From Candidatus Omnitrophota bacterium (GTDB lineage: Bacteria; Omnitrophota; Gorgyraeia; Gygaellales; Profunditerraquicolaceae), in the NCBI GenBank assembly GCA_963805065.1, contig CAWDSS010000017.1, forward strand, positions 64,726 to 128,725: a stretch of 64,000 nt of DNA, written 5' to 3'. The notes below the pieces were generated by a model. That model was not told where the DNA came from. It ran no database searches and saw only the letters and a program-made list of their open reading frames with translations. How positions within the stretch are numbered: the first letter of the stretch is position 1; every line of letters begins with the position of its first letter. A program made the translations under genes and the position numbers. Below are positions 1 through 64,000 of the stretch, piece after piece.

Positions 1-396
1 CCTACGACAACTGGCGTTTAAACATTGAGGACAAAACCAAATTTGATAATTCGGACTGCCTCTAAATCTATAAGCAGCCCAATCTGCGGCATTACTCTGG
101 CAGTTGCCCGAAGAATCTACACAAAACCAAATCGCATTATCGCCACTAATACTAGTCGTTTTAATTACAGTATCCGCTCCAAATAACGTCTCATTCCCAA
201 TCGCTAGGGCCATTTCTTTACGCATATGGTCTATGAGGAGACCTACTTCATTATCGAGAGATGCCGTACGGTCAATGCTTGCATAACGGGAATGAGAAAA
301 ATAATAGATGCTGTTAACGCCTAAAACAATAATTGCAAGAAAACTGATAGCCACTGTTAACTCCAGCAAAGTTACAGCACGTATATGTCTTTCCAT
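1..396 (-). CDS. Type IV pilin-like (pseudopilin) protein, C-terminal part cut off by window edge
   Basis: Not in the ORF track because there is no stop inside the window. My translation of the minus strand from ATG 396..394 gives MERHIRA|VTLLELTVAISFLAIIVLGV... This has a short basic leader, Glu at +5 and a hydrophobic helix, as in prepilin N-termini. The frame stays open to base 1, and the gene lies directly downstream of two other pilin genes. Confidence 0.55.
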   Translation of the reverse strand, partial: MERHIRAVTLLELTVAISFLAIIVLGVNSIYYFSHSRYASIDRTASLDNEVGLLIDHMRKEMALAIGNETLFGADTVIKTTSISGDNAIWFCVDSSGNCQSNAADWAAYRFRGSPNYQIWFCPQCLNASCRR

Positions 397-401
397 TTAT
401 T

Positions 402-785
402 TTATGGGCTTAGTTCGTTCCAGTTAAGTTGTAATTGTACGCGGCGTAAGTTTGTCCCAGGTACTTGGTCTTTATTATAGGTAAGAGTGTAATTAATATT
501 GTTTACGGTTTGAGTTTGAGATGCAGGGTCGCAGTTGGTATTGGTGCCATCCGTGCTAACGCAATTACCAACACTCCAGGTAGTCGCATTTACATCCTGT
601 TGCAAGGGATCAAGAAAAAGCTTGCCTAACTCCGAACCGGCAATATTAGAACGGTTGTGCAGTTGGAATTTTTTTGCTGAGTTAAACAGGGTAATTATGC
701 CTGTTATGGCAATAGAGAAAACTATTAATGCCACAAGAATCTCAAATAAAGAAACTCCGTCTTTTCTCATCCTCGTAATTAGCAT
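402..785 (-). CDS. Type IV pilin-like minor pilin / pseudopilin
   Basis: N-terminus MRKDG|VSLFEILVALIVFSIAITGII has a prepilin leader, Gly-1, Glu+5 and a hydrophobic alpha-1 helix. 127 aa. Confidence 0.7.
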   Translation of the reverse strand: MLITRMRKDGVSLFEILVALIVFSIAITGIITLFNSAKKFQLHNRSNIAGSELGKLFLDPLQQDVNATTWSVGNCVSTDGTNTNCDPASQTQTVNNINYTLTYNKDQVPGTNLRRVQLQLNWNELSP

Positions 786-828
786 CTTGAATTAACCAAA
801 GTTTCTAATGTATGTATTTGAAACGGAT

Positions 829-868
829 AAAAAAACCTGCTGCATAGCTTTAATAACTACGCAGCAGG
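829..868 (-). terminator. Rho-independent terminator after the major pilin gene
   Basis: Minus strand reads CCTGCTGCGTAG-ttattaaag-CTATGCAGCAGG followed by TTTTTTT. This is a 12-bp stem 17 nt after the stop at 885. Confidence 0.7.
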
Positions 869-884
869 AGTTTTTAATATCAAA

Positions 885-1352
885 TTAATAACCGCCTGTA
901 CCTGACCAAGTATCTGTTCCGTTTGCAAAACTTGAAGTAAGAATAAGCGTGTCTGCTGTAGCATTGCCTGGCTGTTTACCATTTGCGCCTGTACAACGAA
1001 TTGCTGTAGCAACGAATCCGTCATTGGTAGCGTTCTGTGCTATGTTATAGCTAAAATAGTAACTTGTGCTGGGTGCAGCAGCATTACAAGCACTCGCTAT
1101 CTGGCCTGCATTGTTGCCAATACCGACTGCAGAGTTAACGATAGTGCCTGCGGGCATTGTAGGAGGAGTACCAGAATTGTTGCCTACCCACAAAGCAGCT
1201 GCCTGGGTGCGAATAGTACCTAACACTTCTCTTGCTTCTGCGCCGCGGGATCTTTCAATCATTCTTGTATACTGCGCAAAACCCAATGTAGCTAAGATAC
1301 CAATGATGACTATAACTACGATTAATTCCAGTAACGTAAAACCTTTTTTCAT
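885..1352 (-). CDS. pilA: Type IV pilin (probable major subunit)
   Basis: MKKG|FTLLELIVVIVIIGILATLGF is a canonical prepilin signal. 155 aa with a Cys pair in the C-terminal third. SD AAGGGGG lies upstream and a strong hairpin terminator follows. Confidence 0.8.
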   Translation of the reverse strand: MKKGFTLLELIVVIVIIGILATLGFAQYTRMIERSRGAEAREVLGTIRTQAAALWVGNNSGTPPTMPAGTIVNSAVGIGNNAGQIASACNAAAPSTSYYFSYNIAQNATNDGFVATAIRCTGANGKQPGNATADTLILTSSFANGTDTWSGTGGY

Positions 1353-1483
1353 AATACCCCCTTTTTAAAAATTCTGATTATTTTTGCTTGATTATGCAGG
1401 TTTTGTGTTTTTCTTCCACCCCCTTTCGGTGAAGCTCAATTTAAAATTAGCATAATAAGATTAAAAAGTCAAATACTTTATTA

Positions 1484-2716
1484 CTAATGAATCTTGGTAA
1501 TCTGGAATATAGGTAAGAACATTCCGATTACCATTAGCCCTATTACCGCGCCGATAAAAAGGAGCATCACGGGTTCAAACAGAGCAGTAAAGCGAGTTAA
1601 AAAAGTATCAAGGTACTCCTGGTAAAATGCATTTAACCGCTTAAACATATTGGATAGTTCGCCTATTTCTTCACCTATTGCTATCATTTGCACTGCCATA
1701 GGATCGAAATACCCGCTGTTTTCTAACGGCACGCTCAGGGGCTTTCCTTCGCGCACGCTGTCTTTGACATCGCGTATCACATCACCTATTATTAAGTTAT
1801 CCACGCTATGCTCGGCAATCTCCAGAGAAAACAGAATGGGAACGCCGCTTTCAACTAATGTTGCCATCTCGGAAGTAAACCTTTCAAAAATTAATACCTT
1901 AAAAAATTCTCCGAATATCGGCAACTTAAACAAAAATGCCTCGTATTGGCGCCTGCCATTTTTTGTAGAGATAAATTTACGCAAAGCAAAGAAACCCGCT
2001 ATCATGCTTATGACAATTAAAATTAGGTAATGTTGCATAAAATTGCTTACCGCTATAAGTACTTTAGTTAAAAACGGCATTTCAATTTTAAATCCCTTAA
2101 ATACCTCCATAAAAGTGGGTATGATTTTAATGGTGAGAAACAAAAGCGCACCCAAACCTGCTACCATCAAAATTGCAGGATATAGAAGCGCTGAAATAAT
2201 CTTTTTCTTGAATGCCGCATTTCTCTCTAAGTAACCTGCCAGGCGGCTTAAAATCATTGCCAGGTTTCCCGATGCCTCTCCGCTTTCAACCAGGTTAACC
2301 CATAATTCGGAAAAAACACCGGGGTGTTTTGCCATGGCCTCATGAAAACTGTAACCTGATTCCATGCTCTTTTGCAAATCCTTAATCACATTGTAGAGTT
2401 TACGGCTGGAAACCTGCTGGGCAATGATTTCCAGGCTCTTTAAAATCGTAACACCCGCACCCAAGAGAGTAGCCAACTGCCTACAGAAAAGCACTAAATC
2501 ATCGCCGGTAATACGGTAATGCTTTGGCCGAAAGCTTGCTTTGCTGGAAATTTCTTCTTGCGGCGCCTTAACTTCTTTATGCTCCGGAAAAACGTTTATT
2601 ACAATAAGGTCTTTGGCCTGCAGCTTTCTGATGACTTCTTCCTGCGTAGCAGCGTCTTCCACCCCGCTATCTTTCTTACCAGCCCTTGTTCTTGCCAGAT
2701 AAAAAAACTTCGTCAT
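1484..2716 (-). CDS. pilC: Type IV pilus / T2SS platform protein (GspF/PilC family)
   Basis: 410 aa polytopic protein with duplicated GspF motifs (LATLLGAGVTILKSLEII and MATLVESGVPILFSLEIAEH). Its start abuts the pilB stop at 2716. Confidence 0.85.
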   Translation of the reverse strand: MTKFFYLARTRAGKKDSGVEDAATQEEVIRKLQAKDLIVINVFPEHKEVKAPQEEISSKASFRPKHYRITGDDLVLFCRQLATLLGAGVTILKSLEIIAQQVSSRKLYNVIKDLQKSMESGYSFHEAMAKHPGVFSELWVNLVESGEASGNLAMILSRLAGYLERNAAFKKKIISALLYPAILMVAGLGALLFLTIKIIPTFMEVFKGFKIEMPFLTKVLIAVSNFMQHYLILIVISMIAGFFALRKFISTKNGRRQYEAFLFKLPIFGEFFKVLIFERFTSEMATLVESGVPILFSLEIAEHSVDNLIIGDVIRDVKDSVREGKPLSVPLENSGYFDPMAVQMIAIGEEIGELSNMFKRLNAFYQEYLDTFLTRFTALFEPVMLLFIGAVIGLMVIGMFLPIFQITKIH

Positions 2717-4437
2717 TAATCCGCTCCCAAGGTAACGGAGAGCGCCTCTTCTAACGAAGTCACTCCTTGTTCTACCTTCTTAATGCTGGATTCATAAAGA
2801 GTCTGCATCCCCGTAGCCCTGGCAACTTCCCGGATTTTCTGAAAGGAAGCCCGTTGATTTATCAGCTCTTTTATCTGCTGATTAACCGCCATAACCTCGG
2901 CAATACAGGCCCTGCCTTTATATCCTGTATTGTTGCACTTTACGCAGCCCTTAGCTTTGTATATTAATTCTGCTTTTAGATTTATGTTTTTTAATTCCTC
3001 TTTAGTCGGTTCGTAAGCCTCTTTACAACTGCCGCATAATTTTCTTACCAGCCGCTGGGCAACTACCAATAGCAATGAAGGCGCCAATATATAATATTCA
3101 ATACCTATGTCCATAAGGCGGGTAACAGCAGAAGGCGCATCGTTGGTGTGTAGGGTACTTAACACCAAGTGGCCGGTTAAAGCAGAGCGCGCGCAAATCT
3201 GTGCAGTCTCTAAGTCTCTTACCTCGCCCACCAACATTACATCCGGGTCCTGCCTTAAGAAACTACGTAATGCTGAGGCAAAAGTCAGGCCTATGTCTGG
3301 TTTTACCTGCACCTGGTTAATACCCTCTAATTTATATTCAACCGGGTCTTCAATAGTAATGATATTCTTTGTGGAATTTTTTATTTCGTTTAAAATAGCG
3401 TATAATGTAGTCGTCTTTCCGCTGCCTGTTGGCCCGGTCAAAAATACCAGCCCGTATGGTGCGTTAACAGCTTTACGTATAATTTCATTTTGTTTGGCTT
3501 CAAAACCCAGTTGGTTAAGGTCCAATACAACCTGGCTCCTATCCAGTATCCTCATTACTACTTTCTCACCGTAAATAGTAGGAATGGTTGAAACTCTTAA
3601 GTCTATGGGCCTTTCTCCTATCCTTACCAGAAAAGCGCCGTCCTGAGGAAGGCGCTTTTCTGCTATGTCAAGTTTGGCAAGTATCTTTATGCGGGATACA
3701 ATCGGAAGGTGCAAATGTTTTGCCGGAGGAGGTATTTCATAAAGCTTGCCGTCTATGCGGTACCTTAGAGATATTCTCTCTTTAAAAGGCTCTATGTGAA
3801 TATCAGAGGCAAGTTCATCTATGGCTTGTCGTATAATCAGGTCAACCAGTTTTACTACGGGTGCTTCTTCTGCGCGGGCAATTAGCTTATCCAGGCTTAA
3901 TTCCTGATCAAGTGTTTCCGTATCCAGAATAGGGGTTGTAACAGAGGTGATGTCGTAACTAGCTTCCACTGCTTCCTTGAACATTGCGGATTTGCCATAA
4001 AACTCTTCTATTGCCTTGCTGATATCCGTTTTGGTAGCGATTACAGGATTAATTTCACAGCCGGTCATTTTTCTTAAGTTATCTATGAGTATCAGATCCA
4101 GAGGATCAGATGTTGCTACCGTAAGAGATTTAAGGGTTCTTGATAACGGCAAGCAAGAATTTTTCAGCGCAAAGTCCTGAGGCAGGAGGTTTTCCAATCC
4201 CTGGTCAATTGCCGGCTTAAGCATTCCTGTGCCTAATGAGAAATAGGGGATATTGAGTTGTTTTGCTAATGTGGCAACCATCTGGTCTTCTTTTAGAATG
4301 CCTAACTTTACAAATATCTCTCCCAGCCGGCCGCCTTCCTGCCTTTGCATGCTAATAGCTTTTTCAAGCTGCTTCTCGTCAATAAGGCCTTCTTTGACGA
4401 GCAATTCTCCTAACCTTAAATACTTTTCCTTGGGCAT
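2716..4437 (-). CDS. pilB: Type IV pilus assembly ATPase (GspE/PilB family) with N-terminal MshEN-type domain
   Basis: Walker A GPTGSGKTT, Walker B/Asp box DPDVMLVGEVRD, His box TGHLVLSTLHTN, tetracysteine CGSC...CVKC. Two RLGxxLVxxG... motifs at the N-terminus. Confidence 0.9.
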   Translation of the reverse strand: MPKEKYLRLGELLVKEGLIDEKQLEKAISMQRQEGGRLGEIFVKLGILKEDQMVATLAKQLNIPYFSLGTGMLKPAIDQGLENLLPQDFALKNSCLPLSRTLKSLTVATSDPLDLILIDNLRKMTGCEINPVIATKTDISKAIEEFYGKSAMFKEAVEASYDITSVTTPILDTETLDQELSLDKLIARAEEAPVVKLVDLIIRQAIDELASDIHIEPFKERISLRYRIDGKLYEIPPPAKHLHLPIVSRIKILAKLDIAEKRLPQDGAFLVRIGERPIDLRVSTIPTIYGEKVVMRILDRSQVVLDLNQLGFEAKQNEIIRKAVNAPYGLVFLTGPTGSGKTTTLYAILNEIKNSTKNIITIEDPVEYKLEGINQVQVKPDIGLTFASALRSFLRQDPDVMLVGEVRDLETAQICARSALTGHLVLSTLHTNDAPSAVTRLMDIGIEYYILAPSLLLVVAQRLVRKLCGSCKEAYEPTKEELKNINLKAELIYKAKGCVKCNNTGYKGRACIAEVMAVNQQIKELINQRASFQKIREVARATGMQTLYESSIKKVEQGVTSLEEALSVTLGAD

Positions 4438-4439
4438 TA

Positions 4440-6068
4440 TTATCTTTCCTTCTTGTAATTATTTAAAACAGAGGCGACTAAAGCTGAACGGTTAACTTCT
4501 GCACCTGCGTATTGTTCTCTTATGGGAAAGGTATTATTTTTTACCAGGCCAGCCTCGATATTAGAATTGGCTGCCACATTAGAAGTTACCTTGGCATCCT
4601 TTATAATGTGAGGCGTGATAAAAACCAACAACTCGCGCTGTTGGTTTTTATCGGGAGAATTCGCAGTGCCTCCTACGTGCCTGAACAGTCCTCCTATCAA
4701 AGGAATGTCTCCTAAAATAGGAAGTTTCACTTCCTGCCTTACCACGTCATTACGCATCAGGCCACCGATAATCACCGTTTCTGCGTCTTTGACCTTTATG
4801 ACTGATTTTGTGCTGCGTATTTGGGGATCCCTGAATTGAAATTGCTGGCTGTTCTCTATAAAAGAATTACCCGGTACCGTATCAGCAACCAATGGATAAA
4901 TCATCATGGTAATTTCTCCGTTATCAACATTAATCTGCGGAGTAACCCGAAGAATCACCCCGGTCTGAACCCTTTCCGGCTGTACGCTTTGTGTGGTTAT
5001 GCTCGAAGACCCGCTAGTATTTGTTGTTATGCCAACTGATTCATTAGTCGCAATACTGATTTCAGCGGTTTCGTTATTTAAAGTGCGGATCTTGGGCCTG
5101 GCTAAAATTTTAGTATCGCTTTTTGTTGTCAAAAAATCAAATATTAAGCTTAGATTAGTAAAACTTACCTTACCATAAGTAAAGGGGCCTTTTTGTGGCT
5201 CTTCAGGCGCAAAGGCGCTCAGAGGAAATGCTGTCGGCCGGGCGGCACTTAGAACAGTCATGCCAAAAGAACCCGCGCCGCTGAAATCAAACCCCAGGTT
5301 ATCCACAGTATCTTTGCTGACATCCAGCATTTCAACTTCAAGAACTACCTGAGGAATAGGGACATCCAGAGACGCAATCACCTGGGAAATAACTGACATC
5401 TTCATAGGCGTATCAGTTATAATAAGGCTGTTTGTTCTGTAATCCTCAATTACAGAACCATCCTGGGAAAGAAGTTTTTTAACTGCTTTAGTAATTCCTA
5501 CGTCGTTCTCTATTGCCCATTTACCTGAACCACCGCCACCTGCTGTTGTGCTTGTGCTACTTGTGGTGCTTGAACTGCTCGAACCACTTGTACCACCCGT
5601 ACCTAAACTAAGGCTGCTGGAACTGGATGATGTTGGTGTAAGCTGGTAACCCATTTCTTCCTTTAGGGAAGATGATGAAACAGTAGCATTCTTCAGATAA
5701 AAAACCTTTGTTATCATTTCTGTCTGAAGCTTGCCCAAGTCCTTAATAATAAATATATTCGCATCTTTATACAATTCATAAGCAAGGTTATTCGCCTTAA
5801 ATATTTTATCCATTGCCTGCTTAAGAGGGACTTTATCCAGATAAAGGGTTACTTTCCTATCCTGGACCCCTTCGGAAGCAATGAAATTAAGGCCTGATTG
5901 CATTGACAAAATCTTGAGCACGTTTTTTAAGCCCGCGTCCTGAAAATCCATGGAAATCAGCGGTTCAGTATCAGGAAATGAGGCGGGAGAATCCGCATTT
6001 AATTTCGTCAAAGATGGGCCGATAAGAAATAACATGATAAATACGCATAAACTAAAATTTCTTTTCAT
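4440..6068 (-). CDS. pilQ: Secretin (PilQ/GspD family)
   Basis: C-terminal secretin motifs VIIGGLMRNDV...LPILGDIPLIGGLFR...LLVFITPHII. I place the start at ATG 6068 (MKRNFSLCVFIMLFLIG signal peptide, SD GGAGGG 6 nt upstream) rather than at the ORF-track start 6149. Confidence 0.85.
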   Translation of the reverse strand: MKRNFSLCVFIMLFLIGPSLTKLNADSPASFPDTEPLISMDFQDAGLKNVLKILSMQSGLNFIASEGVQDRKVTLYLDKVPLKQAMDKIFKANNLAYELYKDANIFIIKDLGKLQTEMITKVFYLKNATVSSSSLKEEMGYQLTPTSSSSSSLSLGTGGTSGSSSSSTTSSTSTTAGGGGSGKWAIENDVGITKAVKKLLSQDGSVIEDYRTNSLIITDTPMKMSVISQVIASLDVPIPQVVLEVEMLDVSKDTVDNLGFDFSGAGSFGMTVLSAARPTAFPLSAFAPEEPQKGPFTYGKVSFTNLSLIFDFLTTKSDTKILARPKIRTLNNETAEISIATNESVGITTNTSGSSSITTQSVQPERVQTGVILRVTPQINVDNGEITMMIYPLVADTVPGNSFIENSQQFQFRDPQIRSTKSVIKVKDAETVIIGGLMRNDVVRQEVKLPILGDIPLIGGLFRHVGGTANSPDKNQQRELLVFITPHIIKDAKVTSNVAANSNIEAGLVKNNTFPIREQYAGAEVNRSALVASVLNNYKKER

Positions 6069-6579
6069 ATTGCCCTCCTGGGATAATATTCTTATTTGCA
6101 GGTTTATAATTTGATATAACCACGGGTACCATATATTCCTTGCCCTCAAAAAGAAAAGTTACGCCGTCTTTATCGATTTTTTTTACGCTTGCCCCTTCTA
6201 TCATTTGCCCTATTTTTAAAACTTTATTATCTACAATCGCCTGAGGAAAATCGCCTCCCCAGGCCAGGCCCTGTATTGTTAAATTCGGGAATGGTTTTAC
6301 TGCCTCCTGCTGTTTGGCAATATTGGAAGCTTCTTTCGAAGTTCCTTGTTCTTTTTTTTCTGTAGCGTAAGGTTCAAAAGGATCCCTTAGCCCTTGGGCT
6401 CTGTATGTCTGGACAGGACGTTTCGGGATTAAAACTTCAGAAACTGCCTTTTCTGAAGCTGTGAGTTCCTTTATGGCCACTAAATCCGACGGCTCTGCAA
6501 ATAAGCCTGAGACGAGGAGAAAAAGCATACACATAGTTACATAAACCACTGATAATAATACCTGCCTGATTCTATGCAT
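6052..6579 (-). CDS. PilP/GspC-like secretin-associated periplasmic protein
   Basis: N-terminal membrane anchor, an RDPF motif, and a C-terminal beta domain (LTIQGLAWGG..PQAIVDNKVLKIGQMIEG). It sits directly upstream of the secretin and overlaps its start by 17 nt. Confidence 0.55.
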   Translation of the reverse strand: MHRIRQVLLSVVYVTMCMLFLLVSGLFAEPSDLVAIKELTASEKAVSEVLIPKRPVQTYRAQGLRDPFEPYATEKKEQGTSKEASNIAKQQEAVKPFPNLTIQGLAWGGDFPQAIVDNKVLKIGQMIEGASVKKIDKDGVTFLFEGKEYMVPVVISNYKPANKNIIPGGQYEKKF

Positions 6580-6585
6580 ATTTGT

Positions 6586-7110
6586 CTAATCTTCTAAGGT
6601 AACAAAGCTAAATGTCAGGTTCACCGATAGCTTACTTTCCTTATAATTACGGGTTGCAGTGATATTTTCGATTATAAATACCTCGCCTGTGCTTTCCAAC
6701 CTACTCACGAAACTCCCTAAATCATGGTAGCTGGGGGTTACAAAAGATATGACAAAAGGCCATTTGGTAAACAGCTTGTATTTAACTTGCCCTTCCGGCC
6801 TAATAGATACAATTTTTATACCTAGTTCATTGGCGATATTGGAAACGGCTCGTATTATCGAATCGGGGTCTCTTTTGGCAAGCAGGCTTTTATAACCATT
6901 ATTTCTTTTCTCCAGGCTGTTAATTTGCTGAGTTACCTCATTCTTGCTTATTTCTAATTCTTTCTGGGCATTTAGCAAACGGATTTCTTTGTCCTGGTTT
7001 TTATAAATGCTCTGTGAAATTATAAGCGCGAGAATTATTATAAAGATATTAACAATCTGATTCTTATATTTTTTAATATCGGGGACTTCTAAATTGCTTT
7101 TTAAATCCAT
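6586..7110 (-). CDS. pilO: PilO-like pilus assembly protein
   Basis: 174 aa with one TM helix, then a coiled coil, then a C-terminal alpha/beta domain. Positioned between the PilM/N and PilP genes. Confidence 0.55.
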   Translation of the reverse strand: MDLKSNLEVPDIKKYKNQIVNIFIIILALIISQSIYKNQDKEIRLLNAQKELEISKNEVTQQINSLEKRNNGYKSLLAKRDPDSIIRAVSNIANELGIKIVSIRPEGQVKYKLFTKWPFVISFVTPSYHDLGSFVSRLESTGEVFIIENITATRNYKESKLSVNLTFSFVTLED

Positions 7111-7123
7111 TCTTAACCCCTTT

Positions 7124-8671
7124 TTATGTACTACTACAATATATGGAAAAGTATGTTACGGTTACCTTATCAAGTTCTCTACGATCCATGGATTTAATGC
7201 GTATATCTTTAAAATATTTTCCAAAACCAGGGTTACTTTTTAAACCTGTAACCAATTTATTCACCGCCTCAAATTCTTTGTCGCCTTCGCCTAAATAAAC
7301 TATGCCGTTCAAGGCAAAAGTCGCTACTCCTGACTGGTTGCTAAAAGCAAAGTCTGTCAGCCAAGCGCCGTTAGGCATTACACTTGGTATTGCAGCTAAT
7401 GGTTCGGTTATGTACAACTGGTTCTTCACGAGATCATCTATAACATCCAGCCTTGACTTATATGAAGATTGCACGCCGGTCAAATCTTCATAGCTAGACA
7501 AGGGGTTCGCTGAAGTAATACCGATACGCGATTTTACTATGCCTTGCAATTCCCTGCGTAGCGGAGATGCACGATAAACCCCAAACATAAATGTAGCTAT
7601 ACAAATAAACACTCCTAACACTACAAACCTAAAGTCTATTCTTAGATCCTTAAAAAATGATTCGGCTTCCCTCAGCGGAATTCTTTCAAGCGGGATCTTT
7701 ACTTTCTCTCTTGCTGCCAGTAAATTAATTTTTATATCGGTGCGTATTATTCTGGACAAAGAGGCGCAATACCCCTTTATAAAACTTAAGGAATAAGAAA
7801 ATATTCCGCCTATGCGCCTGGTAACATCCATGAATTGAACTTCCAGGCCCATTTCTTTTACAACTGCTTCCAGGTTCTGACGAAATTCGGGGCTACACAA
7901 AAGCAGGATCTTCTTAGTATTCTTAGCTGCAAATTTACGGCGATAATAGTCTAAAGACACGCGTATTTCTGTCTTTAATTTTTCCAACACATCATCTATG
8001 CTCTTTTCCTCAAAATCTCCCAGGTCTCCTGCCTCAGATACCAAAGCAATATCACGGCTGAACAAAGGAAAACCGTTCTCTAATACCGTAAAGTTGACTT
8101 CATCTTTGCCCTGAATATCTACTGCCAGCACACCTATTACGCCTCTATCGCTTGAATTTGTCAGCTTGAGGCAGCGTAAAATGCTGTAAGCAGAATACTC
8201 TATTGCTTTAATCTTAATGTTCAGCTGGTCTAATATAGAAATATACTTATCCAGTATTTCTTTCTTTATGCCTATAAAAAGGACAAGGTTAGAATGGCTA
8301 TCTTTATCTAAGGTTATCTGGGAGTCCGAAATTAAATCTTCGACTTTAAAAGGAATGTATTTCTTGACTTCAAAATTTATCGCGCTCTGCAATTCATCGC
8401 GTGACATTACGGGCATTTCTAATATACGTATGATTAGGTCTTTTCCGGAGAGAGAAAGAGTAGCTTCTTTGGCTTGTATATTATTCTTCTTCAATTCCTC
8501 TTTTAAAAGGTTAATTAGCCTGGCAGATTTAGCTTCCGCAGAGGAGCTCTCTTCTAATTCCCCTTCTGGCATGGTAGATTGAGGGATTAAAGCGCTACTG
8601 ACAAGCTTTCTTCCTTTGGTTTCCACCACGCTGATGAATTTTGGCCCGAAATAAATACCTAATGAATTCAT
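7124..8671 (-). CDS. PilM-like actin-fold ATPase fused to a PilN-like TM + periplasmic domain
   Basis: 515 aa. The N-terminal ~330 aa resemble PilM (GIYFGPKFISVVETKG start). A single TM follows (FRFVVLGVFICIATFMFGVY), then a ~150-aa periplasmic domain, where separate pilM and pilN genes are normally found. Confidence 0.6.
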   Translation of the reverse strand: MNSLGIYFGPKFISVVETKGRKLVSSALIPQSTMPEGELEESSSAEAKSARLINLLKEELKKNNIQAKEATLSLSGKDLIIRILEMPVMSRDELQSAINFEVKKYIPFKVEDLISDSQITLDKDSHSNLVLFIGIKKEILDKYISILDQLNIKIKAIEYSAYSILRCLKLTNSSDRGVIGVLAVDIQGKDEVNFTVLENGFPLFSRDIALVSEAGDLGDFEEKSIDDVLEKLKTEIRVSLDYYRRKFAAKNTKKILLLCSPEFRQNLEAVVKEMGLEVQFMDVTRRIGGIFSYSLSFIKGYCASLSRIIRTDIKINLLAAREKVKIPLERIPLREAESFFKDLRIDFRFVVLGVFICIATFMFGVYRASPLRRELQGIVKSRIGITSANPLSSYEDLTGVQSSYKSRLDVIDDLVKNQLYITEPLAAIPSVMPNGAWLTDFAFSNQSGVATFALNGIVYLGEGDKEFEAVNKLVTGLKSNPGFGKYFKDIRIKSMDRRELDKVTVTYFSIYCSST

Positions 8672-8859
8672 TGGCTGTCTCCGGTCTTAGACAGGCGTCT
8701 TCTGCTCTTTAGCCAATTATCAATTTCCTTGCGTTCAAACCTCCAGACTCCGCCTACCTTAATACCGCCTATTTTGCCTTGATGTAACCAATTATAAATG
8801 GTCTGCTTTCTTAGTTTCAAATAGTTAGCTAATTCGTCAATATCTATAAGGCTGGGCAT
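8668..8859 (-). CDS. Excisionase-family (MerR-like) helix-turn-helix DNA-binding protein
   Basis: 63 aa. ELANYLKLRKQTIYNWLHQGKIGGIKVGGVWRFERKEIDNWL matches the HTH_17/excisionase pattern. Strong SD (GGAAGGAG). Its stop overlaps the pilM/N start by 4 nt. Confidence 0.7.
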   Translation of the reverse strand: MPSLIDIDELANYLKLRKQTIYNWLHQGKIGGIKVGGVWRFERKEIDNWLKSRRRLSKTGDSQ

Positions 8860-8899
8860 ATTTCTCCTTCCTTATCCATTATAAATTACATTGTTTTAC

Positions 8900-8928
8900 A
8901 TTAGAACATAAAAACATTATATTGTCAA
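8900..8928 (-). promoter_or_regulatory. Sigma70-like promoter of the HTH-pil operon
   Basis: Minus strand reads TTGACA (8928..8923), a 17-nt spacer, then TCTAAT (8905..8900), about 40 nt upstream of ATG 8859. Confidence 0.45.
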
Positions 8929-8954
8929 CTGTTTTTTTATATATACTTCACTAA

Positions 8955-9032
8955 ACTTACTTATATTTAATCAGAGTCTAAAATTAAAGCAATTATATGT
9001 TATTATTTTATAATAGACTTACTTATATTTAA
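8955..9032. repeat. Two copies of a 16-bp direct repeat ACTTACTTATATTTAA upstream of the pil promoter
   Basis: Exact copies at 8955..8970 and 9017..9032, 62 bp apart, in the 179-bp AT-rich intergenic region. Confidence 0.8.
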
Positions 9033-9038
9033 CCGACT

Positions 9039-9470
9039 TTATTGGGGGGTTTGGTAGGTTACAGTGGAATTAATGCAAAAATTTATACCTGGCGGAGGGG
9101 CACATGGAATGGTATTAGGAGGACAAGGGGGACCACTAGGACAGAAAATAATTTTTATTGATTGTATTGGAAAGGGGAAGGTATCATCATTAACCGTACA
9201 TCCACCACCGGTTCTACAAATAGTACATCCGGCGGGGCGTTGACAATCAGTGGCTGGAAGCCAAGTTCCTGTCCTTAGCATCTCTAAGGCATAGACCATT
9301 CCTGCTTTTGCAGCATAATATGCCTGTAAATGGTTTACCTTTTCGCGGGAAAAGCGATTCTCGCTAGCCATAAACTTTAGAATGATGTCTCCTAAAATCA
9401 GGATCACAAAAAGAGTAGCCAAAACAATAAACAAGGCAACGCCAGACTTATTAGCTTTGATATTAAACAT
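9039..9470 (-). CDS. PilX/GspK-like minor pseudopilin with Cys/Pro-rich C-terminal domain
   Basis: N-terminus KSGVALFIVLATLFVILILGDIIL...AYYAAKAGMVYALEML resembles the PilX N-terminal domain. The C-terminal half has 9 Cys and many Pro (FCPSGPPCPPNTIPCAPPPG). Confidence 0.5.
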   Translation of the reverse strand: MFNIKANKSGVALFIVLATLFVILILGDIILKFMASENRFSREKVNHLQAYYAAKAGMVYALEMLRTGTWLPATDCQRPAGCTICRTGGGCTVNDDTFPFPIQSIKIIFCPSGPPCPPNTIPCAPPPGINFCINSTVTYQTPQ

Positions 9471-9669
9471 CTTTTCTTAAGGCAATTTTATAATCGGCAT
9501 GTTCCTGCTGGACAACAACGTGGCCTTCCCTGGCAAGCCAACCCAAACTCATCAGCACATTGTCGCGAGGCTTATCTATGCCCCTGACTAGGGTAGATAA
9601 GGTAACTTCCCCGTGTTGATCAAGAAAATGCCATATATCACCCGCTACTATCCCAATTTCTGTTATCAT
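9463..9669 (-). CDS. Small winged-helix protein (DUF2582-like)
   Basis: 68 aa. IGIVAGDIWHFLDQHGEVTLSTL...LMSLGWLAREGHV matches my memory of the DUF2582 wHTH family. It overlaps the PilX-like gene by 8 nt. Confidence 0.55.
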   Translation of the reverse strand: MITEIGIVAGDIWHFLDQHGEVTLSTLVRGIDKPRDNVLMSLGWLAREGHVVVQQEHADYKIALRKDV

Positions 9670-9730
9670 TTTCTTCCTCCGGTTTTTTCCTTAATGTCTT
9701 CATTATAAAGTTTAAATTCTTGAAGGTCAA

Positions 9731-9952
9731 CTATTTTTTATTATAGTTCCCGCAGCGCGGGCAAGTAGATATCGGGTCTTCCTTTGTATTGATATAAGTG
9801 TATGTACATATAGAACAAAACCATATGTGTTTTGGGTCGAGCGTCAAATCCTTATCTTTCTGTTTCTTGCCGGATACCCAGGTTAACAATATGCCTGCCA
9901 AGATGATAAGGTTGAATAGTGCCACGGCTAAAGAAAAATCCAGATTAATCAT
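9731..9952 (-). CDS. Membrane-anchored zinc-ribbon protein
   Basis: One TM helix (FSLAVALFNLIILAGILLTWV), then CSIC...CPRC. I prefer ATG 9952 because the ORF-track start 9970 is a TTG. Confidence 0.5.
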   Translation of the reverse strand: MINLDFSLAVALFNLIILAGILLTWVSGKKQKDKDLTLDPKHIWFCSICTYTYINTKEDPISTCPRCGNYNKK

Positions 9953-10559
9953 TGTTAGCTGAAAGGTCAATTTTTACTGTTCGCCAACTGTTAGGAAGAA
10001 AGTTAGATTGTTGTGTAAAAAGATAACGGCCGATATAGCGCATACTTAACAGGTCAACTTCCAGATTCCCGGAAGATATTTTTCTTCTGATTACCGTAGC
10101 GCTACGCCTGCCTTCTGAAACTATGTTGAACATAAGTTCGACATGGGCTAACTGTCTGTCTTTGAAATAAAGCTTAAAATCATACGGCAGTAATGGATGG
10201 AATAGTACTACCGGCTCTTTTCTTCTTGTTAAGTATTGGGCTGTTATAAGCTTTTCGGCAAAATTTTCCTTTTCCAAGGCCCAAGAAACCGTAGCCTGAG
10301 GCTTGAGGTAGTAATCTTTTAGTAACCCTACGGGTTGGGTATTAACTTTTAGATTTATAGTTTTAGGCGTTTCAACAAAATCTTCTCCCCCTTTGTTTGA
10401 AATCATAATAGCGGGTTTGTTTAATTCAATCCTACCTATCTCTCCCCAGAAGCTTACGGGCGCATAATCTGGCCGGGTGATGTTGTTGCCGAAAGTGAAA
10501 CTAAAAACGCTAAATAACGTGATGTGCCCGAGTAATGAAAAAATGAGTGAATTTTTCAA
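9945..10559 (-). CDS. TonB-family energy transducer-like protein
   Basis: N-terminal anchor SLLGHITLFSVFSF and a C-terminal TonB_C-like segment (VELMFNIVSEG...VIRRKISSGNLEVDLLSMRYI). It directly follows exbB-exbD. Confidence 0.5.
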   Translation of the reverse strand: MKNSLIFSLLGHITLFSVFSFTFGNNITRPDYAPVSFWGEIGRIELNKPAIMISNKGGEDFVETPKTINLKVNTQPVGLLKDYYLKPQATVSWALEKENFAEKLITAQYLTRRKEPVVLFHPLLPYDFKLYFKDRQLAHVELMFNIVSEGRRSATVIRRKISSGNLEVDLLSMRYIGRYLFTQQSNFLPNSWRTVKIDLSANND

Positions 10560-10569
10560 CTTAAAATTT

Positions 10570-10971
10570 TTATTCCTGATTTGTGGCGATATTTACCTGG
10601 GATATGCCCGTTGCCCTCGCAAGGTCCCAGATCTTAACTATTCTTCCTAAAGAAGCGCGTTTATCCGCCTTTATCAAAATTGTCTGGCTTCTGTTTGAAA
10701 CTTGTTTAAATAATTTTTTCAACTCATCGCTATCTATGGGTCTTTGGTTAAAGTAGGCCTCGCCATCTGCATTAACCAGTATTTCAATATTGCCGTCTCT
10801 AACAACTTCGCTTGTCAGAGTCTTCGGTAAATTTATTTTTATACCCGGCTGCGTTAAGAATATGGACGAGAGTATCAAGAATACCAATAAAAGGAATATG
10901 ATATTTATTAGCGGGACGATATCTATCTGCTTTAGCCCCTGTTCCAATGCCATTCTCCCCCTAAAACGCAT
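10570..10971 (-). CDS. exbD: ExbD/TolR family protein
   Basis: 133 aa with IDIVPLINIIFLLLVFLIL near the N-terminus and a periplasmic domain. Downstream of exbB. Confidence 0.85.
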   Translation of the reverse strand: MRFRGRMALEQGLKQIDIVPLINIIFLLLVFLILSSIFLTQPGIKINLPKTLTSEVVRDGNIEILVNADGEAYFNQRPIDSDELKKLFKQVSNRSQTILIKADKRASLGRIVKIWDLARATGISQVNIATNQE

Positions 10972-10983
10972 ATCTTGCCTTTC

Positions 10984-11616
10984 TTACTCGCTGAGTAAAT
11001 TCACCAGTTCCGTTGAAGCCTTTTCCATTTCAAGAATAAAATTGTTGATGCGGCTGACCAAATAATTGTATGCCACAAAGGTAGGAATAGCTACAATTAA
11101 GCCTGCGACTGTTGCCAATAACGCCTCCCAAATACCTCCTGCCAGGTCAACGGGAGAAACCGGAATAGAACCGGATGCCTTTGCCTGAATAACCTGAAAA
11201 CACTTAATCATACCGGTAACACTCCCCAGAAGCCCCAGGAGTGGAGTAATATGTGCGATGGTTGCCAATACATTAAGGTTCTTTTCAATTCTGGGTATTT
11301 CATATAAAGACGCATCCTCAATAGACTCCATAATCTGCTGCCTGGGCCGGTCGTACTTAAGAATTCCCGCTTTTAATATATTGGCTATGGGGCTGTTAGT
11401 AGAATCACAGATCTGCAAAGCCTCCTTAGTTTCATGGCGTTTCATTTTTTCCATAACCTTACTTAAGAAATTCTGGGTATCAATGGTTATTCTGTTCAAA
11501 TGAAGGAATTTCTCTAGTGTTATAGACAAAGCGAATATTGAACAAAGAAGGATAGGCCACATTACCGGCCCTCCTGCTAAAAATATCTGCCAAAGGCTCA
11601 TTTTATATAAATTCAT
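10984..11616 (-). CDS. exbB: MotA/TolQ/ExbB proton-channel protein
   Basis: 210 aa, 3 TM helices, conserved LATIAHITPLLGLLGSVTGMI segment. Confidence 0.85.
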   Translation of the reverse strand: MNLYKMSLWQIFLAGGPVMWPILLCSIFALSITLEKFLHLNRITIDTQNFLSKVMEKMKRHETKEALQICDSTNSPIANILKAGILKYDRPRQQIMESIEDASLYEIPRIEKNLNVLATIAHITPLLGLLGSVTGMIKCFQVIQAKASGSIPVSPVDLAGGIWEALLATVAGLIVAIPTFVAYNYLVSRINNFILEMEKASTELVNLLSE

Positions 11617-11628
11617 CTGATGCCTCCT

Positions 11629-14181
11629 TTATTTCATGTGGGATTTTATCCAGTCTATTCTTTCTTGCGCAAATTTGGATTCTTCCACATTCATGGGGAT
11701 AATCTTTTGGTACACATTGAGCGCTTCTTTGAAATTTTCCTTATCTTCATAAATTGCCGCAACCCTAAGAAGTGCCTTGACTGACAGGTTGTTTTCGGAA
11801 TAAAGGTAAGTGACTTTTAAATATTCTTCAATTGCCTGATCGTACTTGCCTTCTGCCTGCAATACCTCGGCGATTTTAAACTGCAGCCCAGCCATTTCCC
11901 TTGCAGGTACAATATCTAGGCTCTTACGATAATAATCTATGGCTTCCTGAAAATTGCCAAGCTTGTAAAATAAATTTGCGATTTTAGGATAGATGAGATT
12001 AACCAGATGGGGATACTTTGTTACGGCATTTTGATATTCGCTAAGCGCTAAATCGGTCTTGCCTATAGTGACGTGCAAATCGGCGATGGCGATAGCTGCC
12101 TGGCCTGCGAGGTCTGTCTTTCCCATCTCGATGACCTTTTTAAAATTCTCCAACGCCTCTTCGTGCTTGGCTTCTTCTTCGTAGCTTGAGCCTAATGCAT
12201 AGTAGGCATCGGCGATGAGGTTGCTTTTAGGGAAATCTTGTATGAGAGAAGAGAAATACCTGCGCGAAAGGGATAAATCATTATGCCTGTAATAATACTC
12301 CCCTAGCCACCACATAATCTCTGCGGTTAGCCCAGAGTCGGGATATTTTGACCTTAAAGCCTTGAATCTATTCATGGCTTCCTTTTCATTGCCCATCTGA
12401 TAGAAACAATCTGCGATTTCATATTCTGCTTTTTGGGTTAACTCTGAATCCTGGTTATATGTCTTTGCAATGTTTTCAAACACTTCAATTGCCTGGTCGT
12501 ATTTGCCTAGGTTAAATAAACTGCTCCCTAAAAGATAGAGTGCCTGAGATTTTAGTTTTAAATTGCTGTCCTTAAATTCATCCTGAAATTTTGCAAATAT
12601 CTCCTGGCTTGAGTTATAATCCTGCCTCTGAAAATATGTTAATCCCATGGCATAAGAAGCATCGGCCAAAAGCTTGGATTGGGGAAAATTATTCTTTAGG
12701 TTTGAAAAACTCAAGATTGCCCCGTCATAGTTAGATTCTTTAAGCAATGTAAGGCCTAATTGATACTGAACGTAGTCGCTGTAAAAACTGTCGGGATAAT
12801 CCTTTAATATAGAATCGTATGCCTCCTTAGCCAAATCATAATTGCCTGCATCCTGGTATGCATCTCCTATCTGGCAAAGCGCACTTACTTTGACGACCTT
12901 ATCTTCGCTTTCTTTGGCTATCTTCTGAAATTCGCTTATGGCGTCTTTGAATTCTCCCTGTTTTAAATAAGCCCAGGCAAGCCCATAATGAATTTTGTCA
13001 ATCATTTCCGCAGGTATATTTTCAGACCCTGTTTCAGCAAGCCCCTCTTTATATACTTTAATAGTTTCCGGGTATTTTGCCTGGCTATAAAGCGCATCAG
13101 CCTTGCCAAGAAAAGCCTGGGCCAAAACAAGCGGGTCTTGTGTCTTATTCAACAAGTCGTCATAGGCCTTAATTGCATCGTCTGTCTTATTTGTCTCAAC
13201 CAAAAGAATCGCCTTCCCCAAAAGCAACGCATCGTGGCTGCGTTTCTCTAAACTATCCACTTTAATACCGCTGAACATTCCTTCTGCTTCTTTGTACTGT
13301 TTTAACTTAAGATGGCACCAGCCTAAACCGAGCCTTGCCAAGCCTATCATTTTGTCGTCACGGGTGTTTGCGATAGCCTTGGAGTATTTATCAAGCGCTT
13401 CTTTAAAATTATTCGAGTAGAAATCTGCTTCCGCCCAATAAAAATAAAGATAGGAAAAACTTACGGATTCATTCGAATAAACCTTAAGGTAATTTTTAAC
13501 TTTTTCCTTAAGCCCCGCATAATCTTTTAAATTATAAAGGCATTCTATGGTCTTGAATAAAGCGTCTTTTGCCTGCGGCTCTTTGGGAAATTTAGAAGCT
13601 ACGAGCTTAAAATATTCTAATGCGAGGTTAAAATCATGTTCCTGAAAAGCACACCAGCCCAACGAATAATATGCCGATGCGCTAAATCGCGATTTAGGGA
13701 AATCATCTATTATCATCTTGTAGTAAGAAGCAGCCTTAGCGAAGTTATTACCCTTAAAATGCACCTCTGCCATCCAATACAATATCTCATCTTTAATATT
13801 TTTTGCGGAAGGATCAGCTAAAAGCTCTTCAAATTTGGCAAGGGAATCCAGGAATTTATTCTGGTGGAATAAGCATTCTCCGATCAATAAATTTGCTTCT
13901 GCTGTGTTCGTTGAATTTGGGTAACTTTTTAAAAACCGCTCAAGGAGCCCCAAGCTTACATCATAAAATCCGTCATCAAATGCCTTCCTTGCCACAAACA
14001 GCGCTTCCTCTTCTTTGGCCGAATCCTGGGCAAAGGAAGAATGACAAATCCCAAAGCACGAAATCCAAAATAAGCACAAAGCACAAATTACAAAACTTAA
14101 AATAAAGGGGACGTTTCTATTTTTCTGCTGATTAGGAGACGTTAAAAATAGAAACGTCCCCTTTTCTTTGGGTTTTGTCAT
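11629..14181 (-). CDS. Large secreted TPR-repeat protein
   Basis: 850 aa of tandem TPR-like repeats (YbgF/CpoB-like units). Signal-peptide-like FILSFVICALCLFWISCFGICHSSFA|QD. The first ~25 codons are encoded by the 64-nt hairpin element at 14104..14164, so the true start is uncertain. Confidence 0.75.
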   Translation of the reverse strand: MTKPKEKGTFLFLTSPNQQKNRNVPFILSFVICALCLFWISCFGICHSSFAQDSAKEEEALFVARKAFDDGFYDVSLGLLERFLKSYPNSTNTAEANLLIGECLFHQNKFLDSLAKFEELLADPSAKNIKDEILYWMAEVHFKGNNFAKAASYYKMIIDDFPKSRFSASAYYSLGWCAFQEHDFNLALEYFKLVASKFPKEPQAKDALFKTIECLYNLKDYAGLKEKVKNYLKVYSNESVSFSYLYFYWAEADFYSNNFKEALDKYSKAIANTRDDKMIGLARLGLGWCHLKLKQYKEAEGMFSGIKVDSLEKRSHDALLLGKAILLVETNKTDDAIKAYDDLLNKTQDPLVLAQAFLGKADALYSQAKYPETIKVYKEGLAETGSENIPAEMIDKIHYGLAWAYLKQGEFKDAISEFQKIAKESEDKVVKVSALCQIGDAYQDAGNYDLAKEAYDSILKDYPDSFYSDYVQYQLGLTLLKESNYDGAILSFSNLKNNFPQSKLLADASYAMGLTYFQRQDYNSSQEIFAKFQDEFKDSNLKLKSQALYLLGSSLFNLGKYDQAIEVFENIAKTYNQDSELTQKAEYEIADCFYQMGNEKEAMNRFKALRSKYPDSGLTAEIMWWLGEYYYRHNDLSLSRRYFSSLIQDFPKSNLIADAYYALGSSYEEEAKHEEALENFKKVIEMGKTDLAGQAAIAIADLHVTIGKTDLALSEYQNAVTKYPHLVNLIYPKIANLFYKLGNFQEAIDYYRKSLDIVPAREMAGLQFKIAEVLQAEGKYDQAIEEYLKVTYLYSENNLSVKALLRVAAIYEDKENFKEALNVYQKIIPMNVEESKFAQERIDWIKSHMK
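14104..14164 (-). terminator. 64-nt hairpin element, copy 1 (probable uvrA terminator)
   Basis: Arms AAAGGGGACGTTTCTATTTTT (14104..14124) and AAAAATAGAAACGTCCCCTTT (14144..14164) are perfect complements. On the minus strand TTTATTTT follows. Located 40 nt after the uvrA stop. A second copy is at 35177..35234. Confidence 0.65.
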
Positions 14182-14204
14182 TTGTCATTAACTATATCAT
14201 TGCT

Positions 14205-17048
14205 TCAATTATCCTTCAATACGTTTCTTAAGAATTGCGCTGTGTATGATTTTTGAATTTTGCTTAACTCTTCGGGGCTGGCACTTCCTACTACCTCTCC
14301 TCCCCTATCTCCTCCGTCAGGCCCCAGGTCTATAATATAGTCGCAGCATTTTATTACATCAAGGTTATGCTCTATGACAATTACGGTATTGCCTTTATCC
14401 ACCAGCCTTTGAAAAACCGAAAGCAGCTTGGCCACATCGGCAAAATGAAGGCCGGTCGTCGGCTCATCAAGCATATAAAGGGTCTTACCAGTAGAACGCT
14501 TGCTCAGCTCCGAAGAAAGCTTCACGCGCTGCGCCTCGCCTCCGGATAAAGTAGTTGCTGACTGGCCCAATTGAATATAACCCAACCCCACATCATACAA
14601 ATAAGTAAGGGTATTTTTTATCTTAGGGATATTAGTGAATAAATCCAGGGACTCTTCTACCGTCATTTCCAAGACATCAGCTATAGATTTTCCTTTATAT
14701 TTTACTTCCAGGGTTGCCTCGTTAAATCGCAGGCCCTTACACACATCGCATTTAACATATACATCGGGAAGAAAATGCATCTCAATCTTCTTTATGCCGT
14801 CTCCCGAACAGGCCTCGCAGCGTCCGCCCTTAACATTAAAAGAGAATCTTCCCGGCCTGTATCCTCTTTGTTTAGCCAAAGGCAGCTGGCTAAAAATATT
14901 TCTTATTTCTCCAAAAACACCCGTATACGTTACGGGATTTGACCTGGGGGTCCTTCCTATCGGAGACTGGTCAACAACAATAACCTTGTCAATATTCTCT
15001 GCCCCCAGGATTCTTTGATGGGCTCCGGGTTTTTCTTTGGATTTATACAATTTTTGCGATAAACTCCTAAATAATATTTCATCAATAAGCGTAGACTTAC
15101 CAGAACCCGATACTCCGGTAACGCAAATAAACAATCCCAAAGGGAATTTGACATCTATGTTTTTGAGATTATGTTCTCTTGCGCCTTTTATTTCCAGGAA
15201 TTTTGTATTTCTCCCGATTTCCCTCTTCGGGGGTATACCTATTTTTATTTCTCTTCTTAAATATTTTGCGGTCAGGGAATCGGATTTACTCAGGAGTTCA
15301 TCTTTTGTCCCGGAGAACACGACTTGCCCGCCGTTTCTTCCTGCTGCCGGCCCTAAATCCACAATATAATCCGCAGAGAGAATCGTAGCCTCATCGTGCT
15401 CAACGACAATTAAGGTATTGCCCAAATCTCTTAGTGCCATAAGGGTTGAAAGTAATTTATGGTTATCCCTTTGATGCAGGCCAATACTGGGTTCATCCAA
15501 TATATACAAAACACCGACTAATCCTGACCCGACTTGCGTGGCTAAGCGTATTCTTTGCGCCTCTCCTCCTGAAAGAGTAGAGCTTTTTCTATCTAAAGTC
15601 AAATAATCTAACCCTACATCTATGCAAAACTTAAGCTTCAGGATTATTTCCTTTAAAACATGCCGGGCAATAATTTTTTGTTTTTCTGTTAACTTTAAGC
15701 CGGTAAAGAAGTTGTGCGCCGCTTTTATGGACATCTGGGTAACTTCCCAGATGTTTTTATTGTCCAGTTTAACCGCGAGGCTTTCTTTTTTTAAGCGTGC
15801 GCCCTTACATGTAGGACACGGGAGGCTAGACATAAACCTGGAAATTTCTTCCTTAAGATACTCACTATCTGTTTGACGAAACAGTCTTTCCAGATGAGGG
15901 ATTAAACCCTCAAAAGGCTTGCCTGCTACTTCCTCGTTGCTGCCGTAGAGTATGGCCTTCTGTATCTGTTTATCCAGCTGCTTAAACGGGCTGTCTAAGT
16001 CAAAATTTAATTTACGGGACAATTCCCGAAGCAACCAGCGATAATAAAGAATATAACCACGGCCACCTCTCTTCCACGGTTCAAGCGCTCCGGCATTTAT
16101 AGATTTCGCTCTATCAGGAATTATCAAATCTACGTCAAACTCCAGCTTCGTGCCCAATCCATGGCATTCATTACAGGCACCATACGGAGAATTAAAAGAG
16201 AAAATGCGCGGCTCAACTTCCGTGTAACTGATTCCACATTTCGTGCAGGCATATTGTTCGCTAAATGTTAAATCCGTTGACTCGTTTTCTCGTTGTTTCG
16301 TTCTTTCGGAAGAATTAACTAGATAACGAGATAACGAGATAACAACATTGCCTTTCCCTACCTTAAGCGCAGTCTCTATTGAATCGGTGAGACGAGGCTT
16401 CACTTGAGGATTAATCATCAGCCTGTCCACAACCACTTCTATGTTATGAACTTTGTATTTTGCCAGCTTTATCTTTACAGGAAGCTCCGTAATCACACCA
16501 TCCACGCGGCAGCGCACGAAACCGGATTTCTGTATAGAATTAAAGACTTCCTTATATTCTCCCTTTCTCCCTCTAATTATGGGTGCTAATACCTGAATAC
16601 TTTTGCCGGAAGCTAAATTCATTATCCGCTCTACGATTTCCTGCGAACTTTGCCTGACTATTTTTTCTCCACACTGATAGCAATAAACCGTTCCTGCTCT
16701 TGCAAAAAGCAGCCTTAAATAATCATAAATTTCTGTTTGTGTTGCTACCGTGGAACGGGGATTGCCTCCGGCAGTCCTTTGCTCAATCGCAATGGCGGGT
16801 GAAAGGCCTTCGATATACTCCACATCGGGTTTTTGTAGTTGTTCCAAAAACTGTCGCGCGTAACTGGAGAGGCTTTCGACGTACCTGCGTTGGCCCTCTG
16901 CATAAATAGTATCGAAAGCAAGGCTTGATTTTCCTGAGCCGGACAATCCTGTGACCACGATTAGATTGTTACGCGGCAACTTCAGGTTTATATTCTTCAG
17001 GTTATGCTCTTTTGCGCCGCGGATAATAATGTATCCTTTATTTTCCAT
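14205..17048 (-). CDS. uvrA: Excinuclease ABC subunit A
   Basis: 947 aa. [28 protein letters not shown], second Walker [13 protein letters not shown], two LSGGEAQR signatures, and zinc-finger Cys clusters. Confidence 0.97.
16281..16346. repeat. Inverted arms of ~8-nt tandem repeats inside uvrA
   Basis: CTCGTTTT CTCGTTGTTT CGTTCTTT (16281..16308) faces AGATAACG AGATAACG AGATAACA (16321..16344). Encodes ...[19 protein letters not shown]... Confidence 0.75.
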
Positions 17049-17059
17049 TTCTCCTTATA

Positions 17060-18427
17060 TTATATTTCCTGATAAATAAGCAAACAATCCAAGAATAGCA
17101 CCAAAGGCGTAATTTGTAACATCAGGCGGTTAAAAGAAGTTGCCAGATGCCAGTTGATATCATAGGGGCTCAGGATAAAAATAAATCCCCAAGCCCCGCA
17201 ATAAAGCAATAATGATAAGAAAACTGGCAGGCTGGGCAGCTTAAATAATTTCCTGAAGTTAAGGATCATAATTACCGATGAGAATACCCATAGCAGATTC
17301 CAGCTATTCACTAAAAACATCTGTTTTACGGCCCATGCTATAACTGCCTGGACCCGGCTTAAATTATTAATGATAATTGACTCCGACAGATTAGTTCTAT
17401 TTACCACATCGTTTACCAGGCCTAACGAACTTTTAAACCAAAACCAGGGGGCGTTAATCAAAACTATAATTAATAAATATTGCATGGCCAGCAAGATATT
17501 ACGAAGGCCTATTTTCTTTTGAAGTATCATGACAAATAATAGCATGAAAAAATTGAATATGCTTATAACTATTCCTTCGTTCTTTGTCCATGCAGCAAAA
17601 GCACAAAAGCAGGCGGATATGAATAGCAGCCTTTTGTCGAAATCATTGCAAGCCCGCAGCATGAATACGAACCCCGTAAAATAGTAAAATGTAAGCGGCA
17701 AATCTGCATATCCGGAGCTACCCAAGAATATGCAGTGCGGGATAGTGACGAACAAAGCGGTGAATAATAACGCATATTTCCTGGAAATGTAATACCTTAA
17801 GTTATAATAAAGTAATATTGTCAGGCTTATAAAAAAAAGTGGGAATATTATCTTGACCAATTGATCATTCCAACTGCCTAAGCAGGCATAAAACCAGGCC
17901 TCTATCAATGGCACAAGGAGCGGGTAATCCGGGTGGGAATAAGACTTGGTTGCGTCTTTAAGAAAATTAGCCGACACCATCCTTTCAAGATAAAATGCCT
18001 TCGCCTTAAATCCGTATATCGCCCAGCTATCCCAGGCCTCCAAAGGCACAAGCAATGCCTGCAGCAAAATAGTCAAAAATGCCAGCAGAATAACCGCGAT
18101 TAAAATTTTATGAATTAAAGGTATGTTTTTAGGCGGATTATCCGATTTTTTGCGGCCTCTGGATGTCCTTAAATATACCGGCAAAAATATTACCGCTATT
18201 ATGGCCAAACTTAATGTTATATTCGTAACGGAAAATTTAATTCTGCATAAGGAGAGCAAAAACATGGCTACCGATAATACTCCAAACCCCATCCCATAAC
18301 TAAGCGCCAGCATATATAAAAGCCCGAAGGGGCTCCTGTTATTTAAAAGCGCCTTACAGATAATATAGCCCAACATAACAGGCAGGCTTAAACTAAAAAT
18401 AATTTTCAGAGTATCAAGCATATGCAT
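17060..18427 (-). CDS. Polytopic membrane protein, GT-C-like (ArnT/PMT-like) putative glycosyltransferase
   Basis: 455 aa with ~12 predicted TM helices. The loop motifs EAWDSWAIYGFKAKAF and HPDYPLLVPL are reminiscent of the PMT_2/ArnT family. The call rests on motifs only. Confidence 0.4.
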   Translation of the reverse strand: MHMLDTLKIIFSLSLPVMLGYIICKALLNNRSPFGLLYMLALSYGMGFGVLSVAMFLLSLCRIKFSVTNITLSLAIIAVIFLPVYLRTSRGRKKSDNPPKNIPLIHKILIAVILLAFLTILLQALLVPLEAWDSWAIYGFKAKAFYLERMVSANFLKDATKSYSHPDYPLLVPLIEAWFYACLGSWNDQLVKIIFPLFFISLTILLYYNLRYYISRKYALLFTALFVTIPHCIFLGSSGYADLPLTFYYFTGFVFMLRACNDFDKRLLFISACFCAFAAWTKNEGIVISIFNFFMLLFVMILQKKIGLRNILLAMQYLLIIVLINAPWFWFKSSLGLVNDVVNRTNLSESIIINNLSRVQAVIAWAVKQMFLVNSWNLLWVFSSVIMILNFRKLFKLPSLPVFLSLLLYCGAWGFIFILSPYDINWHLATSFNRLMLQITPLVLFLDCLLIYQEI

Positions 18428-18429
18428 AA

Positions 18430-18867
18430 TTATTTATTTATTCGCGATAGGATATATTTATCTTTCTCGTATTCTGCCATTACCTTGTAACCGGCAGGCG
18501 CAGCGTAATCGGGCCTTTCGTATACCATTATGTAGGAAGCATCTTCCCTAAAATTTCTGGGGTAGAGATAATAATATGCCTTGAAGAAATGGTACTCGCT
18601 ATTTCCGAGAAAATTCCCTTTTGGAAACACCCACCTGACATCCTTCCTTTCCGGTATTGTTTTATCGCAAAACATCAGGAATTGATAAAAATCCCAACCG
18701 GTTATGGCGGCCCGCTTATCTTCTAAGGAAAGTTTGGCAATAGAGCTGTAGTTTTTGCAGCTTTGGCTGATAGTGGAGAATAAAATGAAGGCCCCGTAAA
18801 TAATCCAGATACCCGAAACAAGTAAAAACAGCTTCAAGAGAATTTTTATTTTCACGCCTTTACTCAA
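18430..18867 (-). CDS. Hypothetical membrane-anchored protein
   Basis: 145 aa with one N-terminal TM helix and a soluble domain. No ATG start (TTG 18867 or GTG 18855). Overlaps the upstream gene. Confidence 0.45.
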   Translation of the reverse strand: MSKGVKIKILLKLFLLVSGIWIIYGAFILFSTISQSCKNYSSIAKLSLEDKRAAITGWDFYQFLMFCDKTIPERKDVRWVFPKGNFLGNSEYHFFKAYYYLYPRNFREDASYIMVYERPDYAAPAGYKVMAEYEKDKYILSRINK

Positions 18868-20542
18868 ATTGTTTAAAATGGAGAATGCCTTTTGTATGCA
18901 GTATATATTTAAGCAGTGTCTTTGCTATTCCCAGCCCGTAGATTAAGGAGGGTATAAATTTAATAGTTGAAGCCTCCTGGAAATAACGAGTGTGTATAGG
19001 CACCTCTTCTATTTTTAAATAGTGCATAATCCCCTGGACGATAATCTCATTATCAAATACGAAATTATCAGAGTTACGCATAAAATTTACCGACCTTAAG
19101 TATTTTACGCTATACGCCCTGAAACCGCTGTGGTATTCGCTAAGATAGGTGCCCAAAATAACATTTTCTGTTGCGCTAAGCAATATGTTGGCATTATGTT
19201 TCCATAAAGGCATTCCTCCCTCTAATGCACCCCCCTTCATCATCCTCGAACCGAATACGGCGTCGGCCTCGCCTTTTTGTATGGGCTCTATAAGCTTGGG
19301 GATTACCACGGGGTCATATTGATAGTCCGGATGGACCATCACTATGATTTCTGCCCCCATTTCCAATGCTTTAGTAAAACACGTTTTTTGGTTTGCCCCG
19401 TACCCTCTGTTTTTGTCGTGGGAAAATACTGTTAAGCCCAATCTTTTTGCAACTTCTACGGTATTATCGGTACTTGCGTCATCAACCAGGATTATATCGT
19501 CCACGAGGTTCTTGGGGATATCCCGCAGCGTTAACTCTAGGGTCTTTGAAGCGTTATAAGCAGGCAATACTACTATAGTTTTCATCTTTCTTTCTGCGTG
19601 CTTCTCTTTTTTCTCATCTTCTTTAATAAATTCCAGGGAGCGCTTTTTAAAGGCGATTATCTCAACCTGGTCGCCAAGATTGATTTTTATAAGCTTGTTA
19701 TGTAAAAATAATATTTTTGAAATGAAGTTGACCGAATAGAATAAAAAACTGTTATAATATCTTACCTTTTTGCTCCAATAACTTACGCTAAACACCCTTG
19801 CATGAGAAACGCACTTTATTGCCTTCAACCCAGCCGCATCAAGCATATTTGTCAAAGTCTTTTTAGAGAAATAATAGAGGTGCGCCTCTTTTATGCCCCA
19901 CCATCTTGCCCGCAGAAGCCTGCTTAACCAGCTTTCGATATCGGGGGTTGAAATACATAGTATACCGTTAGGTTTTAATATCCTCCTTACCTCCTCCAGG
20001 GTTTTTTTCGGGTCAGGCAAGTGTTCTATGCAATCCACCATAACAATAGCATCAAAATAATTAAAGGGGAATTTTGCGCTCTCCAGCGTGCCTTCAAAGA
20101 TATCCAGATTGTATTTATCTCTACCTATATTGGCAGCCCATGCGGATAATTCAATCCCGTGAGGATCCCATCCCTGTTTTTTAGCCTCATCAAGCAAAAA
20201 ACCCGTTGCGCATCCGATATCAAGGATCCTGCCGCCTCGCTTATATCTGGCAATCCTTTTAAGAATAATCCTCGCGGAAATCCTCCTACCCTGCTCTTCG
20301 TTGCTGTAATCAACATCTTGCATATTCCGGTAGCTTTCATATATTTTTATTTTATCCTGCTGGGGATTGATGTAAACTAAACCGCACCTTAAACACTGTA
20401 CAATCCTGAATGGCACAACGCATGCCAGGTCCGAGGTAATTTTATAAGTGAATTCCCGGCCATTTAAATCTCCTTCGCCGTTAAAAGAATATACGACTTT
20501 ATAATATTGCGAACCGCATAAATTACAGAGTGTCTGTGTCAT
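18860..20542 (-). CDS. Fusion protein: Zn-ribbon + class I SAM methyltransferase (N) / family 2 glycosyltransferase (C)
   Basis: N-terminus has CNLC...CLRC followed by SAM motif I (RILDIGCATGFLLDEA). From ~aa 320 there is GT2 (VLPAYNASKTLELTL, LVDDASTDNT, NRGYGANQKT). Confidence 0.75.
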   Translation of the reverse strand: MTQTLCNLCGSQYYKVVYSFNGEGDLNGREFTYKITSDLACVVPFRIVQCLRCGLVYINPQQDKIKIYESYRNMQDVDYSNEEQGRRISARIILKRIARYKRGGRILDIGCATGFLLDEAKKQGWDPHGIELSAWAANIGRDKYNLDIFEGTLESAKFPFNYFDAIVMVDCIEHLPDPKKTLEEVRRILKPNGILCISTPDIESWLSRLLRARWWGIKEAHLYYFSKKTLTNMLDAAGLKAIKCVSHARVFSVSYWSKKVRYYNSFLFYSVNFISKILFLHNKLIKINLGDQVEIIAFKKRSLEFIKEDEKKEKHAERKMKTIVVLPAYNASKTLELTLRDIPKNLVDDIILVDDASTDNTVEVAKRLGLTVFSHDKNRGYGANQKTCFTKALEMGAEIIVMVHPDYQYDPVVIPKLIEPIQKGEADAVFGSRMMKGGALEGGMPLWKHNANILLSATENVILGTYLSEYHSGFRAYSVKYLRSVNFMRNSDNFVFDNEIIVQGIMHYLKIEEVPIHTRYFQEASTIKFIPSLIYGLGIAKTLLKYILHTKGILHFKQFE

Positions 20543-22419
20543 TTTAAATCGGTTATAAATATCCTGCCGGAATCATCGGCTCCTTCGTCTGGCCTGCAAA
20601 TCATATTATTGCGAAAATCAAAAAAACCTATTCTTAATTCGTAATCCTGCTTGAGTAAATCACCCGGAATTTTAATCCTGTAGATGTCTTTAAATATCTG
20701 CCCTTCCTGCCAGCTATTCGTGGGGGAAATCCTGTAGCAAATTGGCATAAATTTCCTCAGTACCAAAGCACCGTTTCCATCTACAACGTCAAGAAAAATA
20801 TTGATATCTTTATCCGTATGCTTGAGAGAATGCCAGTAAAAAACAGCCTCCAAAATACCCTCTTTAGCGGGGGCGCTTATTTCATATCCCATCAGCTGGA
20901 TTTCATTATCTATGCTGATTCCGCTTTTATGCTGCAGGTCCGCGGGCACCTCCTGCACGGATTTAGATAGTACATATTTGGCAGGGGCGCCCTTCTGGAA
21001 TAAAACTATCGAATCAAGCATATCCTGCGCCTGGAAGTCTCCTTCCGATAGAAGATTCCGAATATTCTTATAGTTTTCCGGCCCATAAAATGACCTGAAC
21101 GTTAAGAAATCATTAAAATCAATCAAAGCATATTGCACGTCTTTCGGCAATTCATATCTTTTACTTGATATCGTATAATATCCCATATAAACATGGTGAA
21201 AAGAATAAAGACGGGCCCTATGCGACAGGTGGGATAGAAATTCAAATGTTGTAACCACCGATGCATCTTTGGGGATTTTAGCTAATAACGAATCTTTGTA
21301 TATATCCAGGTAGCCTTTCTTATAAAGGCCTATATTCCGCAATGCTGCAAAATGAGGACCCATAAATATATTGGCCGTCAATGCTATGGCTAATAGGCAA
21401 ATTTTAAGGCATATCTGGTAATTCTTAATCCACTTATTCTTCAACAAAAATTGCACTGCGAATATGAAGGCAAAAAATACGAACGGGATTATTTCTGCTG
21501 TATAGTGGTAGAAAATCGTCAATTCTGTAAACCTTGCCGAAATTATGTGCTGGAGAAAAAAAGGCAAAGCCGGGATTAACCCCAGAGGGGCCAATAATGG
21601 CAAAAAAGAAACGGGGAAGAAAATACTAAAAAGGTAATTAAGGCTTTGCGTCCTGAATAGTAATTTAATAAATAGACCGGGGTGCATTAAAAGGTTTAAT
21701 AAAACGCGGGGGAGAGAATCGCCTAAATAACCGTATATCGCGGCAAACTGGATCGTATTATTATTAAAGTACGACATTAACGAAAGGGCAGCGAAGAAAT
21801 AAACCGTTCCTAAAAAGATGGGCGTCAGTATCCATTTCAACTTGCGTTTATTAAAGAATGCCAGGGCCCCAAACATTATAATTGCCAAGGGTATATTTTC
21901 CTGGCAGAGCATGGATAATATGGCAAATATTAAGAAAGCCGTAAAAGAGGATGACACATAATAATAAATGGTAAAGGCTAGGAAGAATGTGGCAAATACT
22001 GTAGGGTGGAATTCGTACAGGTTAGTATAACCCAATGAAGGATAAAAAAGATAAACCGCGCTGATAACCAATGCCCAGCTATTGCCTATTAAACGCCTCG
22101 CCAATAGATACAGCGGGATAGCGCTAAAACCGAGGGCTATCGTTTGTAACAAAAGCAGGGTTATCGGATGGCTGAATATCATATAGAGCGGGACAGCGAA
22201 GAACATAATTAAATGCATGTGATTACCCAAGAATGGTATTCCCAGAATAGAATTAAATATTGAGCCATGCATCATATTCCATACAGCCAGGTCATGGACC
22301 GCCAAATCAAAATCATTATAAGAAAATGAATTGAATTTCATTATGCTGATTAAGCCGAAATAAAATATGTAGGCTAAAACCAGAATTGCCATAATTGACC
22401 TGCTTGTTTGTTTTTTCAT
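20539..22419 (-). CDS. DUF2079-family polytopic membrane protein with C-terminal extracytoplasmic domain
   Basis: 626 aa. YNDFDLAVHDLAVWNMMHGS...LGNHMHLIMFF...LLLLQTIALGFSAIPLYLLARR matches my memory of DUF2079. About 12 TM helices plus a ~200-aa soluble tail. Confidence 0.55.
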   Translation of the reverse strand: MKKQTSRSIMAILVLAYIFYFGLISIMKFNSFSYNDFDLAVHDLAVWNMMHGSIFNSILGIPFLGNHMHLIMFFAVPLYMIFSHPITLLLLQTIALGFSAIPLYLLARRLIGNSWALVISAVYLFYPSLGYTNLYEFHPTVFATFFLAFTIYYYVSSSFTAFLIFAILSMLCQENIPLAIIMFGALAFFNKRKLKWILTPIFLGTVYFFAALSLMSYFNNNTIQFAAIYGYLGDSLPRVLLNLLMHPGLFIKLLFRTQSLNYLFSIFFPVSFLPLLAPLGLIPALPFFLQHIISARFTELTIFYHYTAEIIPFVFFAFIFAVQFLLKNKWIKNYQICLKICLLAIALTANIFMGPHFAALRNIGLYKKGYLDIYKDSLLAKIPKDASVVTTFEFLSHLSHRARLYSFHHVYMGYYTISSKRYELPKDVQYALIDFNDFLTFRSFYGPENYKNIRNLLSEGDFQAQDMLDSIVLFQKGAPAKYVLSKSVQEVPADLQHKSGISIDNEIQLMGYEISAPAKEGILEAVFYWHSLKHTDKDINIFLDVVDGNGALVLRKFMPICYRISPTNSWQEGQIFKDIYRIKIPGDLLKQDYELRIGFFDFRNNMICRPDEGADDSGRIFITDLK

Positions 22420-22436
22420 GCTTTCAGGATTCTAAC

Positions 22437-22484
22437 TAAAAAGAAAGCCCCTGTAAATATGAGATAAGGACATTTTACAGGGGC
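22437..22484 (-). terminator. Rho-independent terminator
   Basis: Minus strand reads GCCCCTGTAAA-16 nt loop-TTTACAGGGGC followed by TTTCTTTTTAG, 15 nt after the stop at 22500. Confidence 0.7.
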
Positions 22485-22499
22485 TCGCTTTCCGTTACC

Positions 22500-22739
22500 T
22501 TATCTCTTTTTTTTCTTGCCGCCTCTTTTCATCTTAGCGCAAGAGATATCGCCTTTCTTGTCTAAGAAATAAAGGTAGCCTTCTTTTCTCTTGATACCAA
22601 CCTTGGCCACCTTCTTGGGGCTACCTCCTTTTTTGGTGCCTCTTGCCATCTTAGCGCAAGAAACATCGCCTTTCTTGTCAATATAATAGAGGTAGCCTTT
22701 CTGCCTCTTGATGCCCAGCTTTACTAATTTTTCTGCCAT
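22500..22739 (-). CDS. Small lysine-rich protein made of two 39-aa repeats
   Basis: 79 aa. (V/A)K(L/V)GIKR(Q/K)(K/E)GYLY(Y/F)(I/L)DKKGD(V/I)SCAKM(A/K)RG occurs twice (117-nt DNA period). Strong SD GGAAGGGGGTGA and its own terminator. Confidence 0.7.
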   Translation of the reverse strand: MAEKLVKLGIKRQKGYLYYIDKKGDVSCAKMARGTKKGGSPKKVAKVGIKRKEGYLYFLDKKGDISCAKMKRGGKKKKR

Positions 22740-22773
22740 TCTTGTGTCACCCCCTTCCGTTTGTTATTTTATT

Positions 22774-23595
22774 TTAAGAGCCTACTTTAACCGGCTCCAA
22801 AATTTGTTTTAAAGTTGCCGCGGCTGATAACACTGCCAGATAACTTGTCTTGGGATTATTAGGATGAATAACGTTTTCGGTCCTGGCGGTAATTTTACCG
22901 CAGTCAGATTCAATTTCTATTTCGTGAATATTGTTGGTTACATTCGGTGAGGCAATTATACGCACAAGCGTATCTATCGGCCCAATTCCGGCGATACTCA
23001 ATGTTACCGCTACGTTAATATTCTGCGGAAACGCCCTTATGGCTGTCATGGCGTTACCTTCAAAAATAACGGTTTCCTCCGAGATATTATCCAACCTGAT
23101 CTGTCTTTTCAATACGTAAGGATTGCCTAAAAACGCCTTCGCAGGTTTCTTGGTAGTCAGGGTAACTTTGTTAATTTTGCCTACGGAGGCTGCCTTTAAA
23201 CCGTCAATGCCGCATATGGCACCCGAAGGAATAAAAATATGCGCATTTTTTTCTTCGGCAAACAGGAATAATTCTTTGTAATTCTCAACAATGCCCCCTA
23301 CACTTAAAATCATTATGTCCTTGGAAAGCGCAAGAGTTTTTTTGATTATCTCTACCACACTATCCGGTTTAGTAGCCTCAATAATCAAATCTGACTTATT
23401 GATTAAGCTTTCAAGATTTAGAACCGTCAACTTTTGATTATTAAGATTATGCGCCAAACTGTAGGCCTTTTCCATATCGATATCAAAAATTCCTGATAAC
23501 TGCGCTTTTTGTGAGAATTCTTTGGTAATGTAACTGGCCAGAGAAGAGCCTATAGCACCACATCCTACAATTCCTACTTTTAATAACTTTGGCAT
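22774..23595 (-). CDS. nadX: L-aspartate dehydrogenase
   Basis: VGIVGCGAIG, FIPSGAICGIDGLKA, FPQNINVAVTL and NNPKTSYLAV parallel the Thermotoga NadX motifs. I use ATG 23595 because the ORF-track start 23616 is a TTG inside a repeat. Confidence 0.8.
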   Translation of the reverse strand: MPKLLKVGIVGCGAIGSSLASYITKEFSQKAQLSGIFDIDMEKAYSLAHNLNNQKLTVLNLESLINKSDLIIEATKPDSVVEIIKKTLALSKDIMILSVGGIVENYKELFLFAEEKNAHIFIPSGAICGIDGLKAASVGKINKVTLTTKKPAKAFLGNPYVLKRQIRLDNISEETVIFEGNAMTAIRAFPQNINVAVTLSIAGIGPIDTLVRIIASPNVTNNIHEIEIESDCGKITARTENVIHPNNPKTSYLAVLSAAATLKQILEPVKVGS

Positions 23596-23611
23596 ATGAA
23601 TTAACGTAAAA

Positions 23612-23706
23612 GTCAAAACGTAAAAATAAAAACTGCAACTTAAAACTAAAAACGTTTTAAGTTTTGCGTTGCAGTTTTGCGCTTTGAGTTTTTAGTTTTG
23701 AGTTTA
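23612..23706. repeat. Palindromic block of A/T-rich heptamer repeats at the panC/nadX junction
   Basis: (N)AAAAC(N) units on the left and GTTTT(N) units on the right, centred on AACGTT at 23651..23656. An 11-bp perfect stem AAAACTGCAAC/GTTGCAGTTTT is present. The block encodes the last ~15 aa and the stop of panC. Confidence 0.75.
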
Positions 23707-24541
23707 CAATGATATTATCAATTAGCCTAGCCTTTCCTATCCAAACAGCTAAAGCAATCAAAGCCCTGCCTCGGATTTTAGTTAACGGGCGAAGGGTTTT
23801 AGAATCCACTACGCATATATACTGGATTTTGGCGCTTTTTTTCTTATTTATCATCTGTTTCATTTTGCTGACTAAAGCTGGCGCGTTTAGTTCTTTTTGG
23901 CCTATCAATCTTTTAGCCAGCGTTAATGCCTGATATAAAACTGCAGCATCTTTCCTCTCGTTAAAGTTAAGGTACTTATTTCTAGAACTCATGGCTAAAC
24001 CATCTGCTTCTCTTGCGGTAGGCATAACCTTCACTTTAACAGGCATATTTAAATCCTGGACCATTTTCTCTATGATTATTGACTGCTGGGCATCCTTTTG
24101 CCCAAAATAAGCCGTATCGGGTTTAACAATATTAAATAATTTAATTACCACTGTAGCCACGCCTTTAAAATGCCCCGGACGAAACCCGCCGCACAAGAGT
24201 CCGCTTAAATCATCAACAGACACGTATGTTTGATAACCTTCGGGGTACATGCTTTTAGCCGAAGGGGAAAATACTATATCAACCTCTGCCTTTTTACAGA
24301 GTAATGTATCTTGCTTTAGATTACGGGGGTATTTAGCGAAGTCTTCTTTAGGCCCGAATTGAACGGGATTAACAAAAATACTAACGATAACAAAATCATT
24401 TTCTTTGCGAGCCTTACGAATGAGGCTAAGATGGCCTTCATGTAAAGCTCCCATGGTGGGGATGAAACCTATTGTCCTGCCGCGTTGCGTTATCCTATTA
24501 GCTGTATTTGACATTCGCCTTAAGCTGCTGATTATTCTCAT
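23657..24541 (-). CDS. panC: Pantoate--beta-alanine ligase
   Basis: GFIPTMGALHEGHLSL and overall PanC architecture. ATGA overlap with the folK stop. Confidence 0.93.
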   Translation of the reverse strand: MRIISSLRRMSNTANRITQRGRTIGFIPTMGALHEGHLSLIRKARKENDFVIVSIFVNPVQFGPKEDFAKYPRNLKQDTLLCKKAEVDIVFSPSAKSMYPEGYQTYVSVDDLSGLLCGGFRPGHFKGVATVVIKLFNIVKPDTAYFGQKDAQQSIIIEKMVQDLNMPVKVKVMPTAREADGLAMSSRNKYLNFNERKDAAVLYQALTLAKRLIGQKELNAPALVSKMKQMINKKKSAKIQYICVVDSKTLRPLTKIRGRALIALAVWIGKARLIDNIIVNSKLKTQSAKLQRKT

Positions 24542-24939
24542 ATGATTTGTAACAAAGGCCTGATTACAAAATCCCTCTCAAGCATCCTGGGATGCGGGAT
24601 TTTTAAGGTTTTTTTGTCTATAGCCTCATTACCGTATAACAAAATATCCAAATCAATTACACGCGGCCCAAAACGCACGCTTCTTTTCCTACCCAATTCT
24701 TTTTCAATCTGTTTAAGTTTTCTAAGTAGAATATATGGAGACAGGCTTGTGTGGATTTTCAAAGCGGCATTGAGGAATTTAGGCTGTCCGGCAGGACCAC
24801 CCACCGGATCAGTCTCTATTATTCTGGATATTTTAATGATTGTTGTATCTTTCAAGGAGTTAATTTTTTTAACGGCTGATTTTATAGTTTTACGCCTGTC
24901 TCCCAGATTAGAGCCTATGCCCAAATAACAGGTTACCAT
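24538..24939 (-). CDS. folK: 2-amino-4-hydroxy-6-hydroxymethyldihydropteridine diphosphokinase
   Basis: YLGIGSNLGDR and GPRVIDLDILLY motifs. 133 aa. Confidence 0.9.
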   Translation of the reverse strand: MVTCYLGIGSNLGDRRKTIKSAVKKINSLKDTTIIKISRIIETDPVGGPAGQPKFLNAALKIHTSLSPYILLRKLKQIEKELGRKRSVRFGPRVIDLDILLYGNEAIDKKTLKIPHPRMLERDFVIRPLLQII

Positions 24940-24945
24940 TTCAAT

Positions 24946-24988
24946 AAGCTCACAACTTACGGAACAAGGTGAACGTAAGTTTGGGCTT
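24946..24988. repeat. AACTTACG-type palindromic element, copy A
   Basis: AAGCTCACAACTTACG-gaacaaggtgaa-CGTAAGTTTGGGCTT, between the dapL stop and the folK start. Confidence 0.7.
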
Positions 24989-26151
24989 CATTTGTGTATT
25001 TTACTCAGTCGCCTAAATGCCTCTTTTATTCTTTCCCTTGATACAGTAAGCGCCATACGGATGTATCCTTCACCGTTCTTGCCAAATCCTGTTCCGGGAG
25101 TGACTATGATATCTGCTTTTTGTAATAAAAACCCCGCAAATTCTATGGAGTTGGTATTTTTCGGCAGTTTAATCCATACATAGAAAGTCGCTTTGGGAAT
25201 CCTCGCCTGCCAACCTAAAGATTCTAATCCTGAGACTAAGGTATCGCGTCTCTCCTGATAAAGGCTACGCATATTTTCTATATGCTCCTGCGGCCCCTCT
25301 AACGCGGCTATTCCTGCGAATTGTATCGCGGAAAATATTCCTGAATCAATGTTGGATTTTACTTTTGCTAAGGCAGATATCAAATTCCGGTTACCACAGG
25401 CCCAGCCGATACGCCAACCTGTCATATTGTATGTTTTGGAGAGAGAATGGAATTCTATTGCTACGTCTTTAGCACCTTCTATCTCTAAGAAGCTAGGCGG
25501 ACTAAACCCGTCATAAGCTATTTCAGAATAAGCCAAATCAGAAACCACAATTATTTTGTGTTTCCTGGCAAATTCAATAACATCGCGATAAAACGATTTT
25601 TGCGCAATAGCTGAAGTAGGATTATTAGGATAATTAATAAACATTATTTTTGCTTTTTTAGCTACGCTTGCAGGTATTTTTTTTGTGTCTAGCAGGAAAT
25701 TATTTGATTCCAAAAGCGGCATCAAATAAGGTTTGCCTCCGGCAAGGATTGTCCCTCCTTTGTAAGGAGGATAGCCGGGATCCGGGACTAATGAATAATC
25801 CCCCGTATTCAAAAATGCTAACGGTAAATGAGCAATCCCCTCTTTTGAGCCTATAAGAGGAAGAATTTCGCTATCGGGATTAAGATTCACGTTAAAACGT
25901 CTTTTATACCATCCTTCGATAGCGCGTCGCAAAGCCGGCATACCCTGATCTAAAGCATAGCGATGGTTTACGGGATCCTGCGCAGCACTATACAATGCCT
26001 CAATTATATGTTTAGGCGTCGGCTGATCAGGATCGCCTACTCCTAAATCAATAATATCCCTGCCTGATGCCACGGCTATTCTTTTGGCTTTATCAATTTC
26101 TAAAAAAGGGTAAGGCGGCAATGATTGTAATTTCTTAGATAAATTAAACAT
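24988..26151 (-). CDS. dapL: LL-diaminopimelate aminotransferase (class I/II aminotransferase)
   Basis: LPPYPFLEIDKAK N-terminus and the PLP-lysine motif SLSKTYNMTGWRIGW. Context with dapA/B/F and lysA. Confidence 0.8.
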   Translation of the reverse strand: MFNLSKKLQSLPPYPFLEIDKAKRIAVASGRDIIDLGVGDPDQPTPKHIIEALYSAAQDPVNHRYALDQGMPALRRAIEGWYKRRFNVNLNPDSEILPLIGSKEGIAHLPLAFLNTGDYSLVPDPGYPPYKGGTILAGGKPYLMPLLESNNFLLDTKKIPASVAKKAKIMFINYPNNPTSAIAQKSFYRDVIEFARKHKIIVVSDLAYSEIAYDGFSPPSFLEIEGAKDVAIEFHSLSKTYNMTGWRIGWACGNRNLISALAKVKSNIDSGIFSAIQFAGIAALEGPQEHIENMRSLYQERRDTLVSGLESLGWQARIPKATFYVWIKLPKNTNSIEFAGFLLQKADIIVTPGTGFGKNGEGYIRMALTVSRERIKEAFRRLSKIHK

Positions 26152-26209
26152 TTTTTACTTTTGCCTTTAAACTTTTAACTTTTGGCTTTTTCCTTTTAAC
26201 TTTTACTTA
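26152..26209. repeat. Tandem A/T-rich heptamers (plus strand CTTTTNN) at the dapB/dapL junction
   Basis: tactttt gccttta aactttt aactttt ggctttt tcctttt aactttt acttaac. Includes the dapB stop codon. Confidence 0.7.
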
Positions 26210-26912
26210 ACACATCTTGCATTGAATACAAGCCCGGCGGTTTTCCAAAAACCCATTTCGCTGCCTTAAGAGCTCCCACTGCAAATAAATCCCTGGTATG
26301 AGCCTGGTGTTTTATTTCAATGCGCTCTGAGTTCCCGCAAAAGATTACTGTATGGTCTCCCACAATATCTCCTAATCTTATAGCATGGACAGGGATCTCT
26401 TTTTTAGTTACATCTGAGAGAATCTGGCCAAATTTCTTTGCCGTTCCCGAAGGCGCATCTTTTTTCCCCCTGTGATGCGCTTCTACAATCTCGATATTAT
26501 AATCCGGGCCTAGCCTTTTTGCTATTTCAGGCAGCATCGAGAATAAGACATTGACTCCCACGGACATATTGGGAGAAAACACTACCGGTACAACTTTAGA
26601 AATATCTTCGACTTTTCTTATTTGGGTATCGCTTAAACCTGTTGTGCCTAATACGAATGCTTTTTTATACCTGGCAACATAATCCAAATTAACTTCTGTC
26701 GCCTCCGGGATTGTAAAATCAATAAACACATCAATTAAAAACAGGCCGTCGGCACTAGAGGAAATCTTCAGCTTCCCCATGTCCTTACCAATCATGGGAG
26801 TGCCTTTCTTCTCCAGCGCTAATGTCAATTCAAAATCCTTGTCAAAAGACGCCAGCTCAAATATTCGCCTGCCCATCCTTCCACAAGCACCGGCAATACC
26901 TAATTTTATCAT
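26196..26912 (-). CDS. dapB: 4-hydroxy-tetrahydrodipicolinate reductase
   Basis: GACGRMGRR N-terminus, EAHHRGKKDAPSGTA motif, SD AAGGAGAG. Confidence 0.93.
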   Translation of the reverse strand: MIKLGIAGACGRMGRRIFELASFDKDFELTLALEKKGTPMIGKDMGKLKISSSADGLFLIDVFIDFTIPEATEVNLDYVARYKKAFVLGTTGLSDTQIRKVEDISKVVPVVFSPNMSVGVNVLFSMLPEIAKRLGPDYNIEIVEAHHRGKKDAPSGTAKKFGQILSDVTKKEIPVHAIRLGDIVGDHTVIFCGNSERIEIKHQAHTRDLFAVGALKAAKWVFGKPPGLYSMQDVLSKS

Positions 26913-26964
26913 TGATCTCTCCTTAATTAAAATGACGCTGCCTCTGGCGTTTAGCGTAAAATTA

Positions 26965-26985
26965 GTCCTGCGCTATGCGCAGGAC
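26965..26985 (-). terminator. GC-rich hairpin after dapA (weak terminator or processing site)
   Basis: GTCCTGCGC-tat-GCGCAGGAC is a 9-bp perfect stem. The minus-strand tail TAATTTTA is only a weak U-run. Confidence 0.35.
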
Positions 26986-26995
26986 CTTATTCTCA

Positions 26996-27886
26996 TTACA
27001 ACAATCCGTACTCTTTTAATGCTTTTTTAAGTTTCTCCATGTTTTCCGGCAGCATCTCACACATGGGTAGACGCAAATCCGGTTCGCACATTCCCAATAA
27101 TCCCATTGCGGTTTTAACCGCTATAGGATTTGTTTCAATAAATAAAGCTTTAATCAAAGGCAAGAGCTTAAAATGCAGTTCTTTCGCTTTTGATAGGTTA
27201 CCTTTTTCAAATTGAGCTACTAACTCAGCCACATCTTTTGGCACGATATTAGCTACTACTGATATAATACCGGTGCCTCCGATACTTAAAACCGGTAAGG
27301 TAAGGCTATCATCTCCGGATATCAAATCAAAATTCGCAGGGCACAATTGTTTTATACGAGACATCTGGTCTAAGTTTCCCGATGCCTCTTTTACGCCTAC
27401 GATATTTTTGCAATCATGGGCTAATTTAGCAATAGTTTCAGGCTCTATGTTAACGCCTGTGCGCGAAGCAATATTGTAAAGGACTATAGGAATGCTTACT
27501 GATTTTGCCACGGCTTTAAAATGTTCATAAAGTCCTTTTTGCGTAGGCCTGTTATAATAAGGAGAAACCTGTAATGACGCATCTGCTCCGGCTTTTGCAG
27601 CATGTTTGGTGAGCATTATTGCTTCATCGGTAGAGTTTGATCCGGTACCAGCAATTACAGGCACTCTTTTTTTGGTTTGTTCGATTGTGATTTCAATAAC
27701 CCGGTCATGCTCTTCAAAAGAAAGAGTCGCAGATTCACCGGTTGTCCCGCAAGGCACGATTCCACTGCTGCCGTTTTTAATCTGGAACTCAATTAATTCC
27801 CTAAGCTTACTCTCATCAACTCTATTTTTTCCTCCGGAGGCGGATTCAAAAGGCGTAACTATAGCTACGATAGAACCTTTAAACAT
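26996..27886 (-). CDS. dapA: 4-hydroxy-tetrahydrodipicolinate synthase
   Basis: VPCGTTGESATLS, YNRPTQ, and active-site Lys context GVKEASG. Confidence 0.95.
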   Translation of the reverse strand: MFKGSIVAIVTPFESASGGKNRVDESKLRELIEFQIKNGSSGIVPCGTTGESATLSFEEHDRVIEITIEQTKKRVPVIAGTGSNSTDEAIMLTKHAAKAGADASLQVSPYYNRPTQKGLYEHFKAVAKSVSIPIVLYNIASRTGVNIEPETIAKLAHDCKNIVGVKEASGNLDQMSRIKQLCPANFDLISGDDSLTLPVLSIGGTGIISVVANIVPKDVAELVAQFEKGNLSKAKELHFKLLPLIKALFIETNPIAVKTAMGLLGMCEPDLRLPMCEMLPENMEKLKKALKEYGLL

Positions 27887-28688
27887 AGTATTCTCCTTTA
27901 TGGACTATCCTTACTTTACCTTCCAGCCAGACTTCCCTAAAACTTCTACCCAGTTTTTTAAAAAATACCCGTAATAATTCATTACTTTTAGTCTGCACCT
28001 GCACTTTACTAACAGCCCTTGTCTTTAAGGCAAAAATCAGGGCTGCCGCTACTGACCCAGTCCCACAGGCAAGCGTCTCATCTTCCACTCCTCTTTCGTA
28101 TGTGCGTATGGCAATTAAATTGTCTTTCAGCACTTCTACAAAATCTACGTTTGTGCCTCGGGGAGAAAATTTATGATGATAGCGTATTGCCTGGCCTATC
28201 TCATCAACATCTATATCTTTAAGCCCTTCTACGAATATTACGGCATGAGGAACGCCTGTATCAATGAAATTAATTTTAATATTCCTCTTATTAACTTGCA
28301 GGGGGATATCTAATTTAAGGTCCCTGGGATTTGTTAGTTTTATTTTTACATCGCCATTATTGATATAAGATTCAATAATTCCAACTTTGGTTTCGATTCT
28401 TGGGTTCTGGGTTCTAGGTTTTAGGTTCTTGCTTAGCCAAAAGGCAACGCACCTTGCCCCATTACCGCACATTTCAGCCTCTGAACCGTCGGCATTGAAG
28501 ATGCGCATTTTGATATCGGCAAGCCCAGATTTCTCTAAAAGCAATAAACCATCTGCTCCTATTCCATATTTCCTATCGCATATTTTCTTAGCTAAAGCAG
28601 TTGGGTTCTTGATTTTATTACCCCTGTTATCGACAATCACAAAGTCATTACCGGAAGCAACCATTTTGCTGAATTTAAGTTTTTGCAT
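27879..28688 (-). CDS. dapF: Diaminopimelate epimerase
   Basis: ASGNDFVIVDN and both catalytic Cys motifs (MCGNGARC, ACGTGSVAAA). Confidence 0.93.
   Translation of the reverse strand: MQKLKFSKMVASGNDFVIVDNRGNKIKNPTALAKKICDRKYGIGADGLLLLEKSGLADIKMRIFNADGSEAEMCGNGARCVAFWLSKNLKPRTQNPRIETKVGIIESYINNGDVKIKLTNPRDLKLDIPLQVNKRNIKINFIDTGVPHAVIFVEGLKDIDVDEIGQAIRYHHKFSPRGTNVDFVEVLKDNLIAIRTYERGVEDETLACGTGSVAAALIFALKTRAVSKVQVQTKSNELLRVFFKKLGRSFREVWLEGKVRIVHKGEYYV
28395..28429. repeat. Tandem heptamers (plus RGGTTCT, i.e. AGAACCY on the coding strand) inside dapF
   Basis: gattctt gggttct gggttct aggtttt aggttct. Encodes KNLKPRTQNPRI. Confidence 0.8.
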
Positions 28689-28689
28689 T

Positions 28690-29958
28690 TTATATTTTAG
28701 CCAGAAACCTGGGTATTATTTCGTTTTTAACCAGATCCTCGCGGGTTTCTCTCTTCCTGATTACAAACGCCCTGTTTTTGACAACCATTACCTCTTGGGC
28801 TTTTAGCCTGGAATTATAATTACTGGACATACTAAAGCCATATGCCCCGGAACTCATAATAGCCAAGTAATCGCCTTCTTTGACTTTAGGCAGCTTTCTG
28901 TCTTTAGCAAAGAAATCAGCGCTTTCGCAAATTGGACCTACTATATCTACTCTCTCGATGCTCTTTGCTCGATGCTCGATGCTCGTAGGCAAAATCTGAT
29001 GGTATGCATCGTATAAAGCAGGCCTGATTAAATCATTCATCCCTGCGTCTACGATTATAAATTCCTTTTTAGGAGTCCTTTTAATGTATAAAACTTTTGT
29101 CACGAGTATGCCGGCATTGCCAATAATAAACCTTCCGGGCTCCATGATAATGCGTAGTCTTGTTTCTTTAAGTAACGCTAAGACTCTTTGAGCGAATTTC
29201 TGGGCAGTTTGAGGCGTTTCTTTATTATAAACTATTCCTAATCCTCCTCCGATATTAAGATATTCCAGAGTAATGCCCTTGTGCCTTAATTTGCCTATGA
29301 AATCCACTATTTTATTAATAGCGCAAATGTAGGGCGCCCCTTCAGTTATCTGGGAACCTATATGTATATGCAGCCCCGAAATCTTTAAATTAAAAAACCT
29401 ATCGCGCATTAACAGGATATCGTATGCACTTTTAAAATCTATCCCGAATTTATTGGTAAGTTTTCCCGTCGTGATATATTTGTGGGTTTTTGGCTCTACA
29501 TCCGGATTGATGCGTATTGCTACTCTTACAATCTTGTTTAGTTTCCTGGCTATGCGGTTAATGTTTTCTAATTCAGGCAGTGATTCTACGTTGAAAAACA
29601 GGATTCCCCTTCTTATCGCTTCTTCAATTTCTTTGTCTGTTTTCCCTACTGAAGCATAAACGATTCTGCTTGCAGGACAGCCTGCTTTAATTGCGCAAAA
29701 GAGCTCTCCCCCTGAAACAACATCCAGGCCTGCGCCTCTTTGAACCAGCGTCCTAAGGATAGCTAAATTAGAATTGGCTTTAACCGAATAGCAAATTAAA
29801 GGTTTAATCTGCCTGAAGGCATCTGTTAGCTTGTTAAAGTGGTCGATAATAGTCTGATAGCTATAGATATAAAGAGGCGTCCCGAATTCTTTAGCCAGTG
29901 CCTCTACTTTTACCTGTTCACAAAAAAGTTGATTATTCCTATATTTAAATTCGTGCAT
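28690..29958 (-). CDS. lysA: Diaminopimelate decarboxylase
   Basis: CYSVKANSNLAIL (PLP Lys), NIGGGLGI, GPICESADFF. Confidence 0.95.
   Translation of the reverse strand: MHEFKYRNNQLFCEQVKVEALAKEFGTPLYIYSYQTIIDHFNKLTDAFRQIKPLICYSVKANSNLAILRTLVQRGAGLDVVSGGELFCAIKAGCPASRIVYASVGKTDKEIEEAIRRGILFFNVESLPELENINRIARKLNKIVRVAIRINPDVEPKTHKYITTGKLTNKFGIDFKSAYDILLMRDRFFNLKISGLHIHIGSQITEGAPYICAINKIVDFIGKLRHKGITLEYLNIGGGLGIVYNKETPQTAQKFAQRVLALLKETRLRIIMEPGRFIIGNAGILVTKVLYIKRTPKKEFIIVDAGMNDLIRPALYDAYHQILPTSIEHRAKSIERVDIVGPICESADFFAKDRKLPKVKEGDYLAIMSSGAYGFSMSSNYNSRLKAQEVMVVKNRAFVIRKRETREDLVKNEIIPRFLAKI
28954..28988. repeat. Tandem heptamers CTCGATG inside lysA
   Basis: ctcgatg ctctttg ctcgatg ctcgatg ctcgtag. 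Encodes PTSIEHRAKSIER. Confidence 0.8.
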
Positions 29959-31330
29959 ATAATTTCTTATCCCAATTGTTTATTTGTTTTTTTACTAATC
30001 CCGGGCTAGTCCCTCCATAGGATTTTTTCAAGTTAACCGACGCCTTAACATTAAGAATGCCTTTGACTTTCGAGTCCAATTTGGGGCAATATTTCTTAAG
30101 TTCATTGGGGCTTAGGCTGGAAATATTTTTGCCTTTGTCCAAACACTCCTTGACTATTTTACCAACGATGTCGTGTGAATCCCTGTAAGATACGCCTTTC
30201 TTAATTAAATATTCCACTATATCTACAGAGAACAATGATTCATCAGTTAGCTTCGCCGCTATGGCTTCTTTCTCAATTACGATATTGCCAAATAAGGCAA
30301 TGGATATCTCTAAAATATCCTTTAAGGTGTCTACTGAATCAAAAAGCGGCGGCTTATCCAGCTGCAAATCCCTGTTGTAAGACATGGGCAATCCTTTCAT
30401 TAATATAAGCACATTGTAAAGGTCCCCGTGTATTTTTCCGACAGAGCCTCTGATGAGCTCTAAGACATCTGGATTTTTCTTATGCGGCATAATGCTTGAA
30501 CCGGTGCAAAAAGAAAAATCTATGTCAATAAAATTAAATTCTTTGGTTGACCACAGAATAAGGTCTTCTGCTATCCTGGACAAATGAACTGCCAGAATCG
30601 ATAAATCTGCCAATAGTTCAATGATAAAATCTCTGTCGCTTACGCCGTCAATGCTGTTAGCTGTAAGATTTTTGAAGCCCAGTTCTTTTTTTACAAAGTC
30701 TCTGTCAATGGGTAAACCTGTTCCGGAAAGCGCGCAACTGCCCAAAGGCATATAATCTGTTCTTTTCTTTGCATCAAGTAATCTTTCTCTGTCTCTCTCC
30801 AAACCTTCAATATATGCAAGTAAATGATGGGCCAATAGTACACATTGCGCTATCTGTAAATGCGTATAGCCTGGTATTATTACTTTTGAATTGGTTTTGG
30901 CAAATTTTAAAATTGATTTTTGCAGTAATGAAATTGACTCTTCTAAATCATCTATTTCATCCTTAATATACATCTTGACATCCAATGCTATCTGGTCGTT
31001 TCTGGAACGAGCAGTATGCAATTTGAACGCCACCTTACCAACTTTTTTCAAAAGTACGGCTTGAACATTGGAATGGATGTCTTCTGCTTTAGGGTCAAAT
31101 TTAAATTTCCCCTTGTTTAGGTCTTTTAAAATTAAATCAAGTCCCTTTACAATAAGCGCGGCATCTTTGACCGGGATAATGCCCTGCTTTCCCAGCATTT
31201 TGGCATGGGCAATACTGCCTAAAACATCATACTTGGCCAATCGCTTATCAAAAGAAATACTGGAAGTAAATTTGTCCGTCAAGAGATTAGTTTTCTTGGG
31301 AAATCTTGTTCCCCACAGTTTCTTCGTCAT
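29945..31330 (-). CDS. argH: Argininosuccinate lyase
   Basis: Fumarate-lyase signature SSIMPHKKNPDVLEL. 461 aa. Confidence 0.95.
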   Translation of the reverse strand: MTKKLWGTRFPKKTNLLTDKFTSSISFDKRLAKYDVLGSIAHAKMLGKQGIIPVKDAALIVKGLDLILKDLNKGKFKFDPKAEDIHSNVQAVLLKKVGKVAFKLHTARSRNDQIALDVKMYIKDEIDDLEESISLLQKSILKFAKTNSKVIIPGYTHLQIAQCVLLAHHLLAYIEGLERDRERLLDAKKRTDYMPLGSCALSGTGLPIDRDFVKKELGFKNLTANSIDGVSDRDFIIELLADLSILAVHLSRIAEDLILWSTKEFNFIDIDFSFCTGSSIMPHKKNPDVLELIRGSVGKIHGDLYNVLILMKGLPMSYNRDLQLDKPPLFDSVDTLKDILEISIALFGNIVIEKEAIAAKLTDESLFSVDIVEYLIKKGVSYRDSHDIVGKIVKECLDKGKNISSLSPNELKKYCPKLDSKVKGILNVKASVNLKKSYGGTSPGLVKKQINNWDKKLYARI

Positions 31331-31372
31331 TTTTTCCTCTTTTAGTTTTGCGTTCTATCCAGAATGAACCTT

Positions 31373-31428
31373 AGTTTTGCGTTTTTCCTTTTGCGTTTTA
31401 CTTTTACCTTTTTACTTTTACCTTTTAT
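31373..31428. repeat. Tandem A/T-rich heptamers at the argG/argH junction
   Basis: agttttg cgttttt ccttttg cgtttta cttttac cttttta cttttac cttttat. TTAGTTTTGCGTT also occurs at 31342..31354. Includes the argG stop. Confidence 0.75.
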
Positions 31429-32599
31429 AAGGCATTCCCCATATCTTTATAAACCCTTCAGCTAATTTCTGGTCGAATCTATCCTCTTTGCCGTAGGTAC
31501 TTAACTCCTTCTTATAAAGAGAACGACTGGATTTTCTGGCTACCGCAACACAGCTTCCTTTAAATAATTTTAACTTTATTGATCCGGTTAGGTGCTTCTG
31601 CGTCGAATCAACGAATTTATCCAAAGCCTCTTTTAAAGGAGAAAACCAGAGGCCAAAATAAACCATCTCTGAATATTTAAGCGCCACAATCTCTTTAAAA
31701 TGCGCCAGCTCCCTGTCCAGCACAAGGCTTTCCAGTTCTTTATGCGCATTATAAAGAATAGTGGCTGCCGGAGCTTCGTAAATTTCCCGGGATTTAATCC
31801 CCACCAATCTATTTTCCACTAAATCCACCCTACCGACTCCGTAAAGCCCTCCTATTTCATTCAGATGGGTGATTAAAGTCTTTAATTTATAGCTCTTCCC
31901 ATCTATCTTTTGGGGAATACCCTTCTCAAAATAAATTTCAATATACTTTGGATACGAAGACTGTCCGGTTGGGCTTTTGGTAATTAAATATGCGTCTTCG
32001 GGCGGCTCTTGTTCCAAATTCTCCAAAACCCCGGCCTCAATACTTATTCCCCATATATTTCTATCGATGCTGTATGGCTTTTTCTTGGTTACATCTATCG
32101 GTATATTGTACATCTTCGCATATTCAATTTCTTCGTCTCTTGACTTAAATTCCCAAACTCTCACAGGCGCGATAATTTCCAGTTTCGGATTCAAAATACC
32201 GACGCTGACCTCAAATCTTACCTGGTCATTGCCTTTACCTGTACAGCCATGAGCAACCGTATCTGCTTTTTCTTTATGGGCTATTTCGACCAGGTACTTA
32301 GCAATCAAAGGCCTTCCTAAAGCTGTAGCAAGTAAATATTTTCCTTCGTATATCGCATCTGCCTTTAATGAAGGCATCACATAATCCTCTAGAAACTCAT
32401 CCTGCAGGTTCTTTATATACACTTTTGATGCGCCTGCAGCAAGGGCTCGTGCTTCAATAGCCTCAAAATCCTCACCTTCTCCCAAGCCCTGGCCTAAGTC
32501 CGCAACAAAACAAATAACCTCATATTCTCTTTCTTTAAGCCATCTGACTATGCAGGAAGTATCTAGGCCTCCTGAATATGCCAATACAACTTTTTTCAT
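31418..32599 (-). CDS. argG: Argininosuccinate synthase
   Basis: AYSGGLDTS ATP-binding motif, 393 aa, SD GGAGGA. Confidence 0.95.
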   Translation of the reverse strand: MKKVVLAYSGGLDTSCIVRWLKEREYEVICFVADLGQGLGEGEDFEAIEARALAAGASKVYIKNLQDEFLEDYVMPSLKADAIYEGKYLLATALGRPLIAKYLVEIAHKEKADTVAHGCTGKGNDQVRFEVSVGILNPKLEIIAPVRVWEFKSRDEEIEYAKMYNIPIDVTKKKPYSIDRNIWGISIEAGVLENLEQEPPEDAYLITKSPTGQSSYPKYIEIYFEKGIPQKIDGKSYKLKTLITHLNEIGGLYGVGRVDLVENRLVGIKSREIYEAPAATILYNAHKELESLVLDRELAHFKEIVALKYSEMVYFGLWFSPLKEALDKFVDSTQKHLTGSIKLKLFKGSCVAVARKSSRSLYKKELSTYGKEDRFDQKLAEGFIKIWGMPYKR

Positions 32600-32613
32600 T
32601 TATTCCTCCAAAA

Positions 32614-33003
32614 CTAAGAACAGCCTCCCGAGCTAGGTTGGTTATCACCAATGTTCATATGGCTGACTCTACCGTCCCCTCCGTTTCTTGTTGCCTGGCC
32701 ACAACCGGTAGAAAAAACCGCGTAATTCCAATCAATATTGCCCGTAGATGGTAGTGAAAGCTTTAGATGGGTATTAATACTTCCAATATTAGTATCGCTC
32801 CCGGAACTAGGATAATATCCATTCGAATCCAAAGAATAAGCCTTTTCTGCTACTTGGATACTCTTAAGATTAGCATTGGCTTCACTATTAGCTACATTCT
32901 CTTTAGCAGACATCAAATAACCTATACTCAGAGTTGCAAGAACGCCCATAATTACAACCGTAATCAACAGCTCCTGCATTGTAAAACCCTTTTTGCCAAG
33001 CAT
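32614..33003 (-). CDS. Type IV pilin-like protein embedded in the arg operon
   Basis: MLGKKG|FTMQELLITVVIMGVLATLSIG has a prepilin leader, Gly-1 and Glu+5. A C-terminal Cys pair (GCGQ...GGCS) resembles a pilin D-region. Strong SD AAGGAGAGG. Confidence 0.75.
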   Translation of the reverse strand: MLGKKGFTMQELLITVVIMGVLATLSIGYLMSAKENVANSEANANLKSIQVAEKAYSLDSNGYYPSSGSDTNIGSINTHLKLSLPSTGNIDWNYAVFSTGCGQATRNGGDGRVSHMNIGDNQPSSGGCS

Positions 33004-33026
33004 AAGCCTCTCCTTTACAAAAGATT

Positions 33027-33941
33027 TTATTTCAATAGCTTAATAAGTATTGCTTTTTGCACATGCAGTCTATTTTCTGCCTGATCAAAAACCACGGAAT
33101 GCCTACTCTCCATAACCTCATCAGTTATCTCCTGGCCCCTATGTGCAGGCAAGCAATGCATAATCAAGGCGTTATCCTTAGCAAAGCTTACCAATTTGCT
33201 GTTAACCTGGAATCTCTTGAACACTTTTTCGCGTTTAGCCGCTTCCTCCTCCTGGCCCATACTTGCCCAAACATCCGTGTAAATTACATCTGATCCTTTT
33301 ACTGCCATTACAGGATCATTAAATAAATTTAGGGAGGCCTTTGTGTGTTTGGCAATAGCCTTTGCTTCTTTTACAACTGATTTTTGAGGCTCATATTCCT
33401 TAGGAGTTGCCACATTCATATTTACGCCGCATTTAGCACAAGCATAAAGCAAAGAATTACAGACATTATTTCCATCGCCCACATAACTTAAGGTTAACCC
33501 TTTCAATTTTTTGAATTTCTCTCTTATGGTGTATAAATCCGCTAACGCCTGACAGGGGTGCTCAAAATCGGATAAGCCGTTAATTACTGGCTTATCCGAA
33601 TATTTCGCCAACTCTGAAACATTCTTATGTTCAAATGTCCTTAAGACTACAACATCTGCATATCTTGAAAGCGTTTTAGCCACATCCTCGATGGATTCTC
33701 TAACTCCTAAATTTATTTCATTAGGAGCCAGGTACAAGGAATTTCCACCCAACTGATACATACCCACTTGAAAAGAAACCCTGGTTCTATTAGAAGGCTT
33801 CTGGAAAATTAATACCAGTGACTTACCAGACAAGGCCCTGTTAAACTTTGCCTTATTTTTCTTAAGCTGGTCAGTTAAATCAAATATATTTTCTATTTCT
33901 GCAGTAGTTAAATCTTTAATAGATATGAGGTTTTTTTTCAT
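33027..33941 (-). CDS. argF: Ornithine carbamoyltransferase
   Basis: FQKPSNRTRVSF and HCLPAHRGQE motifs. Confidence 0.95.
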   Translation of the reverse strand: MKKNLISIKDLTTAEIENIFDLTDQLKKNKAKFNRALSGKSLVLIFQKPSNRTRVSFQVGMYQLGGNSLYLAPNEINLGVRESIEDVAKTLSRYADVVVLRTFEHKNVSELAKYSDKPVINGLSDFEHPCQALADLYTIREKFKKLKGLTLSYVGDGNNVCNSLLYACAKCGVNMNVATPKEYEPQKSVVKEAKAIAKHTKASLNLFNDPVMAVKGSDVIYTDVWASMGQEEEAAKREKVFKRFQVNSKLVSFAKDNALIMHCLPAHRGQEITDEVMESRHSVVFDQAENRLHVQKAILIKLLK

Positions 33942-33943
33942 TT

Positions 33944-34006
33944 TGCTTTCAGCTCTCAGCCTTCAGCTTTCAGCTGATGACTGACAGCTGATGACTGAAA
34001 GCTAAA
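33944..34006. repeat. Nine tandem heptamers (AGCTTTC... then AGCTGAT/GACTGAA) across the argD stop / argF start
   Basis: tgctttc agctctc agccttc agctttc agctgat gactgac agctgat gactgaa agctaaa. The two halves are partly inverse-complementary. Encodes the argD C-terminus FQSSAVSHQLKAEG*. Confidence 0.8.
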
Positions 34007-35167
34007 CACGCTGTCCAATATGTTAATGGTCTTATCAATCTCTTTTTTGGTTATATTCAATGCGGGCATTAACCGAAGCACCTTATCGTGCGTGCAATTA
34101 ATCAATAAACCCAAAGTCAAGCATTTTTCCACTACAGGCTTTCCTTCGGTATCTAATTCAATGCCGGCCATTAATCCTATTCCTCTTACTTCTCTGATAA
34201 TTTTGTATTTATTTTTTAATGCGTTCAATTTCATAAAAAGATACTCTCCTGACTTCTGCGCGTTGTTAAGAAGCTTCTCTTTTTGTATCGCAGTCAATAC
34301 TGCAAGCGCTGCCTTGCATATTACAGGGCCGCCGCCGAATGTGGAAGCATGCATACCAGGCCCTAGTGTATCTGAAATCTCATTTTTGGCTACCATTACA
34401 CCTATCGGTAATCCTCCTCCGAGGGCCTTAGCTAAGGTCATAATGTCCGGGGTTATCCCATAATGCTGGTAACAAAAGAATTTGCCTGTCCTGCCCACGC
34501 CTGTCTGGACTTCATCTACAATTAAAAGCAATTTTTTTTCATCGCAGATCTTCCTTAAAGATAAAACAAACTCTTTGCTTGCCACGTTTATGCCGCCTTC
34601 GCCCTGGATTAATTCCAGCATTATGGCTACGGTCTTGTCGGTTATTGCTTTTTTAACTTCCTCTATATCATTGAACTTAACCGTCTTAAAACCTTCTGGC
34701 AGGGGCTCAAAACCACTCTGATATTTTTTCTGTCCTGTTGCAGCCAGTGCAGCAAGGGTTCTGCCATGAAAAGAATTTTCAAAAGTTATAATTTCAAATC
34801 TTCCCTTGCCGAATTTACGGCTGAACTTTATTGCCGCCTCATTTGCCTCAGCTCCCGAATTACAAAAAAATACTTTACCGGGAAATGTCCGGTAAATTAT
34901 CTCCTTGGCCAATTTTGCCTGAGGTATGTGATAATAATTATTCGGTATAAATATAAGTTTGGAAATCTGGTCGCGTACTGCCTGCATAACCTTAGGATGG
35001 CAATGTCCTAAATTACCCACTCCCCAACCGGGGAAAAAATCCAGGTAAGCTTTTCCTTTAACATCCCAAAGTTTTGAGCCTTTCCCTTTAACAAATACCA
35101 GGGGAATCTTGGTATAGGTTGGCATTATATTTTCTTGATAACTTTGTAGGACTTCTTCTATTTTCAT
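33956..35167 (-). CDS. argD: Acetylornithine aminotransferase
   Basis: DEVQTGVGRTGK and TLAKALGGGLP (PLP Lys) motifs. Confidence 0.93.
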   Translation of the reverse strand: MKIEEVLQSYQENIMPTYTKIPLVFVKGKGSKLWDVKGKAYLDFFPGWGVGNLGHCHPKVMQAVRDQISKLIFIPNNYYHIPQAKLAKEIIYRTFPGKVFFCNSGAEANEAAIKFSRKFGKGRFEIITFENSFHGRTLAALAATGQKKYQSGFEPLPEGFKTVKFNDIEEVKKAITDKTVAIMLELIQGEGGINVASKEFVLSLRKICDEKKLLLIVDEVQTGVGRTGKFFCYQHYGITPDIMTLAKALGGGLPIGVMVAKNEISDTLGPGMHASTFGGGPVICKAALAVLTAIQKEKLLNNAQKSGEYLFMKLNALKNKYKIIREVRGIGLMAGIELDTEGKPVVEKCLTLGLLINCTHDKVLRLMPALNITKKEIDKTINILDSVFSFQSSAVSHQLKAEG

Positions 35168-35176
35168 TTTTAAAAT

Positions 35177-35234
35177 AAAGGGGACGTTTCTATTTTTCCT
35201 CTAAACTGGAGACGTTAAAAATAGAAACGTCCCC
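35177..35234 (-). terminator. 64-nt hairpin element, copy 2 (between argB and argD)
   Basis: Same arms as copy 1 (AAAGGGGACGTTTCTATTTTT / AAAAATAGAAACGTCCCC). The loop also contains GGAGACGTT, and the minus strand continues TTTATTTTAAAA-ATG(argD). Confidence 0.6.
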
Positions 35235-35244
35235 ATTTTTTCAC

Positions 35245-35279
35245 AGTTTTGCCTTTTTACTTTTACGTTTTGAGTTTAT
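35245..35279. repeat. Tandem A/T-rich heptamers at the argB stop
   Basis: agttttg ccttttt actttta cgttttg agtttat. Includes the argB stop at 35276. Confidence 0.65.
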
Positions 35280-36130
35280 TTTACTATCTCCGTTCCCACA
35301 CCCTGATCCGTGAATATTTCCAACAATAACCCGTGAGGAGTGCGCGCATCAATGATGTGTGTCTTCTTTACTCCCTTAGCCAGCGCTTCAATGCAAGCAG
35401 CTACCTTCGGGATCATGCCTTGCTGAATAATATTATTTTCTGCCAAGCCTTTTGCTTCTTCTGTGCTCAGAGTAGAAATAAAAGAATGGGGATCATCGGC
35501 ATTTCTCATAATCCCCTTAACGTTGGTTAACAAAACCAGTTTTTCCGCTTCTAATCCGGCAGCAATGCTTGCTGCAACTTCATCCGCATTAACATTGTAC
35601 GTTTTCTTGTCTTTACCCCTGCCCATAGGTAAAATTACCACGATTTTATCTTTTCTCAATTCATCTACCAAGGGTGCGGTATCTATCTGGGTAATATGCC
35701 CCACCAAACCCAAATCTACATTAGCCTTCTTTTTCTCAACCTGGATTATGTTTTTATCTTTACCGTTTATACCTGCGGCTTTTGCTCCTAACTCATCAAT
35801 TTCTTTTACTATTAAAGTATTCAGGTTTTGCAGTTCTTCCTCCACTAGATTAAGCGTCTCCTCATCAGTTACGCGCATGCCGTTTACAAACTCGGTTTTT
35901 TTGCCTGAGGCCCGCATTCGGTCGCTGATATTAGGCCCGCCGCCATGCACCAGTACCGGGCGTAAACCCATGAAATTTAAAAACACGATATCCTCCAATA
36001 CGCCCCTCCTTATCTTCTCTTCTCCTAAAATACTTCCGCCATATTTTATGACAATTGTTTTCTTATGGAATTTTTTAATATAGGGAAGCGCCTCAATAAG
36101 GACATCTGCTTTTCTAATTGCTTCTTCCAT
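35276..36130 (-). CDS. argB: Acetylglutamate kinase
   Basis: VIKYGGS and LVHGGGP motifs. 284 aa. Confidence 0.95.
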   Translation of the reverse strand: MEEAIRKADVLIEALPYIKKFHKKTIVIKYGGSILGEEKIRRGVLEDIVFLNFMGLRPVLVHGGGPNISDRMRASGKKTEFVNGMRVTDEETLNLVEEELQNLNTLIVKEIDELGAKAAGINGKDKNIIQVEKKKANVDLGLVGHITQIDTAPLVDELRKDKIVVILPMGRGKDKKTYNVNADEVAASIAAGLEAEKLVLLTNVKGIMRNADDPHSFISTLSTEEAKGLAENNIIQQGMIPKVAACIEALAKGVKKTHIIDARTPHGLLLEIFTDQGVGTEIVK

Positions 36131-36141
36131 GTTTTCCTTCC

Positions 36142-37281
36142 TTAATTGTATGCTGCATTTATTCTTATGTATTCGGGTGTTAAATCCGAGGTGTAAATTA
36201 TGCTGGAAAATTTACCTTTACCGATTAATACATCCACAGATATATCTTTTTTATTCAAGGGGCTTAGCTTAATTTTCATGTCTTTTTCTCTTACTGCTAT
36301 GCCGCTTGCGCCAACGCCAGCGACAATTCTTCCGAAATTCGGGTTCTCGCCGTACATCGCAGTCTTAAATAAATTCGAATTGGCGATAAATAATGCTGCT
36401 GTTAAAGCATCTTCTTTGCTCCTTGCGCCCCTTACCTTAATCTGAATGAATTTTGAAGCACCTTCTGCATCCCGGACAATCATTTTGGTAAGTTCATCGC
36501 ATACTATGCCTAATGCTTTTACAAACGCATTGAATCCTTTTTTTGCACTGATCACAGGATTACCGCTTGCGCCGTTTGCCAAAAGCATCACAGTGTCATT
36601 TGTGCTCATACAGCCATCAACGGTTATGCAATTGAAAGAACCAGATACGCAGATGTTTAACGATTTATTAAGTGCCTGTTGCGCAATATTAGCGTCTGTA
36701 AAAATAAATACCAGCATGGTTGCCATATTGGGAGCGATCATCCCTGCGCCTTTAGCAATTCCGCAAACCGTAACAATTTTACCGCCAATATTAAACTTTA
36801 CCGTAACCTGTTTGGGGAAAATATCGGTTGTCATAATAGAGAACTTCGCTTTATCTATTCCTTTTGCCGATAAACCTGTTATTAGTTTAGGTATGACCTT
36901 ATTTATAAGGCCTACCTGAAGCCGTTTACCGATAATTCCCGTAGAAGCCACTAGCACACTTTCTTTCTTAATACCCAAAGCAAAAGCCAGGGCCTTTGTA
37001 GTTGATTCTGCATCTCTTTCTCCCTGTTCACCGGTAAAGCAATTCGCATTTCCGCTGTTTACAACTATTGCCCTAACGCCTTTGTTGCTCTTAAGATGCT
37101 GCTTACATACTTTTATAGGAGCAGCCTGTATTTTATTTGTGGTAAATAAACAACTTGCCTTTGCCGAGATATCCGAATAAAACAAGGCAAGGTCCAATTT
37201 TCTGGATTTTTTAATGCCACACCATATGCCATTAGCCTTAAAATGCTTAGGCAGAATTGCTTTCTTATACAACTTTAACAT
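36142..37281 (-). CDS. argJ: Bifunctional ornithine acetyltransferase / N-acetylglutamate synthase
   Basis: Autoprocessing-site region MATMLVFIFTDA. 379 aa. Confidence 0.92.
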   Translation of the reverse strand: MLKLYKKAILPKHFKANGIWCGIKKSRKLDLALFYSDISAKASCLFTTNKIQAAPIKVCKQHLKSNKGVRAIVVNSGNANCFTGEQGERDAESTTKALAFALGIKKESVLVASTGIIGKRLQVGLINKVIPKLITGLSAKGIDKAKFSIMTTDIFPKQVTVKFNIGGKIVTVCGIAKGAGMIAPNMATMLVFIFTDANIAQQALNKSLNICVSGSFNCITVDGCMSTNDTVMLLANGASGNPVISAKKGFNAFVKALGIVCDELTKMIVRDAEGASKFIQIKVRGARSKEDALTAALFIANSNLFKTAMYGENPNFGRIVAGVGASGIAVREKDMKIKLSPLNKKDISVDVLIGKGKFSSIIYTSDLTPEYIRINAAYN

Positions 37282-38291
37282 AAAGATGCTTTCTCAGGAA
37301 AGCCGTACATGATGTTCATATTCTGCACTGCCTGCCCTGCTGCGCCTTTCAATAAATTATCAATTGCCGCAATGATTATTATTTTGTCTACCTCGTCTTT
37401 AATCGCTATATCGCAAAAATTAGTCATTGCCACGTCTTTAATTCTGGGGAAATCCTGTCCTTCTCTAACCCTGATAAATGGCTCTTTCTTATAGAACTTC
37501 TTATACAAATCCACTAAATTCTGCCCGCCGGATTTCCTGATTTTCTTGGCATATATCGTAGCCAAAATACCCCTGCTTAAAGGAAGCAGGTGCGGAACAA
37601 ACGTTACCGCGATATTCTTACCGGCTAGCTTTGATAACTCCTGATTAATTTCTGGAGAATGCTGATGCACGTTTACTTTATAGGCTTTAAAATCTTCATT
37701 AACTTCCGAAAACAAGAAACTTTCTGCTAATTTTCTTCCTGCGCCGGTAACGCCGGATTTGGCATCAATGACTATTGATTCTAAATCAATTTTATTAAGA
37801 GCCACTAAAGGCGCTAACGCCAAAATGCTTACCGTCGGGTAGCACCCGGGGTTAGCAATAAGCTTTGCGGTCTTAATCTTGGCACGATACAACTCGGGCA
37901 ATCCGTAAACCGCAGCAGACAAATGCGGCTTGTCTTTATGCTTGGCATTATAAAATTTTTCATAAACTTGCGTATTCTCAAACCTGTAATCCGCGCTTAA
38001 GTCTATAACTTTTTTACCGGTCTTTAAAAGTTTTGGCACTAACTCCATGGAAACTGTGTGTGGTAGCGCCAGAAATACCAAATCGCAACTGGAAGCAATT
38101 TCTTTTAGATCGGGTTCTTTGCAGATAAGGCTTATTCTGCCTTTAAACTTAGGGAATATCTCTGAAATCACTTTAGGTTGATCAATCTTTGCAGAGATGT
38201 TTGTTATCCGTACCTGGGGGTGATCTAGAAGTAAACTGATTAACTCTTCTCCTGCATAACCTGTTGCACCTACTATACCTACGTTTATCAT
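37275..38291 (-). CDS. argC: N-acetyl-gamma-glutamyl-phosphate reductase
   Basis: VGATGYAGEELI and NPGCYPT motifs. Start taken at ATG 38291 (MINVGIVG, SD GGAG), not the ORF-track start 38327. Confidence 0.93.
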   Translation of the reverse strand: MINVGIVGATGYAGEELISLLLDHPQVRITNISAKIDQPKVISEIFPKFKGRISLICKEPDLKEIASSCDLVFLALPHTVSMELVPKLLKTGKKVIDLSADYRFENTQVYEKFYNAKHKDKPHLSAAVYGLPELYRAKIKTAKLIANPGCYPTVSILALAPLVALNKIDLESIVIDAKSGVTGAGRKLAESFLFSEVNEDFKAYKVNVHQHSPEINQELSKLAGKNIAVTFVPHLLPLSRGILATIYAKKIRKSGGQNLVDLYKKFYKKEPFIRVREGQDFPRIKDVAMTNFCDIAIKDEVDKIIIIAAIDNLLKGAAGQAVQNMNIMYGFPEKASLC

Positions 38292-38309
38292 AATAGCTCC
38301 TTTAATGAG

Positions 38310-38348
38310 CACATGACTTACGAACACGAAGTGTGAGTAAGTTATGTC
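38310..38348. repeat. AACTTACG-type palindromic element, copy B (argC 5' leader)
   Basis: CACATGACTTAC-gaACACgaaGTGTga-GTAAGTTATGTC, 19 nt upstream of the argC ATG and downstream of the predicted promoter. Confidence 0.65.
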
Positions 38349-38365
38349 TTCACTTGAATGTTTTC

Positions 38366-38394
38366 ATCATAAATCAAATTTCCCTCGACGTCAA
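38366..38394 (-). promoter_or_regulatory. Sigma70-like promoter of the arg operon
   Basis: Minus strand reads TTGACG (38394..38389), a 17-nt spacer, then TATGAT (38371..38366). About 70 nt upstream of argC. Confidence 0.5.
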
Positions 38395-38454
38395 GCATTT
38401 TCTCGTCGGACTGACGACCATACACCGTTATGAATCTATATACATGGAAATCAG

Positions 38455-38527
38455 TTTTGCGGGTGGCTTGGACTGATTCCGAGCCGCATGATGCGGCGAG
38501 GAACAGTCCAAGACAGGACCCGCAAAA
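38455..38527. other. Long near-perfect hairpin flanked by inverted TATGAATCTAT repeats (function unknown)
   Basis: TTTTGCGGGT..CTTGGACTG..GCCGCAT-g-ATGCGGC..CAGTCCAAG..ACCCGCAAAA. Outer inverted 11-mers lie at 38429..38439 and 38534..38544. Confidence 0.5.
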
Positions 38528-38540
38528 ACCGCAATAGATT

Positions 38541-38579
38541 CATAAAACAAAAAATCCCGCGTTCCAGCAGCGGGATTTT
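38541..38579 (-). terminator. Rho-independent terminator after rpsI (bidirectional in shape)
   Basis: AAAATCCCGC-gttccagca-GCGGGATTTT. The minus strand continues TTGTTTTATG. Confidence 0.7.
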
Positions 38580-38620
38580 AATTTATTAGCTAATTGTAAG
38601 ATTAAATGCCTATTATTCTC

Positions 38621-39016
38621 CTATCTCTTCGTCCACTGGAAGCGTTTACGAGCGCCCTTCTGGCCGTATTTCTTACGTTCCTTAGCGCGCGGATCGCGGG
38701 TAAGAAAACCTTGTTTACGCAATATATCCTTTAACTCAGGCTCAGCTGAAGACAATGCACGCGAAATACCTAAACGCATTGCCCCTGCCTGGCCGGTCAA
38801 TCCGCCGCCTGTAAGATTAGCTACCACATCATACTTGGCAGTATTATTGGTAGCTACCAGAGGCTGTGTGACGATAATCCTGTCTGTTTCCCTTAAGAAA
38901 TATTTATCATACGGCCGGGCATTAACTACAATGCTGCCTTTGCCGGGAATCAGACGGACTCTCGCCACTGATTCCTTACGCCTGCCTACTGCCGTATATT
39001 TGGTAATTTGATCCAT
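38621..39016 (-). CDS. rpsI: 30S ribosomal protein S9
   Basis: 131 aa with typical S9 sequence (GRRKESVARV...KYGQKGARKRFQWTKR). Confidence 0.97.
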   Translation of the reverse strand: MDQITKYTAVGRRKESVARVRLIPGKGSIVVNARPYDKYFLRETDRIIVTQPLVATNNTAKYDVVANLTGGGLTGQAGAMRLGISRALSSAEPELKDILRKQGFLTRDPRAKERKKYGQKGARKRFQWTKR

Positions 39017-39022
39017 ATATGA

Positions 39023-39454
39023 TTATACCTCCAAAACAACCGGATTTTGTGCTTTGTGGATATGTTTATCGTCAGCATACACCTTTAATTTCTTTATTAA
39101 ATCCCTGCCCAAAGGCCCCCCCGGGAGCATGCGCCTTACCGCAAGCTGCACAACCGTGGCAGGCTTCTTAGCCAGCATGGTTTCTAAAGTAACTTCTCTT
39201 AAGCCACCGGGATAGCCGGAATAGCGGCCGTAAATTTTTTGCTTCGGTTTTCTGCCAGTAACCCTGACCTTGGCGGCATTTATCACGATAACACCATCTC
39301 CTGTATCAATGTGAGGCGTAAATATAGGCTTGTGCTTGCCTCTTAAAATAACTGCTACCTTAACGGCAAGTCTGCCTAAAACCTTATCCTTGGCATCCAC
39401 CAAGAACCAGCGCCTTTTTATGTCTTCTTTTTTTGCTACATAGGTTTTATTCAT
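39023..39454 (-). CDS. rplM: 50S ribosomal protein L13
   Basis: 143 aa. [17 protein letters not shown] and [13 protein letters not shown] are typical of L13. Confidence 0.97.
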
Positions 39455-39463
39455 AGAACTAAA

Positions 39464-39491
39464 AGTATAACATAAATTATTGTGAAGTCAA
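39464..39491 (-). promoter_or_regulatory. Sigma70-like promoter directly abutting the rplM start
   Basis: TTGACT (39491..39486), a 16-nt spacer, then TATACT (39469..39464). Only 9 nt separate the -10 box from the ATG, and there is no SD. Confidence 0.45.
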
Positions 39492-39518
39492 ATGTATTTT
39501 TATAAGTTATGGCTTCAT

Positions 39519-40313
39519 TTAATATTTCACCTTCATCAGGCATAATCCGCAGGCGGGCGCAGTGGGGCCGGTTGAGTTCCTGTCTTTACTATGCAGTAGC
39601 CTCCTTAGGTGACCCTTTTTAAACCTACCCCTGCCTATTTCTATGAGGGTACCGACTATGCTTCTGGCCATATTATACAGGAAACCATCTGCTTCTATAT
39701 CAATAACAATTAAAGAATCTTTGAACCTAGAACCAAAACCAGAGAACCTAGAACCCAATTTTCTAACACTTATCTTCTTTATGGTACGTATAGTATTTTT
39801 AGCACTACTGCCGCTAGCACAAAATGCCTTAAAATCATGCTTACCCAATAAACTTCTGGCTTCCCGCTGCATTAAGCTGATGTTCAATGCATAAGAACAA
39901 AAATAGGCCTGCTTCCTCAAAAGTGCAGATGGATAGTTACGGTTTAATATAACATAACGGTAAACTTTGGATTGCGCATCAAACCGGCTATGAAAATCAA
40001 GCCTTGATTCCTCTATTTTAGAAATAGAGATGTCTTTGGGTAAAAGGCAGTTCAACGCCTTTTGCAGTTTCTTTACGCCAATGTAAGAATTTGTAAGAAA
40101 ATTCGCTACCTGAGCCTGGGCATGGACACCTGCATCGGTCCTTCCTGCGGAAATTAACCTGACTTTTTCTTGCAGGATTTTGCGTAGAGCTTTTTCTATT
40201 ATCTCCTGGATGGCCTTCTTAGAACGGTGGGATTTAACTAGTGAATCATTCTGAACCTGCCAACCACAATAATCGGAGCCGTCATATTCTATTTCGAGCT
40301 TGAGATTAGGCAT
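39519..40313 (-). CDS. truA: tRNA pseudouridine(38-40) synthase
   Basis: SAGRTDAGVHA catalytic motif. 264 aa. Confidence 0.93.
   Translation of the reverse strand: MPNLKLEIEYDGSDYCGWQVQNDSLVKSHRSKKAIQEIIEKALRKILQEKVRLISAGRTDAGVHAQAQVANFLTNSYIGVKKLQKALNCLLPKDISISKIEESRLDFHSRFDAQSKVYRYVILNRNYPSALLRKQAYFCSYALNISLMQREARSLLGKHDFKAFCASGSSAKNTIRTIKKISVRKLGSRFSGFGSRFKDSLIVIDIEADGFLYNMARSIVGTLIEIGRGRFKKGHLRRLLHSKDRNSTGPTAPACGLCLMKVKY
39722..39756. repeat. Tandem heptamers AGAACCN inside truA (same family as in dapF, opposite orientation relative to the gene)
   Basis: tgaacct agaacca aaaccag agaacct agaaccc. Encodes GSRFSGFGSRFK. Confidence 0.8.
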
Positions 40314-41323
40314 TGCGCTATCTGAATAGCATTAGTTGCCGCGCCCTTACGCAAATTATCTGCTACCACCCATAACCAAAGCCCGTTCTTGCTGAAACAA
40401 TCCCTGCGTATCCTGCCGACAAAGACTTCGTCTTTGCCTTCTGCATCTTTAGGCATGGGGTAGAGATTTTTGACAGGATCATCAATTACGACTATCCCTG
40501 GAGATCCGGAAAGCAAGGTTTTTACTTTCTGCGGGTCAATAGGCTTGGCTGTCTCAATATACACTGATTCCGAATGCCCCGTCCTTACGGGAACTCTTAC
40601 AGTAGTTGCGGAAATCTTGATTAAATCATCGTGCATAATTTTATGCGTTTCGCGGACCAGCTTCCATTCTTCACTGGTATAATCACACTCTGCAAAACCG
40701 CCTATATGCGGAAATACATTGAACGCCAGTTGTTGCGGCATTGCCTTTTCTTTCACATTAACATGCAGATTAATGTAACCACCTGAGGAAATTTCCTGTA
40801 CTTCTGCATTTAGCTGTTCAACAGCGCCCTTGCCAGCTCCTGAAGACGCCTGCAAAGTGGTAACGATTATCCTTTTAATCCCAACTTTTTTATAAATTGG
40901 CCACAATGCCACGACCATCTGTATGGTAGAGCAATTGGGATTCGCAATTATGCCTCTGTGTTTTTTTACATCCCGGGCATTTACCTCAGGTACTACCAGC
41001 GGAACATCTGCCTTCAGGCGAAAATCAGCGCCATTATCAATAACCACAGCCCCTCTTACAATTGCGTCTTGCGCATAAGTAACTGCTGCCCCTTTTTCAC
41101 CCTCGGTTCCTGCAAATAAAACTATATCAATACCGTCGAAACCTTGGGGCGATATGGCTTTAACCTGGTAGGTTTGCCCGTCTACTTCAATTTCCCTTTC
41201 GCTGCGGGCAAAAACGCGTAATTCATCAACCGGAAAATTACGCTGTTTTAAGACACGCAACATCTCAACACCCACTACCCCCACCCCTACCACCGCCACA
41301 TTATACTTTGATTTATTTTTCAT
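40289..41323 (-). CDS. asd: Aspartate-semialdehyde dehydrogenase
   Basis: IANPNCSTIQMV active-site motif. 344 aa. Confidence 0.95.
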   Translation of the reverse strand: MKNKSKYNVAVVGVGVVGVEMLRVLKQRNFPVDELRVFARSEREIEVDGQTYQVKAISPQGFDGIDIVLFAGTEGEKGAAVTYAQDAIVRGAVVIDNGADFRLKADVPLVVPEVNARDVKKHRGIIANPNCSTIQMVVALWPIYKKVGIKRIIVTTLQASSGAGKGAVEQLNAEVQEISSGGYINLHVNVKEKAMPQQLAFNVFPHIGGFAECDYTSEEWKLVRETHKIMHDDLIKISATTVRVPVRTGHSESVYIETAKPIDPQKVKTLLSGSPGIVVIDDPVKNLYPMPKDAEGKDEVFVGRIRRDCFSKNGLWLWVVADNLRKGAATNAIQIAQCLISSSK

Positions 41324-41997
41324 TTCACGATTACCTCAAACTCATCTTTATTAACGCTATTCAACATCATGTCCTTTATCTGTGTTGCATTAAAACGGTG
41401 CGTAGAAATATCCAACCCATAATCGGCCCAAAGCCCTTGCGACCCAAATTTAATCATATCTAAGCCCAATGAAAACAAATCCTTTTGATCCCCCAGTGCA
41501 CCCCTGCGGTAAAGCGCATCTATCTTGGAAAACAAATTATCCTTGTCTGATTCGGTTGAAAAAATAAAAAAGCACCATGTACCCTTACTGTCAATGTTTT
41601 CCAAAATCTTCGGTAATTTGATGAGAAGATTGTCTTTAAGCATCAACAAATGTATCTCTTCTCCCAGGCGTTTTAACAACCTGCTTTCTCCCGGCTCGGT
41701 ACGCGCTAAAGTAAAATATGCAGAGCTTAAAGCTAGCGTCTCTTTTATTTTTTCCATGCTGGCACCACCTGCGCCTGGCTCATGCCAGGTCAAAGACCTG
41801 AATAATAGATACGTTACCTTGCCCTCTTCTTTAAAGTTGTTTACCAATTTTGTAAAATAGCCTTTATTATTAAACGCGAATAAATCAAATGTCCCTGATA
41901 CTAATAATTGCATTTCCCCGAATGAAACGTGGAAAATCGTTACTCCTGAAAACCAGGCTTTAACTTCTTTAATTACGATTTCCTGTTTTTCTTTCAT
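41320..41997 (-). CDS. Hypothetical protein (225 aa), translationally coupled to asd
   Basis: Long ORF with an ATG start. Its stop overlaps the asd start (ATGA). I recognise no motif. Confidence 0.55.
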   Translation of the reverse strand: MKEKQEIVIKEVKAWFSGVTIFHVSFGEMQLLVSGTFDLFAFNNKGYFTKLVNNFKEEGKVTYLLFRSLTWHEPGAGGASMEKIKETLALSSAYFTLARTEPGESRLLKRLGEEIHLLMLKDNLLIKLPKILENIDSKGTWCFFIFSTESDKDNLFSKIDALYRRGALGDQKDLFSLGLDMIKFGSQGLWADYGLDISTHRFNATQIKDMMLNSVNKDEFEVIVK

Positions 41998-42002
41998 AGG
42001 GA

Positions 42003-43054
42003 TTACAAATTCTTCACGACCTCGTCTCCTACTTCTTCGGTGGAATATCCCATCTTTCCTGCTGCTAGAGATTTCAATTTCTCGTTAACGATCTTAATCA
42101 CCGCATTCTCTACTGATTTACCGGCATCGAGTTCGCCTAAATTCTCCAGCAACATACCCAATGCGCAAATAGCAGCTAAGGGATTGATAACATTTTTACC
42201 GGTGTATTTGGGAGCGCTTCCGCCGATAGGCTCAAACATGGAAACGCCGGAAGGATTAATATTTCCTCCTGCGGCAATGCCCATTCCACCCTGAATCATC
42301 GCTCCTAAATCCGTAATAATATCGCCGAACATATTATCGGTAACAATCACATCAAACCATTCCGGATTCTTAACAAACCACATGGTAGTAGCATCGACAT
42401 GCGCGTAATCAGTGGTTACATCCGGGTATTCCTTCGCTACCTCATTAAACGTCCTCTCCCACAAATCCCAGGCAAATGTCAGGACATTGGTTTTTCCGCA
42501 AAACGTAAGTTTTTTCTTTCTCCTGCGTTTACGCGTAAATTCAAATGCATAGCGGATACAGCGCTCAACACCAATTCGCGTATTATAAGAAATCTGCATT
42601 GCTACTTCGTCTTTAGTGCCTTTATTCTTAAATTCACCCATGCCTTTATAAAGGCCTTCGGAATTCTCCCGCACCACTACGAAATCAATATCCTCTGGTC
42701 TCTTTATCTTTCAGGGGACAAAAGGCAGCGTTATAAAGTTTGACCGGCCGAAGATTAATATACTGATCCAGGGAAAACCTTAAGTTTTAACAGAATCCCG
42801 GTCTCAAGAATCCCCGGCTTTACGTCCGGATGGCCTATTGCTCCCAGATAAATCGCCGAATACTTTTTTAGCTCCGCTATATCGCTATCATCCAGGGTCT
42901 TACCTGTTTTTAGAAAACGCTCGCCTCCAAAATCAAATATCTTGGTTTCGTATTCAAATTTAAATTTTTTTCCGGCCGCCGTTAATACTTTAAGCCCCTC
43001 CCTGATTACCTCAGGGCCGGTGCCGTCTCCCGGTATAACAGCTATCCTAAACAT
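42003..43054 (-). pseudogene. leuB: 3-isopropylmalate dehydrogenase, interrupted by two +1 frameshifts
   Basis: The N-terminal part (42755..43054, IAVIPGDGTGPEV) and the C-terminal part (42003..42677, VRENSEGLY...GSAPKYTGKNVINPLA) are in frames offset by 2. The third frame between them reads [26 protein letters not shown] without a stop. Confidence 0.75.
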
Positions 43055-43068
43055 GGAATCCTTTCCTT

Positions 43069-43329
43069 TTAGATTTCTTCCACTAATTTTATGGTTGATT
43101 TGTTTAAAATTATCGCGTTGTTCTTCTTAAGCATCTCCGTAATAAGTTTGAACGATTTTATTTCTTTAAGATTACTGAATTCGGCATTTGTAATGGCTAT
43201 AAAACTTTCCCTGGTATCATTCAGGAAGTCGATTATCCTTTCCCCGGGGTTGATGTGCACAAAGCCCTCCACTAATAAATTATCATGGCAAATAACGCTG
43301 ACTTTACGCTTTTCTTTTTCTACTCTCAT
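43069..43329 (-). CDS. Hypothetical small protein (86 aa)
   Basis: ATG start with SD GGAAGGAGAG inside the leuD end. No recognised motif. Confidence 0.5.
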   Translation of the reverse strand: MRVEKEKRKVSVICHDNLLVEGFVHINPGERIIDFLNDTRESFIAITNAEFSNLKEIKSFKLITEMLKKNNAIILNKSTIKLVEEI

Positions 43330-43330
43330 C

Positions 43331-43825
43331 TTACTCGCTCTCCTTCCTTAACTTTATCCAGTTCATCAGCCCGCCTTGTTTTACAATTTCCTGGAGGAAT
43401 GCGGGAAAGCAAGCGGTGTTATAAGTTTTATTCTTGCTTAGGTTTCTTATTATACCATTGGATAAGTCTATTTCAAGCGAATCACCGTCAGAAATATCCT
43501 CGGTATTTCTTAATTCCAAAAACGGCAAACCTATATTTATGGCGTTTCTAAAGAATATCCCGGCAAAACTCCTGGCAATAACCGCCGAGATTCCGCAACC
43601 CTTGATTGCTAAAGGCGCATGTTCCCGCGATGAGCCGCATCCGAAGTTTTTACCGGCAACAATGATATCCTGCGGGCTAACCTTACTTACAAAATCAGGG
43701 CGTATTGATTCCAAACAGTGCCTTCCCAGTTCTTTGGCGTCAGTGGAAACCAAATATTTTGCGGCAATAATGTCATCGGTGTTTATATCATCTCCCAGTT
43801 TATGAACTTTACCCTTAATAATCAT
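43331..43825 (-). CDS. leuD: 3-isopropylmalate dehydratase small subunit
   Basis: GKNFGCGSSREHA motif. 164 aa (short archaeal-type form). Confidence 0.92.
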   Translation of the reverse strand: MIIKGKVHKLGDDINTDDIIAAKYLVSTDAKELGRHCLESIRPDFVSKVSPQDIIVAGKNFGCGSSREHAPLAIKGCGISAVIARSFAGIFFRNAINIGLPFLELRNTEDISDGDSLEIDLSNGIIRNLSKNKTYNTACFPAFLQEIVKQGGLMNWIKLRKESE

Positions 43826-43826
43826 T

Positions 43827-44417
43827 TTAGTTACCGCCCTGATTTGATAATCCTTGTAAGCTCGGCATAATCCCGCTTACATCCTGGAATTGGACTCCTT
43901 CAGGCAGGCTAAATAGCCCATCTTCCAAATCTGCATTTATCTCAATGTTGCTATAATGGGTAGTCGAACCCGGACTTTCTACCTTCAAGGGAAAATCCAA
44001 ATCTTTCATAACCCACATTGTTACGGGTTTCCCGCCCTTTGAACAACGGTATATCCCGCAAGGCTGCCCATCCACCTGATCTTCGCCTATGTATTGGCAA
44101 TCATTCTTATAGTCTCCGACAGACGGAACCTGTCCTTTTGCCCCGGAAACGTCCATCTTCATCGCCATATTCTGGGCTGGTATGTACATATAGGCGTTTT
44201 GAGCGCTGACAATTGTGATTGTGTTCATTCCAGACACATTCATTTCAATACGGCTCTTATCGCCTTTTATAAAAAGCTTTCCTTCGGCTTTACCTGTTGC
44301 AGAAGAGTCAGTGAGCATATCGCATTTAAGAGAAGAAAAGCTAGCGGCAAATGATATTAAAATGAAACTAAGTAGACTTACAACTGCCAAAAATACAAAC
44401 AAAAATATTTTTTTCAT
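43827..44417 (-). CDS. Secreted LolA-fold-like / DUF4412-like protein
   Basis: Signal peptide MKKIFLFVFLAVVSLLSFILISFA. The pattern ...KSRIEMNVSGMNTITIVSAQNAYMYIPAQNMAMKMD... recalls LolA-like beta-barrel families. I use ATG 44417 because the ORF-track start 44438 is a GTG. Confidence 0.4.
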   Translation of the reverse strand: MKKIFLFVFLAVVSLLSFILISFAASFSSLKCDMLTDSSATGKAEGKLFIKGDKSRIEMNVSGMNTITIVSAQNAYMYIPAQNMAMKMDVSGAKGQVPSVGDYKNDCQYIGEDQVDGQPCGIYRCSKGGKPVTMWVMKDLDFPLKVESPGSTTHYSNIEINADLEDGLFSLPEGVQFQDVSGIMPSLQGLSNQGGN

Positions 44418-44434
44418 TCTCTGCCCCAATTTAA

Positions 44435-45694
44435 TCACATTACCGCTTCAGGATGAGTAATGCTCCCCCTTATAGCAGATGCCGCAGCTACTGCAGGGCC
44501 GGATAAGTAAACAAATGACTTAGGATGGCCCATTCTGCCGATAAAATTACGGTTAGTGGTAGCCAGGCAGCTTTCTCCTTCCGTAATTATTCCCATATGG
44601 CCGCCTAAACACGGTCCGCAGGTCGGCGTTGAGAATACCCCTCCTGCCTTAACGAATATCTCAGCCAATCCTTCTTTTACCGCCTGTAAATAAATTTTTT
44701 GCGTAGCAGGAATCACAATCAACCTCAATCCTGCCTTGGCTTTTCTACCTTTTAAAATCTTGGCTGCAATCCTTAAATCAGAAATCCTGCCATTGGTGCA
44801 AGAGCCGATTACTACCTGATCAAGCGAAACCCGGCTTAATTTGCTGGCAGGCTTTACATTGCTGGGTAAACTAGGGGAAGCTACTAAAGGCTCTATTTTT
44901 GTCACATCATATTCATAAATTTTTGCGTAAACAGCGTCGCTATCGCTCTTATAAACCTTGAATTTGCGGGGAGCCGGATTTACATATTTTAAAGTAGTCT
45001 CATCTGCCCCAATAATACCCGCCCTTGCCCCTGCTTCAATAGCCATATTTGACATGGTGAACCTATCATCCATTCCTAAATTGCTGATTACTGGCCCGCT
45101 AAACTCCATGGCGTTATATAATGCGCCGTCTACGCCGATGTCGCCTATGGTAAATAAAATAAGGTCCTTGCCTCCTACCCATTTGCCTAGCTTTCCTTTA
45201 TATATAAACTTGATAGAGGCCGGTACTTTAAACCAGCATTTTCCGTCTACAAAAACCCTGGCTAAATCTGTTGAACCTACCCCTGTGGCATAACTTCCCA
45301 TTGCTCCGTATGTGCAGGTATGCGAATCAGCGCCTATAACCAAATCGCCCGGAAGGACTAACTTTTGCTCAGGCAGAAGCGCATGTTCAATGCCCATACA
45401 GCCGACTTCAAAATAATTCTTTATCCTCTGCTCTCTTGCAAAGTCAGCCAGGATCTTACACTGATTAGCGCTTCTTAAATCTTTTGCCGGCGCAAAATGA
45501 TCGGGCACCAGGACAATTTTATTTTTATTAAAAACTTTTTTGAATCCTGCTTTCTTAAACTCTTCAATTGCCATGGGCGCAGTAATATCATTACCCAGGG
45601 CAATATCGATGTTTGCCTCGATAAACTCACCCGGTTTTATGTCTTTAGCCTTAGTATGAGCTAATAGTATCTTTTCAGCAATAGTGTGCGCCAT
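44435..45694 (-). CDS. leuC: 3-isopropylmalate dehydratase large subunit
   Basis: IGADSHTCTYGA, GSCTNGR and TPTCGPCLGG (Fe-S Cys ligands). Start taken at ATG 45694 (MAHTIAEKIL). The upstream 20 ORF-track codons lie in heptamer repeats. Confidence 0.92.
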   Translation of the reverse strand: MAHTIAEKILLAHTKAKDIKPGEFIEANIDIALGNDITAPMAIEEFKKAGFKKVFNKNKIVLVPDHFAPAKDLRSANQCKILADFAREQRIKNYFEVGCMGIEHALLPEQKLVLPGDLVIGADSHTCTYGAMGSYATGVGSTDLARVFVDGKCWFKVPASIKFIYKGKLGKWVGGKDLILFTIGDIGVDGALYNAMEFSGPVISNLGMDDRFTMSNMAIEAGARAGIIGADETTLKYVNPAPRKFKVYKSDSDAVYAKIYEYDVTKIEPLVASPSLPSNVKPASKLSRVSLDQVVIGSCTNGRISDLRIAAKILKGRKAKAGLRLIVIPATQKIYLQAVKEGLAEIFVKAGGVFSTPTCGPCLGGHMGIITEGESCLATTNRNFIGRMGHPKSFVYLSGPAVAAASAIRGSITHPEAVM

Positions 45695-45700
45695 ATTGGA

Positions 45701-45815
45701 AAGGTAAAAGTTAAAAGCAAAAAGGTAAAAGTTAGAAGTAAAAGTCAAAAGCATAAAAATACTTTTAATTTTTTACTTGTACTTTTTACTTTTGGCTTTT
45801 TACTTTTTACTTAAC
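45701..45815. repeat. ~115-bp imperfect palindrome built from A/T-rich heptamers (TAAAAGN / NCTTTTA)
   Basis: taaaagt taaaagc aaaaagg taaaagt tagaagt ... actttta atttttt acttgta cttttta cttttgg cttttta cttttta. Lies between the fabF stop and the leuC start. Confidence 0.8.
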
Positions 45816-47054
45816 GAACCTCTTTACAATAAGAGTAGCGTTATGCCCGCCAAATCCTAATGAATTAGACATGCAGACATTTACTTGGGCTTTGCGTGCG
45901 GTGTTAGGGACATAATCCAGATCGCAATCAGGATCAGGGTTTTCGTAATTTGTCGTGGGAGGGACAACGTTATCTTGAATAACTAAACAACAAGCTATAA
46001 ATTCAACACCACCTGCAGCCCCCAAGAGATGCCCTGTCATAGACTTGGTGGACGAAATTAAAACTTTCTTCGCGTAATTTCCCAGAGACCTTTTAATGGC
46101 CAGCGTCTCAATTTTATCATTGAGTTTTGTAGATGTGCCGTGCGCGTTTATATAGTTAATATCCTGCGGATTAAGGTGCGCATCTTTAAGAGCCAAATTC
46201 ATAGCTCTCATCGCACCGTCGCCTTCCGGGTCAGGAGCTGTCATATGATACGCATCGCAAGACATGCCGTAACCTGTAATTTCAGCAATTATATGAGCCC
46301 TTCTTTTTTTAGCGTGCTCTAATTCCTCAAGCACAACTAAACCGCAGCCTTCAGCTATAACAAATCCGTCGCGATCCCGTTCAAACGGCCTGCTTGCTTT
46401 TTGCGGTTCATCATTTCTTGTGGATAACGCTTTTAAAGCACAAAATCCTCCTACGCCCGTAGGCACAACGCAACTTTCTGTGCCGCCACAAACCATTATA
46501 TCAGCATCGCCATGCTCTATAATCCTGAAGGCATCGCCGATGGAATGCGAGCCTGAAGCGCAAGCTGTTGCCACGCAGGAATTCGGGCCTTTTAGCCCGT
46601 TTATAATCGCTACCTGTCCGCTTGCTTCATTTACAATGAGCATAGGGATAAGGAATGGCGACATCCTGGAGGGGCCTTTTTCCAGCATAATCTTGTGTTG
46701 CTCTTCTATGGTATGGAGACTTCCAATACCTGAACCAACCAGTGCTCCAATTCTTTCTCTGTCCAATGTATCTAAATTTAATCCGGCATGCGCGATTGCC
46801 TGCTTTGACGCAGCAATCGCATATTGGCTAAATTTATCCATGCGCTTGGTATCTTTGCTGGACATTCCATATAAACCAGCATCAAACCCCTTGACCTCAC
46901 CGGCGATTCGGGAGTCAAATTTAGCCGCATCAAAGGAAGTAATCGGGCCTATGCCGCTTTTTCCCTCTTTTAATGACTTCCAAAATGAAGAAACGTCATT
47001 GCCTATTGCGGAAATTACACCCAAACCTGTAACTACTACTCTTTTTTCTTCCAT
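45807..47054 (-). CDS. fabF: Beta-ketoacyl-ACP synthase II
   Basis: ATACASGSHSIGDA (active Cys), INAHGTSTKLND, MTGHLLGAAGG. Start taken at ATG 47054 (MEEKRVVVTGLG). Confidence 0.95.
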   Translation of the reverse strand: MEEKRVVVTGLGVISAIGNDVSSFWKSLKEGKSGIGPITSFDAAKFDSRIAGEVKGFDAGLYGMSSKDTKRMDKFSQYAIAASKQAIAHAGLNLDTLDRERIGALVGSGIGSLHTIEEQHKIMLEKGPSRMSPFLIPMLIVNEASGQVAIINGLKGPNSCVATACASGSHSIGDAFRIIEHGDADIMVCGGTESCVVPTGVGGFCALKALSTRNDEPQKASRPFERDRDGFVIAEGCGLVVLEELEHAKKRRAHIIAEITGYGMSCDAYHMTAPDPEGDGAMRAMNLALKDAHLNPQDINYINAHGTSTKLNDKIETLAIKRSLGNYAKKVLISSTKSMTGHLLGAAGGVEFIACCLVIQDNVVPPTTNYENPDPDCDLDYVPNTARKAQVNVCMSNSLGFGGHNATLIVKRFVK

Positions 47055-47070
47055 CGTTAATGAACCCATA

Positions 47071-47097
47071 ACCCAGCACATAATTTATGTGCTGGGT
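47071..47097. promoter_or_regulatory. Perfect 13+1+13 bp palindrome 17 nt upstream of fabF
   Basis: ACCCAGCACATAA-T-TTATGTGCTGGGT. Confidence 0.6.
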
Positions 47098-47161
47098 AAG
47101 TTCGGACAGATAAGTTATGTCGGCTACAATCTTAATTTTATACTCCATAACTTATGTCCTC

Positions 47162-47193
47162 ACTAAAATTTACCCCGCCAATGCAAGGCGGGG
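47162..47193 (-). terminator. Rho-independent terminator after acpP
   Basis: Minus strand reads CCCCGCC-ttgcatt-GGCGGGG followed by TAAATTTTAG. Confidence 0.6.
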
Positions 47194-47223
47194 CAAATGG
47201 TAACTCTTATTTATATGTAAATT

Positions 47224-47463
47224 TTATTTATTAGCTGTTTTTTCTTCAATGTATTTAACAGCATCGCCGACAGTGGTGATTTTTTCCGCATCTTCATCGG
47301 GTATTTCAATCCCAAACTCCTCTTCCAAGGCCATGACTAATTCTACTGTGTCCAGAGAATCGGCGCCCAAGTCATCAACAAATGATGCCTCAGGAGTGAC
47401 CTCTTCCGGCTTTACTCCCAGTTGTTCTGCGATTATTGATTTTACTTTGTCTTGTACTGCCAT
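47224..47463 (-). CDS. acpP: Acyl carrier protein
   Basis: [19 protein letters not shown] (phosphopantetheine Ser). Confidence 0.97.
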
Positions 47464-47496
47464 TCTATTTCCTCCTTACTTTACCCATATTTCGGG

Positions 47497-48240
47497 TCAA
47501 GCCATCACCATTCCGCCATCAACCACAATCGTCTGTCCTGTAACGTAGTTGGAATCTTCAGATGCCAAAAATAAACATACGGCTGCCACGTCATCGGGGC
47601 TTCCGAATTTATTCAAGGGAATAGCTTCCTTCATCTTATCCTTGAGCTCCTCAGGAAGCTTTGCAGTCATTTCAGTCTGAATAAAACCGGGAGCCACTGC
47701 ATTTACATTGATATTTCGCGAAGCTAATTCTTTTGCCGCAGTTTTTGTAAGAGCGATTATGCCTGCTTTAGACGCAGAATAATTTGCCTGTCCGGCATTA
47801 CCTATTATACCGATGATGGAGGCTATGTTGATAATCCTGCCTGACCGTTGTTTTATCATCGGCCGGGATACGGCTCTTATGCAGTTGAATGTGCCCTTTA
47901 GGTTTACATTCAACACCGCATCCCATTCTGTCTGGCTCATCCGCAATAGCAGATTATCTTTTGTGATGCCAGCATTGTTAACTAATATATCAACCTTTCT
48001 GAATTTGTCAAGAATTTTGTTTATTGCTTCTTCTACCTTGGCGTAATCCGTAACATCCAGCTCTACTGCCAGGGATTTTCTGCCCATTGCCTCAATTTCT
48101 TTGCATGTTTTCTGGGCATCTTCCATGTTAACATCACCGATTACTATATCAGCACCCTGCCTGGCAAAGGTAAAGGCTATTGCCTGGCCAATACCCCTAG
48201 CACCTCCGGTAATCAAAGCAACCTTATCTTTTAGTCTCAT
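47497..48240 (-). CDS. fabG: 3-oxoacyl-ACP reductase
   Basis: [15 protein letters not shown] and [14 protein letters not shown]. Confidence 0.93.
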
Positions 48241-49168
48241 TTTCCACTCTCCCGATAAGAATATCCTCTTTCTTCTCTATATTTGCTACCTGCGCGCCTG
48301 CGTCGATACGGCGCATTAGCCCCTTTAAGACTTTGCCCGGACCAAACTCTATAAAACTTTTCACCCCTTGCGAGAGCATAAATCTCATGGAATCTTCCCA
48401 AAGGACGCTGGATGCTACCTGCTTTATCAGGTTTTCTTTTATTTCCAATGCAGAAGTTGCAGGTTTAGCCGTTACGTTACAGATTACGGCAGTGCCCGCA
48501 GATTTTATTGTTACATTGTCGAATTCTTTAGCCAGCTTTATTGTTGCCCCGCTCATAAAGGAAGAATGAAATGCGCCGCTCACTTCAAGCACTATAGCCA
48601 TTCTTGCACCGGATTCTTTAGCCAAGGCACAAGCTGCTTCAATCTGTTTTAGGCCCCCGGAAATCACTATCTGGCCGGGGCAATTAAGATTGGCTATTTC
48701 GGTATTAGTCTTTGCACAAATTTCTCTTACTTTATCTGTCTTGAGGCCGATAATAGAGAGCATTTTGCCCGGTCTCTTAAGTGCTTCTTCCTCCATGAAT
48801 TCTCCGCGCCGCCTGACCAGATAAACTGCATCAGCGAAATTCATGGCTCCTGCAGCAACTAAGGCTGAATACTCTCCCAAACTTAATCCGGCAACAAAAG
48901 CCGGCTGCGGCATATCTACAGTTGCCTGCGATTTAAACGCTTCTAGCGCCGCAATGGTTATAGTCAGTACTGCCGGCTGGCAGTTCTGAGTCTTGATGAG
49001 TTCCTCTTGCGGTCCTTCAAACAATAGCTTGCTTATTGAAAAACCCAGGACTTTATCTGCTGTGTCAAAGACCGCTTTACTTTGAGGAAAGGTATCGTAT
49101 AGATCCTTTCCCATTCCTATATATTGGCTGCCTTGTCCAGCAAATAAATATGCAACTTTTTGGCTCAT
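48224..49168 (-). CDS. fabD: Malonyl-CoA:ACP transacylase
   Basis: [12 protein letters not shown] and [12 protein letters not shown]. Confidence 0.93.
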
Positions 49169-49194
49169 TTAGCTATCAATACTAATCTCGCTCG

Positions 49195-49227
49195 GTAGGG
49201 ACAGTCCCCTTCGGGGACAATCCCTAC
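49195..49227 (-). other. GC-rich hairpin between fabH and fabD
   Basis: GTAGGGA-ca-GTCCCC-ttcg-GGGGAC-aa-TCCCTAC with no U-run. Possibly an mRNA processing or stability element. Confidence 0.45.
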
Positions 49228-49239
49228 TGCAGTACATAT

Positions 49240-50217
49240 TTACCATTTGATAACGCAGGCGCCCCAAACTAATCCGGCGCCAAAAGCATCCAGAAGGACA
49301 ATATCGCCTTTCTTCACCCTGCCTTCCTTAACTGCTTCACACAGCGCTGTGACAGTAGAAGCTGAAGACATATTGCCATATTTCTCGATATTAAGGTAAA
49401 TCTTCTCTTCAGGCAGCCCTAACTTTTTCGCCATAGCCAGGATTATGCGTATATTGGCCTGATGCGGAATGACCAAATCGATATCTTTACATTCCAGGTT
49501 TGCCATTTTTAATGCTGTTTGTGCTGCCTCGGTCATAAGGACAACTGCAAACTTAAATAATTCGTTGCCCTGCATTTTTATATAATGCAGCCGCTTATCC
49601 AGCGTTTCATGGGAGGCGGGATTTCTTGAACCGCCGCCGGGAACCATTAATAAATCTGCTTTTGAACCGTCGCTGCCCAGATACGTGGAAAGAATTCCGC
49701 CTGATTTTACTTCTGCCAAAACTGCGGCACCTGCACCGTCTCCGAATAAAACGCAGGTATTCCTGTCTTTCCAGTCAGTTATCGAAGAAAGCACTTCTGT
49801 GCCTATTACTAATGCATTTTTGTAAGTACCTCTGGCAATAAACTGCTGGGCGATGGTTAAGGCATAAACAAAACCAGAACAGGCTGCGCTTATGTCAAAA
49901 CAAACTGCGTTACTTGCGCCAAGCGCATTTTGCAGGAAACAGGCTACCGACGGAAACGCCATATCCGGAGTGATAGTAGCAACGATTATCAAATCTATGT
50001 CAGCCGGCTTTAATTTAGCATCCTCCAAAGCATTCCTGGCTGCCTTTATCGCCAAATCAGAGGCTGCTTCTGTTTTAGCTGCCAGGCGCCTTTCTTTAAT
50101 GCCTGTGCGCGTGGTAATCCACTCATCGGAGGTATCCACCATTTTCTCCAAATCCGCATTGGTCAAAACCTTTTTGGGGAGGTATTCTCCCACTCCGATT
50201 ATTCCGACTTTTTTCAT
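49240..50217 (-). CDS. fabH: Beta-ketoacyl-ACP synthase III
   Basis: ISAACSGFVYAL, PHQANIRI, GNMSSAS. Confidence 0.95.
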   Translation of the reverse strand: MKKVGIIGVGEYLPKKVLTNADLEKMVDTSDEWITTRTGIKERRLAAKTEAASDLAIKAARNALEDAKLKPADIDLIIVATITPDMAFPSVACFLQNALGASNAVCFDISAACSGFVYALTIAQQFIARGTYKNALVIGTEVLSSITDWKDRNTCVLFGDGAGAAVLAEVKSGGILSTYLGSDGSKADLLMVPGGGSRNPASHETLDKRLHYIKMQGNELFKFAVVLMTEAAQTALKMANLECKDIDLVIPHQANIRIILAMAKKLGLPEEKIYLNIEKYGNMSSASTVTALCEAVKEGRVKKGDIVLLDAFGAGLVWGACVIKW

Positions 50218-50218
50218 T

Positions 50219-51208
50219 TTATTTCGGGTTTATAGCTTCCAGGATTCTTGCGTTGACACGGCGTTCCACTTCTTCTCCGGCAACCCTAATGGCATTTTTA
50301 ATAGCCTTGGCATTAGAACGGCCGTGACCGATAATCACCACACCATTTACTCCTAAAAGAGGAGCTCCGCCATATTCTGCATAATCTATGTCTTTCTTAA
50401 ACCTCTTGAGGCTGGGCATTAAAAACAACAAACCAATCTTTCCCAGCGTATTGCTTAATAAGTGCCTCTTTAAGAAAATCTGCATTGCTTCGGCAGCGCT
50501 CTCGGAAACTTTCAATGCCACATTTCCCACAAATCCGTCACAAATCACAATATCGCACTTGCCTGAAAACAAATCCTTACCCTCAACGTTACCGATAAAA
50601 TTAAGGCTGCTTTTTTGCAGCAGTTCATGCGTCTCTTTTATAAATCCGGTCCCTTTTACTTCTTCCTCTCCGATATTTAATAAACCGACGGTAGGGTTTG
50701 GTTTATTAAATATATAGTGGATGTATGCATCAGCCATTATCCCGTATTGCAGTAACTGGTTAGGCTTAGGGTCAATATTGGCACCCACATCAATAATCAA
50801 AGATATACCCTTTAATGTCGGCGTAACTATGGCAATGCCGGGCCGTTCAATGCCGGGCAATAATCCCAAACCCAATGAAGCAGCGCAAACAACCGCTCCG
50901 GTATTGCCGGCGCTAAAAAAAGCATCTCCCTGGCCTTCTTTTACCAGGTCTATGCCTACGACAATAGAGGAATTCCGCTTTCTGCGCACGCTCGTGGCCG
51001 CAGATTCAGACATGCCTATTACTTCCTGCGCAGGGAATACCATTATTTTATCGCCGCTGTATCCTGCTTTTTTAAGCAGCGACTTTACGGTTTCCTCATT
51101 GCCGACCAAAACCACTTCGGTATTATACTCACCAACCGCAGCGATTGCTCCGTTAATTACAACCTGCGGCGCATGGTCGCCGCCCATTGCATCAACAATA
51201 ATCTTCAT
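50219..51208 (-). CDS. plsX: Phosphate acyltransferase
   Basis: IIVDAMGGDHAP N-terminus. 329 aa. Confidence 0.93.
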   Translation of the reverse strand: MKIIVDAMGGDHAPQVVINGAIAAVGEYNTEVVLVGNEETVKSLLKKAGYSGDKIMVFPAQEVIGMSESAATSVRRKRNSSIVVGIDLVKEGQGDAFFSAGNTGAVVCAASLGLGLLPGIERPGIAIVTPTLKGISLIIDVGANIDPKPNQLLQYGIMADAYIHYIFNKPNPTVGLLNIGEEEVKGTGFIKETHELLQKSSLNFIGNVEGKDLFSGKCDIVICDGFVGNVALKVSESAAEAMQIFLKRHLLSNTLGKIGLLFLMPSLKRFKKDIDYAEYGGAPLLGVNGVVIIGHGRSNAKAIKNAIRVAGEEVERRVNARILEAINPK

Positions 51209-51414
51209 TAAGCGCCCTTTTTCTTCTTCTTTTCTTTAACCTTAATCTCAATAACCTGCCTGCCGTTATAATATCCGCAAACCAGGCAAATCCGGTGCGG
51301 TAATTTCGGCTGTTTGCATTGAGGGCAGGGTATTAGATTGGTTTTAGATAACTTCCAGTGTGTCCGGCGCTTTCTTCCACGCGCCGCAGAATGCCTTTTT
51401 TTAGGTAGAGCCAC
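51208..51414 (-). CDS. rpmF: 50S ribosomal protein L32
   Basis: MALPKKRHSAARGRKRRTHWKL plus a CPQC...CLVC zinc ribbon. Confidence 0.9.
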   Translation of the reverse strand: MALPKKRHSAARGRKRRTHWKLSKTNLIPCPQCKQPKLPHRICLVCGYYNGRQVIEIKVKEKKKKKGA

Positions 51415-51814
51415 AGGTACAACCTCCTTCGCTTAATTTATTGCCGCATTTCAGGCAGAGGCCTTTGCAATTCGGATTGCATAAAGGCTTCATGGGATAA
51501 TCCAGTAATATCTCTTCCCTTATATCCGGATTAAGATCAATAACCTGCACGTTCTTTTCAACCGGATAATTTAACTTTACTTCCTTGTTAAAATCTATTG
51601 CTATTTCTTCCAGGCAACGGCTGCAGCTGGAAAAAAGTGTAGCCTTAATTGCCAGCCTCGCAGAAATTGCGTTGGTAATCCTGCTGACTTCTGCTTTGAC
51701 TTTTATAGGCTCATGAAACTTGATTATCTCAGTTTCTAAATCCAGGCTGGACGCAGCTATTTCTTCCTCGAGGGTAATTCCCTCAAAGGGTATCTGGTTA
51801 ACGTATATCTTCAC
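51401..51814 (-). CDS. yceD: YceD/DUF177 family protein
   Basis: CSRCLEEI ... CNPNCKGLCLKCGNKL. Conserved position upstream of rpmF. Confidence 0.8.
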   Translation of the reverse strand: MKIYVNQIPFEGITLEEEIAASSLDLETEIIKFHEPIKVKAEVSRITNAISARLAIKATLFSSCSRCLEEIAIDFNKEVKLNYPVEKNVQVIDLNPDIREEILLDYPMKPLCNPNCKGLCLKCGNKLSEGGCTCGST

Positions 51815-52299
51815 TTGGTATTACGCAACTTCCTCTTAAGCGCCTTCTCCACAAAATCCGGCACAAAACAAGACAAATTTGCACCCAAAGAAGCTGCTTC
51901 CTTTAAAAGCTTAGAGGAAAGATAGCTGAAAGATTCCTGGGGCATAAGAAAGATTGTTTCTATATCTGGAGAGAATTTCCTGTTTGTCAATGCCATCTGA
52001 AACTCGTATTCAAAGTCGGAAATCATGCGTAAACCCCGGATTAAAACCTTGGCCTTCTGTTTATGCGCATAATCCACTACCAGCCCATCAAAGTTCGTAA
52101 TCACAATTCCCTTTAAATCCCCTGTTGCCTTCTTAAGCATGGAGACTCTTTCTTCAACGCTGAATAAAGGCTTTTTATGGGGATTATGAGCTACTGCTAC
52201 AATAAGCTCAGGGTAGATTTCCCTTGCTCTTTTTATAAGATCAATATGTCCGTAGGTTACCGGGTCAAAAGTCCCGGGGTATATAGCAATTTGGCACAT
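51811..52299 (-). CDS. coaD: Phosphopantetheine adenylyltransferase
   Basis: IYPGTFDPVTYGHIDLI motif. Confidence 0.93.
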   Translation of the reverse strand: MCQIAIYPGTFDPVTYGHIDLIKRAREIYPELIVAVAHNPHKKPLFSVEERVSMLKKATGDLKGIVITNFDGLVVDYAHKQKAKVLIRGLRMISDFEYEFQMALTNRKFSPDIETIFLMPQESFSYLSSKLLKEAASLGANLSCFVPDFVEKALKRKLRNTK

Positions 52300-52930
52300 C
52301 TTGTTTCCTGTAAAACGACAATATTGTATCGCCGTAACTGGCTTCTTTGATTAAGGTTAGCTTTTCAACCTGGCTTGGCAGCAGATCTTTCTTAAAATGC
52401 TGCACTACTATCAAACCATAGGGCGCTAATATATCATAAGCACCCAGGGTTTGCAAGGTTTTTTTTGCCACAGAAGGTGGCACACCAACCCCTCCGATAA
52501 GGTTGGGTGTTGCCGCAGAAGGCGGCACACCAACCTCTCCGATAAGGTTGGGTGTTGCCCGTACCTTTTGATACGGAGCGTCCATAAAGATAATATCGAA
52601 TGCTTTCTTGTCTTTATGAAGCTTGTGTATAACTTTTTCTACTTCCAAGGGTAACAAGGCGAAGTTACTTATCTTCAAAACCTCCATATTCTCCTTTATT
52701 ATTGCCAGGCAATCGCGGTCGTTTTCCACTAAGACAGCTTCCTTTGCTCCCCTTGACAAAGCCTCTATTCCTACAGCGCCTGAACCGGCAAACAACTCTA
52801 AAAAAGACAAACCCTCAATATCGCCCAGGATATCAAATATTGCTTTTCTTACCTTATCCTGTGTAGGCCTGATTGCCTTAGGCATCTTCAATAGCCTGCT
52901 CTTGTATTTTCCCGATGTTATTCTCATCAA
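52265..52930 (-). CDS. rsmD: 16S rRNA (guanine966-N2)-methyltransferase with a 30-aa tandem-repeat insertion
   Basis: LELFAGSGAVGIEALSRGA and FMDAPY motifs. At 221 aa it is ~35 aa longer than I recall for typical RsmD. Confidence 0.85.
   Translation of the reverse strand: MMRITSGKYKSRLLKMPKAIRPTQDKVRKAIFDILGDIEGLSFLELFAGSGAVGIEALSRGAKEAVLVENDRDCLAIIKENMEVLKISNFALLPLEVEKVIHKLHKDKKAFDIIFMDAPYQKVRATPNLIGEVGVPPSAATPNLIGGVGVPPSVAKKTLQTLGAYDILAPYGLIVVQHFKKDLLPSQVEKLTLIKEASYGDTILSFYRKQDVPNCYIPRDF
52468..52557. repeat. 45-bp tandem duplication (2 units), each unit hairpin-forming, in frame within rsmD
   Basis: Units 52468..52512 and 52513..52557 differ at 3 positions. Each contains GCACACCAACC...GGTTGGGTGTTGC. 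Encodes ATPNLIGEVGVPPSA-ATPNLIGGVGVPPSV. Confidence 0.85.
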
Positions 52931-55020
52931 CCTACCACCATTAACTTCTCATATTCCGGGAATCTCTGCAGAAGCTTCTGCTTTAACCCCAGGTTCTGCT
53001 TAGCCTCTAAGCCAGGATCCAGCTCTATAAGCTTTATTGCCTCATCCCGTGCCATCTTTAACAGCTTCATCTGCGTCAAAGGATTTGCGATTTTCAGTTC
53101 AGCTAAGCCATGCTGCCTGCTGCCGAAAAATTCACCCGGACCCCTGATTTTTAAGTCCTCCTCGGCAATACGGAATCCGTCATTGAATTGAACCATGGTT
53201 TGAATACGCGCTTTGGCTTCTTCGGTCGCTGCGTCAGCAACAAGAATACAGACTGACTCAAGCCCACCTCTTCCTACCCTGCCGCGTAATTGATGCAATT
53301 GGCTTAAACCGAAACGCTCTGCATGTTGGATAATCATACAGGTGGCATTGGGTATGTCAATGCCGACTTCCAGAACTGTTGTAGAAATCAACATATCCAA
53401 ATCCATATTCCGAAAATCCGACATTACCTGGTCTTGTTCCTCCTGTTTTAACCTGCCGTGAATCAGGCCTAATCTAAATTCTTTGAATTCTCCTGCCTTT
53501 AATTCACTGAATGCCTTTTTTACGCCTGCAATATCCAGTTCGTATGATTCCTCGATAACCGGATAAATTACATACACCTGCCTTCCTTGTTTTAATTCAT
53601 TCCTTGCTAAGCCGTAAGCTTGCAATGCCTGTTCTTGGCTAAAATGCAATGTTTTAACAGGTAGCCTTCCTGCCGGAAGTTCATTAATAACAGAAATGTC
53701 CAGGTCCCCGTACAAAGTAATTGCCAGCGTGCGGGGGATAGGAGTTGCAGTCATGATTAATACATCGGGGTTAATGCCTTTTTTAGGCAATAATGCCCGC
53801 TGGCTGACCCCGAATTTATGCTGTTCATCAATTACCACCAGGCCTAAGTTCTTAAATCCAACTGACTCTTCCAACAAGGCATGAGTACCGATTACCAAAT
53901 CAATCCTTCCCTCTTTTGCCTCCTGCTGGATTTTTTGTTTTTCTTTTTTGTCAATGCTGCTGGTAAGCAGCGCTACCTTTATCTGCTTTTGCTGAAAGCT
54001 GAGAGCTGAAAGCTGAGAGCTGATTTTCTCGAAATGCTGTTTGGCTAATATCTCCGTAGGCACCATGAAGGCAGCCTGATATCCTCCTTGTATGGCAATC
54101 ATACAGGCAATATTCGCCACTACGGTTTTACCCGACCCCACGTCACCCTGCAAAAGCCTCTGCATTGCCTGTGGCCTTGCCATGTCCAGCTTTATTTCTT
54201 CAATTACTTTTTTTTGTGATTCTGTCAGTTTAAAGCTAAGGCAGTTTATGAAATCCTGCTTGAGCTTGCCTTCAACTTTGTGAACGATCCCGCTTTTATT
54301 TGCTTTTTTTAATTTTCGTAAAACTAGGGGTAACTGGAATACAAAGAATTCTTCAAAGGCTAGCCTTCGGTATGCCTGTTGTTGTATCTGGTGATCTTGC
54401 GGAAAGTGCATACTGATGATGCTCTTTGCCAGATTTAGTAAATCATTCCTCGACCTGATATCAAAGGGGAGGGAATCATTCACAAAGGGGAGATACTCAT
54501 CGGCTACGGATTTAATAATTTTACGCAAACTTCGCTGAGTCATGTTTTGGGGTAAAGTATAAACGGGGACGATCCTACCTATGCTAAGCGACTGATCTTT
54601 GTCTCCTGAAACAATTTCAAATTCCGGGGAACTCATCTGCAACCTGTTTGCATAACGTTCAACCTTTCCGTACAAAATTAGAGTATCTTTGACTTTAAAA
54701 TAATCCTTAAGGTAGGGCTGGTTAAACCACACGCAAGAAATTTTTCCACTATCATCCCCTACCGTTACTTCAATTATGCTAAACCCACGCCTTCTAAAAG
54801 AAGTGCGTGCATTTTTCGCCAAGACTTCTGCTTTTATGGTCTGGACCTGTCCTTCTTGAAGTTTGGATATCGGGCTAAATTTTGTGCGGTCTTCGTAGCG
54901 CCGGGGGAAATAATAAAAAAAATCCTCTATCACGCTAACGCCACTCTTTTCTAAAGCCTTGGCTCGCTTAGGCCCGATTCCTTTTAAATAACGGACCGGT
55001 GTATCCAGCGATTTTTTCAT
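52927..55020 (-). CDS. recG: ATP-dependent DNA helicase RecG
   Basis: LLQGDVGSGKTVVA, VVIDEQHKFGV, QLHQLRGRVGRG. 697 aa. Confidence 0.95.
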   Translation of the reverse strand: MKKSLDTPVRYLKGIGPKRAKALEKSGVSVIEDFFYYFPRRYEDRTKFSPISKLQEGQVQTIKAEVLAKNARTSFRRRGFSIIEVTVGDDSGKISCVWFNQPYLKDYFKVKDTLILYGKVERYANRLQMSSPEFEIVSGDKDQSLSIGRIVPVYTLPQNMTQRSLRKIIKSVADEYLPFVNDSLPFDIRSRNDLLNLAKSIISMHFPQDHQIQQQAYRRLAFEEFFVFQLPLVLRKLKKANKSGIVHKVEGKLKQDFINCLSFKLTESQKKVIEEIKLDMARPQAMQRLLQGDVGSGKTVVANIACMIAIQGGYQAAFMVPTEILAKQHFEKISSQLSALSFQQKQIKVALLTSSIDKKEKQKIQQEAKEGRIDLVIGTHALLEESVGFKNLGLVVIDEQHKFGVSQRALLPKKGINPDVLIMTATPIPRTLAITLYGDLDISVINELPAGRLPVKTLHFSQEQALQAYGLARNELKQGRQVYVIYPVIEESYELDIAGVKKAFSELKAGEFKEFRLGLIHGRLKQEEQDQVMSDFRNMDLDMLISTTVLEVGIDIPNATCMIIQHAERFGLSQLHQLRGRVGRGGLESVCILVADAATEEAKARIQTMVQFNDGFRIAEEDLKIRGPGEFFGSRQHGLAELKIANPLTQMKLLKMARDEAIKLIELDPGLEAKQNLGLKQKLLQRFPEYEKLMVVG
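53991..54025. repeat. Tandem heptamers GCTGAAA/GCTGAGA inside recG (same family as 33944..34006)
   Basis: gctgaaa gctgaga gctgaaa gctgaga gctgatt. Encodes SSQLSALSFQQ. Confidence 0.8.
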
Positions 55021-55481
55021 AAAGTAATCTGGGGTTCTTCTGATTCAGGTAGGCCTTTCATTGGAGGAGTAGGCCTTTCTTCCGGAGCCTGGGGTTTAAT
55101 TTTACCCTGGGTAACTTCTATCTCAAATGAATCCGTGGAAACAGGCTTATTGTTTATTTTTATGGAAGCCGGGTTGATTTTGAATTTTCCCGCGGCGTTG
55201 GGTGCCAAAACAAATTCATATATTAAAGTAGTCTTTGGGCCATCCTTGCCAAAAACCATATTGGAAGATTCAACCTGGGATAACACTGCAAAATTCGTAA
55301 ACCCGGGAAGCTGAGGTACAGGTAACGTCTTATCAGTTGAGGTTATGGTTATTTTATAGGTAAGCGTATCATCAGTGGATATCTTAGGCTTATCCACCTG
55401 CGCTCTTATGGAGGTATCGGCAAAAGAGTAAACCAGCGAGGAAAATAAAAAAATCAAGGAAAAAACTGTCAGCCTTTTCAT
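55017..55481 (-). CDS. Secreted protein, BatD N-terminal-domain-like
   Basis: Signal peptide MKRLTVFSLIFLFSSLVYSFA and a beta-rich domain (VDKPKISTDDTLTYKITITS...) resembling the first domain of BatD. Pro/Glu-rich tail. ATGA overlap with recG. The family call is weak. Confidence 0.35.
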   Translation of the reverse strand: MKRLTVFSLIFLFSSLVYSFADTSIRAQVDKPKISTDDTLTYKITITSTDKTLPVPQLPGFTNFAVLSQVESSNMVFGKDGPKTTLIYEFVLAPNAAGKFKINPASIKINNKPVSTDSFEIEVTQGKIKPQAPEERPTPPMKGLPESEEPQITL

Positions 55482-55529
55482 GGTTTAATTTTTACATATT
55501 AACCAAAAACTGTCAATAGCTTTTAGGCC

Positions 55530-55558
55530 TTGAATTTCTACAAAATTTGTGGTATATT
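55530..55558 (+). promoter_or_regulatory. Strong plus-strand sigma70-like promoter with extended -10
   Basis: TTGAAT (55530..55535), a 17-nt spacer ending in TGG, then TATATT (55553..55558). Confidence 0.5.
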
Positions 55559-55564
55559 ATTAAT

Positions 55565-55657
55565 TGAAAAAAGGTACAACAAAGGAGGCAGGCAAGATAG
55601 CGAAAGCTATAAGGCCTATCACCTACAAGAATCCCCAGAATGTTTGGGGATTTTTTG
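55565..55657 (+). ncRNA. Candidate small RNA (~90 nt), unknown family
   Basis: Bounded by the promoter above and a plus-strand-specific intrinsic terminator (ATCCCCA-gaatgtt-TGGGGAT + TTTTTGTTT, 55631..55660). It contains a hairpin AGGAGGCAGGC-aag-AUAGC-GAAA-GCUAU-aag-GCCUAUCACCU (55583..55624). There is no start codon after the SD-like AAAGGAGG. Confidence 0.4.
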
Positions 55658-55660
55658 TTT

Positions 55661-55714
55661 ACGTTTGCATAACTTACGGAGCACAAAGTGCGAACGTAAG
55701 TTATATGCAAACGT
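55661..55714. repeat. AACTTACG-type palindromic element, copy C
   Basis: ACGTTTGCATAACTTACG-gaGCACaaaGTGCgaa-CGTAAGTTATATGCAAACGT. Confidence 0.7.
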
Positions 55715-55759
55715 AAATCCCGAGCCTACGAACGCAATTTTGAAAAAATTGCGGAGTGC

Positions 55760-56731
55760 TTAGGCGAGGGAACTCATGTCACATCCCTCTATCAACTCCC
55801 TCATCTCCTCCCTCGTCTTAGCTGTAGATGATTTCTCCCTTAAAGACCGGACTTTACGAAAACCTTTTGTATACCAGGCAAAAAACTTTCGGAATTGCAT
55901 GACCCCGATCCTCTCTTTGTAAAAATCAATACAGCTGTCCAGATGCTCCAGCATTATTTTAACAATTTCTTTTCTATCAGGGCGCTCGGGGATCTTGCCT
56001 GTTTTTAGATACTCTTCTGTTTCCTTGAATATCCAAGGGTTACCCAAGGAGCCACGCGCAATTGCCACGCCGTCGCAACCTGTTTCATCAAATATCTTTT
56101 TGATTAATGGCGCATGGAATGCATCGCCGCTGGCAATAAGCGGAATTCCTAAGGCTTTCTTCACCTGGCAGATTACCTCATAATCAACTGGCCCTGAATA
56201 GCCTTGTGTTTTTGTCCTGCCGTGCAGAATCACTGCCTTAACTCCTGCATCCTGGGCAGCCAGCGCGATTGTCCTGGCATTGACGGAATCTCTGTCCCAG
56301 CCGCTACGGATCTTGACAGTCACAGGAACTTTAGAATTGGCTATTACCAGTTTAAGAAGTTTTTGTAATTTTTTGGGGTCTTTCAATAAACTAGCACCTT
56401 CGCCCCTGCGCGTCACTTTCTTGACAGGGCAGGCAGCATTAAAATCCAGTAAATCGAACTCGTATTCTTTAAGTATTTCTAAAGCTGCAAATATATATTT
56501 TGGCTCCGCTCCCAATATCTGTATGCCCAAAGGCTTATCTTTTGGATGAGAAGAGAGCATCTGACGGGTCCTTTTGCTCCCGTAGCTCATAGAGCGCACA
56601 TTTATCATTTCTACAAACGCAAGCTCGCAGCCGAATTTGCGGTTTATCAACCGAAAAGGCAAGTCGCTTATACCTGCCATAGGCGCAAGGAAAAGTGAAG
56701 ATTGAATTTTGAGGGCACCGATTTTAAGCAT
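55760..56731 (-). CDS. dusB: tRNA-dihydrouridine synthase
   Basis: FLAPMAGISDLPFRL and DFNAACPVKKV (catalytic Cys). 323 aa. Confidence 0.9.
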   Translation of the reverse strand: MLKIGALKIQSSLFLAPMAGISDLPFRLINRKFGCELAFVEMINVRSMSYGSKRTRQMLSSHPKDKPLGIQILGAEPKYIFAALEILKEYEFDLLDFNAACPVKKVTRRGEGASLLKDPKKLQKLLKLVIANSKVPVTVKIRSGWDRDSVNARTIALAAQDAGVKAVILHGRTKTQGYSGPVDYEVICQVKKALGIPLIASGDAFHAPLIKKIFDETGCDGVAIARGSLGNPWIFKETEEYLKTGKIPERPDRKEIVKIMLEHLDSCIDFYKERIGVMQFRKFFAWYTKGFRKVRSLREKSSTAKTREEMRELIEGCDMSSLA

Positions 56732-56798
56732 AATTATTCTTATGGCGAAATTGTCTAGCGCGGGTTATAAAAGGAAGGGAATTTATATACTAACAGGA

Positions 56799-57149
56799 CT
56801 ACTCTACCTTTACTGTCTTTTTAAGCTCTCCGCCCTCATTGCATGTGGCGGTAATATCAAGCGCATCACCCTTCTTCAAATTTACTTCTGAGTAGCTGGC
56901 TGCCTGCGTATTCTTATTTGTCTGGCTGGAGAAATGCTGCAAAATCCAAGTTTTACCATTAAGCTTTATCTCAAGAGACACAATAAAATGTTTTGTAGGA
57001 TCCTTTACGTTATGCCATACGCCTATAGCCAGGATTTTCTTATCAGGATAATACTTATAAACTATTGAATCCGGAGCGTGGGAAAAACTGATAGAAGTAA
57101 AACTGATTACTAATAAAAAGGCGGCAACTGCTAATATAGTCTTTCTCAT
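56799..57149 (-). CDS. Secreted small beta-rich protein with superoxide-reductase-like motif pattern
   Basis: Signal peptide, then SHAP...VWHNVKDPTKHFI...TCNEGGE. This parallels the SOR centre-II pattern KHVP / HPxxxxxH / CNxHG, except that the last His is Gly. Confidence 0.35.
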   Translation of the reverse strand: MRKTILAVAAFLLVISFTSISFSHAPDSIVYKYYPDKKILAIGVWHNVKDPTKHFIVSLEIKLNGKTWILQHFSSQTNKNTQAASYSEVNLKKGDALDITATCNEGGELKKTVKVE

Positions 57150-57216
57150 CTACCCTCCTTTGTTTTTTTCTACTATAACAACGCATTAAAAAAGAAAAGT
57201 CAAACATTTAAGCAAA

Positions 57217-57579
57217 TTAAGTGGTATCTGGTTTATTCAAACTCCTCAACAGGTCAACTATAGAAGGTTTGTTGCCGGGGGCAGGATCCTCCTGTTTTGG
57301 CTGAGTTTCTTTAACATCCTGCGGCGGCTGTATGCCTAATCTTTCAACATCTTTTTCCAATTCGTCATACTGGCTCTTGAGGCCATGGAATAATTCTTCT
57401 TTTAAAGCCAGTTCCTTTTTTAAGTTATCTACCTCCAGCTTTAGCCTCTGGGAATCTTTCTCAAGCTCGTTATTTTTGCTTGCCTCGCGCGAAACCTTAA
57501 ATGCAACAAACAAAGAAATAATAAACAGGCAGGCAAGAATACTCAAAAATACCGCAGGGCTTAGAAGAATCGCCATCAT
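57217..57579 (-). CDS. Membrane-anchored coiled-coil protein
   Basis: N-terminal TM helix, then a heptad-rich segment (LKLEVDNLKKELALKEELFHGLKSQYDELEKDVERL), then a Pro/Gln-rich tail. SD GAAAGGAG. Confidence 0.55.
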   Translation of the reverse strand: MMAILLSPAVFLSILACLFIISLFVAFKVSREASKNNELEKDSQRLKLEVDNLKKELALKEELFHGLKSQYDELEKDVERLGIQPPQDVKETQPKQEDPAPGNKPSIVDLLRSLNKPDTT

Positions 57580-57618
57580 CTTCCGGACTCCTTTCTAAAT
57601 TTAATTTCAAGCAAATGT

Positions 57619-57647
57619 ATTATATACCTTAATGCGTATTAAATCAA
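57619..57647 (-). promoter_or_regulatory. Sigma70-like promoter
   Basis: TTGATT (57647..57642), a 17-nt spacer, then TATAAT (57624..57619), ~40 nt upstream of ATG 57579. Confidence 0.5.
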
Positions 57648-57660
57648 GATAACATATAGT

Positions 57661-57700
57661 AAAGAAACCGGGCGCCCTGCTTTTTAAACCGGAGCGCCCG
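57661..57700 (-). terminator. Rho-independent terminator ending the two-component operon
   Basis: Minus strand reads CGGGCGC-loop-GGCGCCCGG followed by TTTCTTTAC, 20 nt after the stop at 57720. Confidence 0.6.
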
Positions 57701-57719
57701 TTTAATTCTTCAACACCTG

Positions 57720-58043
57720 TTAGTCGCCGTATACGGTTGTGGTATACTCGCCGTAAATACCTAACACGTTCTTTGAGTCGTAATCAACAAACTTAATGTT
57801 CCTGATGCCTGCGTTCGCAGCAGCTGCCTTGATACTCGCATCTCCGGTGGCCACTAACCCTAAGACTGATGTAGCTTTGGCAACTCCCACTTTACTGTAG
57901 CTTAAGCTTCCGTCTCCTGCAGCAACGGGAGATTTTATTTCTGTGTAAATCATCCCCATCGGATATGGCGTTGCGCAACCGGCTAATAAAGATACTGACA
58001 TCAGCAATATCGCGGCATAAATCATTTTTTTATTCATTTTCAC
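57720..58043 (-). CDS. TRL-like lipoprotein
   Basis: Lipobox LLAGC, then VLGLVATGDASIKAAAANAGIRNIKFVDYDSKNVLGIYGEYTTTVYGD, which matches the TRL family pattern as I remember it. Confidence 0.7.
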   Translation of the reverse strand: MKMNKKMIYAAILLMSVSLLAGCATPYPMGMIYTEIKSPVAAGDGSLSYSKVGVAKATSVLGLVATGDASIKAAAANAGIRNIKFVDYDSKNVLGIYGEYTTTVYGD

Positions 58044-58098
58044 CTCCTCCCATTTCTAATAATTTTCCATATAATATATTATTTTGGAGTCTTCTTCC

Positions 58099-58329
58099 CT
58101 ATTGAATGGGGAAATTACTGAATATTGTTTTATAATAATTGTTGATGGACTTAAGAGAAGCGATAGTTGCGATTATCAGGAAATAGCTGGCCACAAGAAT
58201 AATTATACTGATAATTACCTTGGCATTCTTGCTAAGATGCGGGCTTAGCCAGACCAAAGGAAGGACAAAAGGCCCCACGCACAAAAAAATAATTATTAAG
58301 CTAGAGGTTTTAAAATACCACTTCTCCAC
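58099..58329 (-). CDS. Small two-TM membrane protein
   Basis: 76 aa with two hydrophobic helices. No recognised family. Confidence 0.4.
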   Translation of the reverse strand: MEKWYFKTSSLIIIFLCVGPFVLPLVWLSPHLSKNAKVIISIIILVASYFLIIATIASLKSINNYYKTIFSNFPIQ

Positions 58330-58374
58330 TATTCACTCTTTCCCCTGACAGGTATACCTTGCGCCCTTAATTCA

Positions 58375-59877
58375 TCAGAGTTTCTCTAAAACACGCAAGA
58401 ACACCTCTACTACCTTCGGGTCAAACTGGGTGCCGCTGCCTTTTTTTAGTTCTGCGATAGCTTCTTCTTTGGTAAGCGCCTTGCGGTAAGGCCGGTCGGT
58501 AAACATGGCATCAAAACTATCCGCCACAGTCAGAATACGCGCACCCAAAGCGATTTCTTCTGCCTTTAGCTCAGCAGGATAACCTTTTCCGTCGTATCTC
58601 TCGTGGTGTTGCTCAACCAGTTTTATTACTTCGCTTAAAAAAGCTAATGGCCGCAAAATTTCAGCGCTCTTAACAGGGTGCATCTTCATTTTCTCCCACT
58701 CTTCACTGGATAGCTTCCCCGGCTTTGTAAGAATATAATCTTCTATGCCGATTTTGCCGATATCATGCAACTGACAGGCCTGTTCCAGGTCCTTAAGCTG
58801 CTCTTCCGCGAGGCCAATTTCTTTGGCAATGGCCAACGCGTATTCACAGACATGCTCAGAGTGTTTATGCGTATAATGGTCTTTGGCATCTATGGCTGAT
58901 GTAAGGGCTGAAACCGTGCGCATGTAACTGTCCTCGAGGCTGCTGTACAGGCGGGCGTTTTCAATTGCAATGGCTGCCTCAGCAGCTACGCCTTTAATAA
59001 ACCTGAAATCCTCCTTGGTAAAAACTTCTCTTGACCTTTTATTATTCACATTGATTACGCCGATCACCCCGTCCTTAGTCTTGAGGGGCACACTGATAAA
59101 AGAATGGGTATAATATTTTTCATTATTCCTCTGGCTAAAACGGGTGTCGGTTTCGATATCCTCTACCAAGACTCCTTCCTGGTGCTCTGCAATCCAACCG
59201 GAAATTAATTCTCCTACTTTTAACCTCGTATGCGTAATTACATCGCTCTCTAAGCCCTTAGCGCACCTGATTGTCAATTCCCCGGTATTCTTATCTACTA
59301 ATAGTATGGAGCAAATCTCCAAGTCCAGATTTTTTGTAATTCTATCTACGATAATCTCAAGGACTCGATTCAAATCCAGGGTTGAGGACATATCACGGCC
59401 TATCTTATATAGAAGAAACAGTTCTTTTGTCCTGTCTTTTGCTTTTTCTTCCAGTTTCTCATTTTGCTCTTCCAGCTGATGCATTAATCTTTTGTTTATC
59501 TGTTTCAGCTCACGGAAAGAAATTGCTCTTTTAATCACGAATGATATTTCATCCACGGTAAATGGCTTCATTACATAATCGTAAGCACCCTGCCGTAGTG
59601 CCGACTGAACCGTTTCAAAAGACGGGTAACCCGTCATTACGATAGCCACGCACTCAGGGTCAACCTTCTTAATTTCCTCCAATACCTTGATTCCGTCCAT
59701 ATCCGGCATTTTTAAATCCGTCATCACTACATCAAAATTTCCCTCTTTAAATTTATTTATGCCATCCTGCCCAGATTCGGTATACTTGACTGCATATCCC
59801 TGGTCGGTGAATAAGGTATTTAGCAGCTCACAAATAACTGTCTCGTCATCAATGATTAAAATACTATTTTGCGCCAT
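58375..59877 (-). CDS. Response regulator with GAF and HD-GYP domains (putative c-di-GMP phosphodiesterase)
   Basis: REC domain (DVVMTDLKMPDMDG), a central GAF, and HD-GYP (HDIGKIGI, HHERYDGKGYP). Confidence 0.88.
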   Translation of the reverse strand: MAQNSILIIDDETVICELLNTLFTDQGYAVKYTESGQDGINKFKEGNFDVVMTDLKMPDMDGIKVLEEIKKVDPECVAIVMTGYPSFETVQSALRQGAYDYVMKPFTVDEISFVIKRAISFRELKQINKRLMHQLEEQNEKLEEKAKDRTKELFLLYKIGRDMSSTLDLNRVLEIIVDRITKNLDLEICSILLVDKNTGELTIRCAKGLESDVITHTRLKVGELISGWIAEHQEGVLVEDIETDTRFSQRNNEKYYTHSFISVPLKTKDGVIGVINVNNKRSREVFTKEDFRFIKGVAAEAAIAIENARLYSSLEDSYMRTVSALTSAIDAKDHYTHKHSEHVCEYALAIAKEIGLAEEQLKDLEQACQLHDIGKIGIEDYILTKPGKLSSEEWEKMKMHPVKSAEILRPLAFLSEVIKLVEQHHERYDGKGYPAELKAEEIALGARILTVADSFDAMFTDRPYRKALTKEEAIAELKKGSGTQFDPKVVEVFLRVLEKL

Positions 59878-60256
59878 TTATGTTTTCCTTTTTTTCAAGA
59901 ATCTGGTTAACGATTGTCTTAACCTCATCTATGTGAAAGGGCTTGTGGATGCAGGTGATCGCCCCTTCCTTCTGTAGTTCTTCCACTAGATATGTCGGCA
60001 TACTATCAGTCATCACGATAAATGTCTTGGGGCATTTCTTCATTAGCATGCGTAATGTGCTTAGCCCGTCCATCACCGGCATATGCACATCCACAAAGGC
60101 AATGTCAAAGGAAGCATCCTTGACAATTTCTTCAGCTTCTTTTCCGTTACAAACAGTAGTAACGCTATACCCCTGGTCCGTAAGAATGTCACTAAAAAGA
60201 CTGCGCATAATCTGTTCGTCATCTACAATTAAAATCCGGACATCTTTATTGTTCAT
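59864..60256 (-). CDS. Single-domain CheY-like response regulator
   Basis: 130 aa with DIAFVDVHMPVMDG. ATGA overlap with the kinase stop. Confidence 0.88.
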   Translation of the reverse strand: MNNKDVRILIVDDEQIMRSLFSDILTDQGYSVTTVCNGKEAEEIVKDASFDIAFVDVHMPVMDGLSTLRMLMKKCPKTFIVMTDSMPTYLVEELQKEGAITCIHKPFHIDEVKTIVNQILEKKENINGAK

Positions 60257-62451
60257 CGAGCCACCTCCCCTACCGGCAAAGTAATAATGAATGTAGCGCC
60301 TTTACCTACCTGACTTCTTACTTCAATTTTTCCTTTATGGTCCTGGATAATCTGATAACTTATGGATAATCCAAGGCCGGTGCCTTTTTCCGTCTTAGTG
60401 GTGAAGAATGGCTCAAAGATGCGGATTAAATTTTCTTCCGGGATGCCGCAGCCGGTATCGCTAAATTCAATTTGCACTGCAGAAGGTAACTTAGACTGTT
60501 CATCTAATACATTCTTAGCAGTAAGAGTAATCTGGCCTCCTGTAGGCATGGCCTGCTGGGCATTAAGTATAAGATTGGTAAATACCTGTTGTAAGAGGTT
60601 AACCACGCCCATAACCCTGACTAAATTCGGCTGGATATTTACGAAGATGCTGACGTTACGCATCTTTAGCTGATGTTCCATAATGGCAAGCGTCTCCTCA
60701 ATTGCCAGGCCCACATCCATTAATTCCGGCCGGTCAATAAGGGATTTCCTGGAGAACCTTAATAAGTTATTGACGATTTTCTTACAGCGCATAGACTCCT
60801 TCTCAATGGACTCAATAAAGCCTTTGCAGGATTTAAAATCATCCGAGCTAAAACCGGGGCGGTTAATTTTATCCAGCATGAACTGGGCATAGCCTAAAAT
60901 GCCGCCTAAGGGATTATTTAATTCATGGGCAACACCAGCGCCTAATTGGCCTATAGCTGCCATCTTGGCAGATTGAATCAGCTGCGTCTGGGCCTCTTGC
61001 AACTCGCGGTTGGTCTTCTCTAATCCTTCGTATAATAAATAATTGTTCACCGCTACTGCGATTTCCTGGCCTGCGGTGGACAAGAGATTGATATCCTCTA
61101 TCTTGTAGCCTTCGCCGGAGAGTTTCTTACCCAGGCTTAAGATTCCGATTAAGCCTCTTTGCACGATTAAGGGTATGATTAATTCCACCTCCAGCAACTC
61201 CATAATCTTAAGCCCATCAGGCTTGACATCTTTAAACTTGGGCTCAACTATCAATAATTCTTTTTCCACGATATTGCCGTATGTTTGCAGGAAGGCCACA
61301 AAAGGGCTATTTTTTTCAAAAGTGACATTGATGTTGCTTAGGCCCTGGCTTTCCCGGATAGCATAGCGGTCGAGCTTTTCATCAAATAACATCAAATTAA
61401 CTTTATCTATGTGGATGGTCTCGGCAATCGTAGAGGTAACCGTACGCAACAAATCAGGAGAATCAAGAAATAAGCTTATTTTCTTGGCGAACTTTTCTAA
61501 GGTCTTACGGTAGTCGTATTTATCCCGATAAAAGATCCTGTCTACAAAATGCTGAGTTTTATCTTTTAGCGGGGTGATAAAAGACAAAAACAAGGTGATG
61601 AGAAAACTTGTGGCGATGATTTCTTGAATACTGGTAGTCTCTTTTCGTAACAGGAATTGGATAAAAACAATCGTGCCCCCGTAAGTCAAAATCACTAGCG
61701 ATGACAATAACGCATAAATAACAATCTTATGTACCAGGGTCTCAATATCCATAAGCCGGTATTTAATGATACTGTAAGCTATAATTGAAAAAAGCAGAAA
61801 CACAGGCAAAGAACCAAAGGGATAAACTTCTATTCCGTAATTAGGCAGGTAATCCCAGGAGCCCAGATACGCAATGAAAAAAGCCATAAACAAAAGCTTG
61901 CGCCGCTCTTTTTCAATTAACAGGTTTTCCTGTTTATAGCCGCGATAAAAATTAACCAGGCTGGCTAACATCAGAATAAAAAAGAAAAGCAAAAAAGGCG
62001 GGTGTAGAAAACTGGCCAAAGGATAGTAACCCCAGTAATATTTCTTTACTGCCCCTACAAACCAACTGGTCTGACTTAACACACAAAAAACCGCGCTCAT
62101 TACATAAGCCAAAACCACAAACTTCTTCTGGCGCCAGAATTTAAGATAAGCTACTGAGAAGGCATAAATGCTGGAGGAAATAAATGAAACACCTACGTAA
62201 ACGAATCTCCCCCAAAAAAGCGCCACTGCATAGTTCTTACTCACGCCGCACATTGTCTGAAACAACATCCAGGCTGATGCGGAAAAACAAGCATAAGCAA
62301 AGTATATGTTTGCGCTGGGCCTGTGTGTCTTTAAGACGATAAACGCGGCTAATGAGAATACGGTAATGGCAACCGCAAAATTAGGAATGCTGTAAGGATT
62401 TAAATAATAGTTCGCCGGATTAAAAAGTGTAGAAAGACTTTTCAGTATCAT
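60253..62451 (-). CDS. Sensor histidine kinase (N-terminal 7TM sensor, GAF, HisKA, HATPase_c), copy 1
   Basis: About 7 N-terminal TM helices, a GAF-like segment, H-box GAGVAHELNNPLGGI, N-box NLILNAQQAM, G1 DTGCGIPEE, G2 GTGLGLSIS. Confidence 0.9.
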   Translation of the reverse strand: MILKSLSTLFNPANYYLNPYSIPNFAVAITVFSLAAFIVLKTHRPSANIYFAYACFSASAWMLFQTMCGVSKNYAVALFWGRFVYVGVSFISSSIYAFSVAYLKFWRQKKFVVLAYVMSAVFCVLSQTSWFVGAVKKYYWGYYPLASFLHPPFLLFFFILMLASLVNFYRGYKQENLLIEKERRKLLFMAFFIAYLGSWDYLPNYGIEVYPFGSLPVFLLFSIIAYSIIKYRLMDIETLVHKIVIYALLSSLVILTYGGTIVFIQFLLRKETTSIQEIIATSFLITLFLSFITPLKDKTQHFVDRIFYRDKYDYRKTLEKFAKKISLFLDSPDLLRTVTSTIAETIHIDKVNLMLFDEKLDRYAIRESQGLSNINVTFEKNSPFVAFLQTYGNIVEKELLIVEPKFKDVKPDGLKIMELLEVELIIPLIVQRGLIGILSLGKKLSGEGYKIEDINLLSTAGQEIAVAVNNYLLYEGLEKTNRELQEAQTQLIQSAKMAAIGQLGAGVAHELNNPLGGILGYAQFMLDKINRPGFSSDDFKSCKGFIESIEKESMRCKKIVNNLLRFSRKSLIDRPELMDVGLAIEETLAIMEHQLKMRNVSIFVNIQPNLVRVMGVVNLLQQVFTNLILNAQQAMPTGGQITLTAKNVLDEQSKLPSAVQIEFSDTGCGIPEENLIRIFEPFFTTKTEKGTGLGLSISYQIIQDHKGKIEVRSQVGKGATFIITLPVGEVAR
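60270..61691. repeat. Near-identical 1.42-kb direct repeat, unit 1 (cytoplasmic part of kinase 1)
   Basis: Matches 62501..63922 at a constant offset of 2231 bp. The one mismatch I found is 61187 A vs 63418 G. Similarity drops sharply after 61691/63922. Confidence 0.85.
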
Positions 62452-62486
62452 GCTTTTATTATACTGTAATATTAGCGCTTATTCAA

Positions 62487-64000
62487 TCAAAATGCGGATG
62501 CTACCGGCAAAGTAATAATGAATGTAGCGCCTTTACCTACCTGACTTCTTACTTCAATTTTTCCTTTATGGTCCTGGATAATCTGATAACTTATGGATAA
62601 TCCAAGGCCGGTGCCTTTTTCCGTCTTAGTGGTGAAGAATGGCTCAAAGATGCGGATTAAATTTTCTTCCGGGATGCCGCAGCCGGTATCGCTAAATTCA
62701 ATTTGCACTGCAGAAGGTAACTTAGACTGTTCATCTAATACATTCTTAGCAGTAAGAGTAATCTGGCCTCCTGTAGGCATGGCCTGCTGGGCATTAAGTA
62801 TAAGATTGGTAAATACCTGTTGTAAGAGGTTAACCACGCCCATAACCCTGACTAAATTCGGCTGGATATTTACGAAGATGCTGACGTTACGCATCTTTAG
62901 CTGATGTTCCATAATGGCAAGCGTCTCCTCAATTGCCAGGCCCACATCCATTAATTCCGGCCGGTCAATAAGGGATTTCCTGGAGAACCTTAATAAGTTA
63001 TTGACGATTTTCTTACAGCGCATAGACTCCTTCTCAATGGACTCAATAAAGCCTTTGCAGGATTTAAAATCATCCGAGCTAAAACCGGGGCGGTTAATTT
63101 TATCCAGCATGAACTGGGCATAGCCTAAAATGCCGCCTAAGGGATTATTTAATTCATGGGCAACACCAGCGCCTAATTGGCCTATAGCTGCCATCTTGGC
63201 AGATTGAATCAGCTGCGTCTGGGCCTCTTGCAACTCGCGGTTGGTCTTCTCTAATCCTTCGTATAATAAATAATTGTTCACCGCTACTGCGATTTCCTGG
63301 CCTGCGGTGGACAAGAGATTGATATCCTCTATCTTGTAGCCTTCGCCGGAGAGTTTCTTACCCAGGCTTAAGATTCCGATTAAGCCTCTTTGCACGATTA
63401 AGGGTATGATTAATTCCGCCTCCAGCAACTCCATAATCTTAAGCCCATCAGGCTTGACATCTTTAAACTTGGGCTCAACTATCAATAATTCTTTTTCCAC
63501 GATATTGCCGTATGTTTGCAGGAAGGCCACAAAAGGGCTATTTTTTTCAAAAGTGACATTGATGTTGCTTAGGCCCTGGCTTTCCCGGATAGCATAGCGG
63601 TCGAGCTTTTCATCAAATAACATCAAATTAACTTTATCTATGTGGATGGTCTCGGCAATCGTAGAGGTAACCGTACGCAACAAATCAGGAGAATCAAGAA
63701 ATAAGCTTATTTTCTTGGCGAACTTTTCTAAGGTCTTACGGTAGTCGTATTTATCCCGATAAAAGATCCTGTCTACAAAATGCTGAGTTTTATCTTTTAG
63801 CGGGGTGATAAAAGACAAAAACAAGGTGATGAGAAAACTTGTGGCGATGATTTCTTGAATACTGGTAGTCTCTTTTCGTAACAGGAATTGGATAAAAACA
63901 ATCGTGCCCCCGTAAGTCAAAAGCACCAGTGATGACAATAAGGCATAAATGATAAACCTGTGGATGAGTGTTTCAGCTTCCATCAGGCGGTATTTAATAA
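62487..64000 (-). CDS. Sensor histidine kinase, copy 2 (N-terminus outside the window)
   Basis: Same domain set as copy 1. The reading frame stays open upstream of the ORF-track Met (..IKYRLMEAETLIHRFIIYALL parallels IKYRLMDIETLVHKIVIYALL of copy 1), so the gene continues beyond base 64000. Confidence 0.85.
   Translation of the reverse strand, partial: IKYRLMEAETLIHRFIIYALLSSLVLLTYGGTIVFIQFLLRKETTSIQEIIATSFLITLFLSFITPLKDKTQHFVDRIFYRDKYDYRKTLEKFAKKISLFLDSPDLLRTVTSTIAETIHIDKVNLMLFDEKLDRYAIRESQGLSNINVTFEKNSPFVAFLQTYGNIVEKELLIVEPKFKDVKPDGLKIMELLEAELIIPLIVQRGLIGILSLGKKLSGEGYKIEDINLLSTAGQEIAVAVNNYLLYEGLEKTNRELQEAQTQLIQSAKMAAIGQLGAGVAHELNNPLGGILGYAQFMLDKINRPGFSSDDFKSCKGFIESIEKESMRCKKIVNNLLRFSRKSLIDRPELMDVGLAIEETLAIMEHQLKMRNVSIFVNIQPNLVRVMGVVNLLQQVFTNLILNAQQAMPTGGQITLTAKNVLDEQSKLPSAVQIEFSDTGCGIPEENLIRIFEPFFTTKTEKGTGLGLSISYQIIQDHKGKIEVRSQVGKGATFIITLPVASAF
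62501..63922. repeat. Near-identical 1.42-kb direct repeat, unit 2 (cytoplasmic part of kinase 2)
   Basis: See unit 1. The translations are identical except for one V/A change and the last 5-6 residues. Confidence 0.85.

Follow-up and report, generated by a model that had tools for sequence, protein, structure and literature searches.

Heptanucleotide repeat arrays at gene junctions and in enzyme loops of Omnitrophota

The window, that is, the whole 64-kb stretch of Candidatus Omnitrophota DNA analysed here, carries the neighbouring gene pairs panC/nadX, dapB/dapL, argG/argH, argB/argD and fabF/leuC, all on the minus strand and inside one long co-directional operon. Gene identities were assigned with NCBIfam profiles, and the names given in a preliminary description of this DNA proved right. 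An exact-protein look-up with the window's ArgG returned no match, and the closest relative of its DapL, in a search of 5.8 billion proteins, is 83% identical. The preliminary description had proposed that these five junctions are built of A/T-rich tandem 7-nt units. Supporting this, TRF picks up a 7-nt period at all of them except argB/argD, where a scan for A-runs locates the array. The features of the five junctions are as follows.

23603..23708, minus strand: panC/nadX junction, two-armed inverted array (sequence, TRF, lag-7 z=5.6, RNA fold)
about 23660-23708, minus strand: panC/nadX 5' arm on the mRNA, (NNAAAAC)n, encoding the last ~13 PanC residues
23657-23659, minus strand: panC stop, in the apical loop of the hairpin
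23603-23650, minus strand: panC/nadX 3' arm, (GTTTTNN)n; the nadX ATG is at 23593-23595
26149..26209, minus strand: dapB/dapL junction, one-armed, 8 units (TRF periods 7, 14 and 21; lag-7 identity 0.71 vs 0.41 shuffled)
26196-26198, minus strand: dapB stop, inside unit 2
26149-26151, minus strand: dapL ATG, directly after the last unit, without a Shine-Dalgarno motif
31372..31428, minus strand: argG/argH junction, one-armed, 8 units (lag-7 identity 0.71 vs 0.43 shuffled)
31418-31420, minus strand: argG stop, inside the array
31328-31330, minus strand: argH ATG, after a 42-nt non-array spacer with a GAGG Shine-Dalgarno motif
35244..35280, minus strand: argB/argD junction, one-armed and weaker than the other four, with 5 units (lag-7 p ~0.01)
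35276-35278, minus strand: argB stop
45697..45815, minus strand: fabF/leuC junction, two-armed (TRF periods 7, 21 and 28; lag-7 z=6.2; RNA fold)
45760-45815, minus strand: fabF/leuC 5' arm, (GTAAAAA/GCCAAAAG...)n, beginning at the fabF stop (45807-45809)
45697-45755, minus strand: fabF/leuC 3' arm, (CTTTTNN)n; the leuC ATG is at 45692-45694

Across the five junctions the lag-7 identity is 0.59-0.71, whereas dinucleotide shuffles give 0.28-0.43; the 5-unit argB/argD array has p ~0.01 and the other four junctions have p<=0.0005. The consensus first given for the coding strand, (G/T)NAAAAG, was nearly right and is better written (G/T)(A/C/T)AAAA(G/C); the dapB/dapL units, for example, read GTAAAAG, TTAAAAG, GAAAAAG, CCAAAAG, TTAAAAG, TTTAAAG, GCAAAAG and TAAAAA. 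The stops of panC, dapB, argG, argB and fabF all lie inside array units, and C-termini are repeat-encoded as had been described: PanC, which has 294 aa and a profile match that stops at residue 280, gains ~13 residues, and DapB, ArgG and ArgB gain just 1-3 each. Other parts of the description need amendment. Simple tandem arrays are present at dapB/dapL, argG/argH and argB/argD but not at panC/nadX and fabF/leuC, where an (AAAAGNN)n arm is followed by its reverse complement, (NNCTTTT)n, so that long A:U hairpins result. The 7-nt phasing is not strict, as there are 6- and 8-nt units and super-periods of 14 and 21 nt outscore 7 in places. Finally, the arrays reach the next start (0-10 nt) at dapL, nadX and leuC but not at argH or argD; the argD start lies ~77 nt past its array, beyond a separate 56-nt hairpin element. 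Together the five arrays are one local family, (G/T)NAAAA(G/C), within a population of 7-nt arrays that spans the phylum.

The window contains 14 arrays of at least four families. Those beyond the five junctions first described are at argD/argF and uvrA/TPR and, in frame, inside dapF, lysA, truA and recG.

33945..34003, minus strand: argD/argF junction, two-armed, of another family, (TCAGCTN)4(GCTGAAA)4 (TRF; lag-7 identity 0.65 vs 0.24 shuffled)
14044..14204, minus strand: uvrA/TPR-gene junction, (AATGACA)2 plus a copy of the 56-nt hairpin element plus a T-rich array
14044-14105, minus strand: the T-rich heptamer array of that junction, (TTTGTGC/TTTGGGA)n
35180..35234, minus strand: repeated hairpin element, non-heptamer, with a perfect 18-bp stem GGGGACGTTTCTATTTTT...AAAAATAGAAACGTCCCC, then TTTATTTT
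28403..28429, minus strand: in-frame array (AGAACCT)n in dapF, in a loop at about residue 91
28557..28585, minus strand: in-frame period-14 array in dapF, near residue 40
28954..28985, minus strand: in-frame array (CGAGCAT)n in lysA, in the loop between HQILP and VDIVGPICE
39723..39755, minus strand: in-frame array (GGTTCTA)n in truA, reverse-complementary to the unit of the dapF array at 28403
53991..54023, minus strand: in-frame array (TCAGCTY)n in recG, of the family found at the argD/argF junction

The argD/argF array encodes the last ~15 ArgD residues and the stop (33956-33958) and ends 6 nt short of the argF ATG (33939-33941). The hairpin element at 35180..35234 folds at -31.6 kcal/mol (z=-5.3) and separates the argB/argD array from the argD ATG (35165-35167); its second copy, at the uvrA/TPR junction, occupies 14107-14161, and its arms have four matches where 0.07 are expected. 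The longest-ORF calls for nadX, leuC and the TPR gene extended into arrays.

The window was compared with 80 related loci, 1.12 Mb in total. TRF finds 195 period-7 arrays in this set, against 32.8 in block-wise dinucleotide shuffles, and periods 14 and 21 are enriched too. Among arrays of at least four copies, 74 have period 7, 7 have period 6, 11 have period 8 and every other period has at most one. Two outcomes had been named beforehand as grounds for giving up the preliminary description, namely a period-7 signal no stronger than in shuffled sequence and an absence of arrays from the rest of the genome; the signal lies far above the shuffles, and arrays are present elsewhere in the window's genome and across the phylum. 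The arrays have a period of 7 and lack spacers, so a CRISPR-like or minisatellite reading was rejected. The canonical units number 121, and units are identical in 5.8% of within-genome pairs compared with 0.9% of pairs between genomes (permutation p<0.0005). Thus, each genome has its own few units, and these families are common to unlinked sites and occur in both orientations. Array lengths peak sharply at 30-35 nt (~32 nt, or ~4.5 units), in ORFs no less than in spacers, and the 14- and 21-nt super-periods have 91-100% identity by TRF. The sense strand of the arrays is rich in A (39-40%, against a background of 30-32%). A exceeds T in 46/68 junction arrays, a bias for which replication and transcription orientation are not separable, as 1079/1173 ORFs in the data set run in the direction of argG and the window itself is the sole source of '--' junction arrays.

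What sort of DNA do these arrays occupy? They cover 1.83% of non-coding nucleotides and 0.24% of coding nucleotides, and 59/136 arrays lie in frame inside ORFs. Arrays of the same kind occur in frame inside ArgC, LysA, DapF, TruA and RecG, and the sites recur: one ArgC loop carries an array in 15/55 species and one LysA loop in 12/49, and DapF has three such loops. At the dapF loop near residue 91, nine other species have arrays of other units, as do 11 other species at the lysA loop between HQILP and VDIVGPICE. In ArgC, the loop length is exactly equal in 13/15 arrays despite their different units. Furthermore, arrays at one site agree between species in their core (AAG in ArgC, ACG/CG in LysA) and phase, both continuous with the conserved flanking codons. 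The reading frame is intact in 57/58 argC, 56/56 lysA and 45/45 dapF loci of the consensus assemblies, 158/159 cases overall. The L022 argC is split exactly at its array, and the cause is an inserted palindromic element, not slippage. An assembly artefact was considered and rejected because the same in-frame positions are found in dozens of independent assemblies. The DNA in which arrays are found is weakly constrained: spacers between cistrons and, where the arrays lie in frame, variable surface loops of housekeeping enzymes. Units of in-ORF arrays contain stop triplets in 5/48 cases on the sense strand and 23/48 on the antisense strand, and junction arrays show no such bias (sense 32/56, antisense 30/56). 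It follows that the supply of stop codons looks incidental, as does that of C-terminal tails: the earlier proposal that arrays provide stops and C-termini is right in that the stops lie inside the arrays at all five junctions, but not in the sense of selection for stops.

The junctions were also traced through related species. At argG/argH, arrays of unrelated units were found in about 17 of 76 species and in none of the closest relatives; a normal Shine-Dalgarno motif follows the arrays of other species, and further species have a palindromic element or a Shine-Dalgarno motif only. The pattern of presence and absence at dapB/dapL is the same. Judged by these sequence comparisons, the lack of conservation at orthologous junctions counts against any site-specific function, and so does the presence of such arrays within coding loops. 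Among strain sets of other species, one (P0077, 10 contigs) has neither heptamer arrays nor indels in the region, another (P0055, 3 contigs) has arrays and no indels, and three assemblies of the L004 species, which differ by 26 SNPs, have identical array lengths. A difference in length was seen in the P0015 strains, where an array of 8-nt units in dapF has four copies in some near-identical strains and three in another, possibly through assembly error; the dapF gene call of the variant with one unit fewer is truncated.

Heptamer arrays of this general kind have precedents. The STRRs of heterocystous cyanobacteria are head-to-tail 7-nt units of several genome-specific families (CCCCAGT, TTGGTCA and CAACAGT are units) that lie in operon intergenic spacers, occasionally as inverted pairs. 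The likeness to STRRs drawn in the preliminary description is apt, as unit length, tandem layout, genome-specific families, dispersal through operon spacers and occasional inverted pairs all agree. The window, however, comes from Omnitrophota (PVC group) and not from cyanobacteria, and its units are A/T-rich (G/T)NAAAAG. Arrays of the window's type also occur in frame at recurrent enzyme loops and have a focal length of ~32 nt, two features that cyanobacterial STRRs might share. They are not STRRs sensu stricto, a name tied to the three tandem heptanucleotides of Calothrix PCC 7601 (Mazel et al., 1990, as cited in PMC4692102), because the organism is a Candidatus Omnitrophota and the units are other than STRR1-3.

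A second precedent is the TAACTGA direct repeat of marine Beggiatoaceae, some Cyanobacteria and some Bacteroidetes, which occurs in 2-6 copies, supplies stops in all three frames, is found in few copies in ORFs, at protein peripheries, and has been proposed to bind S1 or Csp (MacGregor, 2015, PMC4679880). Those repeats extend over the upstream stop, lie right before the next start and seldom come with a Shine-Dalgarno motif. In the window, an array overlaps the stop at 5/5 junctions and abuts the start at 3/5, and the motif is absent at 4/5; in other species the motif follows the arrays at argG/argH. TAACTGA itself is absent among the window's units (G/T)NAAAA(G/C), GCTGAAA, GGTTCTA and CGAGCAT. 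In that system a single unit dominates and is strongly biased in orientation, and related heptamers seldom occur as repeats. In Omnitrophota, by contrast, the phylum has many units and a genome several, two-armed inverted arrays are frequent, and internal arrays lie mid-enzyme in conserved proteins. The intergenic heptamers GGGAATC of Xanthomonas and GGGGAYT of Nostoc are G-rich, can form quadruplexes, vary widely in length and sequence among related strains at one junction and include some inverted pairs able to form stem-loops (Rehm et al., 2015, PMC4692102). The window's arrays are likewise intergenic heptamers with some inverted pairs, but they are A/T-rich and cannot form G4. The survey of Mrazek, Guo and Shah (2007), as presented in PMC4679880 and PMC4692102, covers prokaryotic LSSR of 5-11 nt and found heptamers to be the most abundant class in many bacteria, with polymerase slippage involving a contact of approximately 7 nt proposed as the cause; its in-ORF repeats are mainly multiples of 3, and Omnitrophota lie outside its sample. 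LSSR is the general class that contains the window's arrays, and unlike in that survey 7-nt units are common in ORFs here. Finally, the REP/BIME elements of enterobacteria are transcribed intercistronic hairpins, dispersed and labile between strains, whose G+C-rich imperfect palindromes are mobilised by RAYT transposases. REPs are not known to have an internal 7-nt periodicity. As transcribed operon hairpins they offer a functional analogy for the two-armed arrays, which differ from them in having the 7-nt period. No earlier report of heptamer repeats in Omnitrophota was found in the literature searched, the coverage of which is incomplete.

The repeats thus belong to a known and unexplained class of bacterial 7-base simple repeats, here in an uncultured phylum. 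The explanation I consider probable is that they are STRR-like heptanucleotide simple repeats that arise from mis-alignment of DNA in a 7-nt register and are kept at permissive sites, where their effects on RNA are tolerated. DNA synthesis mis-aligning in this register, by slippage during replication or repair, would make and homogenise the arrays, although the register itself is not accounted for. Strand-switching could yield the inverted two-armed forms, and multi-unit steps of 14 or 21 nt may occur too. Purifying selection would then clear arrays from all but permissive sites, and the same spacers and loops would be used repeatedly because only such sites are spared. In favour are the period specificity, the genome-bound units, the lack of conservation at junctions, the arrays in coding DNA, the avoidance of stop triplets in ORFs, which fits a filter by selection, and, as marks of slippage, the 14- and 21-nt super-periods and the copy difference of the 8-nt unit in dapF. 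In the mRNA the array would be the spacer. Since 7 shares no factor with 3 and TAA is present in the units, any upstream ORF that enters an array would end within a few codons, which gives the repeat-encoded stop and short tail. One-armed arrays would serve as unstructured A-rich leaders, and translation would have to initiate or re-initiate on them at a downstream start that often has no Shine-Dalgarno motif. Two-armed arrays would fold the spacer into an A:U hairpin so that the upstream stop and downstream start meet at one stem base, an arrangement compatible with translational coupling. In my view, the arrays do not exist for the sake of such effects in RNA, which are tolerated by-products with, at most, some secondary use.

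Could the arrays instead exist for what they do in RNA? Of the roles first suggested, neither an UP-like element nor a weak A:U hairpin terminator finds a counterpart: a promoter scan gave no promoter-like minus-strand site at or just downstream of the arrays, and a terminator scan gave no G+C-rich stem with a U-tract at any array. The hairpin stems of two-armed arrays are A:U-rich, with U-runs inside the stem. The nearest good promoter candidate lies upstream of argC, at 38394-38366. The arrays may act as translation leaders or coupling hairpins, and sense-strand A-richness together with the missing Shine-Dalgarno motifs hints at selection at the RNA level. By analogy with the proposal for the Beggiatoaceae TAACTGA repeats, A-rich one-armed arrays might be dedicated Shine-Dalgarno-independent ribosome landing sites (S1 or standby) that drive or tune the downstream cistron. 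The dapB/dapL array is predicted to be unstructured (-2.6 kcal/mol), as is that of argG/argH; the one-armed arrays are A-rich on the sense strand, the dapL ATG adjoins its array, the starts of nadX, dapL, argD and leuC lack the motif that most other window genes have, and the geometry is that of the Beggiatoaceae repeats, over the upstream stop and right before a start that seldom has the motif (PMC4679880). However, junction arrays are not conserved in relatives, G-rich, T-rich and C-containing units all occur, a normal Shine-Dalgarno motif comes after the argG/argH arrays of other species, the strand beside the start codon is the U-rich complement in half of the window's A-rich arrays, and the same arrays also lie inside ORFs, so I consider dedicated landing sites distinctly unlikely. 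Two-armed arrays might in turn be REP-like intercistronic hairpins that set mRNA stability or processing or gate downstream translation by coupling. Their folds are significantly stable (panC/nadX -27.3 kcal/mol, z=-3.7; fabF/leuC -32.1 kcal/mol, z=-6.7; argD/argF -38 kcal/mol, z=-6.7), and inverted array pairs recur in other species, e.g. L004, L006, L022, L074 and L076. Translation of the upstream ORF would melt the stem beside the start, since its stop codon is placed in the apical loop (panC), in the 3' arm (argD) or at the stem base (fabF) and the downstream AUGs come 6-10 nt past the stem. This proposal is very unlikely as an explanation of the arrays, given that 3/5 junction arrays are one-armed and unstructured, that hairpins are not conserved at orthologous junctions, that no terminator-like features and no Rfam match were found (an Rfam 15 scan of the whole window gave 0 matches at or above the gathering score) and that strand-switching can make inverted arrays mechanically.

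Other alternatives concern the DNA itself. I give very little credence to the suggestion that the arrays are contingency switches for phase variation, by which a host-dependent bacterium would reversibly frameshift or uncouple its genes for arginine, lysine and pantothenate. Units whose length is no multiple of 3 at the recurrent argC, lysA and dapF sites, the one natural dapF variant that lacks a unit and has a truncated gene call, the argC split exactly at its array and the heptanucleotide repeats that, according to PMC8262952, drive phase variation of Haemophilus hmw1A would all fit. Yet practically every argC, lysA and dapF copy is in frame, as counted above, the arrays are short, the sole length variant concerns an 8-nt unit and could reflect faulty assembly, and the L022 argC break stems from a palindromic insertion. 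Mobile micro-elements or the footprints of a dedicated enzyme, with ~32-nt cassettes that are written into place by, for example, templated patch synthesis or a reverse-transcriptase-like or recombinase-linked system instead of arising through generic slippage, would explain the focal length of 30-35 nt in every context, the genome-specific families at unlinked sites in both orientations and the replacement of ArgC units at constant length; one species without arrays over the same 20 kb would also suggest a lineage-specific activity. Against this, the core and phase shared across species at ArgC and LysA favour local origin over import, and no target-site duplications, terminal signatures or associated gene were found; I consider it highly improbable. 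Nevertheless, the sharp 30-35 nt mode also speaks against simple stepwise slippage, which predicts broad or geometric lengths and length polymorphism, the constant array length in the three L004 assemblies does so too, and the ArgC unit change at constant length is hard for slippage since single 7-nt steps in an essential ORF are frameshifts. I tentatively raise the further idea, rather unlikely in my estimation, that Omnitrophota have an active, length-preserving heptamer-writing process by which weakly constrained patches of ~32 nt are repeatedly overwritten into perfect 7-nt arrays, among them in-frame surface loops of essential enzymes at matching positions in dozens of species, with units that differ between species while frame and loop length are fixed. 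Ordinary slippage would then not account for the arrays, which would mark the action, or the loss, of a specific activity in DNA synthesis or repair.

At this point, the heptamer phenomenon extends to another, uncultured phylum. As the same operon is available from dozens of species, array gain, loss and unit turnover can be read at orthologous spacers and protein loops. For annotation of Omnitrophota, gene starts and ends beside arrays are easily mis-called. The ~32-nt focal length and the in-frame change of units at fixed length constrain models of origin, testable with existing metagenomes. Finally, if there is indeed a heptamer-writing process, comparison of array-rich with array-poor lineages among the hundreds of Omnitrophota genomes could reveal the activity, and would offer a handle on the bacterial excess of heptamers and on the decades-old STRR problem.

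The heptamer arrays at five gene junctions of the window belong to a phylum-wide population of heptanucleotide simple repeats. These repeats lie in DNA under weak constraint, their sequences are specific to each genome, and at orthologous sites they are labile. Essentially all genes of the 64-kb window are on the minus strand, and NCBIfam upholds the gene names assigned in the preliminary description.

Genes (NCBIfam) and period-7 arrays at the five junctions
22774-23595, minus strand, nadX
23603-23633 and 23654-23705, panC/nadX array (Tandem Repeats Finder, TRF)
23657-24541, minus strand, panC
24988-26151, minus strand, dapL
26152-26206, dapB/dapL array (TRF)
26196-26912, minus strand, dapB
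29945-31330, minus strand, argH
31371-31427, argG/argH array (TRF)
31418-32599, minus strand, argG
33956-35167, minus strand, argD
35244-35280, argB/argD array (scan for A-runs spaced 6-8 nt)
35276-36130, minus strand, argB
44435-45694, minus strand, leuC
45700-45751 and 45760-45812, fabF/leuC array (TRF)
45807-47081, minus strand, fabF

The 7-nt periodicity noted at these junctions is real, because lag-7 identity is 0.59-0.71 in the five regions versus 0.28-0.43 in shuffles (2000 dinucleotide-preserving shuffles per region; p<=0.0005 at four junctions, about 0.01 at argB/argD, whose array is short), and lag 7 exceeds the best of lags 3-12 in shuffles. The coding-strand unit is (G/T)(A/C/T)AAAA(G/C). 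The phasing, though, is not strict as had been claimed: 6- and 8-nt units occur, and TRF reports super-periods of 14 and 21 nt at 84-100% identity. The stops of panC, dapB, argG, argB and fabF all fall within array units, as proposed, whereas the idea of repeat-encoded C-termini applies chiefly to PanC, in which about 13 residues run past the family-profile end (...NSKLKTQSAKLQRKT); only 1-3 residues are array-derived in each other upstream gene. Similarly, arrays were said to end at the next start, and they do so at dapL, nadX and leuC (0-10 nt), but the argH start lies 42 nt beyond the array, preceded by a GAGG motif, and between the array and the argD start stands a separate element, a perfect 56-nt hairpin of which the window has two copies. 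Nor are panC/nadX and fabF/leuC simple tandem arrays: each is an inverted pair, an (AAAAGNN)n arm followed by its complement (NNCTTTT)n, and folds as RNA into a long A:U hairpin (-27.3 kcal/mol, z=-3.7, and -32.1 kcal/mol, z=-6.7, respectively). One-armed arrays, with heptamers in a single orientation, are essentially unstructured as RNA (-2.6 and -4.0 kcal/mol, z above 0).

The 56-nt element (35180-35234 and 14107-14161; both copies intergenic and adjoining a heptamer array) forms a perfect 18-bp stem (GGGGACGTTTCTATTTTT ... AAAAATAGAAACGTCCCC), after which comes TTTATTTTAA, folds at -31.6 kcal/mol (z=-5.3) and could be a REP-like or terminator-like hairpin. The longest-ORF starts of nadX, leuC and a TPR gene (23616, 45754 and 14181) extend into arrays, the real starts of nadX (23595) and leuC (45694) being downstream of these calls; errors in automatic annotation beside arrays are likely. 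A leuB-like gene (42003-43330) looks broken, with a 224-aa ORF at 42003-42677 and its N-terminal part (MFRIAVIPGDGTGPEV...) in another frame within the 653-nt 'gap' upstream; possible explanations are a frameshift, a pseudogene and a sequencing error.

The list of five arrays was also incomplete, and the window holds more, with other units.

Further heptamer arrays in the window
14044-14204, composite junction with a heptamer array
28403-28429 and 28557-28585, in-frame arrays inside dapF
28954-28985, in-frame array inside lysA
33945-34003, two-armed array (TCAGCTN)4(GCTGAAA)4 forming the ArgD C-terminus, stop and spacer to argF (fold -38 kcal/mol, z=-6.7)
39723-39755, in-frame array inside truA
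53991-54023, in-frame array inside recG

The unit GCTGAAA is common to the argD/argF junction and the interior of recG, and GGTTCTA of dapF is found inverted in truA. A 45-nt tandem repeat (52465-52559; 2.1 copies, 94% identical), within ORF 52265-52930 upstream of recG, is unrelated to the heptamer arrays.

Across the window and 80 Omnitrophota loci (1.12 Mb in total), the period-7 signal stands well above shuffled sequence, with 195 TRF rows versus 32.8 when dinucleotides are shuffled block by block. Enrichment is similar for periods 14 and 21, and the remaining periods range from near expectation to about 2-3-fold over it at most. Period 7 accounts for 74 arrays with at least four copies, period 6 for 7, period 8 for 11 and every other period for at most one; expansion is the feature specific to 7 nt. 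There are 121 distinct canonical units, and unlinked sites share an identical unit in 5.8% of within-genome pairs versus 0.9% between genomes (permutation p<0.0005). Array length peaks sharply at 30-35 nt (about 4.5 units) in spacers and ORFs alike, and near-perfect arrays are bimodal, with 2-2.5 copies, a group that resembles chance, or 4-5 copies, and almost none at 3-3.5. Arrays occupy 1.83% of non-coding versus 0.24% of coding nucleotides, and their sense strand is A-rich (39-40% A versus 30-32% background; A>T in 46 of 68 junction arrays). One species that keeps the gene order (P0077; loci L081-L090) has zero heptamer arrays in 20 kb, where its only repeats of at least three copies are one each of period 6, 8 and 9; array load therefore differs strongly among lineages.

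The best relatives of ArgG, from 80 species-level genomes nearly all labelled Candidatus Omnitrophota, are at most 87% identical, and a protein collection search found no nearer relative (top DapL match 83%). Among 76 species, the argG/argH junction carries heptamer arrays in about 17, with unrelated units that include AAAATCC, GTAGGTA, CGTAAAA, GCATATA, GTATTGA, GGTTAAG, GTCACAT and GTTTACC, and a GGGACTGTCCC-type palindrome in about as many; the remaining junctions have only a short spacer and a Shine-Dalgarno motif. The array is absent from this junction in the window's three closest relatives, and dapB/dapL follows the same pattern across species. Thus, the arrays are labile and their sequence is not conserved.

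The palindrome, built on GGGACTGTCCC(C)G...GGGGACTGTCCC, was found in 23 of 99 fetched loci and often sits at junctions (argG/argH, dapB/dapL) that bear heptamer arrays in other species; its sites include 49169-49239 of the window and the position just after argG in the related loci L004, L007, L009, L013, L016, L020, L022, L031, L033, L035, L072 and others. It is apparently an Omnitrophota family of REP-like elements. A further family of short inverted repeats, ...ATAACTTACG(N)CGTAAGTTAT..., is found in several of the window's intergenic regions (24940-24987, 38330-38620, 47100-47496 and 55482-55759).

As many as 59 of the 136 merged arrays are in frame well inside ORFs, where they are not scattered and instead recur at a few sites.

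Recurrent in-frame array sites
ArgC, one loop after the RGILETIYVKK strand, 15 of 55 species
LysA, one loop between HQILPL and EKVDVVGPICE, 12 of 49 species
DapF, about residue 24-28, 8 species
DapF, about residue 87-92, 10 species
DapF, about residue 220-225, 4 species

At each site the unit varies by species; at the loops of ArgC and LysA there are at least 10 units. In the Thermotoga structure 1vkn, the part aligned with the ArgC site is a short surface turn. The ArgC arrays, often perfect ((AAGCCGC)4, (AAAAGCC)5, (AAGCTCC)4, (AAAGGTC)4, (AAAATTC)4, (GTTCAGA)4), have in common an AAG core that keeps one phase and runs on from conserved upstream Lys codons. Anchor-to-anchor length is exactly 15 residues in 13 of the 15 array-bearing loops, and 13 array-free species also have a 15-residue loop; the unit therefore turns over at constant length. 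Stop triplets occur in 5 of 48 in-ORF units in the sense direction versus 23 of 48 in antisense, an asymmetry missing from junction units (32 of 56 versus 30 of 56) and the signature of a selection filter on a sequence-blind process.

The ArgC-loop arrays of four related loci, L022 (4735-4790), L006, L015 and L024, contain palindromic inserts of 20-45 nt (for example CCCTTCGACTTCGCTCAGGGTTGATGGTGAGCGCAGTCGAACCATC and CCTGCCTGCCGGTAGGCAGG), in frame in three species and splitting argC into two frames in L022; it thus seems that very small mobile elements use heptamer arrays as landing sites. In cyanobacteria, small mobile elements (SDRs) reportedly land in repeat arrays. In the dapF 5' region of loci L094-L097 (alignment ~4400), three near-identical strains carry 4 copies of an 8-nt unit, (CGTTATCC)n, and L096 carries 3; the dapF gene call of L096 drops from 263 to 215 aa. 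The L096 form may be an allele produced by natural slippage, or it may be an assembly error.

How might such arrays arise? Most likely, mis-aligned DNA synthesis in a 7-nt register (slippage) makes and homogenises them, strand-switching generates the inverted forms, and selection then spares only those at permissive sites. Super-periods of 14 and 21 nt and the 4-versus-3-copy difference between near-identical strains are consistent with slippage, which, as cited in PMC4679880 and PMC4692102, was already proposed for the general bacterial heptamer excess (Mrazek et al. 2007). A more specific process, plus some RNA-level selection, is a possibility, in that the focal array length, the sense-strand A-richness and the replacement of units without a length change in an essential ORF, in which a 7-nt step shifts the frame, count against purely generic slippage.

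Stops and short tails follow automatically because 7 is coprime with 3 and the units contain TAA; any frame running into an array should close within three units. In mRNA, one-armed arrays would be unstructured A-rich leaders, and two-armed arrays would fold the spacer away, such that the upstream stop and downstream start meet at the base of one stem, a predicted geometry compatible with translational coupling. The stop lies in the apical loop of the hairpin for panC, at the stem base for fabF and in the 3' arm for argD. I rate these RNA-level effects as tolerated consequences of the arrays, not their cause, since the arrays lack conservation and objects of the same kind are also present within ORFs. 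The functional roles offered in the preliminary description are unproven or unsupported; as for terminators and UP-like elements, a scan of the window placed no terminator-like or promoter-like site at any array. Rfam gave zero family matches anywhere in the window. The best promoter candidate is upstream of argC (38394-38366), and the arrays are therefore intercistronic in a long operon.

The analogy drawn with the short tandemly repeated repetitive (STRR) heptanucleotides of cyanobacteria is apt: the unit is 7 nt, tandem, dispersed, in several genome-specific families and mostly non-coding, and the Omnitrophota arrays have the defining features of the broad heptamer-repeat class. However, their taxon and unit set them apart from both STRR and TAACTGA repeats as strictly defined. 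The closest known objects include, besides the STRR heptamers, the TAACTGA repeats of Beggiatoaceae (PMC4679880), which run over upstream stops and up to start codons in place of Shine-Dalgarno motifs, an arrangement that the window arrays share in part, and the G-rich heptamers of Xanthomonas and Nostoc (PMC4692102). An influence on expression has been suggested for Nostoc heptamer repeats near start codons (bioRxiv 10.1101/2022.06.06.494920). A literature search of incomplete coverage found no report of such repeats in Omnitrophota. What these arrays add is a system of unusual clarity for comparison, marked by two regularities: the focal length of about 32 nt, and the in-frame turnover of units at constant length in recurrent enzyme loops.

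Follow-up and report, generated by a model that had tools for sequence, protein, structure and literature searches.

The heptanucleotide arrays that lie in frame within dapF, lysA and truA in a 64,000-nt stretch of an Omnitrophota genome (hereafter, the window) are part of a genome-wide and phylum-wide class of heptanucleotide repeats in Candidatus Omnitrophota. Their periodicity is a property of the DNA, with a 7-nt period in coding and non-coding sequence alike, and not a protein repeat; within genes, successive copies of the unit fall into the three reading frames in turn, yielding peptides with a seven-residue period. A first-pass annotation had confined the phenomenon to the three genes, which proved too narrow a scope, as arrays were also found in recG, in the tails of argD and panC, in intercistronic spacers of the window and at loop hot spots that recur throughout the phylum.

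Direct reading recovered each of the three arrays, and Tandem Repeats Finder assigned all of them a period of 7 (scores of 40, 50 and 36 for dapF, lysA and truA, with 3.9, 4.6 and 4.7 copies). The first host gene, dapF (27879..28688, minus strand), encodes a 269-aa diaminopimelate epimerase (phmmer match to PDB 5ha4, E=1e-41; PF01678 in Omnitrophota homologues), and its array (28395..28431, minus strand; four NAGAACC units plus a degenerate unit, with a lag-7 self-match) encodes S86–R97 (SKNLKPRTQNPR). From 28429 to 28395 its coding strand reads AGAACCT AAAACCT AGAACCC AGAACCC AAGAATC, that is, three exact units, one with a single mismatch and one poor unit, which give the peptide KNLKPRTQNPRI. 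Its neighbor lysA (28690..29958, minus strand) encodes a 422-aa diaminopimelate decarboxylase (PDB 2p3e, E=9e-127) and has CTCGATG CTCTTTG CTCGATG CTCGATG CTCGTAG on the plus strand at 28954–28988, with three exact units, two that have two mismatches each, and the peptide (T)SIEHRAKSIER; as a minus-strand feature this array comprises ~4.6 GAGCATC-type units encoding T325–E335 (TSIEHRAKSIE), as also seen by pattern count and lag-7 self-match. In truA (39519..40313, minus strand), which specifies the 264-aa tRNA pseudouridine38-40 synthase (PDB 1dj0, E=7.5e-39; PF01416), the plus strand at 39722–39756 reads TGAACCT AGAACCA AAACCAG AGAACCT AGAACCC, the register being preserved by a −1/+1 indel pair. 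The coding (minus) strand accordingly carries GGTTCTA-type units, the reverse complement of the dapF family, which give the peptide GSRFSGFGSRFK and encode G187–K198, the source of a 12-aa insertion in the 1dj0 alignment.

These readings confirmed an in-frame heptamer array of four to five units in each gene, with invariant motifs on both sides and the repeat-encoded segments in the connecting loops between them, as the first-pass annotation had described. Its count of five units per array was slightly generous, about four of the units being good in each case. It had also placed dapF and truA in one unit family of opposite orientation, and their consensus units are indeed exact reverse complements (GGTTCTA vs GAACCTA), the two arrays forming inverted-repeat pair I20. 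With up to two mismatches allowed, AGAACCYAGAACCY matched the window six times (1.0 expected), a number reached in none of 100 shuffles, and CTCGATGCTCGATG matched four times (0.16 expected).

Other arrays of the window lie in and between further genes. Five TCAGCTY units in recG (53989..54025, minus strand; Tandem Repeats Finder, lag-7 self-match) alternate as a 14-nt super-unit and encode KISSQLSALSFQQ, adding 5 aa relative to solved RecG structures. At the argD–argF junction (33945..34003, minus strand; Tandem Repeats Finder), TCAGCTY and GCTGARA arrays stand head to head in inverted orientation and form pairs I8, I11 and I16 with the recG array; ArgD owes its final 15 residues to the 5′ arm, and the inverted pair folds as an RNA hairpin (−38 kcal/mol, z −7.2). 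The recG and argD-junction arrays have the alternating 14-nt super-unit in common and are 96% complementary over 23 nt. Inverted AT-rich arrays also occupy the panC–aspartate dehydrogenase junction (23603..23705, minus strand; Tandem Repeats Finder, pair I2, fold z −3.65), where one arm supplies PanC with a C-terminal tail of 16 residues. The arrays to which no strand is assigned are all in spacers: TTTTAAC x7.7 fills the one between dapB and an aminotransferase gene (26152..26206; Tandem Repeats Finder, lag-7 self-match), TTTTACC/TTTTGCG x6.7 lies between argG and argH (31371..31427; Tandem Repeats Finder), an AT-rich array of family D2 between argB and argD (35244..35296) adjoins a hairpin element at 35170–35241, and an inverted AT-rich pair, AAAGTTA x7.6 and TACTTTT x7.7, forms a long hairpin between fabF and leuC (45700..45812; −32.1 kcal/mol, z −6.7; Tandem Repeats Finder, lag-7 self-match). 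Five intercistronic spacers of the window carry arrays, with the inverted pairs there folding into hairpins, and A-rich arrays are found immediately upstream of start codons. A degenerate array was sought in the N-terminal loop of the window's TruA, where relatives show one, and no lag-7 signal was found. Elsewhere, the metagenome-assembled genome has an apparently frame-shifted leuB.

We scored as a region any stretch with at least 17 of 21 self-matches at a given lag. The window contained seven regions at lag 7, four at lag 14, two at lag 21 and none at lags 3–6 and 9–13, whereas first-order Markov shuffles of the window gave ~0.02 regions at every lag. The 63 related Omnitrophota loci, which total 948 kb, yielded 83 regions with a period of 7 and 29 with a period of 14, and no other period accounted for more than 10; a single period-7 region was found in 187 kb of non-Omnitrophota loci. 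The number of arrays per kb varied among the loci between 0 and 0.9. When 115 arrays were located relative to genes, 62 were either fully intergenic (39) or lay across gene ends (23), categories that make up ~7% of bases, and 53 were fully within ORFs. Units were identical in 14 of 214 within-genome array pairs from the Omnitrophota loci, compared with 0.9% expected and with none of 2000 permutations reaching this value. In one locus, L082, five of nine arrays belonged to a YWTGAAC family and were found in both orientations in truA, argC, leuC and two junctions. Each genome has a small set of unit families, dispersed in both orientations.

These controls refute the reading of the arrays as chance low-complexity sequence or assembly artefacts, to which we assign practically no likelihood. 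In its favor, the arrays are short (28–37 nt) and imperfect, and the apparent leuB frame shift is found in the same assembly. Against it stand the shuffle controls, the recurrence of the period-7 excess in dozens of independent assemblies and the presence of one identical array in two samples (L075 and L076). The source of the window was itself recovered a second time, in an independent Logan assembly (run ERR10755942) with 100% identity over 1937 nt, a span that takes in the truA array. No array is as long as the reads and k-mers used, and the reading frames are intact.

The first-pass annotation had proposed shorter loops in homologues of all three proteins. For TruA this held against distant homologues (+12 aa vs E. 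coli 1dj0), whereas DapF aligned ungapped with 5ha4 and 8qzy (9mro being 2 aa longer) and LysA differed by +2 aa from 2p3e and 3n2b and by −3 aa from 4xg1. Of the three arrays, only that of truA is inserted sequence when distant homologues are the reference; compared with solved structures, the loops of DapF and LysA are of normal length. For DapF and LysA the claim stood only relative to short-form Omnitrophota orthologues, over which the DapF loop was 6 aa longer (21 of 58 orthologues) and the LysA loop up to 4 aa longer; the TruA loop exceeded such short forms by 12 aa (6 of 40 orthologues). Among close relatives, the segments are indeed repeat-derived and non-ancestral, as had been proposed. 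AlphaFold2 models placed the TruA peptide in a low-confidence hairpin loop (residues 186–200, with pLDDT <50 at 189–194) and the DapF peptide at the end of a helix (75–88) and in the loop that follows (89–96), so for these two proteins the expectation that the peptides map to loops was upheld, with a helix end added for DapF. The alignments of all three proteins and these predicted loops are consistent with in-frame insertion at surface-exposed, tolerant positions of conserved genes.

In these respects the arrays resemble Rickettsia palindromic elements, the analogy that had been drawn for them: in both cases in-frame repeats enter housekeeping genes at tolerant loops and add surface peptides while function is kept. 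Structurally the analogy failed. Rickettsia palindromic elements are reportedly dispersed, palindromic, ~100–150 nt long and similar between copies over their full length. The arrays here are direct repeats of a 7-nt unit, 28–37 nt long, whose copies have only this unit in common, without common flanks, and the in-frame arrays folded with z-scores of +1.30, −1.68, +0.24 and +0.11 relative to shuffles. As non-palindromic sequences without conserved ends, target duplication or full-length similarity, they are not elements of this type.

Orthologues allowed us to follow the arrays at fixed positions. Hot spots were found in three loops of DapF, one of LysA, one of ArgC and two of TruA, with units that differ by species. 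All 27 DapF arrays fell within the three loops, all eight LysA arrays in related loci lay at approximately aa 320–335 and were built of other units than the window's, and ten ArgC arrays lay at aa 263–270; the remaining mapped arrays were all at gene ends. The TruA loops are hypervariable and carry peptides with a 7-aa period, confirmed at the DNA level in L082, where the truA loop contains related units in the orientation opposite to that of the window. Internal arrays persist in only a handful of connecting loops, the others occupying C-terminal tails or intercistronic spacers, and many orthologues of DapF, LysA and TruA have no array at all.

At the same position and length, the orthologous dapF site carries four perfect GAGAACC units in L075, four perfect GCAAACC units in L077, four degenerate NAGAACC units in the window and a decayed copy in L078. 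An array that is perfect in two species and yet built of a different unit in each indicates concerted evolution. Local seeding of arrays appears plausible, because the dapF register runs on through the codons of the conserved R-I-E-T stretch (AAGAATC GAAACC), and the TATAGCG unit of L042 matches conserved L-Y-S-A codons. None of the 35 internal dapF and lysA arrays represented a frame-shifted allele. DapF loop lengths had modes at 45 and 63–66 nt, which do not fit cleanly with strict in-frame slippage through 1, 4 and 7 units (±21 nt); because the length differences are not simple multiples of 21 nt, pure in-frame slippage is not the whole story.

Array indels were also sought between closely related genomes. 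No variation in copy number was seen, the collections searched containing no strain-level relatives of the window: the nearest TruA and DapF relatives among 5.8 billion proteins were 70% and 68% identical, respectively. The turnover observed was that of units between species. L075 and L076, which have the same DapF in two samples, showed three single-base differences over their shared region and arrays of equal length. Related genome pairs with 87–94% nucleotide identity, from lineages that are array-poor, yielded no array indels; their indels were MITE-like or terminator-like hairpins and a 21-nt element. Within 90%-identity clusters, loop 1 of DapF varied through a different small hairpin element and not through heptamer arrays. 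In relatives, a 21-nt hairpin element (CCTGCCTGTCGGCAGGCAGG-like) and a ~54-nt element are inserted in frame at the same loops. The former is a separate repeat class, absent from the three window arrays. It recalls the small dispersed repeats of Nostocaceae, which are said to include 21–27-nt hairpin elements behaving as mobile DNA. Derivation of the AGAACC unit from a widespread GGGACGGTTCT...AGAACCGTCCC hairpin element was rejected, as the window version reads GACGTTTCT and the pattern is not enriched. Comparison of arrays and of related genome pairs revealed no target-site duplication or common flanks, a Pfam search of 40 ORFs in the 64-kb window revealed no transposase, RAYT (REP-associated tyrosine transposase) or reverse transcriptase, and an Rfam search returned no matches.

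We consider it probable that the arrays are STRR-like heptanucleotide simple-sequence repeats that arise by slippage or template switching and that selection retains only at sites that tolerate them and keep the frame. Slippage during replication, together with template switching, would create and homogenize arrays, with the 7-nt register strongly favored in this lineage, and new sites would be seeded either by near-repeats already present locally or by copies of arrays from families that the genome already has. Any array that breaks the frame or disturbs the fold would be purged by purifying selection, leaving hypervariable loop peptides without a required function of their own, and the junction arrays in inverted pairs probably act as mRNA hairpins. 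This reading is weakened because simple local slippage leaves three observations unexplained: the sharing of unit families within genomes, the 14-nt super-unit of recG and the argD junction, and the reversed truA-loop array of L082 relative to the window. The DapF loop lengths and the lack of observed copy-number variation also count against it.

The same observations favor a different account, in which the arrays are very small mobile or copy-pasted DNA, with genome-specific families inserted in either orientation by a trans-acting mechanism in true in-frame colonization, with effects like those of Rickettsia palindromic elements or the small dispersed repeats of cyanobacteria. Unit-family sharing at ~7 times expectation, the five dispersed arrays of one family in L082, the extended complementarity between recG and the argD junction and the opposite truA orientations in two species would all be expected of such DNA, and other small elements, the 21-nt hairpin and the ~54-nt element, do enter the same loops in frame in relatives. 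We nevertheless regard it as a minority possibility, because the arrays vary in unit number and have neither conserved ends nor target-site duplications, because no candidate enzyme of the three kinds sought was found in the window, because some units match local conserved codons, and because orthologous dapF arrays remain at one position and one length despite a change of unit, which suggests homogenization in place. It is conceivable, if doubtful, that Omnitrophota have an active, unit-family-specific mechanism that copies short heptamer arrays, in either orientation, to new places in the chromosome and needs neither conserved ends nor a transposase encoded in cis. If so, the arrays would constitute a new class of ultra-small mobile DNA that continuously remodels the surface loops of essential enzymes and builds intercistronic hairpins, and conserved enzymes would be a natural record of its insertion, homogenization and decay.

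Two functional readings have less in their favor. The strong mRNA hairpins of the junction arrays (z −7.2, −6.7 and −3.65) and the A-rich arrays directly before start codons, a placement for which a role was proposed in TAACTGA repeats (PMC4679880), would suit cis elements, that is, protein- or RNA-binding sites or structural RNA modules, whose in-frame copies are maintained for regulation. This is unlikely, given that the in-frame arrays fold no better than shuffles, that units vary between species at one site and between sites of one genome, that many orthologues lack arrays entirely and that no Rfam family matched. Phase variation, in which dapF, lysA, truA or recG would be switched off or on whenever a single 7-nt unit is added or removed, is in our judgment more improbable still. 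Seven is not divisible by three, such that a one-unit change shifts the frame, and the perfect arrays of four to five units in relatives should be slippage-prone, but the host genes serve core biosynthesis or housekeeping, the window arrays are imperfect, all 35 dapF and lysA arrays examined are in frame in intact genes, and the arrays occupy internal loops rather than the promoters or 5′ regions of surface genes. The hallmarks of phase-variable loci (a perfect tract, a promoter or 5′ site, a surface, restriction-modification or virulence gene, and on/off alleles) were not found.

Heptanucleotide arrays, whether called STRRs or 7-nt simple-sequence repeats, have been on record for 35 years, and an STRR reportedly lies inside the essential gene rnpB; we know of no explanation for the origin and spread of STRR arrays or for their 7-nt preference. 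The three window arrays are likewise tandem 7-nt units in at least ~3 copies, and period 7 exceeds other short periods in both the window and the Omnitrophota loci. As in the STRRs of heterocystous cyanobacteria (Mazel et al.), a few families per genome occupy many loci in both orientations and intercistronic spacers are frequent sites. STRRs belong to another phylum and were described mainly as intergenic, whereas about half of the arrays here are in frame in protein-coding genes, at orthologous loop hot spots with units that differ from species to species. As cited in later papers, heptamers outnumber every other class of long simple-sequence repeats in many bacteria, with slippage of the polymerase as the proposed source (Mrazek, Guo and Shah 2007, via PMC4679880, PMC4692102). 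In that survey and in the GGGAATC repeats of Xanthomonas and Nostoc, as presented in PMC4692102, period 7 stands out among periods 1–11 and array length and sequence vary between related genomes, as here; the accounts given there stress intergenic location and coding units that are usually multiples of three, in contrast to the 7-nt units in frame in core enzymes that we describe. TAACTGA direct repeats of Beggiatoaceae, Cyanobacteria and Bacteroidetes (MacGregor 2015, PMC4679880) similarly form arrays of 2–6 units, mostly close upstream of start codons, and a few overlap gene ends or are in frame, in reverse orientation, at protein peripheries; their mobility was weighed with the remark that "no mechanism is evident" (PMC4679880). 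They consist of one fixed unit across phyla, unlike the many units, genome-specific families and internal loop hot spots of conserved enzymes in Omnitrophota. The tandem repeats of Borg elements (PMC9879509) are also fast-evolving, arise independently and add peptide segments, creating disordered protein regions, but their units are perfect and multiples of three, whereas here a 7-nt unit gives rise to the periods of 21 nt and 7 aa.

The arrays extend a known repeat type to a new setting, in frame in the surface loops of essential enzymes, which it remodels differently in each species. Because the host enzymes are universally conserved, alignments of orthologous sites can span hundreds of species, and the birth, homogenization, orientation, decay and loss of arrays can be read on a fixed protein scaffold, which makes the question of their origin testable by comparative genomics. 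The arrays also call for practical caution in the annotation, alignment trimming and phylogenomics of Omnitrophota. They demonstrate that essential genes can retain repeats whose unit length is not divisible by three, and they are a source of lineage-specific protein variation.

Three short arrays with a period of seven nucleotides lie, as the first-pass annotation had reported, at 28395–28429 in dapF (27879–28688), 28954–28988 in lysA (28690–29958) and 39722–39756 in truA (39519–40313), all three host genes being on the − strand, and a reading of the window sequence confirmed each of them. Direct reading gave the units AGAACCT AAAACCT AGAACCC AGAACCC AAGAATC on the coding strand of dapF (peptide KNLKPRTQNPRI), CTCGATG CTCTTTG CTCGATG CTCGATG CTCGTAG on the + strand at lysA (peptide TSIEHRAKSIER) and TGAACCT AGAACCA AAACCAG AGAACCT AGAACCC on the + strand at truA (peptide GSRFSGFGSRFK). 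Tandem Repeats Finder returned period 7 for all three, with about four good units per array rather than the five originally counted. The consensus units of the dapF and truA arrays are exact reverse complements, which places them in one family in opposite orientations, as had been proposed; the AGAACCT-like units on the + strand at truA are therefore GGTTCTA-type units on its coding strand. Motif searches and shuffles excluded a chance origin, and a lag scan of the window found 7, 4 and 2 regions at periods 7, 14 and 21, respectively, where about 0.02 were expected, and none at periods 3–6 and 9–13.

The original list of arrays proved incomplete. A further array in recG (53989–54025) encodes KISSQLSALSFQQ and adds 5 amino acids relative to solved RecG structures, arrays encode the final 15 residues of ArgD and the final 16 of PanC, and AT-rich arrays occupy five intercistronic spacers. 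Junction arrays are paired head to head in inverted orientation, and the pairs form strong hairpins (argD/argF, −38 kcal/mol, z −7.2; fabF/leuC, z −6.7; panC/aspartate dehydrogenase, z −3.65), whereas the in-frame arrays folded no better than shuffles.

The closest loci all came from metagenome-assembled Candidatus Omnitrophota genomes, and gene order (the arg operon, lysA, dapF, dapA and dapB) was kept among them. In 948 kb of Omnitrophota loci, period 7 accounted for 83 regions and period 14 for 29, and no other period exceeded 10; 187 kb of non-Omnitrophota loci held a single period-7 region. Units were very diverse, being mostly unique among 115 arrays, of which 39 were wholly intergenic, 23 crossed gene ends and 53 lay within ORFs; intergenic and gene-end sites account for about 7% of the bases, yet held 62 of the 115 arrays.

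When arrays of related loci were mapped onto the window's proteins, internal arrays were confined to a few positions: near residues 20–27, 84–101 and 221–233 of DapF (27 of 27 arrays), near 328–335 of LysA (8 of 8) and near 263–270 of ArgC (10 of 11, the remaining one at the gene start). Mapped arrays outside these three proteins were all at gene ends, and none mapped to PanC, FolK, ArgB or RplM or to the interiors of DapA, ArgH, ArgG or ArgF. In the window itself, the ArgC position (argC, 37275–38327) has no recognizable array, unlike in ten related loci. All three DapF hot spots are connecting loops in the DapF model. Two loops are hypervariable among TruA homologues and have peptides of seven-residue period (for example, SYHLSPITYHL, AYGLQLKAYSL and SPQSIVRSPQ), and DNA of the related locus L082 confirmed heptamer arrays there. 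The N-terminal TruA loop (residues 22–30; 40220–40250) is 8 amino acids longer than that of E. coli, with pLDDT <50; its window DNA retains no lag-7 signal, though relatives have periodic peptides such as SPQSIVRSPQ.

The dapF, lysA and truA products are clear orthologues of enzymes with solved structures. The repeat-encoded segments had been proposed to be non-ancestral and longer than in homologues, and the first part stood, whereas the second, judged against solved structures, applied to TruA only, DapF and LysA not being unusually long. TruA carries 12 more amino acids than E. coli TruA (1dj0), an insert absent from 6 of 40 Omnitrophota orthologues, which are 12 amino acids shorter. DapF has no gap against 5ha4 or 8qzy and is 2 amino acids shorter than 9mro; its loop is 6 amino acids shorter in 21 of 58 Omnitrophota orthologues (a 45-nt versus a 63-nt segment). 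LysA is 2 amino acids longer than 2p3e and 3n2b and 3 shorter than 4xg1, its loop having 12 residues in the window and 8 to 13 across Omnitrophota orthologues. Loop lengths fitted a pure ±21-nt model poorly. In AlphaFold2 models built from homologue alignments, the TruA peptide joins strands 175–185 and 201–209 (pLDDT <50 at 189–194), and the DapF peptide forms the C-terminal end of helix 75–88 and loop 89–96.

Other elements share these sites. A ~21-nt hairpin element (CCTGCCTGTCGGCAGGCAGG-like; peptides PLPVRQAG, PACRQG and LPAGQAG), similar to the 'small dispersed repeats' of Nostoc, occurs as an in-frame insertion in loops that also host arrays, in DapF (locus L041 versus L045 and protein P0248 at loop 1; proteins P0133 and P0219 at loop 3) and in the TruA loop (P0014, P0071 and P0074); it is at times nested within an array and varies even among proteins 94–96% identical. 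A ~54-nt element encoding RRGNLKKRDCFAPAGLAMT lies in frame in dapF loop 2 of locus L025 (about 11300–11390) and is missing from that of L020, whose LysA is 95% identical to L025's; copies occur in spacers too. A 72-nt hairpin element (GGGGACGTTTCTATTTTT...AAAAATAGAAACGTCCCC; −42 kcal/mol, z −9.9) has two copies, 89% identical, in intergenic spacers of the window (14097–14168 and 35170–35241), flanked by heptamer arrays, and the related GGGACGGTTCT...AGAACCGTCCC hairpins are indels between close Omnitrophota genomes (L020/L025 and L034/L041).

Repeats of other kinds also occur in the window. On the − strand, a 45-nt in-frame tandem duplication (52465–52559; 2.1 copies, 93% identical) encodes ATPNLIGEVGVPPSA twice and breaks up the PF03602 match of an RsmD-like methyltransferase (52265–52930). 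A 93-nt direct repeat (22512–22604 and 22629–22721; 80% identical, spacing 117) lies between ORFs 20539–22419 and 22774–23616. Two 300-nt stretches (60270–60569 and 62501–62800), identical according to the repeat finder, lie within adjacent histidine-kinase paralogues (60253–62451 and 62487–63983) and could reflect recent duplication, conversion or assembly collapse. The − strand leuB gene (3-isopropylmalate dehydrogenase; 42003–43054) is split, with its N-terminal 99 amino acids (42755–43054), C-terminal 224 amino acids (42003–42677) and conserved middle segment in three different frames, implying two single-base frameshifts; it would be either a pseudogene or a site of consensus errors. Between leuB and asd, a 225-aa ORF (41320–41997) has no Pfam match and no counterpart there in L082. 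Nearly all genes in the window (1–64000) are on the − strand, GC skew is negative throughout, and a type IV pilus/type II secretion-like cluster (PilM-, PilO-, secretin-, T2SSE- and T2SSF-like proteins) spans 402–8671.

Relatives carry orthologous dapF arrays of identical position and length: perfect at L075 (GAGAACC ×4) and L077 (GCAAACC ×4), decayed at L078. Every unit of the one perfect array differs from those of the other at the same two positions, which point mutation cannot produce; this indicates that the arrays were homogenized in place, either by conversion or by contraction followed by re-expansion. The dapF register extends into conserved R-I-E-T codons (AAGAATC GAAACC), and the L042 unit TATAGCG corresponds to conserved L-Y-S-A codons, making it plausible that arrays were seeded from local sequence.

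Units are shared far more often within one genome than between genomes: of 214 within-genome pairs separated by 300 nt or more, 14 were identical (0.9% expected) and 39 had at most one mismatch (5.9% expected), and neither value was reached in any of 2000 permutations. In L082, YWTGAAC occurs in both orientations in five of nine arrays over 20 kb (the truA loop, the argC loop, leuC and two junctions). In the window, AGAACCY is common to the dapF and truA arrays, and TCAGCTY, with an alternating 14-nt super-unit, to the recG array and argD junction; the five GC-containing arrays include two identical pairs, against about 0.09 expected from the cross-locus background rate. The truA-loop array of L082 is oriented opposite to the window's, so these two were not simply inherited. 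The main rival explanation, a copy-paste process for unit families, strikes us as doubtful; no conserved flanks or target duplications were found at the arrays, no transposase-like genes within the 64-kb window and no matches in an Rfam search.

We consider it moderately probable that slippage or template switching together with a selective filter is the main mechanism. Copy number, we infer, is still varying. Phase variation is unlikely, and the dapF and lysA genes bearing the 35 mapped arrays are all intact. In-frame copies are also unlikely to serve as functional binding sites; the unit at any one loop changes from species to species. Nor are the arrays likely to be an artefact, and an independent Logan assembly of run ERR10755942 was identical across 1937 nt that include the truA array.

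As suggested, the arrays resemble Rickettsia palindromic elements in their outcome, since both place peptides in frame in housekeeping loops, but they are not members of that class: unlike those elements, they have no palindrome, full-length similarity or defined ends. [quoted passage not shown] Vioque reportedly described STRRs inside a cyanobacterial RNase P RNA gene in 1997. The literature presents heptamers as the commonest of the long simple-sequence repeats in many bacteria, proposes polymerase slippage over a ~7-nt contact as the cause, and gives the units of coding repeats as usually multiples of three (Mrazek 2007, as summarized in PMC4679880 and PMC4692102). The TAACTGA heptamers of Beggiatoaceae and Cyanobacteria lie mostly upstream of start codons and, in proteins, only at peripheries, and for their spread 'no mechanism is evident' (PMC4679880). 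The apparent novelty lies in the phylum, in 7-nt units persisting in frame within core enzymes, in arrays that recur at orthologous loop hot spots with units specific to each species, and in visible concerted evolution.

Follow-up and report, generated by a model that had tools for sequence, protein, structure and literature searches.

Type IVa pilins (PilA and PilE of Pseudomonas, Neisseria, Myxococcus and Thermus) carry a six-residue leader that ends in Gly and is followed by Phe at position +1 and Glu at position +5. The pilin described here, a member of a large Omnitrophota pilin family that we name PIL, carries the same signal. Pilus genes that adjoin housekeeping genes are familiar from Proteobacteria, where pilMNOPQ (hofMNOPQ) is followed by aroK-aroB, and from E. 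coli, where ppdA-ppdB-ygdB-ppdC adjoins recC. We know of no lone pilin gene set within an arginine operon.

The first-pass annotation of this DNA had likewise known of no precedent, and as far as the literature goes that view stands. Among the papers searched, none reports a pilin within an arg operon. The survey by Seymour et al. 2023 (PMC10066038), which scored type IVa pili (T4aP) and predicted conductive pilins among Omnitrophota genome traits, does not mention arg-linked pilins, and neither does a 2026 preprint on 176 complete Omnitrophota genomes (bioRxiv 10.64898/2026.06.07.730766). For genomes the same view does not hold, because the arrangement is common to an Omnitrophota subclade. 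The protein itself is nothing new in kind, being a type IV pilin from a family found throughout Omnitrophota; what is unusual is its genomic position, which is conserved across a clade.

A pilin gene within the arginine-lysine cluster

We analysed a 64-kb stretch of Candidatus Omnitrophota DNA, referred to below as the window, and its features are collected in Table 1. The prepilin gene proposed for the interval between argF and argG is confirmed there in all its parts (129 aa, class III signal, hydrophobic helix, Cys pair), and it is encoded on the minus strand. More specifically, the protein starts with MLGKKG followed by FTMQELLITVVIMGVLATLSIGYLM, which gives Gly-1, Phe+1 and Glu+5 ahead of a hydrophobic stretch. 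Cleavage is predicted before Phe7 and would leave a mature protein of 123 aa, in which the two cysteines listed in Table 1 are the only ones and may form a disulphide. The six-residue leader, the mature length and the C-terminal Cys pair are those of a type IVa pilin. The protein passes the NCBIfam prepilin cleavage/methylation domain TIGR02532 (25.3 vs a cut-off of 16.3) and scores just under the gathering threshold of Pfam N_methyl (PF07963; 19.9 vs 21.2).

Table 1. Features of the window, with positions counted from its first nucleotide.
Feature	Position	Strand	Basis or remark
PIL prepilin gene	32614-33003	minus	ATG start, 129 aa
Leader MLGKKG, codons 1-6	33003-32986	minus	
Cys101	32703-32701	minus	
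Cys128	32622-32620	minus	
argF-pilin spacer, 23 nt	33004-33026	minus	SD AAGGAGAGG at 33007-33015
Pilin-argG spacer, 14 nt	32600-32613	minus	argG SD GGAGG at 32605-32609
Co-directional biosynthetic cluster holding the pilin	28690-38327	minus	Pfam
argC	37275-38327	minus	Pfam
argJ	36142-37281	minus	Pfam
argB	35276-36130	minus	Pfam
argD	33956-35167	minus	Pfam
argF, ornithine carbamoyltransferase	33027-33941	minus	TIGR00658, 433 bits vs cut-off 281; OTCace_N and OTCace
argG, argininosuccinate synthase	31418-32599	minus	NF001770, 581 bits vs 334; Pfam
argH	29945-31330	minus	Pfam
lysA	28690-29958	minus	Pfam
Best sigma-70-like match of the region, TTGACG-17-TATGAT	38366-38394	minus	10/12, consensus match only
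Type IV pilus / T2SS-like cluster	402-8671	minus	Pfam, NCBIfam
PilM-PilN fusion	7124-8671	minus	
PilO	6586-7110	minus	
T2SSB-like	6052-6579	minus	
Secretin	4440-6149	minus	
PilB/GspE ATPase with MshEN domain	2716-4437	minus	
PilC/GspF	1484-2716	minus	
pilin1, major-pilin-like	885-1352	minus	
Intrinsic-terminator-like hairpin	836-868	minus	14-bp stem, then T7; between pilin1 and minor pilin
PilV-like minor pilin	402-785	minus	
Further pilin-like ORF		minus	cut by window start

As in the pilin superfamily generally, the hydrophobic half of the alpha-1 helix (about 20 residues) is followed by a globular alpha/beta head. An AlphaFold2 model built from 103 sequences is confident (pLDDT 86.8) and places helices at residues 9-60 (52 residues) and 73-80 and strands at 92-97, 102-106 and 113-116. 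The long helix at the N-terminus, the second, short one and the small beta-sheet together make up a confidently predicted pilin "lollipop". When the model was compared with the PDB by Foldseek, no hit reached significance (the best was C. difficile PilA1, E=1.2). A PDB profile search aligned residues 2-66 to Geobacter PilA-N (1.7e-15), Myxococcus PilA (8e-14) and GspG (1e-10), matches confined to the N-terminal 60 or so residues, the helix common to all pilins. The cognate assembly machinery is present in the window at 1484-8671 (PilM/N, PilO, secretin, T2SSE ATPase and T2SSF), and no Peptidase_A24 (prepilin peptidase) gene occurs among its scanned ORFs.

Judged by its homologues, which reach E=1e-40, and by the conservation of the motifs NLKLSLP and NWNY and of the Cys pair, the ORF is a genuine conserved gene of the type IV pilin superfamily and not a chance reading frame. 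A decaying or spurious ORF might be suspected from the sub-threshold N_methyl score and from the exact protein having no attached annotation name. Intact orthologues in at least nine lineages and low dN/dS effectively refute that reading, and the conservation of the motifs, the strong SD and the confidently predicted fold also speak against it. A foreign origin was rejected on composition, as the GC content (0.415) and GC3 (0.354) of the ORF are close to those of the neighbouring genes.

In the direction of transcription, the genes are ordered argC, argJ, argB, argD, argF, PIL, argG, argH, lysA, dapF, dapA, dapB. The spacer lengths reported earlier, 23 nt between argF and the pilin and 14 nt between the pilin and argG, are exact, and neither spacer contains a promoter-like or terminator-like match, as had been stated. 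Furthermore, the minus strand has no terminator-like site from 34874 to 29000, and the region holds promoter-like matches at chance level (28 found vs 26.6 expected from shuffles). The best sigma-70-like match is placed 39 nt ahead of argC, within the 293 nt that separate argC from rpsI, and is a candidate promoter for the operon by its match to the consensus. The one earlier statement that has to be withdrawn is that the pilin has the strongest SD in the neighbourhood. Its duplex energy of -8.8 kcal/mol, calculated with an assumed anti-SD, ranks joint sixth to seventh among 57 window genes, and the argG SD is slightly stronger (-9.3 kcal/mol).

Membership in the arg operon was judged on purely genomic criteria, namely the same strand, short spacers, conserved order and no intervening signals, and by these the pilin is probably co-transcribed with the arg genes. 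Co-transcription is plausible because most orthologous loci have spacers of 11-32 nt, and neither terminators nor promoters can be detected. A riboswitch or other structured RNA at or near the gene was considered and rejected: Rfam at E<=1 gave two chance-level matches, both elsewhere, and the minimum free energy of 32560-33060 had a z-score of +0.72.

The window as a whole is a compact, wholly co-directional gene array, with all called genes on the minus strand. It also holds a leu cluster composed of leuC, DUF4412, leuD, an 86-aa ORF, a split leuB, a 225-aa unknown ORF and asd. Wedged unrelated genes in other biosynthetic clusters of the window, as in leuC-DUF4412-leuD, make a wedged pilin less surprising.

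The PIL family and the pilus cluster

A single-sequence search with the window protein retrieved four homologues, and a profile built from those four retrieved 809 proteins at E<=1e-3. Where these matches are named, the label is prepilin, GspG, PulG or "type II secretion system protein", from Omnitrophota. PIL proteins are pilins of about 125-140 aa that share E11, N..LKLSLP, the W/Y of NWNY, an A.R..GD..R segment and a C-terminal Cys. E11 of the precursor is Glu5 of the mature protein and is invariant. The window protein has all of the invariant columns (E11, N77, L80 and W92) as well as 16 near-invariant ones. Cys128 is conserved in at least 90% of the family, and the first Cys is present in the family consensus. 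Most members (99 of 103) match only N_methyl in Pfam, and the head domain is without a Pfam family. Two PILs encoded in pilus clusters, P0025 from locus L168 and P0005, are 44-48% identical to the window protein (48% for P0025); they share its motifs, its Cys pair and a similar length.

To place the family in its genomic context, we mapped 80 metagenome loci obtained with the PIL profile by tblastn with the pilus and arg proteins of the window. About 45 loci with readable flanks show the order secretin-pilB-pilC-pilin1 (one to four copies)-PIL (one to three copies)-PilV-like minor pilin. Here PIL lies between one or more major-pilin-like genes and a PilV-like minor pilin, and not between argF and argG as in the window. 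L168, which carries P0025, keeps the order pilin1-PIL-minor, and so do L172, L173 and L174, the complete clusters closest to that of the window by PilC (74-77% identical). The minor pilin gene after PIL is weakly PilV/GspI-like, and the gene behind it resembles larger minor pilins. PIL, which comes after pilin1 and before these two, thus sits in the GspH/FimU position. In some genomes PIL occurs in tandem copies, as variants of a structural subunit do. PIL could be a second structural subunit or an adaptor in the GspH/FimU position, between the major pilin and a minor-pilin tip. Terminator-like hairpins were found in 8 of 71 spacers between pilin1 and PIL and in 12 of 59 between PIL and the minor pilin; their position varies among genomes and favours neither a major nor a minor pilin.

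The pilus cluster of the window, previously put at 30 kb from the prepilin gene, is indeed 24-31 kb away from it. No PIL gene or remnant of one was detected in this cluster by tblastn with 89 PIL proteins. The strong terminator-like hairpin between pilin1 and the minor pilin stands where L172, L173 and L174 carry PIL (about 785-885). Across the 64-kb window, the 89 queries gave a strong match only at 32617-32985; elsewhere they showed weak N-terminal similarity to pilin1. With the usual slot empty and the arg locus as the only strong match, the arg-operon pilin appears to be the missing second pilin of the pilus cluster.

The argF-argG junction in other Omnitrophota

The argF genes nearest to that of the window among species-representative genomes all come from Candidatus Omnitrophota MAGs and show 58-74% identity. 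The arrangement argF-PIL-argG, or its visible part, was found in at least nine other lineages: L002 (P0003), L004 (P0002), L005, L009, L086, L087, L088, L095 and L166/L167. L005 has two tandem PIL genes after argF, and L009 is a GTDB MAG from Lac Pavin. A locus identical to that of the window (L001) is present in ERR10755942. L166/L167 repeat the whole order rplM-rpsI-argCJBDF-PIL-argGH-lysA-dapF-dapA-dapB. All arg-site PIL ORFs are intact and have the signal motif and the family motifs, so the possibility raised earlier, that the gene would be absent or disrupted in all relatives, does not apply.

Most arg-site loci have 11-32 nt upstream and 13-20 nt downstream of the pilin. The exceptions are L004 (103 nt upstream) and L088 (100 nt downstream), whose long, hairpin-containing spacers could represent terminators or separate units. 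In six Omnitrophota loci (L006, L007, L008, L010, L011 and L019), argF and argG are adjacent, with a spacer of 41-133 nt, and no pilin lies between them. A pilin was also absent from every non-Omnitrophota locus with adjacent argF and argG. The junction seems to tolerate insertions, because pilin-less relatives carry hairpin repeats in the spacer. A mobile element was considered as the vehicle and rejected, as a two-hairpin repeat of about 80 nt is absent from the window even when 3 mismatches are allowed. That repeat adjoins the arg pilin in L004 and follows pilC in L171.

Neighbour joining of concatenated argD, argF and argG unites the window with L087, L166, L088 and L095 at 96% bootstrap; this clade comprises the five pilin-bearing loci with all three genes. 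The pilin-bearing L009 groups with the pilin-less L006 and L007 in the next clade out (88% for the group as a whole), and a single origin at the arg site therefore needs secondary losses or is uncertain. In the pilin tree (127-column alignment), the ten arg-site pilins form one clade within the operon PILs as a point estimate only, with a bootstrap of 4%, or 14% without L009. A single origin has negligible support from this tree.

The arg pilins are 43-78% identical to each other, whereas the argG genes of the arg clade are 82-91% identical to that of the window. By these identities the pilin evolves much faster than its neighbours, which is normal for surface-exposed pilins. Within the inner group, the arg pilins are 55-78% identical mutually vs 43-52% to the best operon PIL, values that favour a common origin. 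The outer arg pilins remain equally similar to operon PILs, and the 60% identity between the L088 pilin and the L168 operon PIL fits a relocated orthologue and not a divergent, neo-functionalised paralogue. Pairwise dN/dS lies at 0.10-0.37 for all pairs but L005-L166 (0.57). Saturation affects most dS values; among the informative pairs it is lowest in L086-L087 (dS 0.74, omega 0.23). Conservation by codon position follows the order 2 > 1 > 3. On these substitution patterns, the arg-site pilin is kept under purifying selection.

A probable relocation, its alternatives and known systems

We consider it likely, at roughly 70%, that PIL moved from the pilus cluster into the arg operon in one Omnitrophota subclade and that it serves the distant pilus machinery. 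In an ancestor of that subclade, PIL would have entered the argCJBDF-GH-lysA-dap cluster at the short spacer between argF and argG; had the gene first been duplicated and its original copy then lost, the outcome would be the same. PIL would then be read as one gene of the arg-lys polycistron, with transcription probably starting in the promoter region ahead of argC, and its own strong SD would direct translation. The product would be cleaved after Gly6 by a prepilin peptidase whose gene lies beyond the window, and the PilB/PilC/PilMNO/secretin machinery would build it into a filament. The move would uncouple PIL expression from the major-pilin unit and tie it to a housekeeping operon. Among these steps, co-transcription, processing and filament assembly are ones that we infer. 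The earlier interpretation of the locus is partly supported, being largely right but incomplete; what it lacked is the key point that, on our best reading, the arg-site pilin is the pilus cluster's own second pilin, relocated.

An arg-site PIL and an empty pilus slot have been observed together in one genome, that of the window. The contigs of L169, L170 and L171 end within 250 nt after pilC, ahead of a readable pilin region; L169/L170 share a contig or population with L166/L167, and L171 was sampled together with L002. With three assemblies, drawn from two arg-clade samples, breaking directly after pilC or inside pilin1, the major-pilin region looks strain-variable. Another PIL copy may exist outside the 64-kb window, which covers half of a 129-kb contig. 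This leaves some room for the view that one or more PIL genes are kept elsewhere and that the copy at the arg site is a duplicate inserted into a spacer that tolerated it. Other Omnitrophota do have two or three PIL copies in tandem (L100, L094, L104 and L157), and PIL is occasionally found outside the pilin row (L103, L118 and L158). We regard this view as unlikely, however, since the usual slot in the window is empty with no detectable remnant, the arg copies keep every family-invariant residue, and a tandem duplication at the arg site, as in L005, is expected of a resident PIL locus. Similarly doubtful is an independent transcription unit, with a promoter of its own in the 3' end of argF or a separate argG promoter, which would strip the position of regulatory meaning. 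Weak sigma-70-like matches do occur in argF on the minus strand (33355-33326 and 33911-33883, 9/12 each), L004 and L088 have spacers of 66-103 nt with stable hairpins (-26 to -31 kcal/mol) beside the pilin, and the G+C-rich argF-argG hairpins of the pilin-less L006-L008 suggest that this junction may be a natural sub-operon boundary. Yet promoter matches are no more frequent than chance, most orthologous spacers are too short for a promoter plus a terminator, and no terminator-like site lies near the pilin gene.

A separate matter is what the protein is for. It might be a pseudopilin of the T2SS type, serving a secretion piston and not an extended type IV pilus. The best NCBIfam match is GspG (E=7.5e-10), the source databases use GspG, PulG and "type II secretion system protein" for family members, one gene of the cluster is T2SSB-like and weakly GspC-like, and the series pilin1-PIL-PilV/GspI-like-larger minor pilin follows the pattern of gspG-H-I-J. 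All the same, a pseudopilin seems improbable to us: the GspG model TIGR01710 aligns only residues 5-67, essentially the N-terminal helix, at 39 bits, far under its cut-off of 88.85, and the cluster contains PilM, PilN and PilO together with a platform protein called PilC by JGI. The C-terminal Cys pair, which is associated with type IVa pilins rather than GspG, also counts against it, and T4aP is among the traits scored in the Omnitrophota survey (PMC10066038). As to why the gene stays where it is, an adaptive placement would make a pilus part respond to arginine or to amino acids, and in a host-dependent nanobacterium starvation would then increase pilus-mediated attachment or uptake. The arrangement has been retained across considerable divergence, and Omnitrophota have been proposed to be host-dependent, with type IV pili acting in symbiosis or predation (PMC10066038). 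Against this, no regulator, ARG box or attenuator was identified, the difficulty of excision from a tight operon explains the conserved position equally well, and leuC-DUF4412-leuD suggests passive tolerance in a compact co-directional genome. That a pilus subunit is wired into the arginine/lysine polycistron so that amino-acid limitation directly tunes pilus composition or attachment to host or prey would be a hard-wired coupling of metabolism to an appendage, which has not been described for type IV pili; we hold it to be very unlikely, and regulatory coupling in general to be possible but unsupported and just as improbable.

Relocation of the cluster's second pilin would be an unusual move of a gene, and neither a new kind of system nor a new molecular mechanism. 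Its value lies in giving, for an uncultured phylum with reduced genomes, a datable and clean example of a structural pilus gene that left its operon and became fixed in an essential operon for amino-acid biosynthesis. Annotation pipelines and surveys of pilus operons would miss one conserved pilin in this subclade unless the arg cluster is inspected. Furthermore, the pilin would be uncoupled from a major-pilin unit that ends in a terminator-like hairpin and appears strain-variable, and the locus allows a connection of pilus expression with central metabolism to be tested.

Among known systems, the type IVa pilins resemble PIL in their alpha-1 helix of about 50 residues, the alpha-beta loop, the antiparallel sheet (in our model) and the C-terminal Cys pair, and the window likewise has a PilB/PilC/PilMNO/secretin cluster. 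They differ in that the PIL head has no detectable sequence or Foldseek match to any solved pilin, and in that the window pilin is small (123 aa when mature) and lies inside an arg operon, away from the pilus genes. The Myxococcus-type PilA model NF041775 gives 33.5 vs a cut-off of 400, and ComGC (NF040999) 31.4 vs 75. With GspH/FimU, PIL shares only its gene position and the retained Glu+5; the window protein scores 17.5 bits against a cut-off of 80 for TIGR01708, and the tandem PIL copies of some genomes are more typical of structural-subunit variants. The Geobacter e-pilins (PilA-N) are the best PDB profile match over the N-terminal 60 residues, and the Omnitrophota survey includes predictions of conductive pilins for some members of the phylum (PMC10066038). 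E-pilins are truncated proteins of 60-70 aa, whereas the window protein is full length with a globular head; this head and an aromatic content of 6.5% in the mature protein led us to reject an e-pilin identity. In its setting, the locus resembles the Proteobacterial cases, where co-oriented pilus genes directly abut unrelated housekeeping genes. There, the pilus block stands at the edge of a unit, whereas in the window a single pilin stands between consecutive enzymes of one pathway.

Gene array of the window

All called genes lie on the minus strand (1-64000), and operon boundaries are blurred because the array is very long, co-directional and tightly packed. In the pilus cluster, the position occupied in relatives by the Omnitrophota pilin family (PIL) is empty (785-885, minus strand), and a strong terminator-like hairpin lies directly 3' of the major-pilin-like gene (885-1352). 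A 143-aa ORF may represent a further minor pilin of this cluster. Non-pathway genes are also wedged into the leucine cluster (41320-45754, minus strand), which runs leuC, DUF4412 protein, leuD, 86-aa ORF, leuB, 225-aa ORF and asd; leuB is split in two, either by a frameshift or an assembly error or because it is a pseudogene. Elsewhere, two neighbouring large ORFs have an identical stretch of about 40 aa (KSLIDRPELMDVGLAIEETLAIMEHQLKMRNVSIFVNIQPNL) in common and are probably tandem paralogous sensor kinases.

Features of the window and of pilin or arg loci in relatives (L-numbers)
Feature	Locus	Position	Strand	Remarks
Intrinsic-terminator-like hairpin	window	836-868	-	14-bp stem + T7
143-aa ORF	window	9039-9470	-	just upstream of pilM-pilN; GspK-like N-terminus, very weak (E=0.013)
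225-aa ORF	window	41320-41997	-	between leuB and asd; no Pfam match
leuB, two ORFs	window	42003-42677 (C part); 42755-43054 (N part)	-	
86-aa ORF	window	43069-43329	-	between leuD and leuB
leuD	window	43331-43825	-	
DUF4412 protein	window	43827-44438	-	between leuC and leuD; secreted-looking
leuC	window	44435-45754	-	
Response regulator	window	58375-59877		GAF + HD domains; next to the putative sensor kinase pair
Large ORF	window	60253-62451	-	putative sensor kinase
Large ORF	window	62487-63983	-	putative sensor kinase
DDE transposase gene	L168	8445-9689	opposite to operon PIL	immediately after operon PIL
Assembly breaks	L169; L170; L171	7362-7476; end; end		
Perfect hairpin	L009	4480-4560		CCCCGTTAGAAAA-TTC-TTTTCTAACGGGG; just upstream of pilin leader
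Similar hairpin	L172	8320-8372		CCCCGTTAGAT…ATCTAACGGGG; overlaps minor pilin leader
G+C-rich inverted repeats	L006; L007; L008	2570-2677; 5910-6042; 5943-6056		e.g. GGGACTGTCCCC…GGGGACTGTCCC; argF-argG spacer
Two-hairpin repeat, ~80 nt	L004; L171	355-450; 7350-7427		…GATAACTCTAGGCGATTT…GGTATGGRAAAGTGTTTTA…ACTTTCCTGTACCAT

Pilin loci in relatives

One relative (L005, 166-878) carries a tandem PIL pair, 35 nt apart, 3' of argF, and the duplication therefore took place at the arg site. In L168, a DDE transposase gene is inserted between the operon PIL and the minor pilin. Furthermore, three assemblies that represent two arg-clade samples (L169 and L170 being one population under two sample accessions) are interrupted either in the major pilin gene or no more than 250 nt 3' of pilC. 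These breaks suggest strain-level hypervariability of the major pilin.

Hairpins and a shared repeat

The 3' arm of the L009 hairpin recurs in the segment encoding the '…LTG|Y' leader, and this hairpin and its L172 counterpart might act as a translational or attenuation element where pilin genes begin. The argF-argG junction itself looks like a hotspot of hairpin insertion; in three pilin-less Omnitrophota (L006-L008) the spacer with inverted repeats measures 108-133 nt.

The two-hairpin repeat is common to L004 and L171, which come from different samples, and is absent from the window. It separates argF from the arg pilin in L004, supplying the last eight argF codons, and stands at the contig end immediately 3' of pilC in L171. 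Possibly it is a REP/MITE-like element linked to pilin loci.
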